DNA of 61,938 nucleotides, the filler included, from Collodictyon triciliatum (taxonomy: Eukaryota): the NCBI GenBank assembly GCA_043381765.1. It is 6 parts of 6 records of this genome, joined end to end, with 100 filler letters (N's around TTAATTAATTAA, not from the genome) between each part and the next. Parts side by side here need not be neighbours in the genome. Positions count along the whole stretch, not along the records: positions 44,534 to 55,564 come from JBHJMP010002501.1; 5 more parts are not named here. One strand, 5' to 3'. A program made the translations under genes and the position numbers. The first letter of the stretch is position 1. Each line of letters begins with the position of its first letter. Under the pieces are notes generated by a model. It saw nothing but the letters and a program-made list of their open reading frames with translations, made no database searches and was not told the DNA's origin. This document shows positions 1 through 61,938 of the stretch, piece by piece.

Positions 1-128
1 AAAAAAGATATTAAAAAAGATATTAAAAAAGATATTAAAAAAGATATTAAAAAAGATATTAAAAAAGATATTAAAAAAGATATTAAAAAAGATATTAAAT
101 AAAGATATTAAAAAAGATATTAAATAAA
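1..128. repeat. (AAAAAAGATATT)n 12-mer minisatellite, inside the DHHC gene intron
   Basis: Directly visible tandem 12-mer, downstream (minus-strand sense) of the GTGAGT donor at ~161. Confidence 0.95.
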
Positions 129-161
129 GGGTACCAAAGAAAAATCAGGGTAGAAACTCAC

Positions 162-409
162 ACAAACGCAAAGAACAAGGTGCACGGCACCACGATAAGA
201 GAGACGGTCACAAGAAGGTTCCTCACATCCGGACCGATGTATATTCTTCCGCCACAATAAAACCGGGCAGAACCGTGCCAAGTCATGTACGCAGGATCGC
301 CCTCCAGCAAATCAGGCGCGGTCGCCTCGTCGGGACTCGCCTCGGACCGCAACTGGGAAAGCGGATGGTAATTGCGCCGGTGGACGTCGCGCCTCCCAGT
401 CAGAGACAT
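162..409 (-). CDS. DHHC palmitoyltransferase (Erf2/ZDHHC9-like), first exon; the rest lies outside the window
   Basis: ATG at 409. The peptide YMTWHGSARFYCGGRIYIGPDVRNLLVTVSLIVVPCTLFFAF matches the Erf2-family N-terminal 'W.G..RF.CGGR...GPD' motif followed by TM1. It ends at a GTGAGT donor. Confidence 0.75.
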
Positions 410-1017
410 CGAGTCTGCTTTGTCTGCAGCCAGCGTGGATCAGGCAAAGCTGCGGGCCAAACCTTTGAGCCGGAGTGATCGGGCAGGTGAGTCGGGGCAG
501 GAGCAGCCTGTCTTCTTGGTTTGCAGGCTTCACTCGAGACTCGATTGCATAGACTCGCGAGCCAACTCACGAGACTCTCGTTTAGCTTCCTATTCATCGG
601 GCAAACCAGACACGGCATAGATTCCCCCGCTCAATAAGAAAGATGGTTTGAATCAGATGTGTCTTTCAGAGGCGATGGAAAGCAAGGCTTGGGCTGTGGG
701 GCTCTAGATGCGGTTGGGGCGAGGGAAAAGTGTTTTGCAAGCATGTGTTGAAAACGAGCAAAGTAGTAAAAGGATGATAGCAGGATAGTGTGAGCGGTGG
801 TAGCATCGCGGGGTTTCATTTTTCTCTAATTGGTGTTTGCCTTTTCGTGATGATGATTCTGTCCCAAAGAAAAGAGTTGTGTTATGTTGTGTTGTCGATG
901 CATTCAAAATACTGCGCTTCCTAAGAAAAGTGGGTTATGAACAAGCGACGCCGGTGATGCTGCTCGTGCCATCAAAGAAACCAACGTGGGTGGTGATTGA
1001 CGCGCTGGAATTGATTT

Positions 1018-3877
<2,860 letters not shown>

Positions 3878-4472
3878 TGGTGCTTTGTGGGGATATTGGG
3901 AGGCAAAGGTGGGTTGCTGATTCTAGAATAGGGCAGAGGTAAAAAAAAAGACTTTCGGGCAAAACTGGAGACTTTACAACGCCAAAGAAAAGGACACGCA
4001 ACACGATTTAGAGGTCGCAGTCTTATGCGCTCCATTACTTCCCTTTTGCTTTTCCAGGTTTTTGATTCATTAAACGTGTCTGGCTTGGGTGCCTGTTTCA
4101 GCGCAAAGTCTTTTCAAGTTCGAATCTGATTCATCACGACGGCCGATGTCTGTCTGGTTTGTTGCTCAACGGCTCGATTATTTTCCAGGAAAGGGCACAC
4201 AATATTCTATATTTAGACAAATTTATTGACACTTCGATAAATTTTTACTTACTTGGAATTTTTCTTTGATTACACTGAATTTGAGCTCATTCTCTTGAGA
4301 GACTCTCAAGAGGATAATGATTTATCCAAAATTGGAAATAAATTCTAATACTGGAATATCAGGGTGGAGCTGGCTTGAGGCTACATCACACCACTCACAT
4401 TTCTTTTCCGTTTTCTTGGGTTTTGGGCGCTAGGCGTTGTAGGTTTATTGGGTGGTATTCGGGGATGGCACG

Positions 4473-6753
4473 CTAAACGAGTGAAGGCTCATGCACGCAG
4501 AGGTGCTTGTCATCTGAGACACTGGCAAAGCGATTGGAGTTAGGGTCAAAGCACACCCCCCAGACCTATGTGCCGGTAATATTTTCATGAGTTTACATAC
4601 AAAACTTATATCTTATGACCTCCAGGCGAGAGGGATGCACATAAATGTGTCAATATTTTCCTTTCCATGTGGAAGGCAAAAAAATACTACTTATCAGTGA
4701 ATCTAATTACCTGGTCGCTGTGTGCATCGATGGTGGCAAGGGCGCTTTTTGAATTACGCAAATCCCAGACCTTCACCTTGTTATCACTCGATCTGATTTC
4801 AAAGGATTCATTTCAGCAAGATATCCAAAAGGTTAATCGCACATGAGATACAGCTGAGCGATAGAAAATAGCTTCAAACACGGACGATGAAAGATAAACC
4901 ATGGAGAAATAGGGAAGAATACCCGCTGACAAGTGTCTTATTATCCGCGCAACAAGAAACAGACAATACCCACGAAGAATGACCAGACAGCGTAGACACT
5001 GGTTTTCCGAAATGCTCTCTGGAAAAATATCAGGATTAAATTGCTGTGGAATATTAAGCATATAATGGTCTTGCTGTCGATTTAAGTCATTATAGCTTGG
5101 TAGGCTGATACCATCCCAGTTTTTTTAATTGCAAAGAAAAGAAAAGAAAAACTCAATGTAAAATTAATGTAATGTAAACTACCCATCGTAAATATGGATT
5201 TGAGAATCGTCAGATGCAGTGCACATGATTTTTGAATCAGGCGAAAAAGTTACACTGCGAACAGGCGATGAATGCCCTAAAGAAAACAAACCATATTCGA
5301 CTGAATGCGTGAAAGAATTCTGAGGGAAAAAATCATTTACATATTCAAAATAAAGAATGACTATCATGGAAGGATGTTTGAATGATACCATCCAATGCAC
5401 TCAGCTTCCGATTTGTTGCAAAATCAAAAACATGAACGGAGCCGTCCCAACAACCACCAACCAATAATTTATCATTTCCCGACTGATGCATTGATTAGTG
5501 CAGTAAAAGAAAAAAAGACACATGGCGATAAAGAGAAATTACATAAATATAAAATAAGAAATTGATGTGCAATCACCCATCACAGTTTTCAATTTGTGTT
5601 TCTTTTGTAGGCAAATGTGAAAAAAATTGTGATTTCTTTTCTTCTATGAATATATATTTGGCTCCAGAAGGAGCTTCGATGGATACAAATACTACGCTCA
5701 TCACAAACTTCCCAACAGCGGTGTCAAACGAGGCCTCCTTTTTTCCGGACTTCGAGTCCCACACATTAATTGAACCTCCGTGAGTCCCAGTGGCCAGAAG
5801 ACTTCTTGGACCGAAAGCGAGCGACCAAGCCTCAGCTGGCGCATAGCAAGACTTAAGTGAGCATATTTCCTGAAAAGTCGCAGAAAGAAAGGGCATGCAA
5901 TTTATGCCAGCCATCTTATATCAAGCTCAACTGAATTTTGTAAAAATTACAATCATAAATAACAGCAAATAATGGAAATTTTCCTGAAAAGAAAAAAGAG
6001 AACCTGGTCCAGCATCAATAACCTTCTCCTGTGTCTTTGTGTTCAAATCAAATACACGAATGAAGCTGTCCAAAGAGCACGAGGCGGCGACTGAAATTAT
6101 AACGAAGCAGTACAATTGTTTGGAAATAATATTGGTTAATTGCGTGTATGTGTTTCTGACAAAGAAAACTGATTATATTTGCTTCCCAGATGTCTTTTGA
6201 ACATAGCTCATGCAATCGCTTTACTTATAGTTTGTGTGACTGAGCCCTCGAAACATCGATTTGAACATAGAAAATGGACTACCTCGCATAGTTTTTTTTA
6301 TTTTATCTATGTCTTATAGAGGAATGAAAAACCTGGATTCCGGTGATCGATGGCCAGGCTTACCACACCGAGCTGGTGACCATGGAATGTAGCTATCTCG
6401 ACATCGTCCCGCGTGGCATTGCCCATATCCTTCGGAGCCTTTCCGATGTTCCTGTTCATGAAATGAATACACTATGAAGATAATGGCAATGTGCAAACTA
6501 GGTAAATTATTCAAAGAAAGGTAAGGAATAAATGAATAGACAAAGTGTGAAAAAAGAGAAAAGAAACTAAAGCCCAGTGATCGGAGTGTTGTTACTGTGA
6601 GAATGGAGAGGGCTTGTCTCACCAGATCTTGACTGTTTCGTCCAGCGAGCCGGTAAGAATGTTTCCGCGAGAGTCCCAGGCCACTGCCCAGACGCCGTCT
6701 TCATGGGCTTCGATCTTGCGTAAGACTTTGTAGGAGGTGGAGGCAGAAGCCAT
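4473..6753 (-). CDS. WDR61: WD40 protein WDR61/Ski8 (SKI and PAF complex subunit), multi-exon
   Basis: Exons read MASASTSYKVLRKIEAHEDGVWAVAW...TGSLDETVKIW...GHQLGVVSL...SCSLDSFIRVFD...DAGPAEAWSLAF...GHSSPVRSVTFSPDS...LSGHSSWVLSV...AHSDQVWGVCF...SVSDDK...LV*. All splice phases join with GT-AG introns. Confidence 0.9.
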
Positions 6754-7208
6754 CGGTGCGTTGTGATCTCTTCACAAAGTTTCGCAGACTTCAAGAAAGA
6801 AACAGAGCGGAAAAACTGAGAGAAGAAAGGAAAAATAATCTCATAGAAGCAGAGAAGAAAAAAAAGAAGCTGATCCGAAGATCGCGCACCAACAAACGCA
6901 GACGAAAAACACACACCACTATTGCACCAGGCCCAACCCTCCAAGCAACAGACCAAGCGAGCAGCGCAAACCAAACGCACCAGCGCTGCACTCACGCAAA
7001 CAATGCATAATATGCTTGCACGAGACGGACAAAAAGTTCAGAGGAAGCACTGCAATACACAAGACCATAGAAATGGAAATAATAAAGACAAAGCGGCCTT
7101 ATGAAACAGAGCGCTGGCTTTAGTCTACAGAGCAAACAAAAGGACACGGATATTGGGTGAGGAGCGACGCTTGGGAAAAGAGAATGTACAGTTTTCGGGG
7201 CGAAGAGA

Positions 7209-7823
7209 TTAGTTGGGCGGTGGCTGCGAGCGCAAGGGCGTGGAAGTGAGGACGGCCGGGCTCGAGTCGATTCCCTTCCATTCAATGTCCTTCGGCACAG
7301 CCCGGTTCAGCGAGTTGCGGTAGTTGAGACGGTCGGCCCAGCCTTCGTTCCAGGAGGCCGGATCGGCCGGTTGCTGCGTTGGCGACTGCGTCCAGGGCTG
7401 CACATACGTTGTGGTCAGGTGCGGGTGTTTCTTCTGGATCGACTCTTGTTGCTGCAGTTTGTGTGAATTGGTTATGTTTGTTTTTTTTTTGTTTTTTTTT
7501 GTTTTTGTTTTTGTTTTTGTTTTTGTTTTGTTTTTTGTTTGGTTTGTGTTTTGTTTTGTTTTTTTGTTTGGTTTGTTTTAGTGGCAGGGTTACCTTCGCA
7601 CGCTGCATTTCAGCCAGCTCTTCAGCGTATGAAAGCGCAGGGACGAGGTAGGTCTTGTCTATTTGTTATGTTTTTAGGTTCATAGGTTTTTCTTTTTTTC
7701 TTCCTTTCGTATGCTGTTGGTTTGTACTGGGTTGAGTGCGAAATACGTGTGTCTCCAAGCGCCAACTGTGACTGAGGATAGAGTGTGTGTGGTATACCTT
7801 GTTGGGGTGGTCGATAGCTCATG
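7209..7823 (-). CDS. small hypothetical protein (~110 aa), 3 exons
   Basis: ATG at 7823 (MSYRPPQQ), donors GTATAC and GTAACC, with phase-consistent joins giving ...DKTYLVPALSYAEELAEMQRAKQQESIQKKHPHLTTTYVQPW...WNEGWADRLNYRNSLNRAVPKDIEWKGIDSS...PPPN*. The exons are GC-rich relative to the introns. Confidence 0.6.
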
Positions 7824-8375
7824 CTTCGCGTTCGTTGGCTTGCTAGCTTGTTGGGATCAAGAGTCAGTTCTGCGTCGCGTTGTGGTTGTGACCCTTGTGA
7901 GGGAATCTTGTTCTGTTTGTCAGCTTCTGGCTGCCTGCTTTTTGTTCGCCTTGGATTAAGTAAAGCGACGTTGCGCGTGGGAAACGAAAATCTCGTTGCA
8001 CGAAAATTCCAGTTATGTAGATTGCGTAGCGAAAAAGGCATTGACCGTATTTGGATGAATCATTTAACCTAACTACACTTGCTGCATCTGTGCAGTGAAT
8101 GGCGAAAACTCAACAAAAAGTATGGTTCATAAAGCGGATGAAAAAAGAAAAAAGAAAAAAGAAAAAAGAAAAAAGAAAAAAGAAAAAAGGAAAAAGGAAA
8201 AAGGAAAAAGAAAAAAGAAAAAAGAAGCTGGCTTGATGACTAGGGTTGCTCACGGTTTAGATATATTAACAGAAATCTAAAGTCTGCAATAAGGATAGAT
8301 GTAAACTCTGCACTTTTAATTTAAACTCTGATTCATTTACTAGCGCGGTGGAAGATTCTGTATACAAACTGTGAG

Positions 8376-9243
8376 ATGTGGGAGTCTACCCAACTGCATG
8401 CTGGTACGGGCCAACTTTGCTGGGATAGAGCAAAAGGCTTCTGTATCATCAAGTCGAGAGAAGGAAGCAGCTCCTTCATCCTGCAACAAGTCACATTCCA
8501 AAAGGATGGAAGCTTCGCACCGTCGAAAAATACAACGATATTTCACTCCTCGAATGCAACCCCAACCACAGCCGTCCTGAACAACAAAGGAGAATGGCGC
8601 TCACGTCGTCCCATCTCATACGGAGCGCCATCGCCATTTTTCCTTCGCCTGAAGAACCAAAGGCGGTCCATTAAACTTGACTCTCCGCATTTCTCGATGG
8701 CCATGGCATATTCCAAGCTGGTTCGATATAAAATCATCAGTCCGAATCCCTACAAACTGGAGAAAATGAGTCGTTGGACCGAAACCAAAGGCATTATAGA
8801 CCCGCTGATAGTCAAAAGCTGGAAGCAAGCACACACACCTGCTCCTAACCGAATCAATGCGCCCGGCATCCTATTTGGCCCACAATACCAAATGACCCAC
8901 GACTCTAGAATACTCTGGATAGCCACAAGGGGACATATGCTATGGTCCTTATGGGTATGTGCGCGCATTCTCTCACTGTAATGATTCACCCGAACGAGAA
9001 ATCAATGTATCCAGGCTGGATGGTCTCGTACAATACAGCTTCATGAACAGCTCTCTTAAACACGCTCGCATTATTCACTACTCTGACCGCAAGCGAACAG
9101 ATATATGGAAGTGTGTCGTAAGATATCTCTAACAACATATCCAACCCCTGCTATCCACGCAACCAATCAACCAGTTGGGTCGCCCTTGCCCCTTTGTATG
9201 GCATAACCTCGCTGCACTTTGAATCGAATAAAGGGAAAAAAAA
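8376..9243 (+). mobile_element. possible decayed non-LTR retrotransposon (L1/Tx1-like) 3' fragment
   Basis: Intronless 201-aa ORF ending ...SWKQ...ILFG...WIATRGHMLWSLW, reminiscent of the C-terminal tail of L1/Tx1 ORF2. It continues only by frameshift and through a stop, and the region ends in AATAAA plus a poly(A) run. No RT or endonuclease motifs are visible. Confidence 0.35.
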
Positions 9244-9260
9244 AACCAGTTGGGTCGCCC
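9169..9260 (+). mobile_element. 58-nt poly(A)-tailed insert flanked by a 17-nt direct repeat (putative TSD)
   Basis: AACCAGTTGGGTCGCCC occurs at 9169-9185 and 9244-9260. The sequence between them ends GCACTTTGAATCGAATAAAGGG-An. Confidence 0.6.
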
Positions 9261-9393
9261 ACCTGACCCACTTGCTATCACTTATTTCTTTCCAGTGTTT
9301 CTTCTCTTCGCGTTTGTTCTATACTATTAGCAATTTACCAAAAAGTTTGTACAAATAAGCCTATTGAGACAAGGATAGGAAGGTGCATGAATC

Positions 9394-9448
9394 AATATCA
9401 TGAGGGGGCACTTTCAACCGAATAAAGGGGAAAAAATATCATGGAGGG
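9394..9448 (+). mobile_element. ~28-nt poly(A)-tailed insert flanked by an imperfect 13-14-nt direct repeat
   Basis: AATATCATGAGGG (9394-9406) and AATATCATGGAGGG (9435-9448) flank GGCACTTTCAACCGAATAAAGGGG-An, which has nearly the same 3' end as the 9186-9243 insert. Confidence 0.55.
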
Positions 9449-11038
9449 ATAATTTCCGATAGGATTTCTCCCAAGAAGGACAAAGGGAAATTATAGGTAT
9501 AATTGATACTGGATTAATGAATCCAGATTAAATGCTGATCATTTGTTCTTTCAGATCAAAAGTATTCCTCGCACTAGATCACTTGCCACAAATTCAAATA
9601 ATAATCATCAGACTGGGGACTGGCCAAAAGAAAACATTTTTTTTCCTTTATTCGATTCAAAGTGCAGCGAGGTTATGCCAGACAAAGGGGCGGGATGGGA
9701 GCGCATGGGAGAGAGCAAACGCGAGTAGGGGAAGACACTACCGTGGGCCAAAAGAAAACATAAAATATCCAGAGTCAAAAGCTCGCCGATGGTAGAAGAG
9801 AGATAGAGACGGAGAGAAAAAAAAAAGCTTTGAAATGTTGTGCGGTCTTGATGATAAATTTCAAGTGAAGCGGCTACACCGATTCTTGGTATTCTTTACA
9901 CCATTCTCCTGGCAATTCAAGTGAAATAATTGGTTTTCTTTCCATGATTGAGGGTGAGAACTATTGAAAACCCATGCGTTAGGGTACAACCAAATGCATT
10001 GGATACGAAGGCGAGAGCGATCAATACTGGGATTGAGTGATGCAGGGAGCTGACTTTGTCATCGGGTTAAAATAACAGCCCCACGGCATTTATAAAAGCA
10101 ACGCAGAGACGTAATGCGAGAATTTCCAATTCGAGATGTGTACCGCGAAAAACTTTGCACCAGACTCCAGCTTAAGTTGATGGCTTTTGCCGCGAATTTT
10201 TCAAACATTCATTTAATTTTACTTCAAAAATCAAATCATAATGAATTATCACCGAGCGCCCGCCAAATTGTTGCACAAAAACCCGTTGAAAGTAACGTTC
10301 TCCTATGGTGCTATCCACTAAGTACGCTAACTATAGTTTTACTTCTGAGTTTGCTGCTATGTTTTCTATATTGATAGCGTTTGACGCAATATTGTCCTTT
10401 GCCTCGACATTCTATGGCAGCGCACGGCAGAGAATCACGTAACGGCCAGGACGTTAGATGGTCTATATTTTTTTTCTTGTATTCGAGTGATAGGGCGCTC
10501 ACTTGGAGAATATATGTAAAAGAATCGAATATATATGAAATTGAGAGCTATATTATTCTGAGATTTTTTTTGCACGTATAAGAAAAGCGACGGGCCGGTG
10601 GATTAAAAGTTGAGGAGGCCTGTAGGGGTCAGGACCAGCTTGCAGGAACGCAAGATGTAAATCAAATTATCCGAGGAATCCTGGAAAACGTAATGCAATG
10701 CTCGTTCATGAATCACACTTGAGAAGAACTGATAGATTCATAGATGACATTCCGTTTGAACCATGAATCTTAAAGCTTCTGTGTGGAACAGAGTTTAAGA
10801 CAAAATCCCCTGCACATACCCTCCTCTTACTACTAAACTTATCACTGCGCACACATGTATTTTGATTCACGAGACAACATTTAAGGATGCAAATAATTTT
10901 ATCAAATAGTTTTCGTCCCCCAACCAAGGACCAACCCAAAAACAAGACACCATTCCGGCCCATTACAAAGAGCCCTCCAAAAAGGATATGACCACTCGAA
11001 CACAAGAAAACAAGCCTCGAATCTCCTTGGTTTCCGAA

Positions 11039-11138
11039 NNNNNNNNNNNNNNNNNNNNNNNNNNNNNNNNNNNNNNNNNNNNTTAATTAATTAANNNNNN
11101 NNNNNNNNNNNNNNNNNNNNNNNNNNNNNNNNNNNNNN
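11039..11138. other. artificial contig spacer
   Basis: N44-TTAATTAATTAA-N44, with stops in all six frames. Confidence 0.99.
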
Positions 11139-12120
11139 CAAAGACTGAAGAACCAAAGACTGAAGAACCAAAGGCTGAAGAACCACAGACCGAAGAACCA
11201 CAGACTGAAGAGCCAAAGGCTGAAGAACCAAAGACCGAAGAACCAAAGTATGATGATGCATTCGAAAGCGACGAACCCAAGGCTGAAGAACCACATACTG
11301 AAGAACCAAAGGCTGAAGAACCAAAAGCTGAAGAACCAAAGACTGAAGAGCCACAGACTGAAGAGCCACAGACTGAAGAGCCAAAGGCTGAAGAACCACA
11401 GACTGAAGAACCACAGACTGAAGAGCCAAAGGCTGAAGAACCAAAGACTGAAGAACCACAGACTGAAGAACCACAGACTGAAGAACCACAGACTGAAGAA
11501 CCACAGACTGAAGAACCACAGACTGAAGAACCAAAGACCGAAGAACCAAAGTATGATGATGCATTCGAAAGCGACGAACCCAAGGCTGAAGAACCACATA
11601 CTGAAGAACCACATACTGAAGAACCAAAGGCTGAAGAGCCAAAGACTGAAGAACCCAAGACTGAAGAACCCAAGACTGAAGAACCCAAGACTGAAGAACC
11701 CAAGACTGAAGAACCAAAGACTGAAGAGCCAAAGACTGAAGAACCACAGACTGAAGAGCCAAAGACTGAAGAGCCAAAGGCTGAAGAACCAAAGGCCGAA
11801 GAACCAAAGGCTGAAGAACCAAAGTATGATGATGCATTCGAAAGCGACGAACCCAATGCTGAAGAACCACATACTGAAGAACCAAAGGCTGAAGAACCAA
11901 AGGCTGAAGAACCAAAGACGGATGAACCAAAGACCGAAGAACCACAGACTGAAGAACCACAGACTGAAGAACCAAAGACTGAAGAACCAAAGGCTGAAGA
12001 ACCAAAGGCTGAAGAACCAAAGGCCGAAGAACCAAAGGCCGAAGAACCAAAGACTGATGAACCAAAGACTGATGAACCAAAGACTGATGAACCAAAGACT
12101 GAAGAACCAAAGACTGAAAC
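11139..12120 (+). repeat. coding 15-nt tandem repeat (GAAGAACCAAAGACT-like) with a recurring KYDDAFESDEP spacer
   Basis: Visible tandem array. The spacer recurs at ~11249, ~11552 and ~11825. Confidence 0.95.
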
Positions 12121-12799
12121 CCCTAAGGCTGAGGAAAAAGAATCTGAAGAATCAAAGGCCGAGGTTAAACGTGCTGTTAGATTTGGGGAAGAAGAGGAAA
12201 AAGAAGCTTCGTCAAATTCTAAAGAAAGTGCAATGCAAGAGAGCCAACCAATCCAAGACGAGGAAGAAGATGAAGGGACAAAACAGAAGAAAATCGAGCA
12301 GAAAATTAAGGCTGAAAATCCTCCAAACCAAGAGCCGAAATCTTTGGAATTCCAGAGAAGTCTTTATTCTGTATTGGATGATTCTATGAGGCGAAAACTT
12401 GGATTACCACCGGTTGAGGACGACGGAAGTACGACCGAATCACACACCGCTGAGAATTACGAGGCCCCGACAGAGAAAAAAGATGACACTGACGACTCCG
12501 CCGCCTGGACTGCTTGGGTTTCGCCTGACGACAGGGAGCACATCAATTCCAGGATACTAGACGGAATTGTAACTCTGCAAACGGTTTCTGATTTGGCTGA
12601 GATATTCACGTCCATTTCCACTGTCGACCCACGGAGTCTCTCAATATCGAAGGATTCTGTCTATGAATACTTGACCAAGTTGGAACTCCTTGACCCCGAA
12701 AACGAGATGAGAAAACTACTTTCTCTCCGAACTAATGACAAAGAGTCTTATTCTCTGAAAGACTTTGTTGATGCGTTCATCGCGGGGCAGACTTCATAG
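11141..12799 (+). CDS. 5'-truncated acidic (EEPK/QT/A)n repeat protein with a possible degenerate C-terminal EF-hand-like pair
   Basis: The frame is open from the contig edge (AAG ACT GAA GAA CCA...) and continuous with ORF 12233..12799. The C-terminus LAEIFTSISTVDPRSLSISKDSVYEYL...EMRKLLSLRTNDKESYSLKDFVDAF has helix-loop-helix spacing. Confidence 0.7.
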   Translation, partial: KTEEPKTEEPKAEEPQTEEPQTEEPKAEEPKTEEPKYDDAFESDEPKAEEPHTEEPKAEEPKAEEPKTEEPQTEEPQTEEPKAEEPQTEEPQTEEPKAEEPKTEEPQTEEPQTEEPQTEEPQTEEPQTEEPKTEEPKYDDAFESDEPKAEEPHTEEPHTEEPKAEEPKTEEPKTEEPKTEEPKTEEPKTEEPKTEEPKTEEPQTEEPKTEEPKAEEPKAEEPKAEEPKYDDAFESDEPNAEEPHTEEPKAEEPKAEEPKTDEPKTEEPQTEEPQTEEPKTEEPKAEEPKAEEPKAEEPKAEEPKTDEPKTDEPKTDEPKTEEPKTETPKAEEKESEESKAEVKRAVRFGEEEEKEASSNSKESAMQESQPIQDEEEDEGTKQKKIEQKIKAENPPNQEPKSLEFQRSLYSVLDDSMRRKLGLPPVEDDGSTTESHTAENYEAPTEKKDDTDDSAAWTAWVSPDDREHINSRILDGIVTLQTVSDLAEIFTSISTVDPRSLSISKDSVYEYLTKLELLDPENEMRKLLSLRTNDKESYSLKDFVDAFIAGQTS

Positions 12800-13749
12800 C
12801 AGATATTATCCAGCTAACGCTTCTCATCTCATCACCACCATGCGGAAATAATAGAGGTATATTATGTCTTACCGTCGCACACAAGATAATTGATTCATGG
12901 CAATAAAAAGATAATTTAATATCATGAGGCACATTTCTCACTATTCTTTTCATCATATAAAGAAACAAGTAAAAACACCAGCTAAATGTCCTTCTTACTA
13001 GATATTAGCTGCTACGACATATCGTGTACCCTTTACTCTTCATGCAAACTGGATCTGTCACGTGGGACTCGCATACTTTTTTCTCCTTTCCTCTCGATAC
13101 ATACCACCATAACAGCTGACCCTCTTAAATTCCATCAAAATTCCTCCTCCTCATGCTTCTCAGGCTTCTACCACTGTTTTCCCCTCCTCATACATTCTCA
13201 CTCCTCGCAACCTACTAAAATAAAACTAATCTAATAAAACTAAATAAATCAAAATATGTCAAATTAAAATAAAAGAATAAACGCAGAGCAAAGCCAGTCG
13301 CCAGACGCACACACCACCGTCGGTCAGGAGCTATGAGCCTCCCGTCCTGTGCGAAAGTACATACAAATTATTATAGATTCCACATTTAATTGTGCAATTT
13401 CCACAAAGGGTATTGCGGTAAAGTCTGCGCCACACAATTATTTCCTCTGGAACGTTCTAGAGAAATATTCTTTATTTAGGAAAATTCTGAGAATACTGTG
13501 AGAATCTTCCACAAAGCCCAGCTTTCCCTCTATTTAAATAGGTGCTTGCATCCCATCTTTTACCCCTTACACGCGCACTGGTCTTGCGCGACCAATCACC
13601 TCGCGGAGGAGACACACAGACAACGCGCTTGCAGACGCACTGCCGAAAAGTGGCAACTTGAAAAACACGAATTATCTGCTCTCCTTTTGTTAAGAAACCC
13701 CAGCGAAAGGCCTTTGAAGAGAGCGACTCATGTTGCACTCAACTGAACC

Positions 13750-13752
<3 letters not shown>

Positions 13753-13846
<94 letters not shown>
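13753..13846. repeat. (TTA)n microsatellite
   Basis: Directly visible. Confidence 0.95.
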
Positions 13847-13989
13847 TAATAAAACTATTAATGGTGCAGGTTTGTCGAGAATATACCGCTCCCACAGCGT
13901 CATCGCCTAGAAAAAAAAACAATATATTCTATCTCCCAAATAGAAGCACACATATTCCTGTAATCAGACACTAACAAGAACACTTGTCG

Positions 13990-15746
13990 ATGGAGTCCAG
14001 TCAGCCAGGATCTAAACGCAACAGAGAAGAATATTCCCAAGGTAGATTTTTTTATGCTGAGCCCGCATTGTGCTAAGAACACACAACCCAGACCACAAAC
14101 CTTTTTTCTTCACTTCCTTGAAGCATTTAGTGGCTATATTCCGGAGCTTGAGTTAAGTCTTTTAAATTATATTCTCTTTTCAAACTTAATTATTTTTTCG
14201 TGCTAATAGATCTTGAGGTAGAGCAGAATATTCCGGCCAAGCGCAAAGCAACAGACGAGCTGTCTGCCCACGCCGAAGTAGCCCTGGCTCAGGTGCAGCA
14301 ATATGTCGAAAACGAGCTGTAAGAATCTACCTTCAATCTCTTAATCTAATCACGCCTCCACCCGCTCGATAAAAATGTCCCTACGTCTGACTATTTTTTT
14401 TCTTTTCCTTCAGGCCCGAGGAATTCACCCCACAGCAGAAGGAACGACTGACTGAACTCTGTCACTCCGTTATTTTTCATCGTGCCTCTTACAAGCAGAT
14501 CCAACACCGGAACTTTGTGTACACCCAGGTGGAGTCAAAATACTCATTGCCACCCTTCACATTTTCCTACACATGCTCTTCTCAGAGTGGCGACGATCGA
14601 GTGTATGACATCGTGGCCCAATTCACTGTCGAGAAAAATCCTGAGGGCGGTAGTTCAGGGTCTGCACCAACCGTCCTGCTCCACGTCAACGTCGGCGATA
14701 ATAGTGAAGCTGAGTCGAATGACTCGGCTGTATTCAAAGAAGCTGACTTTGAAGTTGTGTTGGCGAGCCTTGGTCTTGATCCGCGCACACCTGGATCTGC
14801 CTTGTATTATATGAATTTTCTCCTATGCTTTGTAGAGCCCAATAGCATCGGCTATGCCTCCTCTCTTCAAGTGGCCGACCTGATCTTCGGGTTGAGCTCT
14901 ACCTCCAGCGAATCCGTCTCCTATGCCGAGGAGTCAGCAGCGATCTGCGACGACGCGACCAGCTACGCGGAGCAGACAGACGAAGCGCCCCCTGAGGTCC
15001 CTGCAGCTATGCAAGCTTCAGGAGAGCCCTCAGCACAGGCCGCTAGCCGAGACGCTGATGTCCACGAGGAGTTTGACGAGGCCATGGATCAAGATCAGGC
15101 AGAGGCTAACGTTGGTCCCAGCGAAGCAGAGCCAGAAACAAAAGATGCTGAACTCTCCGAGATTGATCCAGAGCCTGAAAGCGAGCAGCAGCAGCTTGAA
15201 GATAGCCGGATATCTGCTGACGTCGATTATGATGAAAACATTGACCCTGAAGCGAATGACACCGCTGACGTGGCAGTCGAAGAGGATCCTAACGAGAAGT
15301 ATGTTGATGATGAAACGCAAGCTGCAAACGGTTCCTTGGACGGCGAGTACTGTGAGGGAGAAGAACAGTATGAAGTGAACCAAGGTGCCGAAGAGCAGAT
15401 CGAAGACACAGATGAGCAAGAACATAATGAAGAAGAGTACGCCACCGACGGGGCATATGTACAAGATACCAGTCTCGGTGATGAAAACGAAGAGGATGAT
15501 GAACCCATCACCCAAGTATACGAGGCACAGGATAATGAAGGCATTCCTGAGCCGAGTGATGTTGCTCATGATGAAACTTGTGATGAAGAACCGTCGGATT
15601 ACTACGATGGGGATGGGGACGAGTTCCAAGAAACAAACAATCCCAACAACGAAGAGTATCTAGAGAAGGGGGACCTTGATCAAGGATGCTCAGATACTAA
15701 TGTTGAAGTTGACTTTGAGGTCCCTGATGACTCAGAACATAATTAA
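13990..15746 (+). CDS. hypothetical protein with a long Asp/Glu-rich C-terminal region, 3 exons
   Basis: MESSQPGSKRNREEYSQ (donor ~14042) joins DLEVEQNIPAKRKATDE...VENEL (donor ~14319), which joins PEEFTPQQKERL... continuous with ORF 14517..15746. Splice phases are consistent. Confidence 0.7.
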
Positions 15747-16879
15747 GGGATATGGAGAGCGATACAAATGTCACTTTTTCTCTTTGGATTTATTTTTTTA
15801 TTCTTTTATTTTCAAAACACAACAACAAAAAAAACAAAAAGGAGGATTACAGGAGAACCACGCACTCCATTTTTCACTAATGTCTTGTACGAGTAGTTTT
15901 TTTTCCCACTCGGCTGAGTTTTACTTTCATTGTATTATGTGGATTAGAGTGGACATTTAGCAAATTCTGGTTTATATCAAGAAAAGATGGTTGTGCCATC
16001 GCAGGGAAGTTTTCAATACATTTGATTGGGTCTGTCAGGATTGTTTTTAATGTGTGATTAATAATTTCCGTGTGTATTTCTCTCTTTTTTTTCCTCTGGC
16101 CACCATGCGTCAAATTGAGGGGTTGAATTGTTACATTGACACATCGAATCCTTTGATTCTCTTGTGGCTTGTCAAAACCATCACTCGCTCCCGCCAAGAA
16201 AACAAACAAAACGCACAAATCCTTCACGATGCACTACTCTTTGGCAACAGGCAGCCTTTCGAAATCACTTGAAAGAGGTCAAGCCTTTGTCCCAGCCACG
16301 CACATTCTCATGCCAATCACGAATCAAACAATCTACACCATCATATCACACCGTATCACAATCGGCTTGGTGACTATGTGTAACAACGAAAGAGACATGA
16401 AGGCCCACACACAAACGCCCCGAGACATAGTGCCCTTATAGTTGCACAGAAAAACACTCGGAATCCCGCTTGTGTCTATACTAACCCTCCATAGCAGGTT
16501 TGCAGCAGCCCGGCCGGCCGATCAGCGCCCTAAATCACTCCAAATCACATCCCATCAGGGACTTTCCTCTTGGTAAGTCTCGGCCGCATTATCATCATCA
16601 TCATCATCATCACCCATCTCACCACACCATCGCACAGCCCAAATCTTTTCTCTACCGCTTTCCACCCTCGCATCCCCACGCATCCACAAATGGAAGGGAT
16701 GTGTGGTCTCTTCGCTTTCTTGCCCCGATCGTCCATTCCTCTGTACGCCCACAATTCTTCCTCACCTTCGCTTTCAACTCCTGCGAGGCCAAACGCGCCC
16801 CCAACATAATAAACACAAGACAAATACGCGACAGAAAGACCGAAGCCAAGTACACTTGCAGGATCCCCCAATTGCCGCG

Positions 16880-19800
16880 ATGGTCAAGAAGCGTGTTCGT
16901 GATATTAAGCGCCGAACAGAGGAGCTTGAAGAAACAGGTTTGGTGCCCCTCCCAAAGCAACCTTGTGATGCTCCTGTTTCACTTTACTCGTAGAGAAAAC
17001 ATTTGCATTTATTATCATCACCATTGTTATTGCATAAACTCTGTCTTGAAGGCGCCATAAAGTTCTTACTCACAACCTTTTCTTCGCCGATGAAGCCCGC
17101 GTAATCCAGCAGAACAACGGCCGCCTGCCCAAACGGGCCGCAAAGCGTCCGGCTGCTGCCATAGATGAGTTTGCCTCACAAGCCAGCTTCATCAAGGTAC
17201 GCGACACGGATGAGGAAGACAAGGAATCTGCTGGAGCCAGCACACCCTCGTCGAAGAAGCAAGCCCTCACCATAAGGACAAAAAGAAGCACAAGGAGGGC
17301 TGATAGCTCAGAACCCCCTGTAATAGACCACGAAGATGAAGGGGAAATCGACTTTGAGAGCCTGCAGAAGGCTGTGATTGAGCAGCAGAATGCGCTCCAG
17401 TATGAGTCTGAGGACGATGGAGATGAACAAGACAATGCTCAGGAGGAGAACGCAGTTGTTTCGGTTCCTGCTAAAAACGCTGAAAAGCAAAGCATTCAGC
17501 GAGACTTTACTATTGACTCAGCCACCCTGGCGAAAACCACAGCCAAGGCCAGGAATTTTGCCTCATCTCCAGCAGCTCGGGTATCTTTTCTGTGATTTTC
17601 GTTCTCGACATCCTTTGGTTCACACATTGATTATGATTCTGTTGATTTCACTGTCTTTTTCATGTTATAGACTATTTTTGTTGTTTGTCCTGTGTACACC
17701 TTAGCATAATCTAATTTCTAGGAATCTATATATATATGTGTGTCATGAATAGAAAGAAAGTCAAATTATCTACTTGGGTCACATCCCCCACGGTTTCTTT
17801 GAGACTCAAATGAAGGAATTCTTCTCACAGTTTGGACGGGTCAAAAACTGTCGTTTGTTTCGCAATACCAAGGTCACATGATGTTTTCTTTTCCTTAGCC
17901 ATCGTTTTCGTTTCTGGTGTCTGCACCTATAATGCCATTCCGCTCCCTCTGGAAAATACATTCATAAATATATTTATTGCTACTAGACTGGTCACTCTCG
18001 CCAGTTCGCTTTTATTCAATTCCAACATGCCGATATTGCAAAGATTGTAGCCGAAACCATGAATGGCTACATTATGTTTGGTCGTACCCTTCGCTGCCAG
18101 GTTCTCCTTTTCGCTTTTCATCTTGTTATGTAGTACCTTATTTATTGATGCAATACCTCTATCCCATACAAAAAAGAAATAGTTATCATTCCCCTCAATA
18201 AATGAGGGTCCTCAAATTCTCGAATCAACTAGGTATAGTTGATCATATGGATAAAGAAAATTAACTTGGCTATTTTTTTTATTTTTTTTTTATAATTCTC
18301 CACAAGGTCATACCTCGTAGCGAGAACAGCATGCCCTTATGGACCCGACCTAGCAGAAAATTGCTTTATCGATACACACGGCCAAAATTCATTGATAAAC
18401 ATAATTCCGTAAACCACTTCCTTCTAGATATGATTTTATTATTCGATTTCCGCTTACATCATGAGGGGTGAATTCAGATGGCACCGCAGTTCGATCATGA
18501 AGCTGACTTATTCATGATGAATAGATCAAGACAAAAACAAGCATTGAGAAGAGGCTTAGATCCATTACAAATAAGCTCAACCAAAAGAAAAAAAAGCTTG
18601 CGGAGCTTGGAATTAGCTATGAGCTCCCAGTAATATTCCCTTAAATTCCTGATATAAAAGACCAATCTATTGGACAACACAATTGACCCTTTTCCACATT
18701 CCATATGCAGTAAAATTATACTTGATATTAACATTACATCCCTTCTGAATGAACAGCCTATTATCAAAGCGAAGGGAGATGCACAACCAGAGATGGAAGA
18801 TGCTACAGACACCGCTAAAAAAGAAGCATTCAAAATTCAAAAAGCAGAGAGAGCTGAAAGCAAGAGGGCTATCAAGGCGGGAGTAAACATGGGAATCAGA
18901 GCAAAGTCTGTAGAGAACATAACAGACGGGTCCAAGGTTGAGTCCACAAAGCTTGAAGAAAAAAAAGAGGAGTCCAATGTCGAGAAAAAGGCTGAAGAAG
19001 TAAAAAAGCCCGAAGCCAAGGCAGAAGAGTCCAAGGCCGAGAAGAAAGCTGAAGAGGTGAAGAAACCTGCAGGCAAGCAGGCTGCAAAGACTGGAGAGGT
19101 CAAGAAACCTGCAGGCAAGCAGGCTGCAAAGACCGGAGATGTCAAGAAGCCCGAAGCCAAGGCAGAAGAACCCAGTGCCGAACCCAATATTGAGAAAAAG
19201 GCTGAAGAAGTAAAAAAGCCCGAAGCCAAGGCAGAAGAGTCCAATGTCGAGAAAAAAGCTGAAGAGGTGAAGAAACCCGCAGGCAAGCAGACTGCAAAGA
19301 TCGAAGATGTCAAGAAACCCGAAGCCAAGGCAGAAGAACCCAGTGCCGAACCCAAGATTGAGAAAAAGGCTGAAGAAGTAAAAAAGCCCGAAACCAAGGC
19401 AGAAGAGTCCAGTGTCGAGAAAAAAGCTGAAGAGGTGAAGAAACCCGCAGGCAAGCAGACTGCAAAGACCGGAGATGTCAAGAAACCCGTAGCCAAGACA
19501 GAAGAACCCAGTGCCGAACCCAAGATTGAGAAAAAGGCTGAAGAAGTAAAGAAGCCCGAAACCAAGGCAGAGGAGTCCAGTGTCGAGAAAAAAGCTGAAG
19601 AGGTGAAGAAACCCGCAGGCAAGCAGGCTGCAAAGACCGGAGATGTCAAGAAGCCCGAAGCCAAGACAGAAGAACCCAGTGCCGAACCCAAGATTGAGAA
19701 AAAGGCTGAAGAAGTAAAGAAGCCCGAAACCAAGGCAGAAGAGTCCAAGGCCGAGAAGAAAGCTGAAGAGGTCAAGAAACCTGCAGGCAAGCAGGCTGCA

Positions 19801-20232
19801 AAGACTGGAGAGGTCAAGAAACCCGAAGCCAAGGCAGAAGAACCCAGTGTCGAGAAAAAAGCTGAAGAGGTGAAGAAACCCGCAGGCAAGCAGGCTACAA
19901 AGACTGAAGAAGTAAAGAAGCCCGAAGCCAAGGCAGAAGAGTCCAGTGTCGAGAAAAAAGCTGAAGAGGTGAAGAAACCTGCAGGCAAGAAGCCTGAAGA
20001 GTCCAAGAAGCGTGAAGCCAAGACAGATGAGCCCAAGGCTGAGAAGAAAGGGGAAGAAGTGGAGAAAGCGGAAGGCAAGGCAGGTTCAGCAAGAGAGGCC
20101 AAGAAGCCCAAAGTCAAGACAGATAGGGAAGAGCCTCCAGCAGAGAAGAAGGCGGCATCACAGCCGGAGACGCCCAAAGCCGCCGACAAGGGCACAGGCA
20201 AAGGCAAAGGCAAAGGCACAGGCAAGAAGTGA
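16880..20232 (+). CDS. NIFK: NIFK/Nop15 nucleolar RRM protein with a long Lys/Glu/Ala/Pro repeat C-terminal extension
   Basis: Exons give IIYLGHIPHGFFETQMKEFFSQFGRVKNCRLFRNTK|TGHSRQFAFIQFQHADIAKIVAETMNGYIMFGRTLRCQ and ...KKKKLAELGISYELP, which are Nop15/NIFK hallmarks. The last intron (GTAATA...AACAG) joins in frame to ORF 18670..20232. Confidence 0.88.
18970..19990 (+). repeat. coding tandem repeat with a 168-nt (56-aa) higher-order unit
   Basis: CCCAGTGCCGAACCC recurs at 19171, 19339, 19507 and 19675. Confidence 0.9.
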
Positions 20233-20432
20233 GCGCGTGCCGGGAAGGCGGCTTCTGCCCTGCATCCCCGTCCGTCTCTGCCGGCGTTGCACGTCCCCAT
20301 CCTCGTTTCCTCTGCGACATCGAAGGCATATGGAAATGGACAAGAAAGAGTCAGACACCGAAGCCATCCCCTTCTCTGGCCCTCTCTTTTCCAACACATA
20401 CTCTCCTTCTTTTTCTTCCTCTCCCTTCCTTC

Positions 20433-20498
<66 letters not shown>
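20433..20498. repeat. (TTTC)n microsatellite
   Basis: Directly visible. Confidence 0.95.
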
Positions 20499-20652
20499 CG
20501 GATAAAACACGCTCTGCGCAATGGTCGAGTTAAAACAGAGCTTTTATGCGGAAGGACGAGGGACGCGTGTGTGTGCAGCCAAAGATTTGTGTGGATGTGT
20601 GAGTGAGTGAGTGAGTGAGTGAGAGGGAGGGTTTGCAGCACGCTTTGTTTTC

Positions 20653-21160
20653 TCACGAGACGCTCTTCTTGGACGCGAAGATCTGGTGGCGGAGGATTCC
20701 GCGCAGAGGCGAGAAAAGGATCATTAACAACAAGTATCGCTATTCCTCCACATACCAATTATTGGTCTGATCGTGATAAAGAAAAGAAAGGTCGAATAAA
20801 GAGACAAAAGCAAATGGTGCAAGCGAATATCATCCCATGCATATGAGCAGAGAAAGGCAGAGAAGGAAGGGTGTTTTGCAAGATGACCAGGATTTCTCTT
20901 CGCTTTTCTTTTCTATGGCAGAGTCTCTCGCAAAGCGGGGTGGCTGCGAAGACGACTCATGGGGCGTGTTTGTGTGGCACTTGCGGCTGATTGTGGCACA
21001 TACCTTTCTCAGGAGAGAGTCGTCCAGGGCCGAGTCGTGCGCATTGGACGGCATCGTCTGTTTGAAGCGCTTCAGTCTCGACTTCTTGACCAAAGACAGA
21101 ACCTCTCTTCTCTTCTTCTCCCTTTGGTCTGACTCCCTGTCTGCCTGTTCGCTGCCGCCA

Positions 21161-21195
<35 letters not shown>

Positions 21196-21816
21196 ACCAT
21201 CGTCGTTATCATAGTCATCGTCGTTCTGAGCTGGATGCGAGTTTGCTTCTTCTTGCTCCTCTTCTAACCGTCTCTGAATGTTGTGCAGTGACGTGTTTTT
21301 GTTTAGAAGATTCTCCGTTGTTTAGTGTGGAACTTGGTTGTGAGTGGTGCGGTACGTATGCCTTCATTTACCTTTATTACCTTTCTTTTTTTTAATTGCT
21401 TTTTGGGTTGTTTTTTATACTATCTTATTTTTAATATATATTACTTTAATTGCCAAGCAAATCTGACAAAATAGTCACATTCTTTTCATTGTAGTGTAAC
21501 TTGTGATTGATTTGTTCATTGAATATTGGATACATGAGAAGTTGTATAGATTGAAAAGGTTTTATGGGAAGACGTGAATATTTTCTTCACATAAATAAAT
21601 AAATTGTTATGGCCATTTACCTTGTCGTGATATTCTTTTTTTTGTGCCTGGTGGACTTTCGACAGGTAAAAGTCGTTCTCTTTCTTTGCTTGAGAGAATT
21701 CTTGAACGAGTTTTTGATTGTATGATGACCTATCGGCAGCTGGAAAGAGAGAAACAAGGATATTAAATCTAAATCTAAATCTTAAAATCGCAAACAATAA
21801 AATCTCATTACAACAG

Positions 21817-21876
<60 letters not shown>

Positions 21877-22012
21877 CGTTTGCAATCATATGCATCTATA
21901 TGCATGCTAGGGATATTCTTACCAATTTTTTCGGTAAGGTGATACCACTTGAACTTGGAGAGGTATTTTATGTTCCATATATCTTCATAGTAGAGTGATT
22001 TCTTCGAGCCTC
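20653..22012 (-). CDS. ESF2: ESF2/ABT1 pre-rRNA processing protein, 3' exons (5' part lost at the contig end)
   Basis: GGSKKSLYYEDIWNIKYLSKFKWYHLTEKI|AADRSSYNQKLVQEFSQAKKENDFYLSKV matches the Esf2/ABT1 'DxWNIKYLxxFKWxxLTE' motif. The last exon IFASKKSVS* is inferred. Confidence 0.88.
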
Positions 22013-22074
22013 CTGATTAAAGCATTTGGGAAATTATGTTAAACTTTGTGCGTGGCATAGTTACGCACCATTCA

Positions 22075-22171
<97 letters not shown>
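22075..22171. repeat. (AAT)n microsatellite at the contig end
   Basis: Directly visible. Confidence 0.95.
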
Positions 22172-22271
22172 NNNNNNNNNNNNNNNNNNNNNNNNNNNNN
22201 NNNNNNNNNNNNNNNTTAATTAATTAANNNNNNNNNNNNNNNNNNNNNNNNNNNNNNNNNNNNNNNNNNNN
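22172..22271. other. artificial contig spacer
   Basis: N44-TTAATTAATTAA-N44. Confidence 0.99.
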
Positions 22272-22376
<105 letters not shown>

Positions 22377-22491
22377 ATATAAGTTATACCATAAAACTAC
22401 AGGATATATTGCAATCTAATACACAACAGCACCATTTTGCAGCAGGAAAAAGAAAAAGTATTAGCGCATATCAGCTGATTGCACAATCGCC

Positions 22492-25400
22492 CTACTTATT
22501 TCTTTTCATATGATATATTTTCCCCTCTCCTTTCGCATCTACATTTATACGTACGCGTTCATGTGGTGTGCGGCTCCGACTGCTCGCAGAGTAATTCAAC
22601 GCATGAGAGAAGGGAGCTCTTTGTGGAGTCATTGTCCCTTGTTGCCGGTACATCGACGGATTAAGCTTGAGGGCCACATACCCTCTGTCTGTTTCTGTTG
22701 GAGTCGCGCTTCGTCCACGGTAGTAGCTATTGTGCCTGTCCAAGGAGCGCGGTTCATGGTGCTCGTGAACTGGGGTTCTGAGTGGATCGGGCTTTGTTTG
22801 GAGTGGCGGGTGGGGCGGCTGGTAAATGATAGCCTTTGAATCCTGCCGGTAGTGGGGGACAGATAAAGTTGTTTCTGCCGTGTTGGGATGAATGGGAATA
22901 AGGCGGGTGGGCGGGGTGAGTTCAGGATGCTGATGGCGTGGGTTGGACGGAGTCAGCTCGGCATCCTGTTTGGCGTGTGATTGTGCCTGGTATAGCGGCT
23001 TGGGGATGTTTGCAGGTTCAATGGCACAGGGGTCATTCTGGTCGGATTCAGTGCGCGATGACGTGAAGACAGAGGTTGGATGTGGGCGCAGGTGAGACTC
23101 TGTCATGTGTTTCTCGCGTCGACTGAACTTTAGCTGATTGTGTGCGATCATCTTGGAGGGTGACTTTGTAAGAATGATGGACTCATTAACAGGCTGCAAT
23201 AGTTGCTGTTGAAGGCGGTCTTTGTTCCCTTCCGACTGGGATGAATCTTTCGTGTCGTGGGGCGTGGTTGACAGAGGGAGGTTACCTTGCTGGTTGGTTG
23301 TGTCACTCGCGTACGGTTCGGTAGGTGTAACAACAGTCGGAACTATGTTTATCCTGAGCTGGCGAGTCCCTGGGTGACCCGTGAGAATGTACTGATTTTT
23401 CTTGCTGGCAGTTTCGGCGAGAGCAACATCTTGATGCAATCGCCCAGCATTAGAGTCTCCAGAGACCGCGGGGTTCTCAAATCCTTGTAGAGCCGTCTGC
23501 AGCTGTTGCTGCTCCACTGCACTATCAGCGCTCGAGTCAGCGGATATGGCAGACAAGCCGTCTTCGACTCCAATCTGGCCATGCCTGGGGTGGGCGGGGA
23601 GATTGTGATGAGGCGGATCTACGACAGAAACATGGACTGGCACGGATTCGGTATGACTCGGTGATATTGTAGAGATGGAATAGTCCTGTGACGCAGCTAT
23701 TGGTGTAGGGAATAGATTGAGGTATGCATGAGGGCCCGTTGCTTGAGCACCAGCTCCGCCGATGGTTGCAGAATGCAAGTGGCTGGGGCTGATAGGTGCC
23801 TGGGCCTGGGCCAGACCCCGAGGTGATGCTTGAGTATGTGAATATGTGTGGGTCTCGGAGTACTGATGAGGCGGATAGATTATTGAGGGGTGGTGATATT
23901 GGATTGGACTTCCTAGAGCCTCCTGGACTGCGATGCTGACGGGCGGACGCAGAGCCAGATGTGTAGGCTGTGAGTTATATTGCAGAGGCTGAGGTATGGG
24001 CGGGTGGTAGAATGCCTGATGTGTAATCTGTTGCTGCGGTTGCACAACAGGGATAGATGGATATAGAGAGCCTGTATAAACAGTGCTTGGTGTTGAGGGA
24101 GCGTTCGCTGGGACTATGGCCGAAGATGCTCCTCTGGATTTAGGAGTGAAGAAAGGAGCCACGGCATAAGTTGTTGTCTGAGGACCACTTATAATATTGC
24201 GGTACTCTACCTCCTCTTGTTTTGAAACGAGGAGTTCTTGAAATGGGATTGGCCTATGGCTTACCATTCGCAGCATCTTTCTCGATTCTTCCTTTTCCAC
24301 GCCACACACAAACCACCGGTGTCTAGCTACTTGAGGCAGTTTGATACGATTATCAACATCTACTTGAAAAAATCCGTCGATCAGGGAGAGAATGGCGGGT
24401 GTTGTGTTGGACATGGTGCTATACTTTCCGGAGAGAATAGACTCTGTCAGGATTTCTGGTGTTTCGTCGGGAAAAGGGAATGTACCATCAAGGATAGTAT
24501 ATAAGATAACACCCAACGCCCAAACGTCTGCAGGCCTCCCATAATAAGGCTCGCCGAGTAATATTTCTGGTGCTGCATAGTTCAGTGAGCCGCAGTAGTT
24601 GGATAGTTTTGTCTCAGACAGGTATGAATGACTTAATCCAAAGTCTGCTAGTTTAATTTGCAAATCTGAGGTAATCAAAATATTATCAAGCTTCAAGTCG
24701 CGATGCACAACATGATTAGTGTGACAGTATTGAACGGCATAGACAATTTGCCGAAAAATCTGCTGTGCTATGTCCGCGCGGCATCCGTTCTATACAGTAT
24801 GATTATTATCGTTGTTATTATTAAGATATATTATAATGGGTTTCATAAAAAGAAAAAGAAAAAGAAAAAGAAAAAGAAAAAGAAAAAGAAAAAGAAAAAG
24901 AAATAGAAAAAGAAAAAGAAAAGGGGAATTCTATTTGAACCACCATGGGATATTAAAATCCACGAATTAAAAAAAAAATTGCGAAAAATTAAATATGGTT
25001 TGTAATAACTCCAGTAATTCTCATTTTGCGTTTCTTGATTTGAAATTGATGATTAAATACTAGTGCTTTCTTCTGAAGAAATTCTAGCAAGTCCCCGCCA
25101 TTTGCATACTCAAGAACAAAGAATATATACTTCTTGTGCTCCAGTCGTTCAATAAACTGCACAATATTTGGATGTTGCATATTTTGCAGAACACGACATT
25201 CCTACATGTCATGTCTGTTAGTTTATTACTAATGTAAGGACTGATACTAATACTATTACTAATGCTGATTCTGATTCTGATACTGATACTAATGGTATTA
25301 TTACAACTATTACAGTTATCATTAGCTAGAGATGTACCTGTTCCATTTGCACTTCGACCTCTGCATCTACATCTGCTCGTTTGTATATTTTGACGGCTGC

Positions 25401-26052
25401 CAAATTCTTTTTCTTGAGGTTCTTGGCTAATTTGACTTTGGTAAATGAACCGTATCCGAGAAGTGGTCCTGTACAAAGATAATGTCATATTTCCTTCAAT
25501 TAGTAAATCAATTATTCAAAAAGCCGCAAAAAAAAAAAAAGAAGAAAGAGGCAAAACAAAACAAGCTAGAACAAGCATCGGTTCACTGATGTATTCACAT
25601 ACAAACTTCAGGCACAAGCAAAGAAGAAAATGTATAATTCAAACCAATCTCATAGTCTCCAATCTTTTTGTGCCCACGAAAAATAAATCCGTGGGGAAAC
25701 TTATCGTACGTATATCTGGGTGAAAGCATGACAAGAGTGATACCTCGATATTCTCCAAGTGTGTTGTTTCTTCCTGTTCTAATTGAAATGATTCAGTCAC
25801 CGATAAATTGAGTTGTTACATGGTTTAGCATAAACAAACACAAAGTTGCTATCGCGAGGACGACCAGACTGTAACAAGGTTGCTTTGTCTTCACATCATC
25901 AAAAAAGTATGACTATGGGTGAATAAGCGAATTATATATAAGACCGGTGATTGAAGAATAGAATATAATTTGATTGCATCAGTGGTAGCTATGAAAAAAA
26001 AAAAAGAAAACAATCATACAGCCAAACAATCAAATGACAAAGCAACATAAAA

Positions 26053-26111
<59 letters not shown>

Positions 26112-26518
26112 AATAAGAACCCAAACGAGCACTACAATCCGGGATTGAATCAGAGAAAAAAAAAGAGCAATGACAAGAAACAACATACATACTTACTTTT
26201 CAAAAAAAGATAGAAATAAAAGATGTCATACCGACCCCAGGAGGCCCGGATGAAGTGCAATATTTCCCCTTACTTTAGAGAAATAAAAATAAAAATAAAA
26301 ATAAAAATAAAAATAAAAATAAAAATAAAAATAAAAATAAAAATAAAAATAAAAATAAAAATAAAAATAAAAATAAAAATACATGCTGGAGGCAAATGTA
26401 AGGGCAGGGTTGTTATCTCCTCCCGCAGCGACTTGCGGCAATGGGGGGTGACAGGAACACCACCAGCCCAAGGCGAACGGTGGCGAATGTCTTTGTCATT
26501 TCCAACGTGTCTCTCCAT
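22492..26518 (-). CDS. CAMK-group AMPK/SNF1/MARK-related Ser/Thr kinase with a long low-complexity tail (start codon uncertain)
   Basis: Spliced reading: KKIGDYEIG|PLLGYGSFTKVKLA...AAVKIY...|ECRVLQNMQHPNIVQF...LEYANGGDLLEF...|VVHRDLKLDNIL...DFG...YCGSLNYAAPE...DVWALGVILY. Small upstream exons at ~25744-25772, ~26233-26269 and ~26383-26518 join in phase. Confidence 0.9.
26281..26381. repeat. (AAAAAT)n microsatellite in a kinase intron
   Basis: Directly visible. Other kinase-intron repeats are (AAAAAG)n at 24846-24922 and (AAAT)n at ~26050-26112. Confidence 0.95.
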
Positions 26519-27174
26519 GCCTTTGAACCCGTTTAGTTGAATCCATTCGTTCATGCCATATTTCTTTTTTTTTTCTTCATCTTTTTTTCTATTCTTCCTA
26601 TTCATTTCGCTCCCGTGGAAATTGTGGCTGTTGGAAATCTCAGCAACCCTTTCGGGTGCAGGGCGCAATGCGACGGGACTTGCAATTGGCAGATTTAGAT
26701 CCACCGGCTTTGGTGTTTGCCCTTCGCACACAAACGAGTTCTCTCCTTGACGGCTATCTTGTTAAGATGTTATGGAGCTGTGATAATGAGGATGAAGACC
26801 AAATCGTTAAAAAATGTGAAAACAAAACGGTCTCTCTCTCTCTCTCTTTTTTTCTTTCTTATGTCAGTATTGTTTCTTTCAAGGTCCAGGGATGTACTAT
26901 CGGCACGGGGCTACGGGGGATAGGGCTCGTACCACATCAACATCGTCTCGTTATGCGTAGAACCACGAGACAGGTAAGCCGGATATAGGAACAAATGGAC
27001 AAGATTCACTTTAATTTTAAGATATTAGAGGTTAAAAAAAGTTAATACCCTGGTTAGACCTAATGTGGTGCCATATAAATCCCTGTTTTACTTTGCCATA
27101 CAAGAAAACATATATATTGGTTTCGGTTAGAAAAAGTATGATGATACATTTCTATATCAAATCTCGTTAATATT

Positions 27175-30100
27175 TTATTCCAGATTCAATTCATCATTTG
27201 GAAGATATTCTCTCATCCATTCTGCATTAGAAATAAATTGACCCAGTAAATCTTCCTTTTCCACTAATTCATACACATCGATAAGTCCGTGTATCTTGGT
27301 TTCTATTCTGGTTCGATATTCCGGTTGAACAAGTTTGCACCCCGCTAATAGCACAGAAACGGTGCCTGTAACCTATATTGTTGAATTTAAGAAATAAAAT
27401 TGAAGTATAAAAGCGTAATTTTACATATAAAATATCATACGAGAATGTCGTGTGCCTTCGAGTTGCTCAACAAAATCAAAGACCTGAACACTGCCGTTTC
27501 ATGAAATAGATATTATGAGAAAAATATGCATGTTACAACTAGACTATTCAGTACTAACATGCATCACCGAAGCAATCGTAAACAAACTCTTCTGATCCTG
27601 CATATTGAAAATTTTATCAAAATCAGATGTGACGTATAATTACATATTGTATATATAATCGCTTTACCCTACCAATAATCCCAAAGTTGATGTTTCCGGT
27701 ATCCAAAGCTATTCTGCCAACCACATTCATATCCGGTGAGTGTTTATTTCCGAAAGAAATGAAAGATTTCACCTTGTAAATGTATCATAATTAATATCTA
27801 CAGCATAGAAAGCTATTATTTTTTGAAAAAGGAAGAAAAGGAAAAAGAAAAAAAGAAAAAAAGAAAAAAAGAAAAAAAGAAAAAAAGAAAAAAAGAAAAA
27901 AAGAAAAAAAGAAAAAAAGAAAAAAAGAAAAAAAAAAAAAAAGAAAAGGCTAAGACATGAAATAAACATAAATTATGTAATTAAACATCAAACCCCAACA
28001 CAGAACTTGATTACATCATCCAAATAATCTTTGTGTTCCAAAAATTCATTCCCAGTTTGAGATGCTCTAGGGATTATCTATGTTCGACAAAAGTTGATGA
28101 ATTTAAATAATTTATATAATAAAGATAGATAAGATGAAATAATACAATAATCCTTGAACCGGTCGTCTTAATGATCTCCAAATTGAAAGACTTTGCAAGA
28201 CCCTCAATCTTGCTTATCATTTCTGAATATGTACGTATTAGAATTACTTAAACAATTAGGTGTTCATATATGAAAAAGTTTACCAGAAATTCTCAAGAAT
28301 TTTATCTCCGTGTTAATATACCCAGCCGGATGAAATGAAAAAACCGTTTCGATGCAAATAACAATAGTTTGATGCAGCACTCTATATTTCGAATGTATTT
28401 TTCTTTTCAAATCTTCCATCAGTTGCTCTCCCACTGAGGATAGTAGGGCGAACTCTTTCATTTCATTTTCAGACAATAGTGATTGTATTCCCTATATTTT
28501 TCGCAATCGAGTTAAGCTATATAAAATTAAAACCACAAATTAGCTTTTGCTTGGAAACATGAATGAAACACTTTGTTATATTCTTCCTTTCAGTTTGTGC
28601 AAGATGGTAGGAATGTTGGGATAAATGAAAGAAAACTTTTTCAAGATTGCGTTTGTCCATGAATTCTTTCCTAGAGTTATAATCCCGGTAAATTGTGAAA
28701 ATAGAGAAAAATAAAAGTGGCAGAATCAACCAATTGGCAGCAGTAGGTATGAAGTAATCTCCAAATCTATCAGAGATCATAGTGAATATATAAACGATTA
28801 CTTCCCCTTTGTATTTCGTTATTTATCATTTTGGTTAACACAAAAATTTGATTTTATTGTTGAATTTACGAGTATAGTTAATAATGGTTGATTTATGTTA
28901 AAAGAAAAGCTAAAGAGTAAGGAAGAAATACCCCATTTGATCTTGAAAAAAGTAGAGCAACAATACGGAAAAAAACGTCCATAAAATAAATTGAGGCATT
29001 ATATGTACTGAATTTGTTGTGATTGACGAAATGAAGAATATTTCGATCTGGTATATCTCTGCGTACAGAAAGGCCGAAAAAACGTAACTTGTTTGACAGT
29101 TTAGACTCATACTTCCATAGACAAATGGGATACGTAGTAAACTAAAAATCCCATACAAAGAACCCGCTAAAAGGGGCACACTCCATAAATCAGTATTAAA
29201 TCGCCCAATTACTTCTATAATTCTCGACAATCGGACTGAAAAAAGACTAATTGAAAGTAAAGGTGCGAGTATAATGTAGCGACCGAAGAAAATAGGAGAT
29301 GTTCGTATATTGAACGATGGACATTCTTGCCGCAATATTTCGTAATCTATATAGCCATACATTAAGAGACATGTAGCAAGCATCATTATCTGCCACCTAC
29401 ATGTATAAATATTGTAAACAATTTTGTATGGTTTAAGATTTTTATTTTTTATTCCTCCTTTCGGTTTGCACAAAATAGGATTTAAATGTTTTCAATACAT
29501 TGTAAAAACGAGAACTCCAAAAAATGTATGAATAATACAATTCCATTTCCTTGTTGGTTTCTGTTTTTAAGCTTAATGTGAATTCCTGTTCTTCTTTCGT
29601 GTCCTTAAATCTTAGGTCGCCAAGAAATGCTGCCCATCCTCTATTATGGCGAGCCAAAGCGAATGGGTTTGTCTTATCCTCAATCTAAAATAATATTTCG
29701 ACATAAGTTATGTAAATTGAAAATTACACATTTTGAACCTCCACCTGTTGCGCATTGGAAGGTATACCACTTTCTCTTAGATCAATTCGATGCAATGATA
29801 CAATTCCAGAGGGGTTGGAAATTCCCAATTCGTGCGATTCACACTCATGCCCGATATATCTGTGCGACTTTCCCACATCCAATTTCCATTTGAAACTAGA
29901 AAAGGCACAGCTTCCGTCTCGAACAGGTTCAAATAAGTATGCTTCCATCTGTTTCATTATTTGAAATTTTCATATATAATCATATGAAATAAATTACTTC
30001 TGATATGTGCACTCGACTCATAGATTTGAAATACATATTTACATTCATTTTCGATGTGACCTTGTTCATATTTTCTTTCCATAACTCAACAGATAAGTTA

Positions 30101-32325
30101 TCAAGAATAATTTCCCAGGCATCTGAGATTGCAAGGCATGCCATAGCTTCTTCGCATCCTGTAATTATATATTTTTTTAAAAAAGAATCTTTATAATGAT
30201 GAACTCAATATTTGGCATAAAGGTATGGTAATTGTACCTCCACCGATAATCTCGAAGCAAGATTTAGAAAACTGAATTAGCCCCCCTTCTGCATATCCTG
30301 TTCCAATACCCATGCTAATAGTGATGGTTCTCCCTTTTTGATTGATTTTTAATCAATATTATGCTCTTTTTTCTAAAATAAAAGATTATTTGGAAAACAA
30401 TTACATGTATTTTTAGTAGGTTACGAGTGCTTTTCATAATATCGAGGGCAACATTAATCATGTTTTTTGGTTCTTCTCCAAAAAGGCCACTGATTAACTA
30501 TTAATATGTTAGTTGAATAAAAGTATGTTCCTTGATAATTTATGATATGATTTTCAAAAGTATTGTAAAATTTATGAATGAAATTAACAATAAATAAAGA
30601 AATAAAGAAATGATGTACCATGATTTCCAGACCTTCATTGCATAAGAAATGTGAAACTCGAGTAAGTTATTATTACAACTTTCAATTCATATAAGCATTG
30701 TGGAAATCAATACATCATTTTTTTAATACGATTCAGATTTTTTAAAAATGCAATACCACTTGATTTCAGCTTATGAGCCTGGTGTCTAGAAAAAATTATA
30801 ATTCAATAATCAAAACCGTTGATGATACCGTTTTAAAAGTATGAGATTACTTTTCCGCTGTCTTTGCGATAACCCTGTAAATTTTTTAATTTTTTTAATA
30901 CTAGATGAACCATGATAATTTCTTAATAGTGTCGTTTAAAATCACCTGACGATATCATTAAGATTGCTCATGAATTCCCTTGACAATTCATCAGTTCTTG
31001 TAATTGATATTCTTGCACACAACACAGAGCATTTTTCAGACATATAAACTGGAGGGGAGGTATACTCGCCGACTACAGAGTTAGCAACTGGCCTGAAATT
31101 TAAAAATAGTTAAGAGATTGTAAAGTGTGAGCATGTCATAATTCTTTTAATAAGACAGACTTACACAGGATATATATTTTTCAAAAGGAAGTTAGTTTGG
31201 TCTCTTATTCTTGAGGCATTTGAACTTATCCAACTCAGTTTTTTTATCGAGTAAAAAGAACTACATCGTTTTCAATATGAATTTAATAAAAATGAATCGT
31301 TCTACCCTATATAGTTAGTTATGACGGTCTATGTGATGATTTTTTATACTTTTTTCTTTGAATCTCGATGGTTCGTAAAATAATTATGCTTATCAAAGTC
31401 GTCATCAGTAAAGGTACTGCACAGCGGAAAATAATAAAGAAATCGTCAAAAACCAAGAAAAGTAAAAGAGAGATCAGATAAATATTGGAAAACAATGTCA
31501 CAGTCATCTGACACTTATAATCTCCAGGGAAAACTGTTGTCATAGCCTATATATTACAATTGGTTTATCAACTATGATTTTATTGGAGAAAATAGATTAC
31601 AAAAGTAAACAAAAAATTGTAGCCAATAGTTTGTTTAAAAATATTTTTTTTGATGCTATTAAGCCTACCAGAATAGCAATTTCTACATCTGTTGCATTTA
31701 TTCCGGTTAGATATATATTTCTTGAGCTTAACAACAATACCAGACAAAAGTACATAAATCCATGTACTGCGTGATATACCCTATCAATGAAAGATATCGC
31801 CGTTTATAAAAATGGTTAAAACACAATTAAATTTTTACGGGCCTTGAAAAAAAAATACACAATTAAATTTAAAAACGAAATAATTACAAAAGGTTACAAA
31901 CACATATGAGGCAAAAGAAACCTCGAACACAATTGAAGGTGCTTTTTGCGTTTGATGCTATTTCGAGTAATAACTAAGATGATAAAGGAGACAAAGCTAA
32001 CAAAGCTCAATAGCAAATATAAGATAGCAAGGCCTCCTGACACTTGTAAACTTTGCGTATGAATGAGAGTTCGATTAATGTTTCTTTTTTGGAATATTAT
32101 TAAATCAAATATGCTAAAATCGAGAGAAAAACACGGTGATATATATTCCCTTAGAAATAACATTTCTTTTGCTAGAGATGAAGAAAAACGAATGAGTGCT
32201 TATACCTGCTGAATGAGTTCGACAAAGCATTCAAGAATGAGAGGAGACACGAAAAAACCAAAATGGAGACAGATTTTGTGGCTATGTAACTCCGGTACTC
32301 ATCATCTAAATCTTTGTCCACAAAC
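27175..32325 (-). CDS. transmembrane class III adenylyl/guanylyl cyclase-like protein (TM-C1-TM-C2), many exons, 5' end unresolved
   Basis: Order of motifs: FVDKDLDDEY, a hydrophobic block, NFLLKNIYP, then C1 (SVLCARI...MLISGL...ISMGIGTGYAEGGLI...FEIIG), then LRFKDTKEEQEF, a second hydrophobic block, then C2 (LEIIKTTGS...RIALDTGNINFGIIG...YDCFGDA...ILVTGTV...IETKIHGLIDVY). This reproduces the architecture of membrane adenylyl cyclases. Confidence 0.8.
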
Positions 32326-32795
32326 CTATGATACGATTCATTTATTGCTCACATTGGTATGCTATGGAATCGTAGGATGTATTGTGTAAATCATACTATT
32401 TTATGATTAAACATTTTCTCTCTTTCATGTATATAAATAACATAAATAAATAGCCACCATGATATACTATCGGAATAATAGTTTTTAAGACAGACTCATC
32501 TATCCCTGGCGAGATCAAATACAGACTCAATAAAAAGCCATGAAGCAAACCAAAAACACACCTTAGAGTATTAGAGACGATCTCTTGGGACGGGAATGAG
32601 CTTTCGTGCGATGATCCCTCGGCAATTTGGCTCAGGAAAGCAGGAAAGTGTGTTGTGGTGGCTGTACTGATGTCATCACCAGATCGACTTCCAACCCGAG
32701 TCCCAGGCTGCTTTGCCTGCTGCGCCGTGTGATGTGTTTTTCGCACTTTCATTCGCAGCAGTGCTCCACTCCTTTCGGCGGTGGCGTACTTTGTT

Positions 32796-33028
32796 ATGTC
32801 GGATGATTCGAACGCGTCCATCCTGGATATCTGTTGCGGCTTTAGTTTGGTGGCCCGTTGCTACCTTGCTTATTTCAAAGGTCTCCTTTTCCTTCTCCTT
32901 TTTTTTTTTTTTGTAATTGTTCCTTATTGCTTTTATTTTTGTTTTTCGTTTTTATTGGTTTTTTCGCTCTTGCTCTTTAGTTGTGCATGTTAGGAAACCA
33001 GTTTGTATCCGAGGATGAGAATTTCTAT
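32796..33028 (+). CDS. possible first exons of an unidentified gene truncated at the contig end
   Basis: GC-richer segment ending AAG|GTCTCC, followed by a T-rich intron and the acceptor GTTAG at ~32993. One reading gives MSDDSNASILDICCGFSLVARCYLAYFKGNQFVSEDENFY. Frame and strand are uncertain. Confidence 0.25.
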
Positions 33029-33160
33029 GTTATTATAGACATCTATTAATCTAGTTACAATATTGCTATCATATAATAAGAAAGCAATAGTTAGCAGAGA
33101 AATGCTCGTTATAATTTAAAATCCACAAATAGTTAACGTTACAAACACAAAAATTGGATC

Positions 33161-33303
33161 AAAACAAATAAAAAACAAATAAAAAACAAATAAAAAACAA
33201 ATAAAAAACAAATAAAAAACAAATAAAAAACAAATAAAAAACAAATAAAAAACAAATAAAAAACAAATAAAAAACAAATAAAAAACAAATAAAAAACAAA
33301 TAA
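33161..33303. repeat. (AAAAAACAAAT)n 11-mer minisatellite at the contig end
   Basis: Directly visible. Confidence 0.95.
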
Positions 33304-33403
33304 NNNNNNNNNNNNNNNNNNNNNNNNNNNNNNNNNNNNNNNNNNNNTTAATTAATTAANNNNNNNNNNNNNNNNNNNNNNNNNNNNNNNNNNNNNNNNN
33401 NNN
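33304..33403. other. artificial contig spacer
   Basis: N44-TTAATTAATTAA-N44. Confidence 0.99.
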
Positions 33404-33489
33404 AAAAAAAAAAAAAAAAAAAGGCAAAAAAAAAAAAAAAAAAAAACAGATCCAAGGCAACTCTTTAATGCGAGCGTATCTAATCTTAG

Positions 33490-35923
33490 GTACTGCGGAC
33501 TTTATGGATTGGGCATCCGAGCACGCGCGTCGTCGAAACGCCCCCTTCTGGAAAGCATTCACCACAGGAAAATCAACGAGCAGAGTATGTAGACACACCG
33601 ATGAAACGATTTACCGGCTATAAGAATGCGTTTTTCTTTTTCTTTAATTCTCGTAATGATACATTCATATACTTTTATATATAAACAAACAAAATAATCA
33701 ATTTTAGGGAGGAATCCCTCATGATTTGTATGGAATGACCACCCGATCTGTCCATCAATACGTCCTTGGTATTCTGGAGAAAGAGGGAATCGAAGAATCT
33801 GCATGCACAAAGTTCCAAACAGGTGGTCCTGATGGTGACCTAGGAAGTAATGAGATTAAGATTTCCAAAGATATTACAATCGGCGTGGTTGATGGAAGCG
33901 GGTTCGTATTTAAATCTCTTTTACATACTCATACGTTATTTGTAAATTATATTAGTTGTGAAATGCAGTGACACATTAGTTTATTTCTCACAATATTACA
34001 GAGTTTTATGTGATCCAAATGGAATCGATAGAGAAGAGCTTACTAGATTAGCTACAGGCAGACTAATGGGTGTGCACTCCATCTCATATTCATAATCTGC
34101 GCTATGGGGATATAAATATGATTCCCCTTGACTAAATGATCCATGTTTCTAGTCAAAAATTTCAACAAGAGCAAGCTGAGCCCAAAAGGTTTCCTCGTTT
34201 TGATTGAAGAGACCAACGTAACATTGCCGGATGGGTCGTCCATCGAAAAGTATGAGTTTGATATTTTCTGACCCGCTACATATCAGTCCAAACTGTAAAC
34301 CGATAAATGATTTCGCTCCACAAAATATATTTTTATATCGTTTGAAATGAACCAATGAGGCAAAATTTACATCCCACACTACCTTTTAATTATAAAAATA
34401 TTTCATTAGCGGGCTTATGTTTCGCAACAATTTCCATTTAACACGCTTTGCTAAGTCGGATATATTCGTCCCTTGCGGCGGCCGACCTGAAGCAATCAAT
34501 GAGCAAAATGTAACATAAGAGCATCTTCTCTATCATGTTTTATCTTCATTTTTCATCTAATTCTGAAAATATGAATCGGAAGATTTTCACATCTTGTTTA
34601 TAGGTGGCCCTCCTATGTGACCCTGAGACCAAACAACCAAACTTTAAGGCACGTAACAGACTTCTTAAACCGCTATTTTGAACAATTTACAAAATCTCAC
34701 CCCTTTATTCACTTATAGTACATCGTCGAGGGAGCAAATTTATTCATATCTGTCGGAGCCCGTGAAAGACTGGAAAAGGCCGGCGTCATACTGTTTAAGG
34801 ACTCATCTGCAAATAAGGGTTAGCATCGAATTCGGCCAACGAATATTAAATTTATTAATTTAGTTTTAAAAAAAAGCATTAATAAAATTTAATATTTAAT
34901 TAAGCAGAAAAACTTGCAATAAATAATTTACATATTCTTCGAAGGTGGTGTCACGTCATCTTCTTTTGAAGTCTTGGCAGCTCTATCTCTAAACGACCAA
35001 GAATTCCGTGAGCATATGATGGTGAAGGATGGTGAGACTGTCAAATCATCCAAGTGCAATATCCTGTTACATTTAATTCTCTGTAGTCTCTACTTTGATT
35101 TATTTTATTTTTCATTTATTATCCATCATAAGCAAGACTTTTCTGTTGTTACATCTAAATATGCATATAATATAAAATTATCGGACAATGAAATATAACA
35201 TATTTAACTATTTTTACGCTACCATCCTTTGTATTGGTAATAGGTGTAATTCCTGACTTCTACGGGAACTATGTCGTTGAGGTCCAACACAAAATCGAAG
35301 AAAATGCCAGGTTAGGATAACTTTTGTGAGACCACATAATACATACATCGCAATAAGTATTCTTGAAAGGCTCAGGGCAGGTTTCTTCTCTTTAAACACA
35401 AGAGTTCAAATACTGTTTTATTTTGACCCAGACTTGAATTCGAGTGCATCTGGAACGAACATAACCGCACCAAACTTTTGAGGGCACAGCTTTCAGACAG
35501 GATATCAGAAAAGGTGAACAAGCTGAACGACGCCGTAAAGCAATCTGTCCTTTGGGATGACTTGAATCTTCGCAAGCGTATTCTCTTGTAAAATGCTTCA
35601 TCCAACATATTAAAAAAATAATTAGACGAATGATTTATGCCTTATTGCGCTTTTTACTTTTTGTTTTTGTTTGTTTGTTTCTGTGTGATGAAAAAAAAAA
35701 AAACTTTTATAATTCAACTATCGATTGATTTGCCAGGGAGGCGGCCCCAAAGACCTTGATTGGGCTGATTGGATATGAACAGTTCTCCAAGCGTGTACCT
35801 GAGCCGTATCTTCGCGCCATCTTCGGTGCCTATTTGGCTTCTCGCTATGTCTACAAGATGGGGTTGGACGCTGCTGAGTTTGCCTTCTTCACCTTCATTC
35901 GAGATTATGTGGAGGAGCACTAG
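33490..35923 (+). CDS. GDH2: NAD-specific glutamate dehydrogenase (large GDH2 type), 3' exons
   Basis: GTADFMDWAS...WKAFTTGK|GGIPHDLYGMTT...QTGGPDGDLGSNEI...FVPCGGRP...IVEGANLFI...KDSSANKGGVTSSSFEVLAAL...PEPYLRAIFGAYLASRYVY...*. Confidence 0.95.
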
Positions 35924-36202
35924 ACCAAAACAAGCTGCCTCTCTCTTTTTCTTTCTTTTTTCTTAAAAAGAGAAGACACATCTGGGATTCAAAGTGCGGG
36001 TTGAAGACAACAAATATACCCAACAGAAATAACGATTTCTCAAAGTTCTTTCACGACTCGCATAATCAACACAACACTAACCACAGCTCCCTATGTCTGA
36101 GTCCAAACACACCCATAAAAAAAACCCCCACCTGAGGGTTGCGTAAGTCTCAAATGAATATTGCTTTCGAGATGTTTTTATGTTATGTACACCTTGGTGT
36201 TC

Positions 36203-36841
36203 TCAGAACACAAGCATCAGCATGGTCGTGATGATGAACGAAAAGCAACCGCAAGCAATCTGATTTGGAAAGAATAAATGAACGTGAGTGCAAAATCATG
36301 AAAAGCGCTTGTCTGCGATGGATGGGATGCGTGGGTGCGATTACTCACTGAGTAACGTTGGATAGCGCACAAGTCGAGGCCAAAGAAGACTTTTGGAGGC
36401 GGGTTGCCAAAGCGACGGCGTGATGAGTTGGCTTGTTCTATAGCCTCTGATTGAGCAGCGCTCTGGACTGTGAAAGACTCTCTCCTTCGTCCCTGTTTCT
36501 CCACATCATCCTCGTCCTCGTCCTCATCCTCCTCTTCTTGCTCTGTGTCGTTCTCTACAGCGAGTTGCAAAGAAGGTGCGATTTTTTTTTATGTGCTGTG
36601 CTTTCGTGCAGTGTTTGGTGGTGATGTGTGCGAAGAAGAAAGAAGCAAAAATCATCAAAGGAAAACACCCACGCACGCACACACAACAGGCAAACTCACC
36701 CTCGGCCTCGCTGATCGCTTTTGCATCAAAGTCCGGGTCTGCGTTCGAGTCCGAGTCTGACAGATCGCGAAGCAGCCGCTCCTCCTCTCGGCTCATGACA
36801 TATTGCCGGAGATGTCGGGCTGGGCTGCCGGTCTGGGCCAT
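36203..36841 (-). CDS. small acidic protein with a C-terminal hydrophobic (tail-anchor-like) segment, 3 exons
   Basis: MAQTGSPARHLRQYVMSREEERLL...AISEAE joins ENDTEQEEEDEDED...LCAIQRYS, which joins IACGCFSFIITTMLMLVF*. Both donors are GTGAGT and the phases are consistent. Confidence 0.55.
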
Positions 36842-37190
36842 CGTGTTGCGCTGTGATGATTGGTTCGGCACAAGGAAGCTAAGAAGAAAAAGAACGAAGA
36901 AAACAAGAAAACAAGAAACAAGAAAACAAAAAAACAAAAAAACAAAAAAACAAAAAAACAAGAAAAAAAATACAAAAAAAAAACCCCTGGGGACATAAGA
37001 GGTTTTGGTAGCCAAAATAATTGTGTTTGGCTCGGTCTCCATATATTCGTATGACTTGCAAAAGTGGGAGAGAAAAGAAGGGGAGAGAGGAAGGAGAGCC
37101 AAGAGGATAGGAGGCGAAGGAAGGCAGGAGTTTTCGGAATCGAGACTGCACAATAAGGCGCCATGGATTGCAGCACCAGCGAAGCGAGCA

Positions 37191-39983
37191 TCAGGCATAA
37201 AGGGAGACTTCGTGGTAGTGGCGTCTGCTAGGTTTCTTTCTTTTTCGAAAGGGGTCTGCAACCAGACATGAGCATCCGCAAAAGAGGATGCCTTGGATGA
37301 TGTAGATGGGCACAAAAACCATATAGAAGCTATGGTCTGTGTCATTTCCAGAATCAAAGACAACCTGCAGGATGATAAGCGAGGCAGAGACAGGCAAGAC
37401 CAGGAACAGCATGCCAGACAGCATCCCGATGGTTCGCAGATAGGACCGGTCGTCAAACTGTCCGTCAAAACACATGAAATCTTCTCCCCAATAAACTGGC
37501 CATAGGCCAGCCTCTATCAGGCAGCATATAATGATACCAATCACAATAAAAACGAGTATCAAGTGGATAAATGCGTAAGATTGTGCATAGTCATCTGCGC
37601 TGACACTTTCTCCGTCCTGCATCCGATCAAGATGACCCCCTAATGTAAACAAAAAGGAAAAGATACTCAAAAGCGAGAGAAGGTAAACTCCAAACTCTAT
37701 CGTGGCATATAAATGGCCGCCAAAAAGTGGGCGCAAACACTGGATGCATGAATGGATACATCCTTTTGTGCTCTTTGTACTCTCATCCACTTCATCTTTG
37801 GTCTCCATTTGCTCAATATCCATAGCTTCTTTCGGTATATCTTCAATATCCACAAGCAAGGGTGAATTTCTCTCGTTTTTCTGAGGTTTAGTATCTTCAG
37901 AACGCTTCGCGTTGATGAGGTATGACCCGCCTTCTTCTTCTCCAATTTTCTTCAGGTATCCTTTTCGAACCTTAGGTTGGTCAATAAGAATATCTGTCAA
38001 ATATCGCCAGAGATGAAAGAGCAGGGCCATCAAGAAAGGGAATATGCAGGTGGTTAACAAGAGGCGCCATGAATAATCCTCACTGTCCCCACCACCGTTC
38101 CTGTAATCATCAATCTTGAGTGCAACTCCCGTCAAGCCAATCAAGACAAGACCTGTGGACATAAGAACAAATGTGCGAGTACAGAGATACCTAACAAAAA
38201 GACTTATCCAAATCCCTGTGCATGTTATCCCCACCAGTAAAGGAGTGAATAAAGTTATGTAGTCTTCATCGTTCAACTCACCGTCGAGCTTAGATGGTAG
38301 TTGTATGCTAAATGTCATCAGAGGTATGTGAACAAAAAACAGTAGGTAAGCAACCATGTATGTCCCTTGAGTAAATTGTTTGGCAGTCCCAGCAACTTCA
38401 CTTTCGTCATCAGATTGGTCAGAATCACTCAGAGGCCCGTTAAAGGATGTCATAGACTCTGTTTCAAAGCTATCACTTTCTTCGCCGCTGGAGCCTACAG
38501 AGGAGTCTAATACAGAGGGTGCAATGTCCACAGTGAGCGCAGAGGTAGCGGAATGTCTTCTCTCGGTCAGTATATCTTTACCAAACACCCCACTTATTCC
38601 ATCAGAGTTTTTGAATGGACCTCGGCGCACCTCTGGTGGTAAAAGGTCCCCTCGTGCTGGACGAATGGTCGGTTCAGGGAATCTGGTTCGTCGGAGTGTT
38701 TCTTTCTGCCAATCTGTATTCCCATTTGCCGTGTAGTTTTGGTGTCCTTTTTGTGAGAGAGCGTCAAAGGGTCGCATCTCTGATTGTATAGTTTCTTTTT
38801 TATTTGTATTTCCAACCATCTTGGTCTCCTCGCTCCCACTATCATCAAATTTGATCATATCTTCATCATGTGCGTGATGTTCAGAGTTTGGGCCTTCGTC
38901 GTAATACAATGCAGAAGGAAATTCTAGCTTGCTCATATCTACCAGATTCCACCTTGGCTCCGATTGCTCATAATAGGACTCTGAATGGAACTCGTCAACT
39001 TCATTCTCTTGCTTATCGATTGGATTATACCCCTCCTCAACGTTCGAATTATGGATTCTGTTACCATGTGAAGCATTTTCAACAGAATGGTGACTCCCTT
39101 CTTGACTGTTTCTTTGGACGTTGCGAGGAGGTTGTATTTTCTGGCTAGGGGAAGAGTAGCGACCTTGTGAGTGGAATTCTTGCGAGTGATAGCCTTGTGA
39201 ATGTTGGCCTTGTGAGTGTTGGCCTTGTGAGTGTTGGCCTTGTGAGTGTTGGCCTTGTGAGTGTTGGCCTTGTGAGTGTTGGCCTTGTGAGTACTGGCCT
39301 TGTGAGTGATAGCCTTGTGAGTGTTGGCTTTGTGAGTGTTGGCCTGGTGAGTGCTGTATTTGTGAGTGTTGGCCTTGTGAGTACTGGCCTTGTGAGTGAT
39401 AGCCTTGTGAGTGTTGGCTTTGTGAGTGTTGGCTTTGTGAGTGCTGTATTTGTGAGTGCTGGCCATGTGAATGTTGGCCTTGTGAGTGTTGGCCTGGTGA
39501 GTGCTGTCTTTGTGAGTGTTGGCCTTGTGAGTGTTGGCCTTGTGAATGTTGGCCTTGTGAGTACTGGCCTTGTGAGTGATAGCCTTGTGAGTGTTGGCTT
39601 TGTGAGTCCTGTCCTTGTGAGTGCTGTATTTGTGAGTGCTGGCCATGTGAGTGTTGGCCATGTGAGTGTTGGCCATATGGTTGTTGTGTTCTCTGACTGT
39701 ATGCAGAGCTAGGGGCTAGCGAGTGAGAGCGTTGCTCGGCGCTTGGGGATAGTGAAGCGTGGTATAGAGAAGGAGGCCGATCTTGAGAGGCTTCCACAGA
39801 AGGGGGTCGATCTGGGGTTTGCAGGAAAGATCCCTTGGCCGAGGTTCTTTCTTCTGAAGCAGGGGTTCGAGGAGGGGCACCGTCTCTATTTTGCAGTTCG
39901 GCACTGGGCACGTTTCTTGAGTCTCTGACTCTGTCGGAATTCTTGCTGCTGCCGCCAGACAGCCGCGAACGGATCCGGTCCAT
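37191..39983 (-). CDS. intronless 930-aa multi-pass membrane protein, TMEM185/Tmemb_185A-like, with N-terminal (QHSQG)n repeats
   Basis: Single ORF. The C-terminal hydrophobic helices include FSIQLPSKLDGELNDEDYITLFTPL and SFYMVFVPIYI, which resemble the 'LxLKLDG...VFxPLW' signature of the TMEM185/60/203 family. Confidence 0.6.
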   Translation of the reverse strand: MDRIRSRLSGGSSKNSDRVRDSRNVPSAELQNRDGAPPRTPASEERTSAKGSFLQTPDRPPSVEASQDRPPSLYHASLSPSAEQRSHSLAPSSAYSQRTQQPYGQHSHGQHSHGQHSQIQHSQGQDSQSQHSQGYHSQGQYSQGQHSQGQHSQGQHSQRQHSPGQHSQGQHSHGQHSQIQHSQSQHSQSQHSQGYHSQGQYSQGQHSQIQHSPGQHSQSQHSQGYHSQGQYSQGQHSQGQHSQGQHSQGQHSQGQHSQGQHSQGYHSQEFHSQGRYSSPSQKIQPPRNVQRNSQEGSHHSVENASHGNRIHNSNVEEGYNPIDKQENEVDEFHSESYYEQSEPRWNLVDMSKLEFPSALYYDEGPNSEHHAHDEDMIKFDDSGSEETKMVGNTNKKETIQSEMRPFDALSQKGHQNYTANGNTDWQKETLRRTRFPEPTIRPARGDLLPPEVRRGPFKNSDGISGVFGKDILTERRHSATSALTVDIAPSVLDSSVGSSGEESDSFETESMTSFNGPLSDSDQSDDESEVAGTAKQFTQGTYMVAYLLFFVHIPLMTFSIQLPSKLDGELNDEDYITLFTPLLVGITCTGIWISLFVRYLCTRTFVLMSTGLVLIGLTGVALKIDDYRNGGGDSEDYSWRLLLTTCIFPFLMALLFHLWRYLTDILIDQPKVRKGYLKKIGEEEGGSYLINAKRSEDTKPQKNERNSPLLVDIEDIPKEAMDIEQMETKDEVDESTKSTKGCIHSCIQCLRPLFGGHLYATIEFGVYLLSLLSIFSFLFTLGGHLDRMQDGESVSADDYAQSYAFIHLILVFIVIGIIICCLIEAGLWPVYWGEDFMCFDGQFDDRSYLRTIGMLSGMLFLVLPVSASLIILQVVFDSGNDTDHSFYMVFVPIYIIQGILFCGCSCLVADPFRKRKKPSRRHYHEVSLYA
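39166..39677 (-). repeat. coding 15-nt tandem repeat encoding (G/S)QHSQ
   Basis: TGTGAGTGTTGGCCT-like units on the plus strand. Confidence 0.95.
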
Positions 39984-40029
39984 CGACTCAGCTACACAGC
40001 GCGAAGAGAAGCTTCCTGTAACCCAATTC

Positions 40030-40110
40030 TGATGAGTGATGAGTGATGAGTGATGAGTGATGAGTGATGTGTGATGTGTGATGTGTGATGTGTGATGTGT
40101 GATGTGTGAT
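40030..40110. repeat. compound 7-mer repeat (TGATGAG)n then (TGATGTG)n, just upstream of the 930-aa gene start
   Basis: Directly visible. Confidence 0.9.
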
Positions 40111-40619
40111 ATATGAGTGTGATGAATGGTATGTGTTTGTGCGGAAAGAATGCGCCTGAAGATCGGACTCGAGAGAGGCTCTGTGCCAAAGGGAGGGATT
40201 TAACGCTGGCACGCAGGGCGCAGAAAGGTAGTGGCCGGTGTGGTAAGAGGAAGGGCGAGAGTGTGCCACTGAATGAGCGTGAACGGAAAGACGACATCAC
40301 ACTACAGCAATCGTTCTCAATATAATAATATAATATATTCAGTGATATCTGGTTACTTGATTGCATGGTTATTGATAAAATATGCACATAATTTGCTAAT
40401 AAATTTTATATTCCAGATTGACAAGTGGTCTACACGTTTGTTTTTTTCGAGCAGACAATAAAATCAAAACGAAAAAGCAATTAAGCTGAAAAAGAAAGCG
40501 AGTGGAAAAATAACTACTGAGACATGAGGCTGGATGCCTGCCACCCAACAGTAATTGATGCGCTTCCACACGACAGGTTCCCCACAGAAACCAAGGAAGC
40601 AACCCAGTTCTTGACGCCC

Positions 40620-44306
<3,687 letters not shown>

Positions 44307-44433
44307 GTGGTGCTTCTTTTTCTTTTTCTTTCTTTTTCTTTTTCTTTCTTTCTTTTTCTTTCTTTTTCTTTCTTTTTCTTTCTTTTTCTTTCTTTTTCTT
44401 TCTTTTTCTTTCTTTTTCTTTCTTTTTCTTTCT

Positions 44434-44533
44434 NNNNNNNNNNNNNNNNNNNNNNNNNNNNNNNNNNNNNNNNNNNNTTAATTAATTAANNNNNNNNNNN
44501 NNNNNNNNNNNNNNNNNNNNNNNNNNNNNNNNN
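44434..44533. other. artificial contig spacer
   Basis: N44-TTAATTAATTAA-N44. Confidence 0.99.
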
Positions 44534-44534
44534 T

Positions 44535-47500
44535 CAGTCTCAGTCTCAATCCCAATCCCAATCCCAATCCCAATCCCAATCCCAATCCCAATCCCAATCC
44601 CAATCCCAATCCCAATCCCAATCCCAATCCCAACCTAACTTACAATCCCAATCTCAACCTCATTTACAATCTCCATCACAGTCCTTGTCTGAATCTTATT
44701 CAAACTCCCTTTTTGAAGGTCAATCAGAAGGTCTCGCTCAATCTCAATCTCAGTCACAACCACAATCTAAATCCCAAACCCAACCTAAATCTCGATCTCG
44801 ATCTCAATCTCAATCTCAATCTCAATCCCAACCCCAACCCCAATCCCAACCGAAATCAAAATCAAAATCAAAATCAAAATCAAAATCAAAATCAAAATCA
44901 AAATCAAAATCGCAGCATCAATCTAAATCTGCGCCCGAAAATGAATCCAGAAGTAAGTCGCCGTTGCTGCAGAGCAAAACTCGAACTCGTTACAGCCATT
45001 CCGTATCATATACAAATTCATTCCCTGCCCTGACAGAGACAAAAAGTTCGTCTGTGTCCAACACCAGAATTCCTAGACAGACAAACACAATCACACCAGT
45101 ATCTCTGAGCCCAAAGTATGAATCGCCCACCATAGCCTCTTCATCCGACTGTGACAAAGGATACTCGCGGAATCAATGCGGGGTGTGTCAAAGAAATGGC
45201 ATTCCAATTGAGATTCAAAGTACATCTTTTGAGCCCTCTAAAATTCTTACGATATCTGACGATTTGTTCTCTTTTAACAAAACCACATTTGCCTCAGCTC
45301 GAGGGTTAACAGCTCATGAAGTTATGATTAGCGCTGGGTCTTTCTCGCAGAAAATCAGAGTGAATTGTTCCCCGCCAGATATCGCATCATCTGTTTTTGG
45401 TTTCTCAAACACAAGAAATTTGACTTTTACTGATACAAAACTAAAATTTTACCTATATGCCAAGACATCTACTGGGTCCAATGTTGTATCCCCTGTGAAT
45501 ATTTCTGTTCGCATTGAGAATTACGAAGAAATCAACGGATTCTGCACCTACAAGGGGGATTCTCCATGCGAGGTCAATCTAGGTCTAAGTCAAGTAATTT
45601 TTCAGAGAGGAGAGCAGTTTTTGAGACCGATTATCAGTTCTGATTTAATTCAGAAGAGTATTCCCCTAATTTCAATCACATACCGTCAAAATATTGCGAC
45701 AGCAAACCAAAACGGAGCCATTTTTGTTTTGTCTCCATTTTCATCCGATACCTCCCAAAAGTACACAATTCCTGTCTACATATTCACCAACAAGCGAAAG
45801 CTTAGTATTCTACAGCTTGAGATCAATCTGAGTTTTATTCCTTCCATTGAAGTAGAAACAACGGATGGATATATGCAGACTACATCAAGTAGAGACGGAA
45901 AAATTGTTATCACTGTTTTGAGTAACTCCAAATCATCTGATTTCAGTATTAAATCACCTGTTATCTTGATAACAGTCCGACTTGATAGCAACACTATAGG
46001 AAAAAGCACTATAATATCATCCATCGTCATATCTGAAATGAAAGATATGAACCAGTCTCCGATAGTTGCATCCGATACCCTGGCAAACATCTTACAAGAT
46101 GGAAAAGTTTCAAAGTCTGCCAAACTAGTATTCCCGTCTGATGATGTATTTGGAGAATTTTTGTTCTCTGATGTATACGACATATTCAACACATATAAGT
46201 TGAATGGGAAAAATGTTAGTCTACCTATTAAAGTCTACCAGTACAGAAAAATCTCTGGCAAGAACCAAGTGAATACTCACTTGTTTGATATCATTAAAAT
46301 CAGTCAAGGAAATGGTTTCGTATCCAATTCAAGCGTGGAAATCGGTGCAAACTCAAATAGAGGAATCTTAAAGATAGAAACGATCGATTCCACAGATTCT
46401 ACAACATTCAATATTTGGAATCCCAGTGCACCCATATCTATTACTGCAAACAATAACAAACTGTCGAAAATATGGATTAATGCATCGTCAACATGCGATA
46501 ATATCTATCAATCATCCCAAATCTATGCAGATGCAACCTTTTCTGATTTGTCTGGCTCATTTAGTGCTGACGTAAGCGCATTGGTGTCTTACACTGTTGA
46601 AGGAAACGCTGCCACCGTCCAGAACGGTACTATTAATGGAGAAAATGCCGGATTTGTAACCATAAGTTCCTCCTTTATAGACTCCAATGATTTGGTGATT
46701 GCAGTGAAAGACACTCCAATCTACATTGATTATATGTCTGTATCTGCTATATTCAACATTTCCTACACGAGTATACCTCAATCAAATGGAAATATTATGA
46801 GTTCATTTGAGTTTGCAATAGCACCTCGCATATTGGGGTATGGTTCTGAAGCTGTGTTAGTTCCCACAGTAAAATTCACAGATGGCTCGTACATCCAAGG
46901 ATTTCTCTCTGATTTAATGACCTATTCTGTTTCAAACCCATTTATTAACTACAACCCTAGTTTTCCGGATACAATCAGAGTAGCGAGAAGCATTTGTGAC
47001 TGGTCCACCAGAGCAACTTTGACAATATGCAGCAAATCCATTCAAACATCGAACGTCGTAGTTGCCTCCACTGTGTCCAACATTCAAAACCTGAATATCA
47101 CTGCCACGAGTTCTAGTCTTGCTCGGTCTAAAAATCTTGCCAATATACTAGGAGTTCCGTCGAAGATTTATTTAAATATTATAGCTAGCTTCGATGACGG
47201 CTCGGAGGTCGACTTTACATCAAACACGTTTCTTCGCTGGGATGATGAATCAGGAGACCCAGATGACCTTATCGCGATAGGGACGAATATATTTGCCAAC
47301 GGAACAAGGTCCTTGTTTATATACGCCGATGGGTTTGGGTATGGAAATGCCACAGTGTACTTTTGGGTTTACTCACACCGTTCTCCGAGAAAGTTCAAAT
47401 TCGACATCAAAGTTATATCATTCACGTCAATGAAGATAAAGATGTCTGCCTTCCCAGAGTACCAAGGGTCCATGGATATCGAAAAGAATGCAATATCCCA

Positions 47501-50500
47501 AATTGGATGCAGCTCGCAATATCAACAGTTGATATCTCGACTTTTCGTGTATTTATCTGACGGGACGATTTATGACGTAAGCTATCATGAGTTGACTTCT
47601 ATAAGTGTAAGCAGACGATTTTATGCAATTGCATCCATGTCTGAAAACATAGTCCGGGCTACTGGAATAAGTAATGGCACTGCATTTGCTATTGCCAGAT
47701 TTGCAAACTCTCCAGTTGTTTCTCAAAAGTTTACAGTCACTAAAGATAGGCTATCTATTTCAAATTTTGATGCTCTCGTTCCAGCTCTTTATTCTGATGT
47801 ATATGAGTCTGTGCATCAGATTAAATATAACATCACATTCGAAGACGGGTCCATAGTAACAGAATTGAATCCCAGAAACGGGCTAGTTATATTCTCTGCA
47901 CCTGCTAACTCATCCATTTTAATCACATCGGGGGGGCTTGTAACTCTGATATCAAACTCTGATACTCAGATTCCCATTACGTTAACTACATGCACAGGAG
48001 ACTCAAAAACCTACTACACAACAGTGAGTCTCACTGCTAGATCTGGTGATGTTGATCTCCTCGTGGCAGACGGGAAAGACCCCAAAGGGGTAACTTTGTA
48101 TGAGAATATTTCCATATACTTATCTACCAATAGCAATACACCTATTGGAAGTTTCCACTATCTATTCTCCTACACTCCTGAGGTTTTGAAGGTGGTCAAT
48201 TGCCAAACGGGTGCTGATTGGGCAGGAGGTGTATTAGAATGCAATATAAACAACCCACCGGGTGTGGTAAAAATCGTCGGTGTCATATATCCTGGACTGC
48301 ATATGAAAGGGGATGTGGTCAGAGTAGGAAAAATAACTTTTCAAGTAAAATCTGGCGGGCTATGTGCTTTCGGTGGTGTGGTGGAGAATATGATACAAAA
48401 CAATATCGACCAAAATCCCATTCCGAACGGGAATAACGGGACATCTTCATATCCGCAAACTTTTCAATCAGGGGCATTGAGCATAACTGTGGCATCATCC
48501 GAAACGGACGAAAATACATTTGATAATTCGAGAACTTTGATGCGCCAGCTATTCAAATCCGAGCCCACATTGGAATCAAAAATCACTCAAAGAAATTCTG
48601 AACCAATTAACACATTCAATTTAACTAGACTATACGAACTCGAGGACCTTCAAACATTGGTGCGCATTTTCACCAATAATGAAATCAAATACACACTACC
48701 CTTATCAATGAACAATGGTGATTTGGACAGGAATGGGAAATCCCAATTCATAGATGTACTGTATGGGACAAGGGTATACCTCGGTAAGTTGGCTGATGTG
48801 AGATTCAGTGCGATTGCTTCCACCCAATCGAACCCATCCTTTCAGCTATCTGTCAACACAACAGACATATATGGATTTGTTTATTCATCCCCAGTCAAAA
48901 TAACCTATTATATCATGGTCGAACCAAGTTTTTCTATGATAATTACGAAAGGGAAAAATAGGGTTCAATATCCGACTTATACGGCTGTCGAAGCTATCGA
49001 CACCGGGAATGGAGTACATTTTGTCGAAGGTTTAATGGGAATGGTCCGAGAAAATATCGGAGTATCATTCTCACAAGTCACATACGACGAGTTTGGTCTC
49101 CCTCAACAAGATCGAATGTATACATACTACTTAAATGGTGCAATAATGGAACCCGTAGCATACATGAACGCATCCTTCAACGGCACTTTACCTCCATCCA
49201 TGGTATCAGCACATTACGAAAAAAACTCTGAATTTATCACAGTTACATTCGATAAGAATACAGACAGAGGGAAGTTTACGAGCGTATTTCCATGCAACAG
49301 TCTATTCTCTGGAGATCACGATATTAATTGCGAATGGATATCTGATTCACAGGTCATACTGCGCACATCCTGTTCAAAAAAATACAAAATTGGATCATTC
49401 TTGCATCTTAAGGAAAATACCTTGTCTCAAAAGGGATCCACTACAACCAGCATAAAAAGTACAGGCCTCATCGACATATCTATTGGAGAATCAAATATGT
49501 TTGTATCCACCTCTTTGGGTGGTCCATCCAGGGTTGGCTCTTGCTCAACAATCAATATCGATACAAGTTCATCCATCCTAGTTTTGGGCAATACTTGCAA
49601 GGAAATAGATTACTCATGGAGCTTTACATCATCCCCCTCCCTCCCATCCAAAAGCAGGGATGAGGTGAATTCGATGCTAGCTAATGCAAAGTCGTCGCTC
49701 ACCCTAAGCGGATCAATCCCAGCTAGCGTCTCCTACATTGTATCTCTTAAGATGGAAACTGTTCTGGGAATATCAAGCACGGCTTCTATAACCGTTTTCA
49801 AATCATCTGTTTCCCTTCCAGAAGTGACCATCAGTGGTCCAGCTATCAACCGAGTTTATGCAAATTCAGTTATTAAATTCGATGGATTGGTAGCTTCCAG
49901 TTCTTGTATCCAAGGGTCAAATGCAACTTATTTGTGGGAGCAAACAATAGGCCCCTCTTTAAATATGAGTACTGAATCATCGAATAGAAGGACTCTTATC
50001 ATTCCTCCATTTAAATTACTGCCAGGGAACTTGTATGGTTTCAAACTCAGAGGATGCATTATAGATAAAACAAATAGGCTGTTATGTAACCAACAATCTG
50101 TATGGGCAGACGTTCAGACTTTGGGTATAGATGCAATAATCAAAGGAGGCAGTTATGCGATAGTAGGTACTGTCAAACCATTCAGTGTCGATGCTTCCTC
50201 TTCCAAGCTGTTAGATGTCGAAATTCAAGTACCAGGAGACCTCATATTTACTTGGGAATGCATAGATATAATTTCCAACTTGACTTGCGCGGATGCATAT
50301 AGTGAGCCCTTTATTTTTGACGATACTCCAATAATCACATTCAACCAGACATCACAACCGTCATTACCTCCAGGGCATTACAAATTCTCTGTAGTAATTG
50401 AATCTCAGAGTACGCCATCAGCTGGGACCTCTGTTGCGGTAAAATACATTCAAGTATTGGAAGGGGATCCACCCATAGCAGAGATTATTGCTCCCTCTGT

Positions 50501-53350
50501 TTCGAATTTTAATTACGAATCGCCCTTGTTCTTACAGTCAAGAGTATCAGTTCCAGGCAATCATACATATAATGTAACATGGAGCTTAGCACAAGGGGCC
50601 TCGTCATTAAGTGCCCTGGGCGTATCTGCATCTGCCATAAACCAGGATACTCTTCTGATACCCGGAAACGGAATGAGCCCTGGTGGTAGATATGTCGTGC
50701 AGCTGAATGTCGTAGACGAAATTACCATGTTACAAGGAGTTGCCACGCTTACGATTCAGAACAAATTTCCCCCGTACGGAGGAAGTTGGGATATCAAAAA
50801 GTCACCTGATGGCTCTATTTATACATACGACATCACTATATCAGATTGGGCTACATCAATTGCTTCATATCCGTTGTTTTATGCGATAGGCTTGGTATCA
50901 ACCAGCGACGAAGTAGTCATTTTATCATCTTATTCGAAGACCACAAAAAGATCTGTAATTGTATCAGGCCTGCCTGCAAAGATTAGTGGAGGAAATAAAC
51001 CGACAGTTGAATTGGTCCTGTATGTTTTAGACTCTACAGGGTCACTGGTGTCAATCACCGGTACAGCCAATTATTATCCTTTGAATTTTGAAACCGAGGA
51101 AAGCGCTGTTTCGTTTGTGCAGAATAACGTGAATAACGCCATGCGAGAGGCATACGAGTCAGGACACATGGATTTATTGGTACAAATTGGCCTTCAATCG
51201 ATTTCCGTGATTAACTCGTTCAATCCTCCAGTATTCTCTGGGACTCTCACACCTTTCCAATACCAGACCGTCAACCTTACAGAGGCAATTTTCAATTACA
51301 TGTTGTTGGCTAACCCAATATCTGCCATATCTTCGACGTCACAAGCCAGTAACTATATAGCACTGGTATCATTGCTGGTTCAAAACCCATGCATGACGAA
51401 TTCTATGGCAGATAAAACAATATCTGAGGTCAAAAAGGTATCTGGTGAGTTATTTACTTATTCACATACAGGTTTTGTTATTTTTGTTTCTTTTCAGTTA
51501 TTTATCTTGGATTTTTTTTGTTTGTTTTCGTTTTCCTTTGTTTTCATTCAGTTGAAAATTAATTTGTTTATGCCATGTCCTAGATATGTTGTTGGGCAAG
51601 GGATTTGTTGTTAGTCCTTCATCCAGTGGCCTGCTTATAGGGATCTATTCATTTGTGGGCTCATTCTACGAAGCTACTGATCAGCAAGATAAAATAACTC
51701 TTCTCTCTGAAGTCCAGCGAGAGGCTACGAAGGCGATTGCAAAGTTGTCCCTTAATCTCCCTTGGAACACCAACTTTGTGTATTCCTTGGCATCTACTAG
51801 TATCCAAATGGCTGCAAGAAGAGTCCTTCAATCCGGAAGTCAGTTTGGCTTGGAAGTTCCAAGTGACCCAGCCACTGCGATTTCAATACCTCTTGAATCT
51901 CTGGAGCATCTGAAGGATACCGTGGTTTTTGGCTCGACTGCAAGGCTCGGACCAGCTAACAGCATGTACAACTTGGTGGTGGATTCCGCCTACCTAACTA
52001 TTGAGGCTGAAAGATTGCCATCGTACTCTGCAGTTGTCGTCCAGAATCTTACCTCCAATTTAGTAGTTCGTTTGCCTCGGTACACCTCTCTGCCTGGTGG
52101 TCGAAATGTTGCACCGATATGCATGGTATATATCAAGGCTTCAGCCTCGTGGTCTTCACTATATTGTAGCATGACAAACTTCACCGACTCTGATGCCGTG
52201 TGTGAATGCAGTCGGTTTGGGACCATATCCACGTTTATTATCGCACCTACACACAGTGTGTCCAACAGACCCTCTAGGACGCAGTCGGCATCACGCAACA
52301 ATGGAAACCAAAACATCGATGAGAGCGACTATGATTTTGTATCGCTTGTAATCGGTGTTGTATTTGGTACTTTCGGTGGGGTTATGATTTGTGGAGGATG
52401 CTGTGTATTCCTCGTTGCCAGACGGCGCCGCAATCGTGTAGAACGGAAAGAAGAGGACCACTCAGTCATGTATGTTTTCCCCTTATTTTTCTTCATAAAT
52501 ATATCATATTACATGCTCTTCAAACATGACAACCTAAAGAAAGGGTTTAATAGAGCGAATTGAAACATTATCTCCATTTCTATTTGTCTTTTTTTTTTAA
52601 TTCGCCCTTTATCCGATTCAGAATGTTCTCTTCGCCGTGTAAAATAAAGAGAGAATATGCTACTTATGTCTTAGGCACTCACCACACCACACACACAGAC
52701 GCCACGAAGCACCCAAGGTCCAGTCGTCATCCAGCGCAATAGCGGTCGCAATGGGGCCGATGGGCTCGCCCTTGCCAAAGACTGCGGGACATGCCAGCAG
52801 AGCCCACATGGCCGCTCCGTTTGAGAACCAAACCCCAGCAGAGATGATTCCGAATGCCGTTATGTTTGCTGCCGAGCCAGAGAAGCACGCACTGCCACCC
52901 GACCGACTGAAAAACTACATCGTCCCGAACTTGGGCGGCGATAGCCGCGCAGAGTCCCAGCCACCGGTCGCAGGCGAGGGCCAACACATCCGAAGTGAGG
53001 CGCATCTCGACCAGCACGACGCTCAGCAAACTCAGAGCGAAGCGCATCACGTCCAAAGTGAAGGCCATCACACAAGCCACTCGCTCCCGCCGAAGCAGCT
53101 GGGCAGTCTGGGCGAGCGCCACCAAAGCAGCTCCCTTCTGTCGCACCATAGAGTCCCCACACTCCCGCCGCTTCACGCAGGCTCTCACGCAGCCCATCTA
53201 CCGGAGCTTCACAAGGGACACGGAAGCGTGATTCTGCCTCCTCTGCACTTGCCACAACCACCGGATGCCACTCACAACCACAACCCTAACATTAACCACA
53301 GCCACAACCAAAACCACGCCAACCATGATTCTTCAAGCACACCCCAATAG
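44535..53350 (+). CDS. giant single-pass cell-surface protein: SQ/SK low-complexity region, TMEM132-like cohesin/Ig region, cohesin-like + dockerin-like modules, REJ/PKD module, GPS-like motif, TM helix and His/Pro-rich tail; 5'-truncated
   Basis: The frame is open from the contig edge to the donor GTGAGT at ~51446. It joins in phase to exon ~51584-52469 (ORF 51586) and then exon ~52675-53350 (ORF 52751). Motifs: YQSSQIYADATF...ADVSALV and YQQLISRL...DGTIYDVS (TMEM132-type Ig repeats); GDVDL...IGSFHYLFSYTPEVLKVVNC...CNINNPPGVVKIVG (cohesin-like); GDLDRNGKSQFIDVLY (dockerin-like); YLWEQTIGP...LIIPPFKLLPGNLYGFKL...IIKGG...VDASSS...FTWEC...PPYGG (REJ); C...WSSLYC...CEC (GPS); LVIGVVFGTFGGVMICGGCCVFLVARRRR (TM + stop-transfer). 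Confidence 0.8.
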
Positions 53351-53798
53351 CCCCGTGCAGGTATGTCCTGATGAATCCCATGCAGCTCATCAAAATGGTC
53401 AAAGTACTCGACACTCATTTTGTTTCTTGCCTCAGCATAGGTCGCTCTTCCCTCCTTTTCTTTTCCTTTTTTATTATTAACATGGAGTGGAACGCTTTGG
53501 ACCAAGATTCCCTGCCTCGGGAAAGCGATATGGACTCTGGGAGGGAAATGAGGACAAGTGCCTGTCTGTTCGACCCTCATCAACCCCTAAGCTCTCTTTT
53601 TGTAATCACCAACACGCCATCCCATTGACATCCATTCCTTTTCGTTTTCGTTTTCCTTTTTCTTTTTCCTTTTCCTCCAGACACACGCCAAAACTCTGGA
53701 GCATATGCAAAAACGCCAACAAGAATAAACAAAGCAGAAGAAGAAAAAACATCCAACAAATCATTATTGCATGCGAAATCTTCTCAAGGGGCGTGCCT

Positions 53799-55343
53799 TT
53801 ACACATGCGAATGGCGCACCATGCGGAAGGGGTCCATGGCCAGGAGCGGGAGGACACACAACCCCAGGGCCTGGAGGACATAGATGGGGAGGAAGAGGAC
53901 GTAGTGGGAATGCGCCTGGGACTCGTCGGACTGGAGGCGCCAATGGAGCAGCGCAAGGAAGACAGAGCCTGCAAAGAGAGGGAGGAATGCCGAGAGCATG
54001 GCCGCGATGGTGCGCAGACACGCGCGGTCATCGAGATGGTGGTCGTAGCACACGCAGAATCCGCCCCAGGCGGCAGGCCACATCCCGTGGTCGATGAGGC
54101 AGGCCCAGGCGATTCCCAGCAGCTGCATCGCGCTCGCGTAGTGCCACACGAGAAATGCCTGACCGTAGTCGCTGCTGTCCGGCGCGTGGTTGCCGCCCCG
54201 CCGGTCGAGGACGCGGCCGAGGGCGCCTGCAAAGCCGACAAGCGTCGCAATCGTGAGGAGCTGCACCGCCAGTTCCAGCAGCAGGAAAAGGTGGCCTTCG
54301 AGCAGGTCCTTTGCGCTGCGCTTCCTGGCCGGCTCTGCCCTGCCCGGGCGCCTCTGGTGGGACGCGCGGAGATGCCGCGTGGTGCTGGGCGACTTTGCAA
54401 CCTGCGCGCGGCCATGCAGCAGATCCGACGCGGCCTCATCCAGCGCGCGCCTCACTTGCGCCTGTGCGTGCCGCGCCCACACGGGGACCAGCGCGAGGCC
54501 CAGCAGCAGCAGGAGAGGCATCCACCCGTAGAACACGCCTTCGTCCTCGTCTGCTTTGACCGCCCCCAGCACAGACAGTACAAAGACCGCCCCCGCCACG
54601 CACAGCTCCGGCCATACGGTCGATGCTGTTTCCTTTCCCCTCATGAGGATTCCCCCGACAACCGCAATCGCAAGGAAAAGGGGGATGGCCACCACCACGT
54701 AGTCCGCCTCCGCGAGCTTGCCGTCCAGCTTGGCCGGCAGGAGCAGCGTGAACACAAGCAGCGGACTCTGGACAAAAGCCACAAGGAGTGCCGTCCGTGC
54801 GTTGGATGCGCTTTGCGTGCTGTCGGCCCCAGACTGATTCTTTGCTGCAGGCGCAAACGGCGTTGAGCTTTGTGCGGCCTGGTCGGAAAAGGGTCTTGTT
54901 GCGTCCTTTGGTAGGAGTGATGGTGATGGTGATGGTGATGGTGATGGTGATGGTGATGGTGGCTGTGATGGCAACCATTCATGGCTGGGTGTGAATCCCT
55001 TGGACATGTGCTTCTCCGTCTCTGTCGATAGACGCTCGGAAAGCAGCGGCCTGGAAAGGGACGCTTTTTCTCTCAATGCATCTGCAGCGTATGCCGCATC
55101 CTCGGACGATGTCTTCCATGTGGGCTGCGACTCATGGTCGTTGGTATCTGCAGCATCCGAGCACAACACAGCACTGATGTGTTTCGGCGAAAGCGACAGT
55201 CTTTGGTTGCGCTCTGGTGGGCCGTTGCCTGCGGGCTCGGCTGTGTTTTCGCTCCCGTTGTGCTGCGCAGTTCCGTCGGAAAGAAAAGGCGATTCGGAGC
55301 CGACACTCGCGCTGTCTTTTGCAGCGTTTGCCCGTTGCGACAT
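53799..55343 (-). CDS. multi-pass membrane protein, paralogue of 37191..39983 (TMEM185-like); true 5' end may lie further upstream
   Basis: FVQSPLLVFTLLLPAKLDGKLAEADY and CYDHHLDDRACLRTI...HSHYVLFLPIYVLQ...DPFR align by eye with FVHIPLMTFSIQLPSKLDGELNDEDY and CFDGQFDDRSYLRTI...HSFYMVFVPIYIIQ...DPFR. Confidence 0.75.
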   Translation of the reverse strand: MSQRANAAKDSASVGSESPFLSDGTAQHNGSENTAEPAGNGPPERNQRLSLSPKHISAVLCSDAADTNDHESQPTWKTSSEDAAYAADALREKASLSRPLLSERLSTETEKHMSKGFTPSHEWLPSQPPSPSPSPSPSPSPSLLPKDATRPFSDQAAQSSTPFAPAAKNQSGADSTQSASNARTALLVAFVQSPLLVFTLLLPAKLDGKLAEADYVVVAIPLFLAIAVVGGILMRGKETASTVWPELCVAGAVFVLSVLGAVKADEDEGVFYGWMPLLLLLGLALVPVWARHAQAQVRRALDEAASDLLHGRAQVAKSPSTTRHLRASHQRRPGRAEPARKRSAKDLLEGHLFLLLELAVQLLTIATLVGFAGALGRVLDRRGGNHAPDSSDYGQAFLVWHYASAMQLLGIAWACLIDHGMWPAAWGGFCVCYDHHLDDRACLRTIAAMLSAFLPLFAGSVFLALLHWRLQSDESQAHSHYVLFLPIYVLQALGLCVLPLLAMDPFRMVRHSHV

Positions 55344-55413
55344 GGTTGTATTGGCCACGTCGCCTGAAACGCTCTCGGGAAGCGGCTGGTGTGGTGCTTG
55401 CCGTGTCTGCTGA

Positions 55414-55483
55414 GTGTATGTGTGTGAATGTGTGTGTGTGTGTGTATGTGTGTGTGTGTATGTGTATGTGTGTTGTGTCTTGT

Positions 55484-55564
<81 letters not shown>
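55414..55564. repeat. (TG)n microsatellite at the contig end
   Basis: Directly visible. Confidence 0.95.
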
Positions 55565-55664
55565 NNNNNNNNNNNNNNNNNNNNNNNNNNNNNNNNNNNN
55601 NNNNNNNNTTAATTAATTAANNNNNNNNNNNNNNNNNNNNNNNNNNNNNNNNNNNNNNNNNNNN
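55565..55664. other. artificial contig spacer
   Basis: N44-TTAATTAATTAA-N44. Confidence 0.99.
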
Positions 55665-56008
55665 CGGCACTCGGGAATGCAGTCGGAGGGGGCGTGTTTG
55701 TTGGACTAGCGGCGTTTGCTGTACATGCAGACTTCAATGTACTGACATATCGCATTCAAGCATATTTCCATCGCAAAATGTCGAAGGATGTAGTCCGGGC
55801 CATTGAAGAAGAAGTCGCTGAGGACATCGAAGCAGGGCTTATTTCAAGTACTGATATATTTGGATTCTCTAATGCTGGTGTGTCGAGTATAGAGTTAAAC
55901 AGTGCCGTTGTTGATATCGTTCATGATTACAAGCGCGAAAGTGATGCTCCAGAAACATCTAATGGGGATTATCAATACCACCAAATGAGAATTGACGGCA
56001 ATTGCTAA
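55665..56008 (+). CDS. formate/nitrite transporter (FNT) copy A, 3' end only
   Basis: ALGNAVGGGVFVGLAAFAVHADFNVLTYRIQ is identical to copy B. 'GNxVGG' is the FNT TM6 motif. Confidence 0.85.
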
Positions 56009-57168
56009 TCCAGCTTAAATCCTCTTGACAGGGTCTTGCGATGAGCCAAAAAAAACTGATTAAAATCCCCACCCAAATAATGCAGCCAACACTTTGCTTT
56101 TTGATTAATGAAACATCTTTTGATGATTATTGATCTTGTTCACAGTCATGAGTTCAGATTAAGGAAAAGTTTTTTCAGTTGAATGAAGAAAAAGGGGAAA
56201 TGAAATATATTTATAGAACCAAATGTATCCTTTTTTTCTATAAGAAAAATATAACCCTTTCGTGAGTGTGATGAACAAACTGACATCAATACACCGGTGA
56301 AAACGGGTTTAATTGCGTACTGGATTGGTATTACAGGGAAATTTTAATCCAGCGTAAAAGCGGCACATACTCACGCAAAGCAAGACTCAACAACCAGCCA
56401 CATATTCCTGATAACAAACTGAATGACATCATACAAATCTCTTTCCTCAATAGCTTTCTTCGCCACCTGCACGTTCTCTACTACTCAGACCCTGCGAGAA
56501 GAAACATGTGGAAAGGAAGCTGAGAAAGAGATTAAATCTCATGCAAGCACAAGACCCAGGCTAAAGGCCAAACCGCAGGATGCAATTCCTGAAAACGGAC
56601 TACCTCCCCGCCACCCGGCCACTAAGTGGCTTCATGCAAACGATGACTAGCAAACCAAAGCCAACATCTCCATCGTCCTGCACAAAATTGAAAGGAAGAG
56701 TAAATAAAATCCAGTGTAAAAGCGCCCCTGTCACGGTATTTCTATCCTGTCAACCCCTTCATATGACAAGCAGAGCAGAAAATAGCAAATGCCAGAGCCG
56801 CTAATATACCATATCTATAATATCGTATTAATAATATGGTATACATTCCTTTTTCCAATTATCGGCGCGTGCCAAATTCCTCGTTTGTAGGTATGCGCGT
56901 GCACCAAATGTCCTGCGTCACTTTTACAGCCCGAAACACACGAACATGCAAATGCACACGAAACACACAATCACAAACACGAACCGCAGCCGGAAGCGAA
57001 GCGCGAGCAGCTTTGAAGAAGGAGATCACGGAGCCCAGAGAACGGGCAGCCTGATCAGCACTGATAGCAAGTAGCTGCCTGACCATTCAACTAACAAGGT
57101 TGTGAGCGCGTTGCTCGAAAGCAAGAGACCATCGACACCAAAGTTCAATCGGCTGCATATTCTCAGGA

Positions 57169-58845
57169 ATGGTCAAGTAAGTTTTTTTTCTGTTTTTTTT
57201 TATTTTATTTCTACTCTCCTTTCCTTTTGAGTTAATAGAAAGCTTTTCTATCTTTTGATTAATTACGCCCACTTATTATGATTATCTTTTTCTCCTCTTG
57301 GGAAATGCAGGCCTCCGCTCGCTGTGATGCAGGGCATGAGACGCTTTGAGAAGGGACTCATCAGCTCAAACACCGTTGTGAACCGTGACTACCCAGAGAA
57401 GAAAAAGACTGACCTCAGCAGGAAGCAGGTTTGCCTTATCCTCTTCTCATTGCCCCAACTCCCTCCGCAATATGAAGCCCTACAGGCTTCTCTGTGAATA
57501 AGACCCCTTTTTTTCTCTCTTCTGACACACTCCCTTCTACTCAGTTCCTCACTGCAAAAGAGACCCTCGGCTTCCTCCACGACCTTGGAATACAGAAGGT
57601 GTTCCTTGACATATGCTATTTTATCCTTTTTTTTTTCTCTCTCTCTCTTCCTTTGTGGCCTTGCCCACTCACACACTTTTCTTTCTCTTCGCTGCTGTAT
57701 TCTACCAGGCTACCTATCCCCTCTCCAAGATGATGATTCTGAGCGTCCAGGCCGGCATGTTCAAATCCGTCGCTGTTCTGGTCGGACTTGTCCTTTCGCT
57801 GGGATGCCCCGGCATTACGCACGATAACCCAGGCATCAAGAAGCTGCTGTTCGCCGCCGCTTTCCCTGTCGGTCTGATTCTGGTCACGCTGTACAGCGCA
57901 GAGCTTTTCACAAGCTCGGTTCTTGTGCTTCCGCCCTCGTATTTGGTGGGTAAAATCAAGTTCAAGAATATGATGAAAAGCTTGGTCGTTGTCTTTATCG
58001 GAAACTTTGTGGGGTCGCTGCTGTTTGCATACTTTATGGGACACCTATCGGGTGTGCTGGAAGACGAGCCTTGGAGGTCAGGACTCATCTCATTTGTAGA
58101 GAAGAAGGTATTTCAACTCATACCATATGCAAGAAATGTAGTTACGAGTCTCTTCATACTTATCACACAAAGTCGGACACACTCCTTCCCTTTTTATTTT
58201 TTAAACAAATAACGATAAGAATGTAGTATTGTAAGAATCAAGACGATGATGACATATAATTGTGGTAAATAGGCCCATGCAGGATTCGCGAAGCTGTTTC
58301 TGAAAGGCGTCGGGTGCAACTTCATGATTTGCCTGGGCACATATGCAGCAATGTCGGCCCTGGATGTATCGGGTAAGGTACTCGCGCTGTATCTTCCGTC
58401 GTTCACATTCGCAGCGATTGGATTTGAGCACTCGATTGCAAACATGTTTGTGATACCGCTTGGGATGATGGAAGGAGCAGACGTGACGTATCGACAGTTT
58501 CTCTTGGATGCAGTGTTTGGGTCGGCACTCGGGAATGCAGTCGGAGGGGGCGTGTTTGTTGGACTAGCGGCGTTTGCTGTACATGCAGACTTCAATGTAC
58601 TGACATATCGCATTCAAGCATTTTTCCGTCAGAATGTATCGAAGGACGTAGTCCGGGCCATTGAAGAGGAGACTGAGGATATCGAAGCGGGGGAGATGCC
58701 AAGCACAATAGTGAGCGGAGTCCAGAACGAGTTTTCCACCCCTACAAAGGCTGCACGCCACTCAACATCCGGAGACATTACAGACTCGGGCGATGGTGCG
58801 ATTGAAATGGAAATACGCACAATGCAAGATGAGGACAGCAAATGA
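57169..58845 (+). CDS. formate/nitrite transporter (FNT) copy B, 5 exons
   Basis: MVK|PPLAV...|FLTAKETLGFLHDLGIQK|ATYPLSKM...AGMF...FPVGLILVTLYSAELFTSS...GNFVGS...|KGVGCNFMICLG...GK...GFEHSIANMF...GNAVGG. All are FNT family signatures. Confidence 0.92.
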
Positions 58846-59516
58846 GTCGAACTGAGAAAGGAATGGGGTTTCCTTCCTCGCGTAAACATTGGAGCCGAGG
58901 CATCCACAAAGAGGGATGACTATCAAAGAAAATCAAGAAATAAACTAACCGCACTAAACCCGGCCGTTGCGCCTTGCGCTTTTGCTCGATGACCACGAAC
59001 GTGTCAATCACAACGAGCTGACTGCGTCCCTTGTGTTCCCCTGATAAATCAAATCGGCTGTCTGGTGCTTGTCATCTCCCACCTGTCAAACAAACAGCAA
59101 GCAACACCCTTTTTCTGGCCACAGAACGCACTCGCGACCAACTATCCAAGATAGGCAAGCGCACGGGCAGGCATAACCCGAGCGCGTGCGCCAAAAGAAT
59201 GCGTCGGGTGCATGACTTGCTGGGGTTTGCAGTGCGCGTCTAACCGCCAATCGTGCAGGAATCGGTTCGTGGCACTGATGGATTGAATCGCTAGCACTCG
59301 TGCTCGTGGAACTAGAGCGAGAGGCACACACGTGAATCTGAACCTGACCGAGTGCTTCGTCAGGCTGGCTTTGGTTCTTCATAAAAGTGCAAGTGCAAGT
59401 GTGAGTGTGAGTAATTGAGTATTTGTGTATGCGAGTCCTGGTGGCTCCGTCCTTGTCTTCTGGGTGTTTCTGCATAGAAGGTTGAAGGTAAAATATACAC
59501 GATAATAGTAGGGAAA

Positions 59517-61343
59517 ATGGCGACTCCAATGGCCCCGAACTATATCGTCCGACCGGACCAGCCTGCTGTTCTTGCCAAGCCTTATCGCATCGAACATAGA
59601 CAGGTAATGGTGTGAATCGCACCCTGCTTCTTTTTGTATAACTGCGATGTGCTTTGAAAAGATAGAGAATAACTGCAATGCCCTGCCCATGTCTATAAAA
59701 AAAATACTTCATCACTACTTTTGTTGAGATCTTCAGCGATCATCTGAATATACATCCGGCATTAGTACCTTACTCCAAAGGAAACTATGCATTTTCTCGG
59801 CGACTTGGGTATCATCAAGGTTTGTTTGATTTCATGTTCACTCCAACTTTATAAATGAGCGGCTCTCTAAATGATTAGCATGTATTTTTATGTCTTTTTT
59901 TATGTCTTTTTTATGTCTTTTTTATGTCTTTTTTATGTCTTTTTTATGTCTTTTTTATGTCTTTTTTATGTCTTTTTTATGTCTTTTTTATGTCTTTTTT
60001 ATGTCTTTTATGTCTTTTATGTCTTTTATGTCTTTTATGTCTTTTTTATGTCTTTTTTATGTCTCGTTCCCTATTAACGAGAACCATGTCATAGTGTCAA
60101 TTCACAGACTAAATCATAATTCCGGCACAGGCAACCTATCCTCTCTCCAAGATGCTCATACTGAGTTTCCAGGCTGGGATGTTCAAGGCTATTGCAGGCT
60201 ATGTCGGGCTCATGATTGCGATGGGGTGTCCTGAGCTGACCAGTGGGAATCCAGGACTGAAGAGATTGTTGTTTGCTCTTGCCTTTCCTGTCGGTCTTAT
60301 ACTCGTTAATGTTTATGGAGCTGAACTTTTCACGGGGTCAGTTATGGTTCTTCCGCCATCTTATCTCGTCGGAAAAATTAAGTTCCGTCATATGCTCAAG
60401 AGCCTGCTCGTTGTGTTTGCCGGAAACTTCTTGGGAGGTCTTTTCGTTGCGTACTTTTTGGGCCATCTCACAGACCTGCCTTCCATCGAGCCATGGAAAA
60501 GCGCAATCGTGAAATTTGCAGAGACCAAGGTACTCATCAAAATATTGATAATAATGATTTGTTGACAGATGGACTCATTTTCGCTATTTTTTTCTTTTTT
60601 CTCTTTTACATCTTATATTTCTTATTTTTCGTTTTCGTTTTGGTGTTAAAAACTATATGCAAATTCAGGCACAAGCGGGATTCCGACAAATAGTGCTTCG
60701 TGGGATTGGATGTAATTTCATGATATGTGTGGGCACATACGGGGCCATGTCTGCGCTTGATATCACCGGAAAAGCAGTTGCACTGTACCTGCCCTCATTC
60801 ACGTTCTCGGCCATCGGCTTTGAACACTCTGTAGCAAACATGTTCCTCATTCCATTGGCCCTGCTGGAAGGTGCAGACATCACTGCCAAGCAATTCCTGG
60901 TGGACTCGATAATCGGGTCGACAATTGGGAATGCCATCGGCGGAGGAATCTTTGTTGGACTGGCTGCCTGGGCTGTCCACGCCGACGTGAATGTACTCAC
61001 TTACAAACTAGGCAAAATGTTTGACAAGAACTACGAACCAGAGGTGGAGAAAGCAGTCCAGATGGAAATGGGCTCCATGAACGAGTCACCCTCGGTAACT
61101 TCAACCCTGCAAAATCCTCACGTACTCGTTGCAGAGCACACAAACTATATGGCCAATGGATACGTTATTCCAAATGCTAATCCATCGATACCCAAGGAAC
61201 CTTCTTCAACCCGTATACCTGCACAAATTACAACTCCTGCAAACCAATGCGCCTCTCGACCAACATCGCGGCACGTTGACCAGTTCGGGCGAGCCTTTAA
61301 TCCATTATTCGCATCCGAAGTGGAGGGCCAGTATATTAATTGA
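59517..61343 (+). CDS. formate/nitrite transporter (FNT) copy C, 4 exons
   Basis: MATPMAPNY...|YLTPKETMHFLGDLGIIK|ATYPLSKM...FPVGLILVNVYGAELFTGS...|RGIGCNFMICVG...GFEHSVANMF...GNAIGG. Its intron positions match those of copy B. Confidence 0.92.
59884..60063. repeat. (TTTTTTATGTC)n minisatellite in an FNT-C intron
   Basis: Directly visible, with units of 9-12 nt. Confidence 0.95.
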
Positions 61344-61728
61344 GTCGGGAAGAGGCTACCAAAAAGAAGAAAAAAAAGGGGACATCTCTTAATCAACCAC
61401 CCTCCTTCGCCTCCCTTTCGTTCACAACCTAACATAATACAACTACAAAATTAAACTGGGGAAAGAGTCACACATCCAATAAACATCCGAATTAATACAA
61501 CTTGTCGGCGTCTTTTGGGCGCAGTAAAAAAAAAAAATGTAACTTCCACATAAAAATGACGGTTCGCAACACAATATAAAGTCAGCGCCTGTCACTCAGA
61601 AACACTTGGCCACACTCAATCGCGCCCCTCACGCACACGTTTGCAAAAAACGCGCATATCAGCTGCACTCTCTTTCATTCTTTTTTCGCCTTGAGCCTCA
61701 CTGGTTTATCTTTTCACAGCCTTGTGGA

Positions 61729-61923
61729 ATGGAAGATCCCGCACCATCAAACGAACTGCCTGCTCTGGCCAACTTCATCGGCGGCCGCTTTGTCCCGCCC
61801 GTGAATGCCCAGTATCTGGACTCGCTGAATCCTGCCACGGCAAAGCCCTTCCTCCGCGTCCCTGACTCCGATGAGCACGATGTCCACTTGGCTGTCGCAG
61901 CTGCAAAGGCCGCCTTCCCGACT
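61729..61923 (+). CDS. aldehyde dehydrogenase, ALDH8A1 (2-aminomuconate semialdehyde dehydrogenase)-like, first exon
   Basis: MEDPAPSNELPALANFIGGRFVPPVNAQYLDSLNPATAKPFLRVPDSDEHDVHLAVAAAKAAFPT is a typical ALDH N-terminus, followed by a GTATTA donor. The subfamily call is tentative. Confidence 0.8.
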
Positions 61924-61938
61924 GTATTACGCTTTATA

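Follow-up and report, generated by a model that had tools for sequence, protein, structure and literature searches.

A predicted single-pass surface protein of Collodictyon triciliatum joins a cohesin and Ig-like cassette shared with TMEM132 to a REJ-GPS module

Introduction

The animal TMEM132A-E proteins are single-pass type I proteins in which a cohesin-like domain precedes a tandem of three Ig domains of bacterial type (PMC6030884), and the same cassette is carried by the coherins, lefftyrins and hedglings, which are premetazoan cadherins (PMC6030884). A different arrangement has been described for the sea urchin proteins SpREJ1, 8 and 9, which combine REJ and GPS with a single transmembrane segment (PMC1934368).

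Here we describe a locus in Collodictyon triciliatum that is a real, very large cell-surface-protein gene. A first-pass annotation of this DNA had proposed a chimaera of the TMEM132 and polycystin-type architectures. This holds insofar as one half appears to carry the cassette and the other consists of REJ, GPS and one transmembrane helix, although the cassette turned out to be wider than TMEM132. The protein had also been put forward as a candidate for an undescribed receptor family; in agreement with this, our literature search found neither TMEM132 together with a REJ domain nor a REJ domain together with a cohesin domain.

Results

The window, meaning the whole stretch of DNA analysed (61,938 nucleotides, filler included), consists of six pieces of about 11 kb with N spacers between them, and the gene lies in piece 5 (Table 1). 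The prediction of one spliced frame of more than 2,700 codons with an exon of about 6.9 kb was borne out: the single spliced frame comprises 8,472 nt, corresponding to 2,823 codons and a TAG stop codon at 53348-53350. Without splicing, the frame is free of stops over 44490..51614 (2,374 codons), an interval in which the only further ORFs to reach 100 aa measure 183 and 152 aa. Exon 1 is defined by the stop-free frame, the donor G/GTGAGT and collinearity over 2,298 aa (24% identity, pairwise E 1e-163) with P0004, a EukProt transcriptome protein of 2,743 aa. Intron 1 (donor G/GTGAGT at 51444/51445, acceptor CCTAG/AT at 51583/51584) keeps the frame, reading through it leads to a stop at 51612-51614, and homology to P0004 crosses the junction without a gap. 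Intron 2 (donor AT/GTATGT at 52469/52470, acceptor CTTAG/G at 52674/52675) likewise keeps the frame and, like exon 3 with its open frame of 225 codons, is predicted from just two features, the splice signals and the open frame. The GC content is 0.60 in exon 3 compared to 0.40 in exon 1. Since a convergent neighbouring gene begins 450 nt past the stop codon, there is no space for additional exons. The long exon had been set against an otherwise intron-dense genome, for which support is indirect: in piece 4, a DEAD-box helicase core is broken into small fragments spread over >3 kb.

At the 5' end, the ORF opens at the very start of piece 5, right after a 100-nt spacer of a 44+12+44 geometry found identically at five sites in the window. 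Position 44535 is therefore the start of the visible ORF and not of the gene, and the N-terminus with its signal peptide is absent; the visible translation contains no Met ahead of aa ~268.

Table 1. Positions of the gene, its exons and introns, and the assigned protein features in the window
Feature	Position	Strand	Remarks
Artificial spacer	44434..44533	.	44 N + TTAATTAATTAA + 44 N; outside the gene, truncates its 5' end
Exon 1, visible part	44535..51444	+	6,910 nt; aa 1-2303 and base 1 of codon 2304
S/Q/K/T-rich low-complexity region	44535..45149	+	aa 1-205; 5' end open
Cys cluster C-x8-C-G-V-C	45150..45188	+	aa 206-218; includes CGVC
Beta-sandwich 1, family unknown	45339..45671	+	aa ~269-379
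Cohesin-like domain 1	45714..46079	+	aa 394-515; mapped from relatives
Three tandem TMEM132-type Ig domains	46155..47033	+	4th aa 541-631; 5th aa 636-730; 6th aa 731-833
About three more Ig-like beta-sandwich units	47034..48089	+	aa 834-1185; pLDDT mostly 80-94
Cohesin domain 2	48090..48389	+	aa 1186-1285
Dockerin-like EF-hand module	48603..48779	+	aa 1357-1415
REJ module	48822..51173	+	aa ~1430-2213; Pfam core aa 1828-2213
Helical region, exon 1 portion	51174..51444	+	aa 2214 to ~2386, continuing into exon 2
Intron 1	51445..51583	+	139 nt, GT..AG, GC 0.26
Exon 2	51584..52469	+	886 nt
GPS-like motif	52120..52233	+	aa 2483-2520; C-x9-W-x4-C-x11-C-E-C-S-R-F-G-T
Single transmembrane helix	52336..52419	+	aa 2555-2582; followed by RRRRNR, positive-inside
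Intron 2 (inferred)	52470..52674	+	205 nt, GT..AG, GC 0.31
Exon 3 (inferred)	52675..53350	+	His/Pro/Ser-rich cytoplasmic tail and TAG

The visible protein begins with a region in which S, Q and K make up 74% of aa 1-150, coded by the hexanucleotide microsatellites (CAATCC)18.5, (CTCAAT)18.8 and (AAATCA)9.8. The anticipated mucin-like SQ/SK stalk thus corresponds to a stretch that is present, but N-terminal and distal instead of membrane-proximal. The CGVC motif was located at aa 215-218 (nt 45177-45188), and P0004 has C-x8-C-x2-C at the site aligned with the Cys cluster. In beta-sandwich 1, AF2 placed strands at model residues 41-146 (pLDDT 50-79), and a Pfam scan returned no match for aa ~269-379.

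An exhaustive HMMER scan with aa 230-1429 identified 91 relatives at E<=1e-3, including 15 at E<=1e-30. Pfam was run on 82 of the 91 (thresholds E<=1e-3 or E<=1e-2), revealing Ig_TMEM132_4th in 33, Cohesin in 44 and Dockerin_1 in 11. Transferred through a checked alignment (A2), these matches are collinear on aa 394-515, 541-631, 636-730, 731-833, 1186-1285 and 1357-1415. Cohesin-like domain 1 is the site at which Pfam Cohesin matches of P0018, P0027, P0033 and P0059 and the TMEM132_3rd match of P0026 align; when the profile is compared with itself, this domain matches cohesin domain 2 weakly (E 5e-4, probability 31%). The relatives' 4th, 5th and 6th Ig domains land collinearly on aa 541-833, where the AF2 model is all-beta. 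The protein's own Ig_TMEM132_4th match (aa 548-631) scored 13.9 bits, under the cutoff of 27, and its own Cohesin match at cohesin domain 2 reached E 0.0042 and 17.7 bits, under the cutoff of 24.1. Because these scores fall below curated cutoffs, assignment of the cassette is transitive, at 20-25% identity. On this basis, the relatives support the presence of the TMEM132-defining cohesin and three-Ig cassette in the N-terminal half, as had been suggested for a TMEM132-like region, whereas the protein's own Pfam scores do not reach threshold.

The alignments further indicate that the cassette is broader than TMEM132 and extends into the additional Ig-like units, cohesin domain 2 and the dockerin-like module. 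The Ig block is internally duplicated, with aa 521-967 resembling aa 833-1273 (hhalign E 4.8e-10, probability 96.6%). The repeated Ig-like units noticed earlier were recovered as five F/L-x-D-G/L-S/T units at aa 669, 781, 886, 1007 and 1102, two of which have YQ 11 residues upstream; the F-x-D-G-S signatures at aa 886, 1007 and 1102 fall in further Ig-like units. At cohesin domain 2, the aligned Cohesin of P0004 has E 1.4e-12, and Cohesin matches of 7 relatives map there. The dockerin-like module has no Pfam Dockerin match of its own (Pfam scan), but Dockerin_1 in P0077 and in P0059, like the match of P0032 to a PDB dockerin, aligns with it; the module is helical in the AF2 model, and a block alignment showed calcium loop 1 to be degenerate and loop 2 intact (GDLDRNGKSQFID).

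Structure prediction, proposed as a check together with Foldseek, gave an all-beta Ig array for aa 230-1429, helical at the dockerin-like part (mean pLDDT 74.2; 779 of 1,200 residues >=70), while the exon-2 model was without a Foldseek match at E<=1e-3. The best Foldseek matches for aa 230-1429 were Ig-like strings, namely NUP210 of the nuclear pore (E 1e-19) and the S-layer protein SbsC, with a mastigoneme protein, MDGA1, DSCAM and protocadherins also among the top matches; TM-scores of 0.08-0.14 denote generic Ig-array likeness only. The S-layer and mastigoneme matches, the two cohesin-type domains with a dockerin-like module, and the occurrence of Cohesin and Dockerin_1 among relatives on very different partners would also fit a cell-coat or extracellular-matrix anchor, in which a long beta-sandwich rod holds secreted cassette-bearing proteins at the membrane by pairing cohesin with dockerin, as cellulosome scaffolds do. 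Given the degenerate calcium loop and the sub-threshold cohesin scores, we regard such an anchor as unlikely.

In the C-terminal half, the proposed REJ-like sequence was confirmed by a direct Pfam REJ match above threshold (E 6.6e-33, 114.4 bits). Ahead of the REJ core, aa 1782-1822 form a PKD-like unit (K319L-like PKD, E 1.2e-3, 19.2 bits, cutoff 27), and in the ESM Atlas aa 1430-1790 were nearest to REJ clusters (score 0.95), which serves as a lead only. Against an amphioxus polycystin-1-like protein, the REJ region gave a weak BLASTP match (E 0.021 over 53 aa). The helical region that follows, a candidate GAIN subdomain A, belongs to one HMMER domain with P0004 residues 2107-2536; three helices were modelled at exon-2 residues 13-82, at low confidence (exon-2 mean pLDDT 42). 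In Foldseek, GAIN domains ranked 1, 2, 5, 7, 8, 11, 32 and 45 for the exon-2 model, all at E 0.17-1.1.

The GPS-like Cys/Trp motif expected from the first-pass annotation is present, and its four Cys and the Trp are invariant in comparison to P0004 and two amphioxus polycystin-1-like proteins. It matches the Pfam-GPS stretch of P0004 (BLASTP E 2e-5), while the Pfam scan gave no GPS match of its own. R-F-G stands where the cleavage triad H-L-T would be expected, at the three positions matching latrophilin H836, L837 and T838, where substitution at each residue (H836S, L837A, T838G) impairs autoproteolysis of the GAIN domain (PMC3321182). Because of this replacement, GPS autoproteolysis is predicted to be unlikely here, and cleavage-based mechanosensing in the style of polycystin or adhesion GPCRs is unsupported. 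Such a mechanosensor, in which force strips off everything N-terminal to the GPS and the tethered peptide so exposed activates signalling, would be in keeping with the REJ module adjoining the motif, with conservation of the two disulphide-forming Cys pairs and the Trp, and with the canonical C-S-C-N-H-L-T-S-F of P0004. In addition to the altered triad, however, there is no 7TM, 11TM or PLAT region on which a tethered agonist could act, and we consider this mode of action very improbable.

As proposed, there is one transmembrane helix: the hydrophobic segment aa 2553-2583 is the only one in 2,823 aa with a 19-aa Kyte-Doolittle mean >=1.6, and it aligns with that of P0004. The tail is His/Pro-rich as described (13.5% His, 11.4% Pro), and exons 2 and 3 gave no Pfam match at E<=1 and no PLAT or channel domain. 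REJ with GAIN/GPS had been said to precede a multi-pass region, which is not always so, SpREJ1, 8 and 9 having a single transmembrane segment (PMC1934368). This shared architecture raises the alternative of a recognition receptor like sea urchin REJ1, whose ectodomain would recognise one particular ligand carried by a gamete, by a mating partner or by prey and whose REJ-GPS part would lead to ion fluxes via a separate channel. In the brown alga Ectocarpus, REJ and GPS proteins are male-gamete-specific and positively selected (PMC4700764), and the 24% identity to P0004 fits fast evolution or old paralogy. Unlike SpREJ1, the protein has no lectin or EGF modules (Pfam), and no partner channel was seen within the 11-kb piece; we give this alternative a low likelihood.

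Among the relatives, the cassette is joined to varied partners (EGF, TSP1, VWA, cadherin and Dicty_CTDC), and the REJ-GPS half is common to only 1 of the 91, so that the architecture search returned one protein of equal layout, P0004. The nearest relatives in general are EukProt transcripts. The Pfam matches of P0004 include Ig_TMEM132_4th, Cohesin, REJ (6.9e-50) and GPS (8.8e-11), with one transmembrane segment. Both proteins have, in equal order, an S/T/Q-rich start, Cys cluster, Ig_TMEM132_4th, Cohesin and dockerin-like module, followed by PKD-like unit, REJ, GPS, one transmembrane helix and cytoplasmic tail. P0004 differs in its canonical cleavage site, in having both dockerin calcium loops and in its acidic, Ser-rich tail. 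In principle the frame might be spurious, arising from two adjacent genes, from simple repeats that happen to be translatable or from a pseudogene, in line with the microsatellite origin of the first ~125 codons, the absent 5' end, the deviating GC of exon 3 and homology that reaches exons 1 and 2 only. For exons 1 and 2 this is largely refuted: a stop-free exon of 2,303 codons covers both halves, homology is unbroken over intron 1, and the transcript-derived P0004 is collinear with equal architecture, making such an artefact extremely unlikely overall. Since a single unbroken exon codes for both halves, and P0004, known independently from transcript data, runs collinear with them, the fusion of the cassette to REJ-GPS is no artefact of the gene model.

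Discussion

Compared to TMEM132A-E (Sanchez-Pulido and Ponting 2018), the Collodictyon protein has the same cohesin and three-Ig order and the same single-pass type I topology. In TMEM132, however, the transmembrane segment follows close behind the third Ig domain, whereas here ~1,700 residues intervene, comprising the extra Ig units, cohesin domain 2, dockerin-like module, REJ and GAIN-like region. Pfam gave no match to the families that cover the two ends of TMEM132 (N- and C-terminal), and the WIRS/RVxF motifs were not found in the tail. The likeness to coherins, lefftyrins and hedglings lies in an equal cassette followed by additional modules, and the cadherin-repeat relatives P0026, P0034, P0051, P0054 and P0061 share the order of Ig 4th-6th, cohesin and dockerin; in place of cadherin repeats, which Pfam did not detect, the Collodictyon protein has REJ-GPS. 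With SpREJ1, 8 and 9 and the PKD1 family it shares the order of REJ, GPS and first transmembrane segment, but it has no C-type lectin, EGF or PLAT (Pfam) and no cleavage triad, and its REJ is very divergent from animal REJ. The GAIN domain of adhesion GPCRs (Arac et al. 2012, PMC3321182) resembles it in the Cys/Trp pattern directly before the membrane and in the succession of helices and then beta strands that the exon-2 model shows at low confidence; in contrast to those receptors there is no 7TM region, the site reads R-F-G, and the GAIN fold is a candidate only.

We propose that the locus codes for a cell-surface glycoprotein of type I that crosses the membrane once and has >2,550 residues in its ectodomain. 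Its domain types suggest that it most likely serves as a receptor in adhesion, a reading to which we give somewhat better than even confidence. From the outside inward, the absent N-terminus with its signal peptide and the S/Q/K low-complexity region would precede a small Cys cluster with one beta-sandwich, the ancient cohesin and three-Ig cassette common to animal TMEM132 and the cadherin-repeat relatives, about three extra Ig-like units, cohesin domain 2 and a half-degenerate dockerin-like calcium module. These would be followed by a REJ module of ~780 residues, a GAIN-like region with a terminal GPS motif, one transmembrane helix and a disordered His/Pro-rich cytoplasmic tail of ~240 residues. 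The distal cohesin/Ig/dockerin part would bind proteins presented by other cells, by prey or by the matrix, perhaps fellow members of the cassette family, while the REJ-GAIN part would act as an uncleaved, force-bearing juxtamembrane spacer instead of a self-cleaving switch. Because the protein has no PLAT, 7TM or channel part, signalling, if any, would proceed via the tail or a partner protein.

Taken together, each module is of a known kind and the novelty lies in the combination of domains, the joining of a cassette shared with TMEM132 to a polycystin-type membrane-proximal module being unusual.

One reading frame joins a probable adhesion cassette to a polycystin-type module

The giant protein, a 2,823-residue product spliced from 44535-53350 on the plus strand, begins in a stop-free frame of 2,374 codons (44490-51614, the first 45 bases of which are N), in which no further ORF reaches 100 aa apart from two of 183 and 152 aa. 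A frame of this length at about 40% GC cannot arise by chance. Since piece 5 starts inside this open frame, the true N-terminus and the signal peptide lie outside the window. The frame is kept across two GT..AG introns (see table) and ends at a TAG stop (53348-53350), in agreement with the first-pass annotation, which had described a single spliced frame of more than 2,700 codons.

Intron 1 is supported by homology. When spliced, the protein aligns with residues 2107-2536 of P0004, a 2,743-residue EukProt transcriptome protein, as one HMMER domain (E 3.8e-16) that is ungapped at the intron 1 junction, and the alignment across this junction extends through the GPS motif and the transmembrane (TM) helix. 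Exon 3 is predicted and rests on splice signals and the open frame.

Features of the giant gene and protein and of other loci in the window (aa, residues of the giant protein; nt, positions in the window)
Feature	Position	Strand	Details
Exon 1/exon 2 junction	donor G/GTGAGT, nt 51444/51445; acceptor CCTAG/AT, nt 51583/51584	plus	intron of 139 nt, GC 0.26
Exon 2/exon 3 junction	donor AT/GTATGT, nt 52469/52470; acceptor CTTAG/G, nt 52674/52675	plus	intron of 205 nt, GC 0.31
Cohesin 1	aa 394-515		mapped from Pfam Cohesin of P0018, P0027, P0033 and P0059 and TMEM132_3rd of P0026
Ig 4th	aa 541-631		mapped from relatives; P0004 above cutoff at the aligned place (38.6 bits)
Ig_TMEM132_4th (PF16070), own match	aa 548-631		E 0.054; 13.9 bits, below the cutoff of 27
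Ig 5th	aa 636-730		mapped from the 5th domain of P0077 (aa 636-726; 31.8 bits, above cutoff)
Ig 6th	aa 731-833		mapped from P0017 and P0034, both below cutoff
Cohesin 2	aa 1186-1285		mapped from relatives' Pfam matches
Cohesin, own match	aa 1196-1274		E 0.0042; 17.7 bits, below the cutoff of 24.1
Dockerin-like module	aa 1357-1415		mapped from relatives' Pfam matches
REJ (PF02010)	aa 1828-2213		E 6.6e-33; 114.4 bits, cutoff 25
GPS-like motif	aa 2483-2520		aligned to the Pfam-GPS stretch of P0004, BLASTP E 2e-5
Candidate TM helix	aa 2553-2583		followed by RRRRNR
Convergent ORF	nt 53799-55562	minus	GC 0.66; multi-pass membrane-like; Pfam Tmemb_185A near threshold (22.6 bits, cutoff 23.1)
Formate/nitrite transporter exon	nt 60558-61343	plus	Pfam E 1.7e-29
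ORF of 765 codons	nt 22492-24789	minus	protein kinase domain, C-terminal lobe, E 1.4e-41
DEAD-box helicase fragments	nt 40521-44300	plus	DEAD motif in ORF 40521-41567; Helicase_C end at 44135-44300
Probable repetitive Pro-rich or simple sequence	nt 11087-12799	both	weak Extensin-like match, 24.5 bits, cutoff 105

Genomic surroundings

The giant gene occupies piece 5 (44534-55564), one of six pieces of about 11.03 kb each. The spacer before it (44434-44533) consists of 44 N, TTAATTAATTAA and 44 N, and the same 44+12+44 geometry recurs at 11039-11138, 22172-22271, 33304-33403 and 55565-55664. Since the spacers are artificial joins, genes on either side of one need not be genomic neighbours. Piece 4 ends in an (TTTCTTTTTC)11.5 repeat (44319-44433), and piece 5 starts with hexanucleotide repeats including (CAATCC)n (44547-44911) and ends in (GT)76 (55414-55564), which suggests that the assembly breaks at microsatellites.

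The stop codon of the convergent ORF lies 450 nt from that of the giant gene. GC content rises from 0.40 in exon 1 (GC3 0.34-0.40) to 0.60 in exon 3 (GC3 0.63) and is still climbing into this neighbour, which is likewise GC-rich. Twelve ORFs downstream of the giant gene (53272-55564) have no Pfam domain above cutoff, and a TrAA12-like match in the same interval was sub-threshold and taken as noise. A tblastn search of the whole window revealed no paralogue of the giant protein in the other five pieces.

Elsewhere in the window, the formate/nitrite transporter exon has its best relatives in two EukProt transcripts (74% and 72% identical), with a further EukProt transcript at 47% and the next named matches being bacterial (34-50%). 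In the 765-codon ORF, the kinase lobe stands first and is followed by some 600 residues of low-complexity sequence rich in Pro, Gln, His and Ser. The helicase fragments are scattered over more than 3 kb, consistent with many short exons, and piece 4 ends before their gene does. The probable repetitive stretch comes right after a spacer and has long open frames, several of them, on both strands.

The N-terminal half probably carries a cassette of cohesin, Ig and dockerin-like domains

Taken by itself, the giant protein matches Ig_TMEM132_4th and Cohesin below the Pfam cutoffs, and we found no own Pfam match for the second and third Ig domains (PF23486 and PF23487), for the cohesin-type domain before the Ig triplet, or for Dockerin or Cadherin. 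Mapping of its relatives' Pfam matches through a 48-row alignment, the register of which was checked against BLASTP, placed them on the giant protein in one consistent order: a cohesin-type domain, the fourth to sixth TMEM132 Ig domains, a second cohesin and a dockerin-like module. The TMEM132-like region proposed by the first-pass annotation is supported in its cohesin and three-Ig order by the mapping via relatives, but not by Pfam scores of its own. The repeated Ig-like units that it reported were recovered both as five F-x-D-G/L-S/T signatures, spaced 95-121 residues apart, and as a duplication of the Ig block (aa 521-967 matching aa 833-1273, E 4.8e-10, profile self-comparison). The two cohesins match each other by profile at E 5e-4 with a probability of only 31%.

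Global alignment to proteins of much greater length had smeared the query ends of alignments A1 and A3, which were left out of folding. In the AF2 model of aa 230-1429 (mean pLDDT 74.2), the chain is beta structure throughout as far as the dockerin-like part, which is helical, and the model's Foldseek matches are strings of Ig-like domains, including NUP210 (E 1e-19), S-layer proteins, mastigoneme, MDGA1, DSCAM and protocadherins. As modelled, this likeness is that of a generic Ig array only, with TM-scores of at most 0.14, and no TMEM132 structure stands among the 50 Foldseek matches listed for the 1,200-residue model.

Cellulosome-type dockerins have two calcium loops, whereas in the dockerin-like module the first loop is degenerate and the second intact. 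P0032, another relative of the N-terminal half, gave only a weak dockerin match when searched against the PDB (E 0.091). A predicted complex of cohesin 2 with the dockerin-like module scored 0.02 against a mark of 0.34, which is evidence neither way. That the protein serves as a coat or matrix anchor, recruiting dockerin-bearing proteins, seems to us improbable.

The C-terminal half combines REJ, a GPS-like motif and one candidate membrane helix

REJ-like sequence, also reported at first pass, is a direct Pfam REJ match, immediately preceded by a PKD-like unit that falls below the Pfam threshold. As a lead only, aa 1430-1790 are closest to REJ clusters in the ESM Atlas (score 0.95); the REJ module is probably about 780 residues long.

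At E<=1 the giant protein has no Pfam GPS match. Its GPS-like motif aligns with the stretch of P0004 that Pfam identifies as GPS (E 8.8e-11), and four Cys and one Trp are invariant in all four aligned sequences, namely the giant protein, P0004 and two amphioxus polycystin-1-like proteins. The top ESM Atlas cluster, again a lead only, carries GPS in 100% of its members (score 0.89). At the cleavage site, P0004 and both amphioxus proteins read C-x-C-N-H-L-T, whereas the giant protein reads C-E-C-S-R-F-G, so that the site formed by His, an aliphatic residue and Thr, Ser or Cys is absent at the aligned positions. What had been annotated as a GPS-like Cys/Trp motif keeps its cysteines and tryptophan but has neither a Pfam match nor the cleavage triad. 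Since the latrophilin substitutions H836S, L837A and T838G each impair autoproteolysis, according to the excerpted text of PMC3321182, we take the giant protein, with R-F-G at the triad, to be presumably uncleaved at its GPS. Both this replacement and the absence of any 7TM or 11TM region speak against the protein acting as a cleavage-dependent mechanosensor, a role that we consider very unlikely.

The exon-2 model (pLDDT 42) comprises three helices followed by about ten strands and has no Foldseek match at E<=1e-3; its non-significant list is led by the GAIN domains of CELSR1, BAI3, CD97, GPR110, latrophilin-3 and BAI2 (E 0.17-1.1). Exons 2 and 3 contain no Pfam domain, PLAT included, and PDB sequence searches with the REJ region, exon 2 and aa 230-1429 gave no useful match. 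The one TM helix and the His/Pro-rich tail of the first reading were both found again: among the 2,823 residues a single segment has the hydrophobicity expected of a TM helix, and the cytoplasmic tail is 13.5% His and 11.4% Pro.

A distant relative shares the fusion

A word-indexed homologue search with aa 230-1560 returned no match, and an exhaustive HMMER scan with aa 230-1429 identified 91 proteins at E<=1e-3, each about 23% identical to the giant protein; 42 of them reach E<=1e-10 and 15 reach E<=1e-30. The collections searched therefore contain neither the giant protein itself nor a close relative. Pfam scans covered 82 of the 91, nine proteins longer than 5,000 aa being left out, at E<=1e-3 (E<=1e-2 for one batch), and found Cohesin in 44, Ig_TMEM132_4th in 33, Dicty_CTDC (Dictyostelium-type repeats) in 12, Dockerin_1 in 11, Cadherin in five, and REJ and GPS in one each. 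Cassette partners comprise cadherins, Dictyostelium-type repeats, EGF, TSP1, NHL, VWA, PDZ and tyrosine phosphatase domains. In P0070 (2,185 aa), for instance, the cohesin cassette is fused to EGF repeats and, at the C-terminus, to a tyrosine phosphatase domain (E 1.4e-77), so that this relative is a receptor-type phosphatase whose ectodomain bears the cassette; other relatives have VWA, PDZ, NHL or lamin-tail domains.

P0004 and the giant protein are collinear for 2,298 aa, with 24% identity and a pairwise E of 1e-163. In P0004, Pfam detects Ig_TMEM132_4th, Cohesin, PKD-like, REJ and GPS domains, after which come one TM helix and a tail. Since both halves of the giant protein also lie within one uninterrupted exon, the fusion of a TMEM132-type region to a REJ-GPS-TM module, as first proposed from the DNA, is real and conserved between two distant proteins; that we are dealing with an artefact is extremely improbable. 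In a local phmmer search of the REJ-GPS half against the 91 relatives, P0004 was the sole match, and by this measure the fusion is rare.

Comparison with known systems and proposed function

The features that define TMEM132 proteins are a cohesin and three Ig domains, together with a conserved region, tail motifs and a TM helix, an architecture dated to early Holozoa (PMC6030884). By the mapping from relatives, the giant protein has the cohesin and three-Ig core in common with them. However, their TM helix follows closely after the third Ig domain, whereas about 1,700 residues separate Ig 6 from the membrane in the giant protein, and their tails bear WIRS and RVxF motifs (PMC6030884), neither of which a regex search detected in its tail. 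With the PKD1 family it shares REJ and, by alignment, a GPS-like pattern before the first TM helix, but it lacks the PLAT domain, the 11 TM helices and the cleavage triad of that family. Judged from these sequence features, the giant protein is neither a TMEM132 family member nor a polycystin-1 orthologue. It differs likewise from adhesion GPCRs, which combine a GAIN fold with 7TM where it has one TM helix, and from coherin-type cassette proteins, whose cadherin repeats it lacks.

Single-pass REJ-GPS proteins are already known, as the excerpted text of PMC1934368 describes for SpREJ1, 8 and 9 of sea urchin, and REJ+GPS proteins occur outside animals too, for example in Ectocarpus (PMC4700764, in excerpt). 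We regard it as improbable that the giant protein is a recognition receptor resembling sea-urchin REJ1. We found no open-access paper joining the TMEM132 or cohesin-domain half with a REJ half, and no protist TMEM132 work among the open-access matches listed, as judged from titles and abstract openings.

We favour the view that the giant protein serves as an adhesion receptor of type I topology. Its beta-sandwich domains would form a long rod that holds the binding modules (cohesin, Ig and dockerin-like) at a distance from the membrane; next to the membrane an uncleaved REJ-GAIN-like unit would bear load, and a disordered tail would lie on the cytoplasmic side. The architecture is what the data show, and from it we infer binding and function. 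More speculatively, and with little confidence, the giant gene and P0004 might be the founding members of a protist family of adhesion receptors anchored by REJ-GAIN. In it, cellulosome-type cohesin and dockerin modules on a TMEM132-type Ig rod would make calcium-dependent contacts from cell to cell or to further surface proteins that bear the cassette, and REJ-GAIN would be a force-bearing anchor, cleavable in some members (P0004, with H-L-T) and locked in others (the giant protein, with R-F-G).

Implications

What the first-pass annotation saw in the sequence holds up, and its interpretation does so in part. The giant protein is a new combination of known modules in a microbial eukaryote, with one distant relative sharing it. 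Since all of its parts are known and its function is reasoned from them, the result is modest and no great surprise. TMEM132 genes are poorly understood human disease genes, associated with hearing loss and panic disorder. According to PMC6030884, their cohesin and Ig cassette arose in Holozoa. The occurrence of the cassette in 91 distant proteins with very different partners, and with REJ-GPS-TM in two, suggests an older, mobile adhesion module. If the REJ-GAIN anchored adhesion family is real, the TMEM132 cassette would reach beyond its published holozoan origin, and the polycystin juxtamembrane module would have been a general adhesion anchor before it joined channels or 7TM domains. For polycystins and adhesion GPCRs, a natural pair of relatives on a simple single-pass scaffold, of which one has the cleavage triad and the other lacks it, would offer a convenient system for studying REJ-GAIN's own role.
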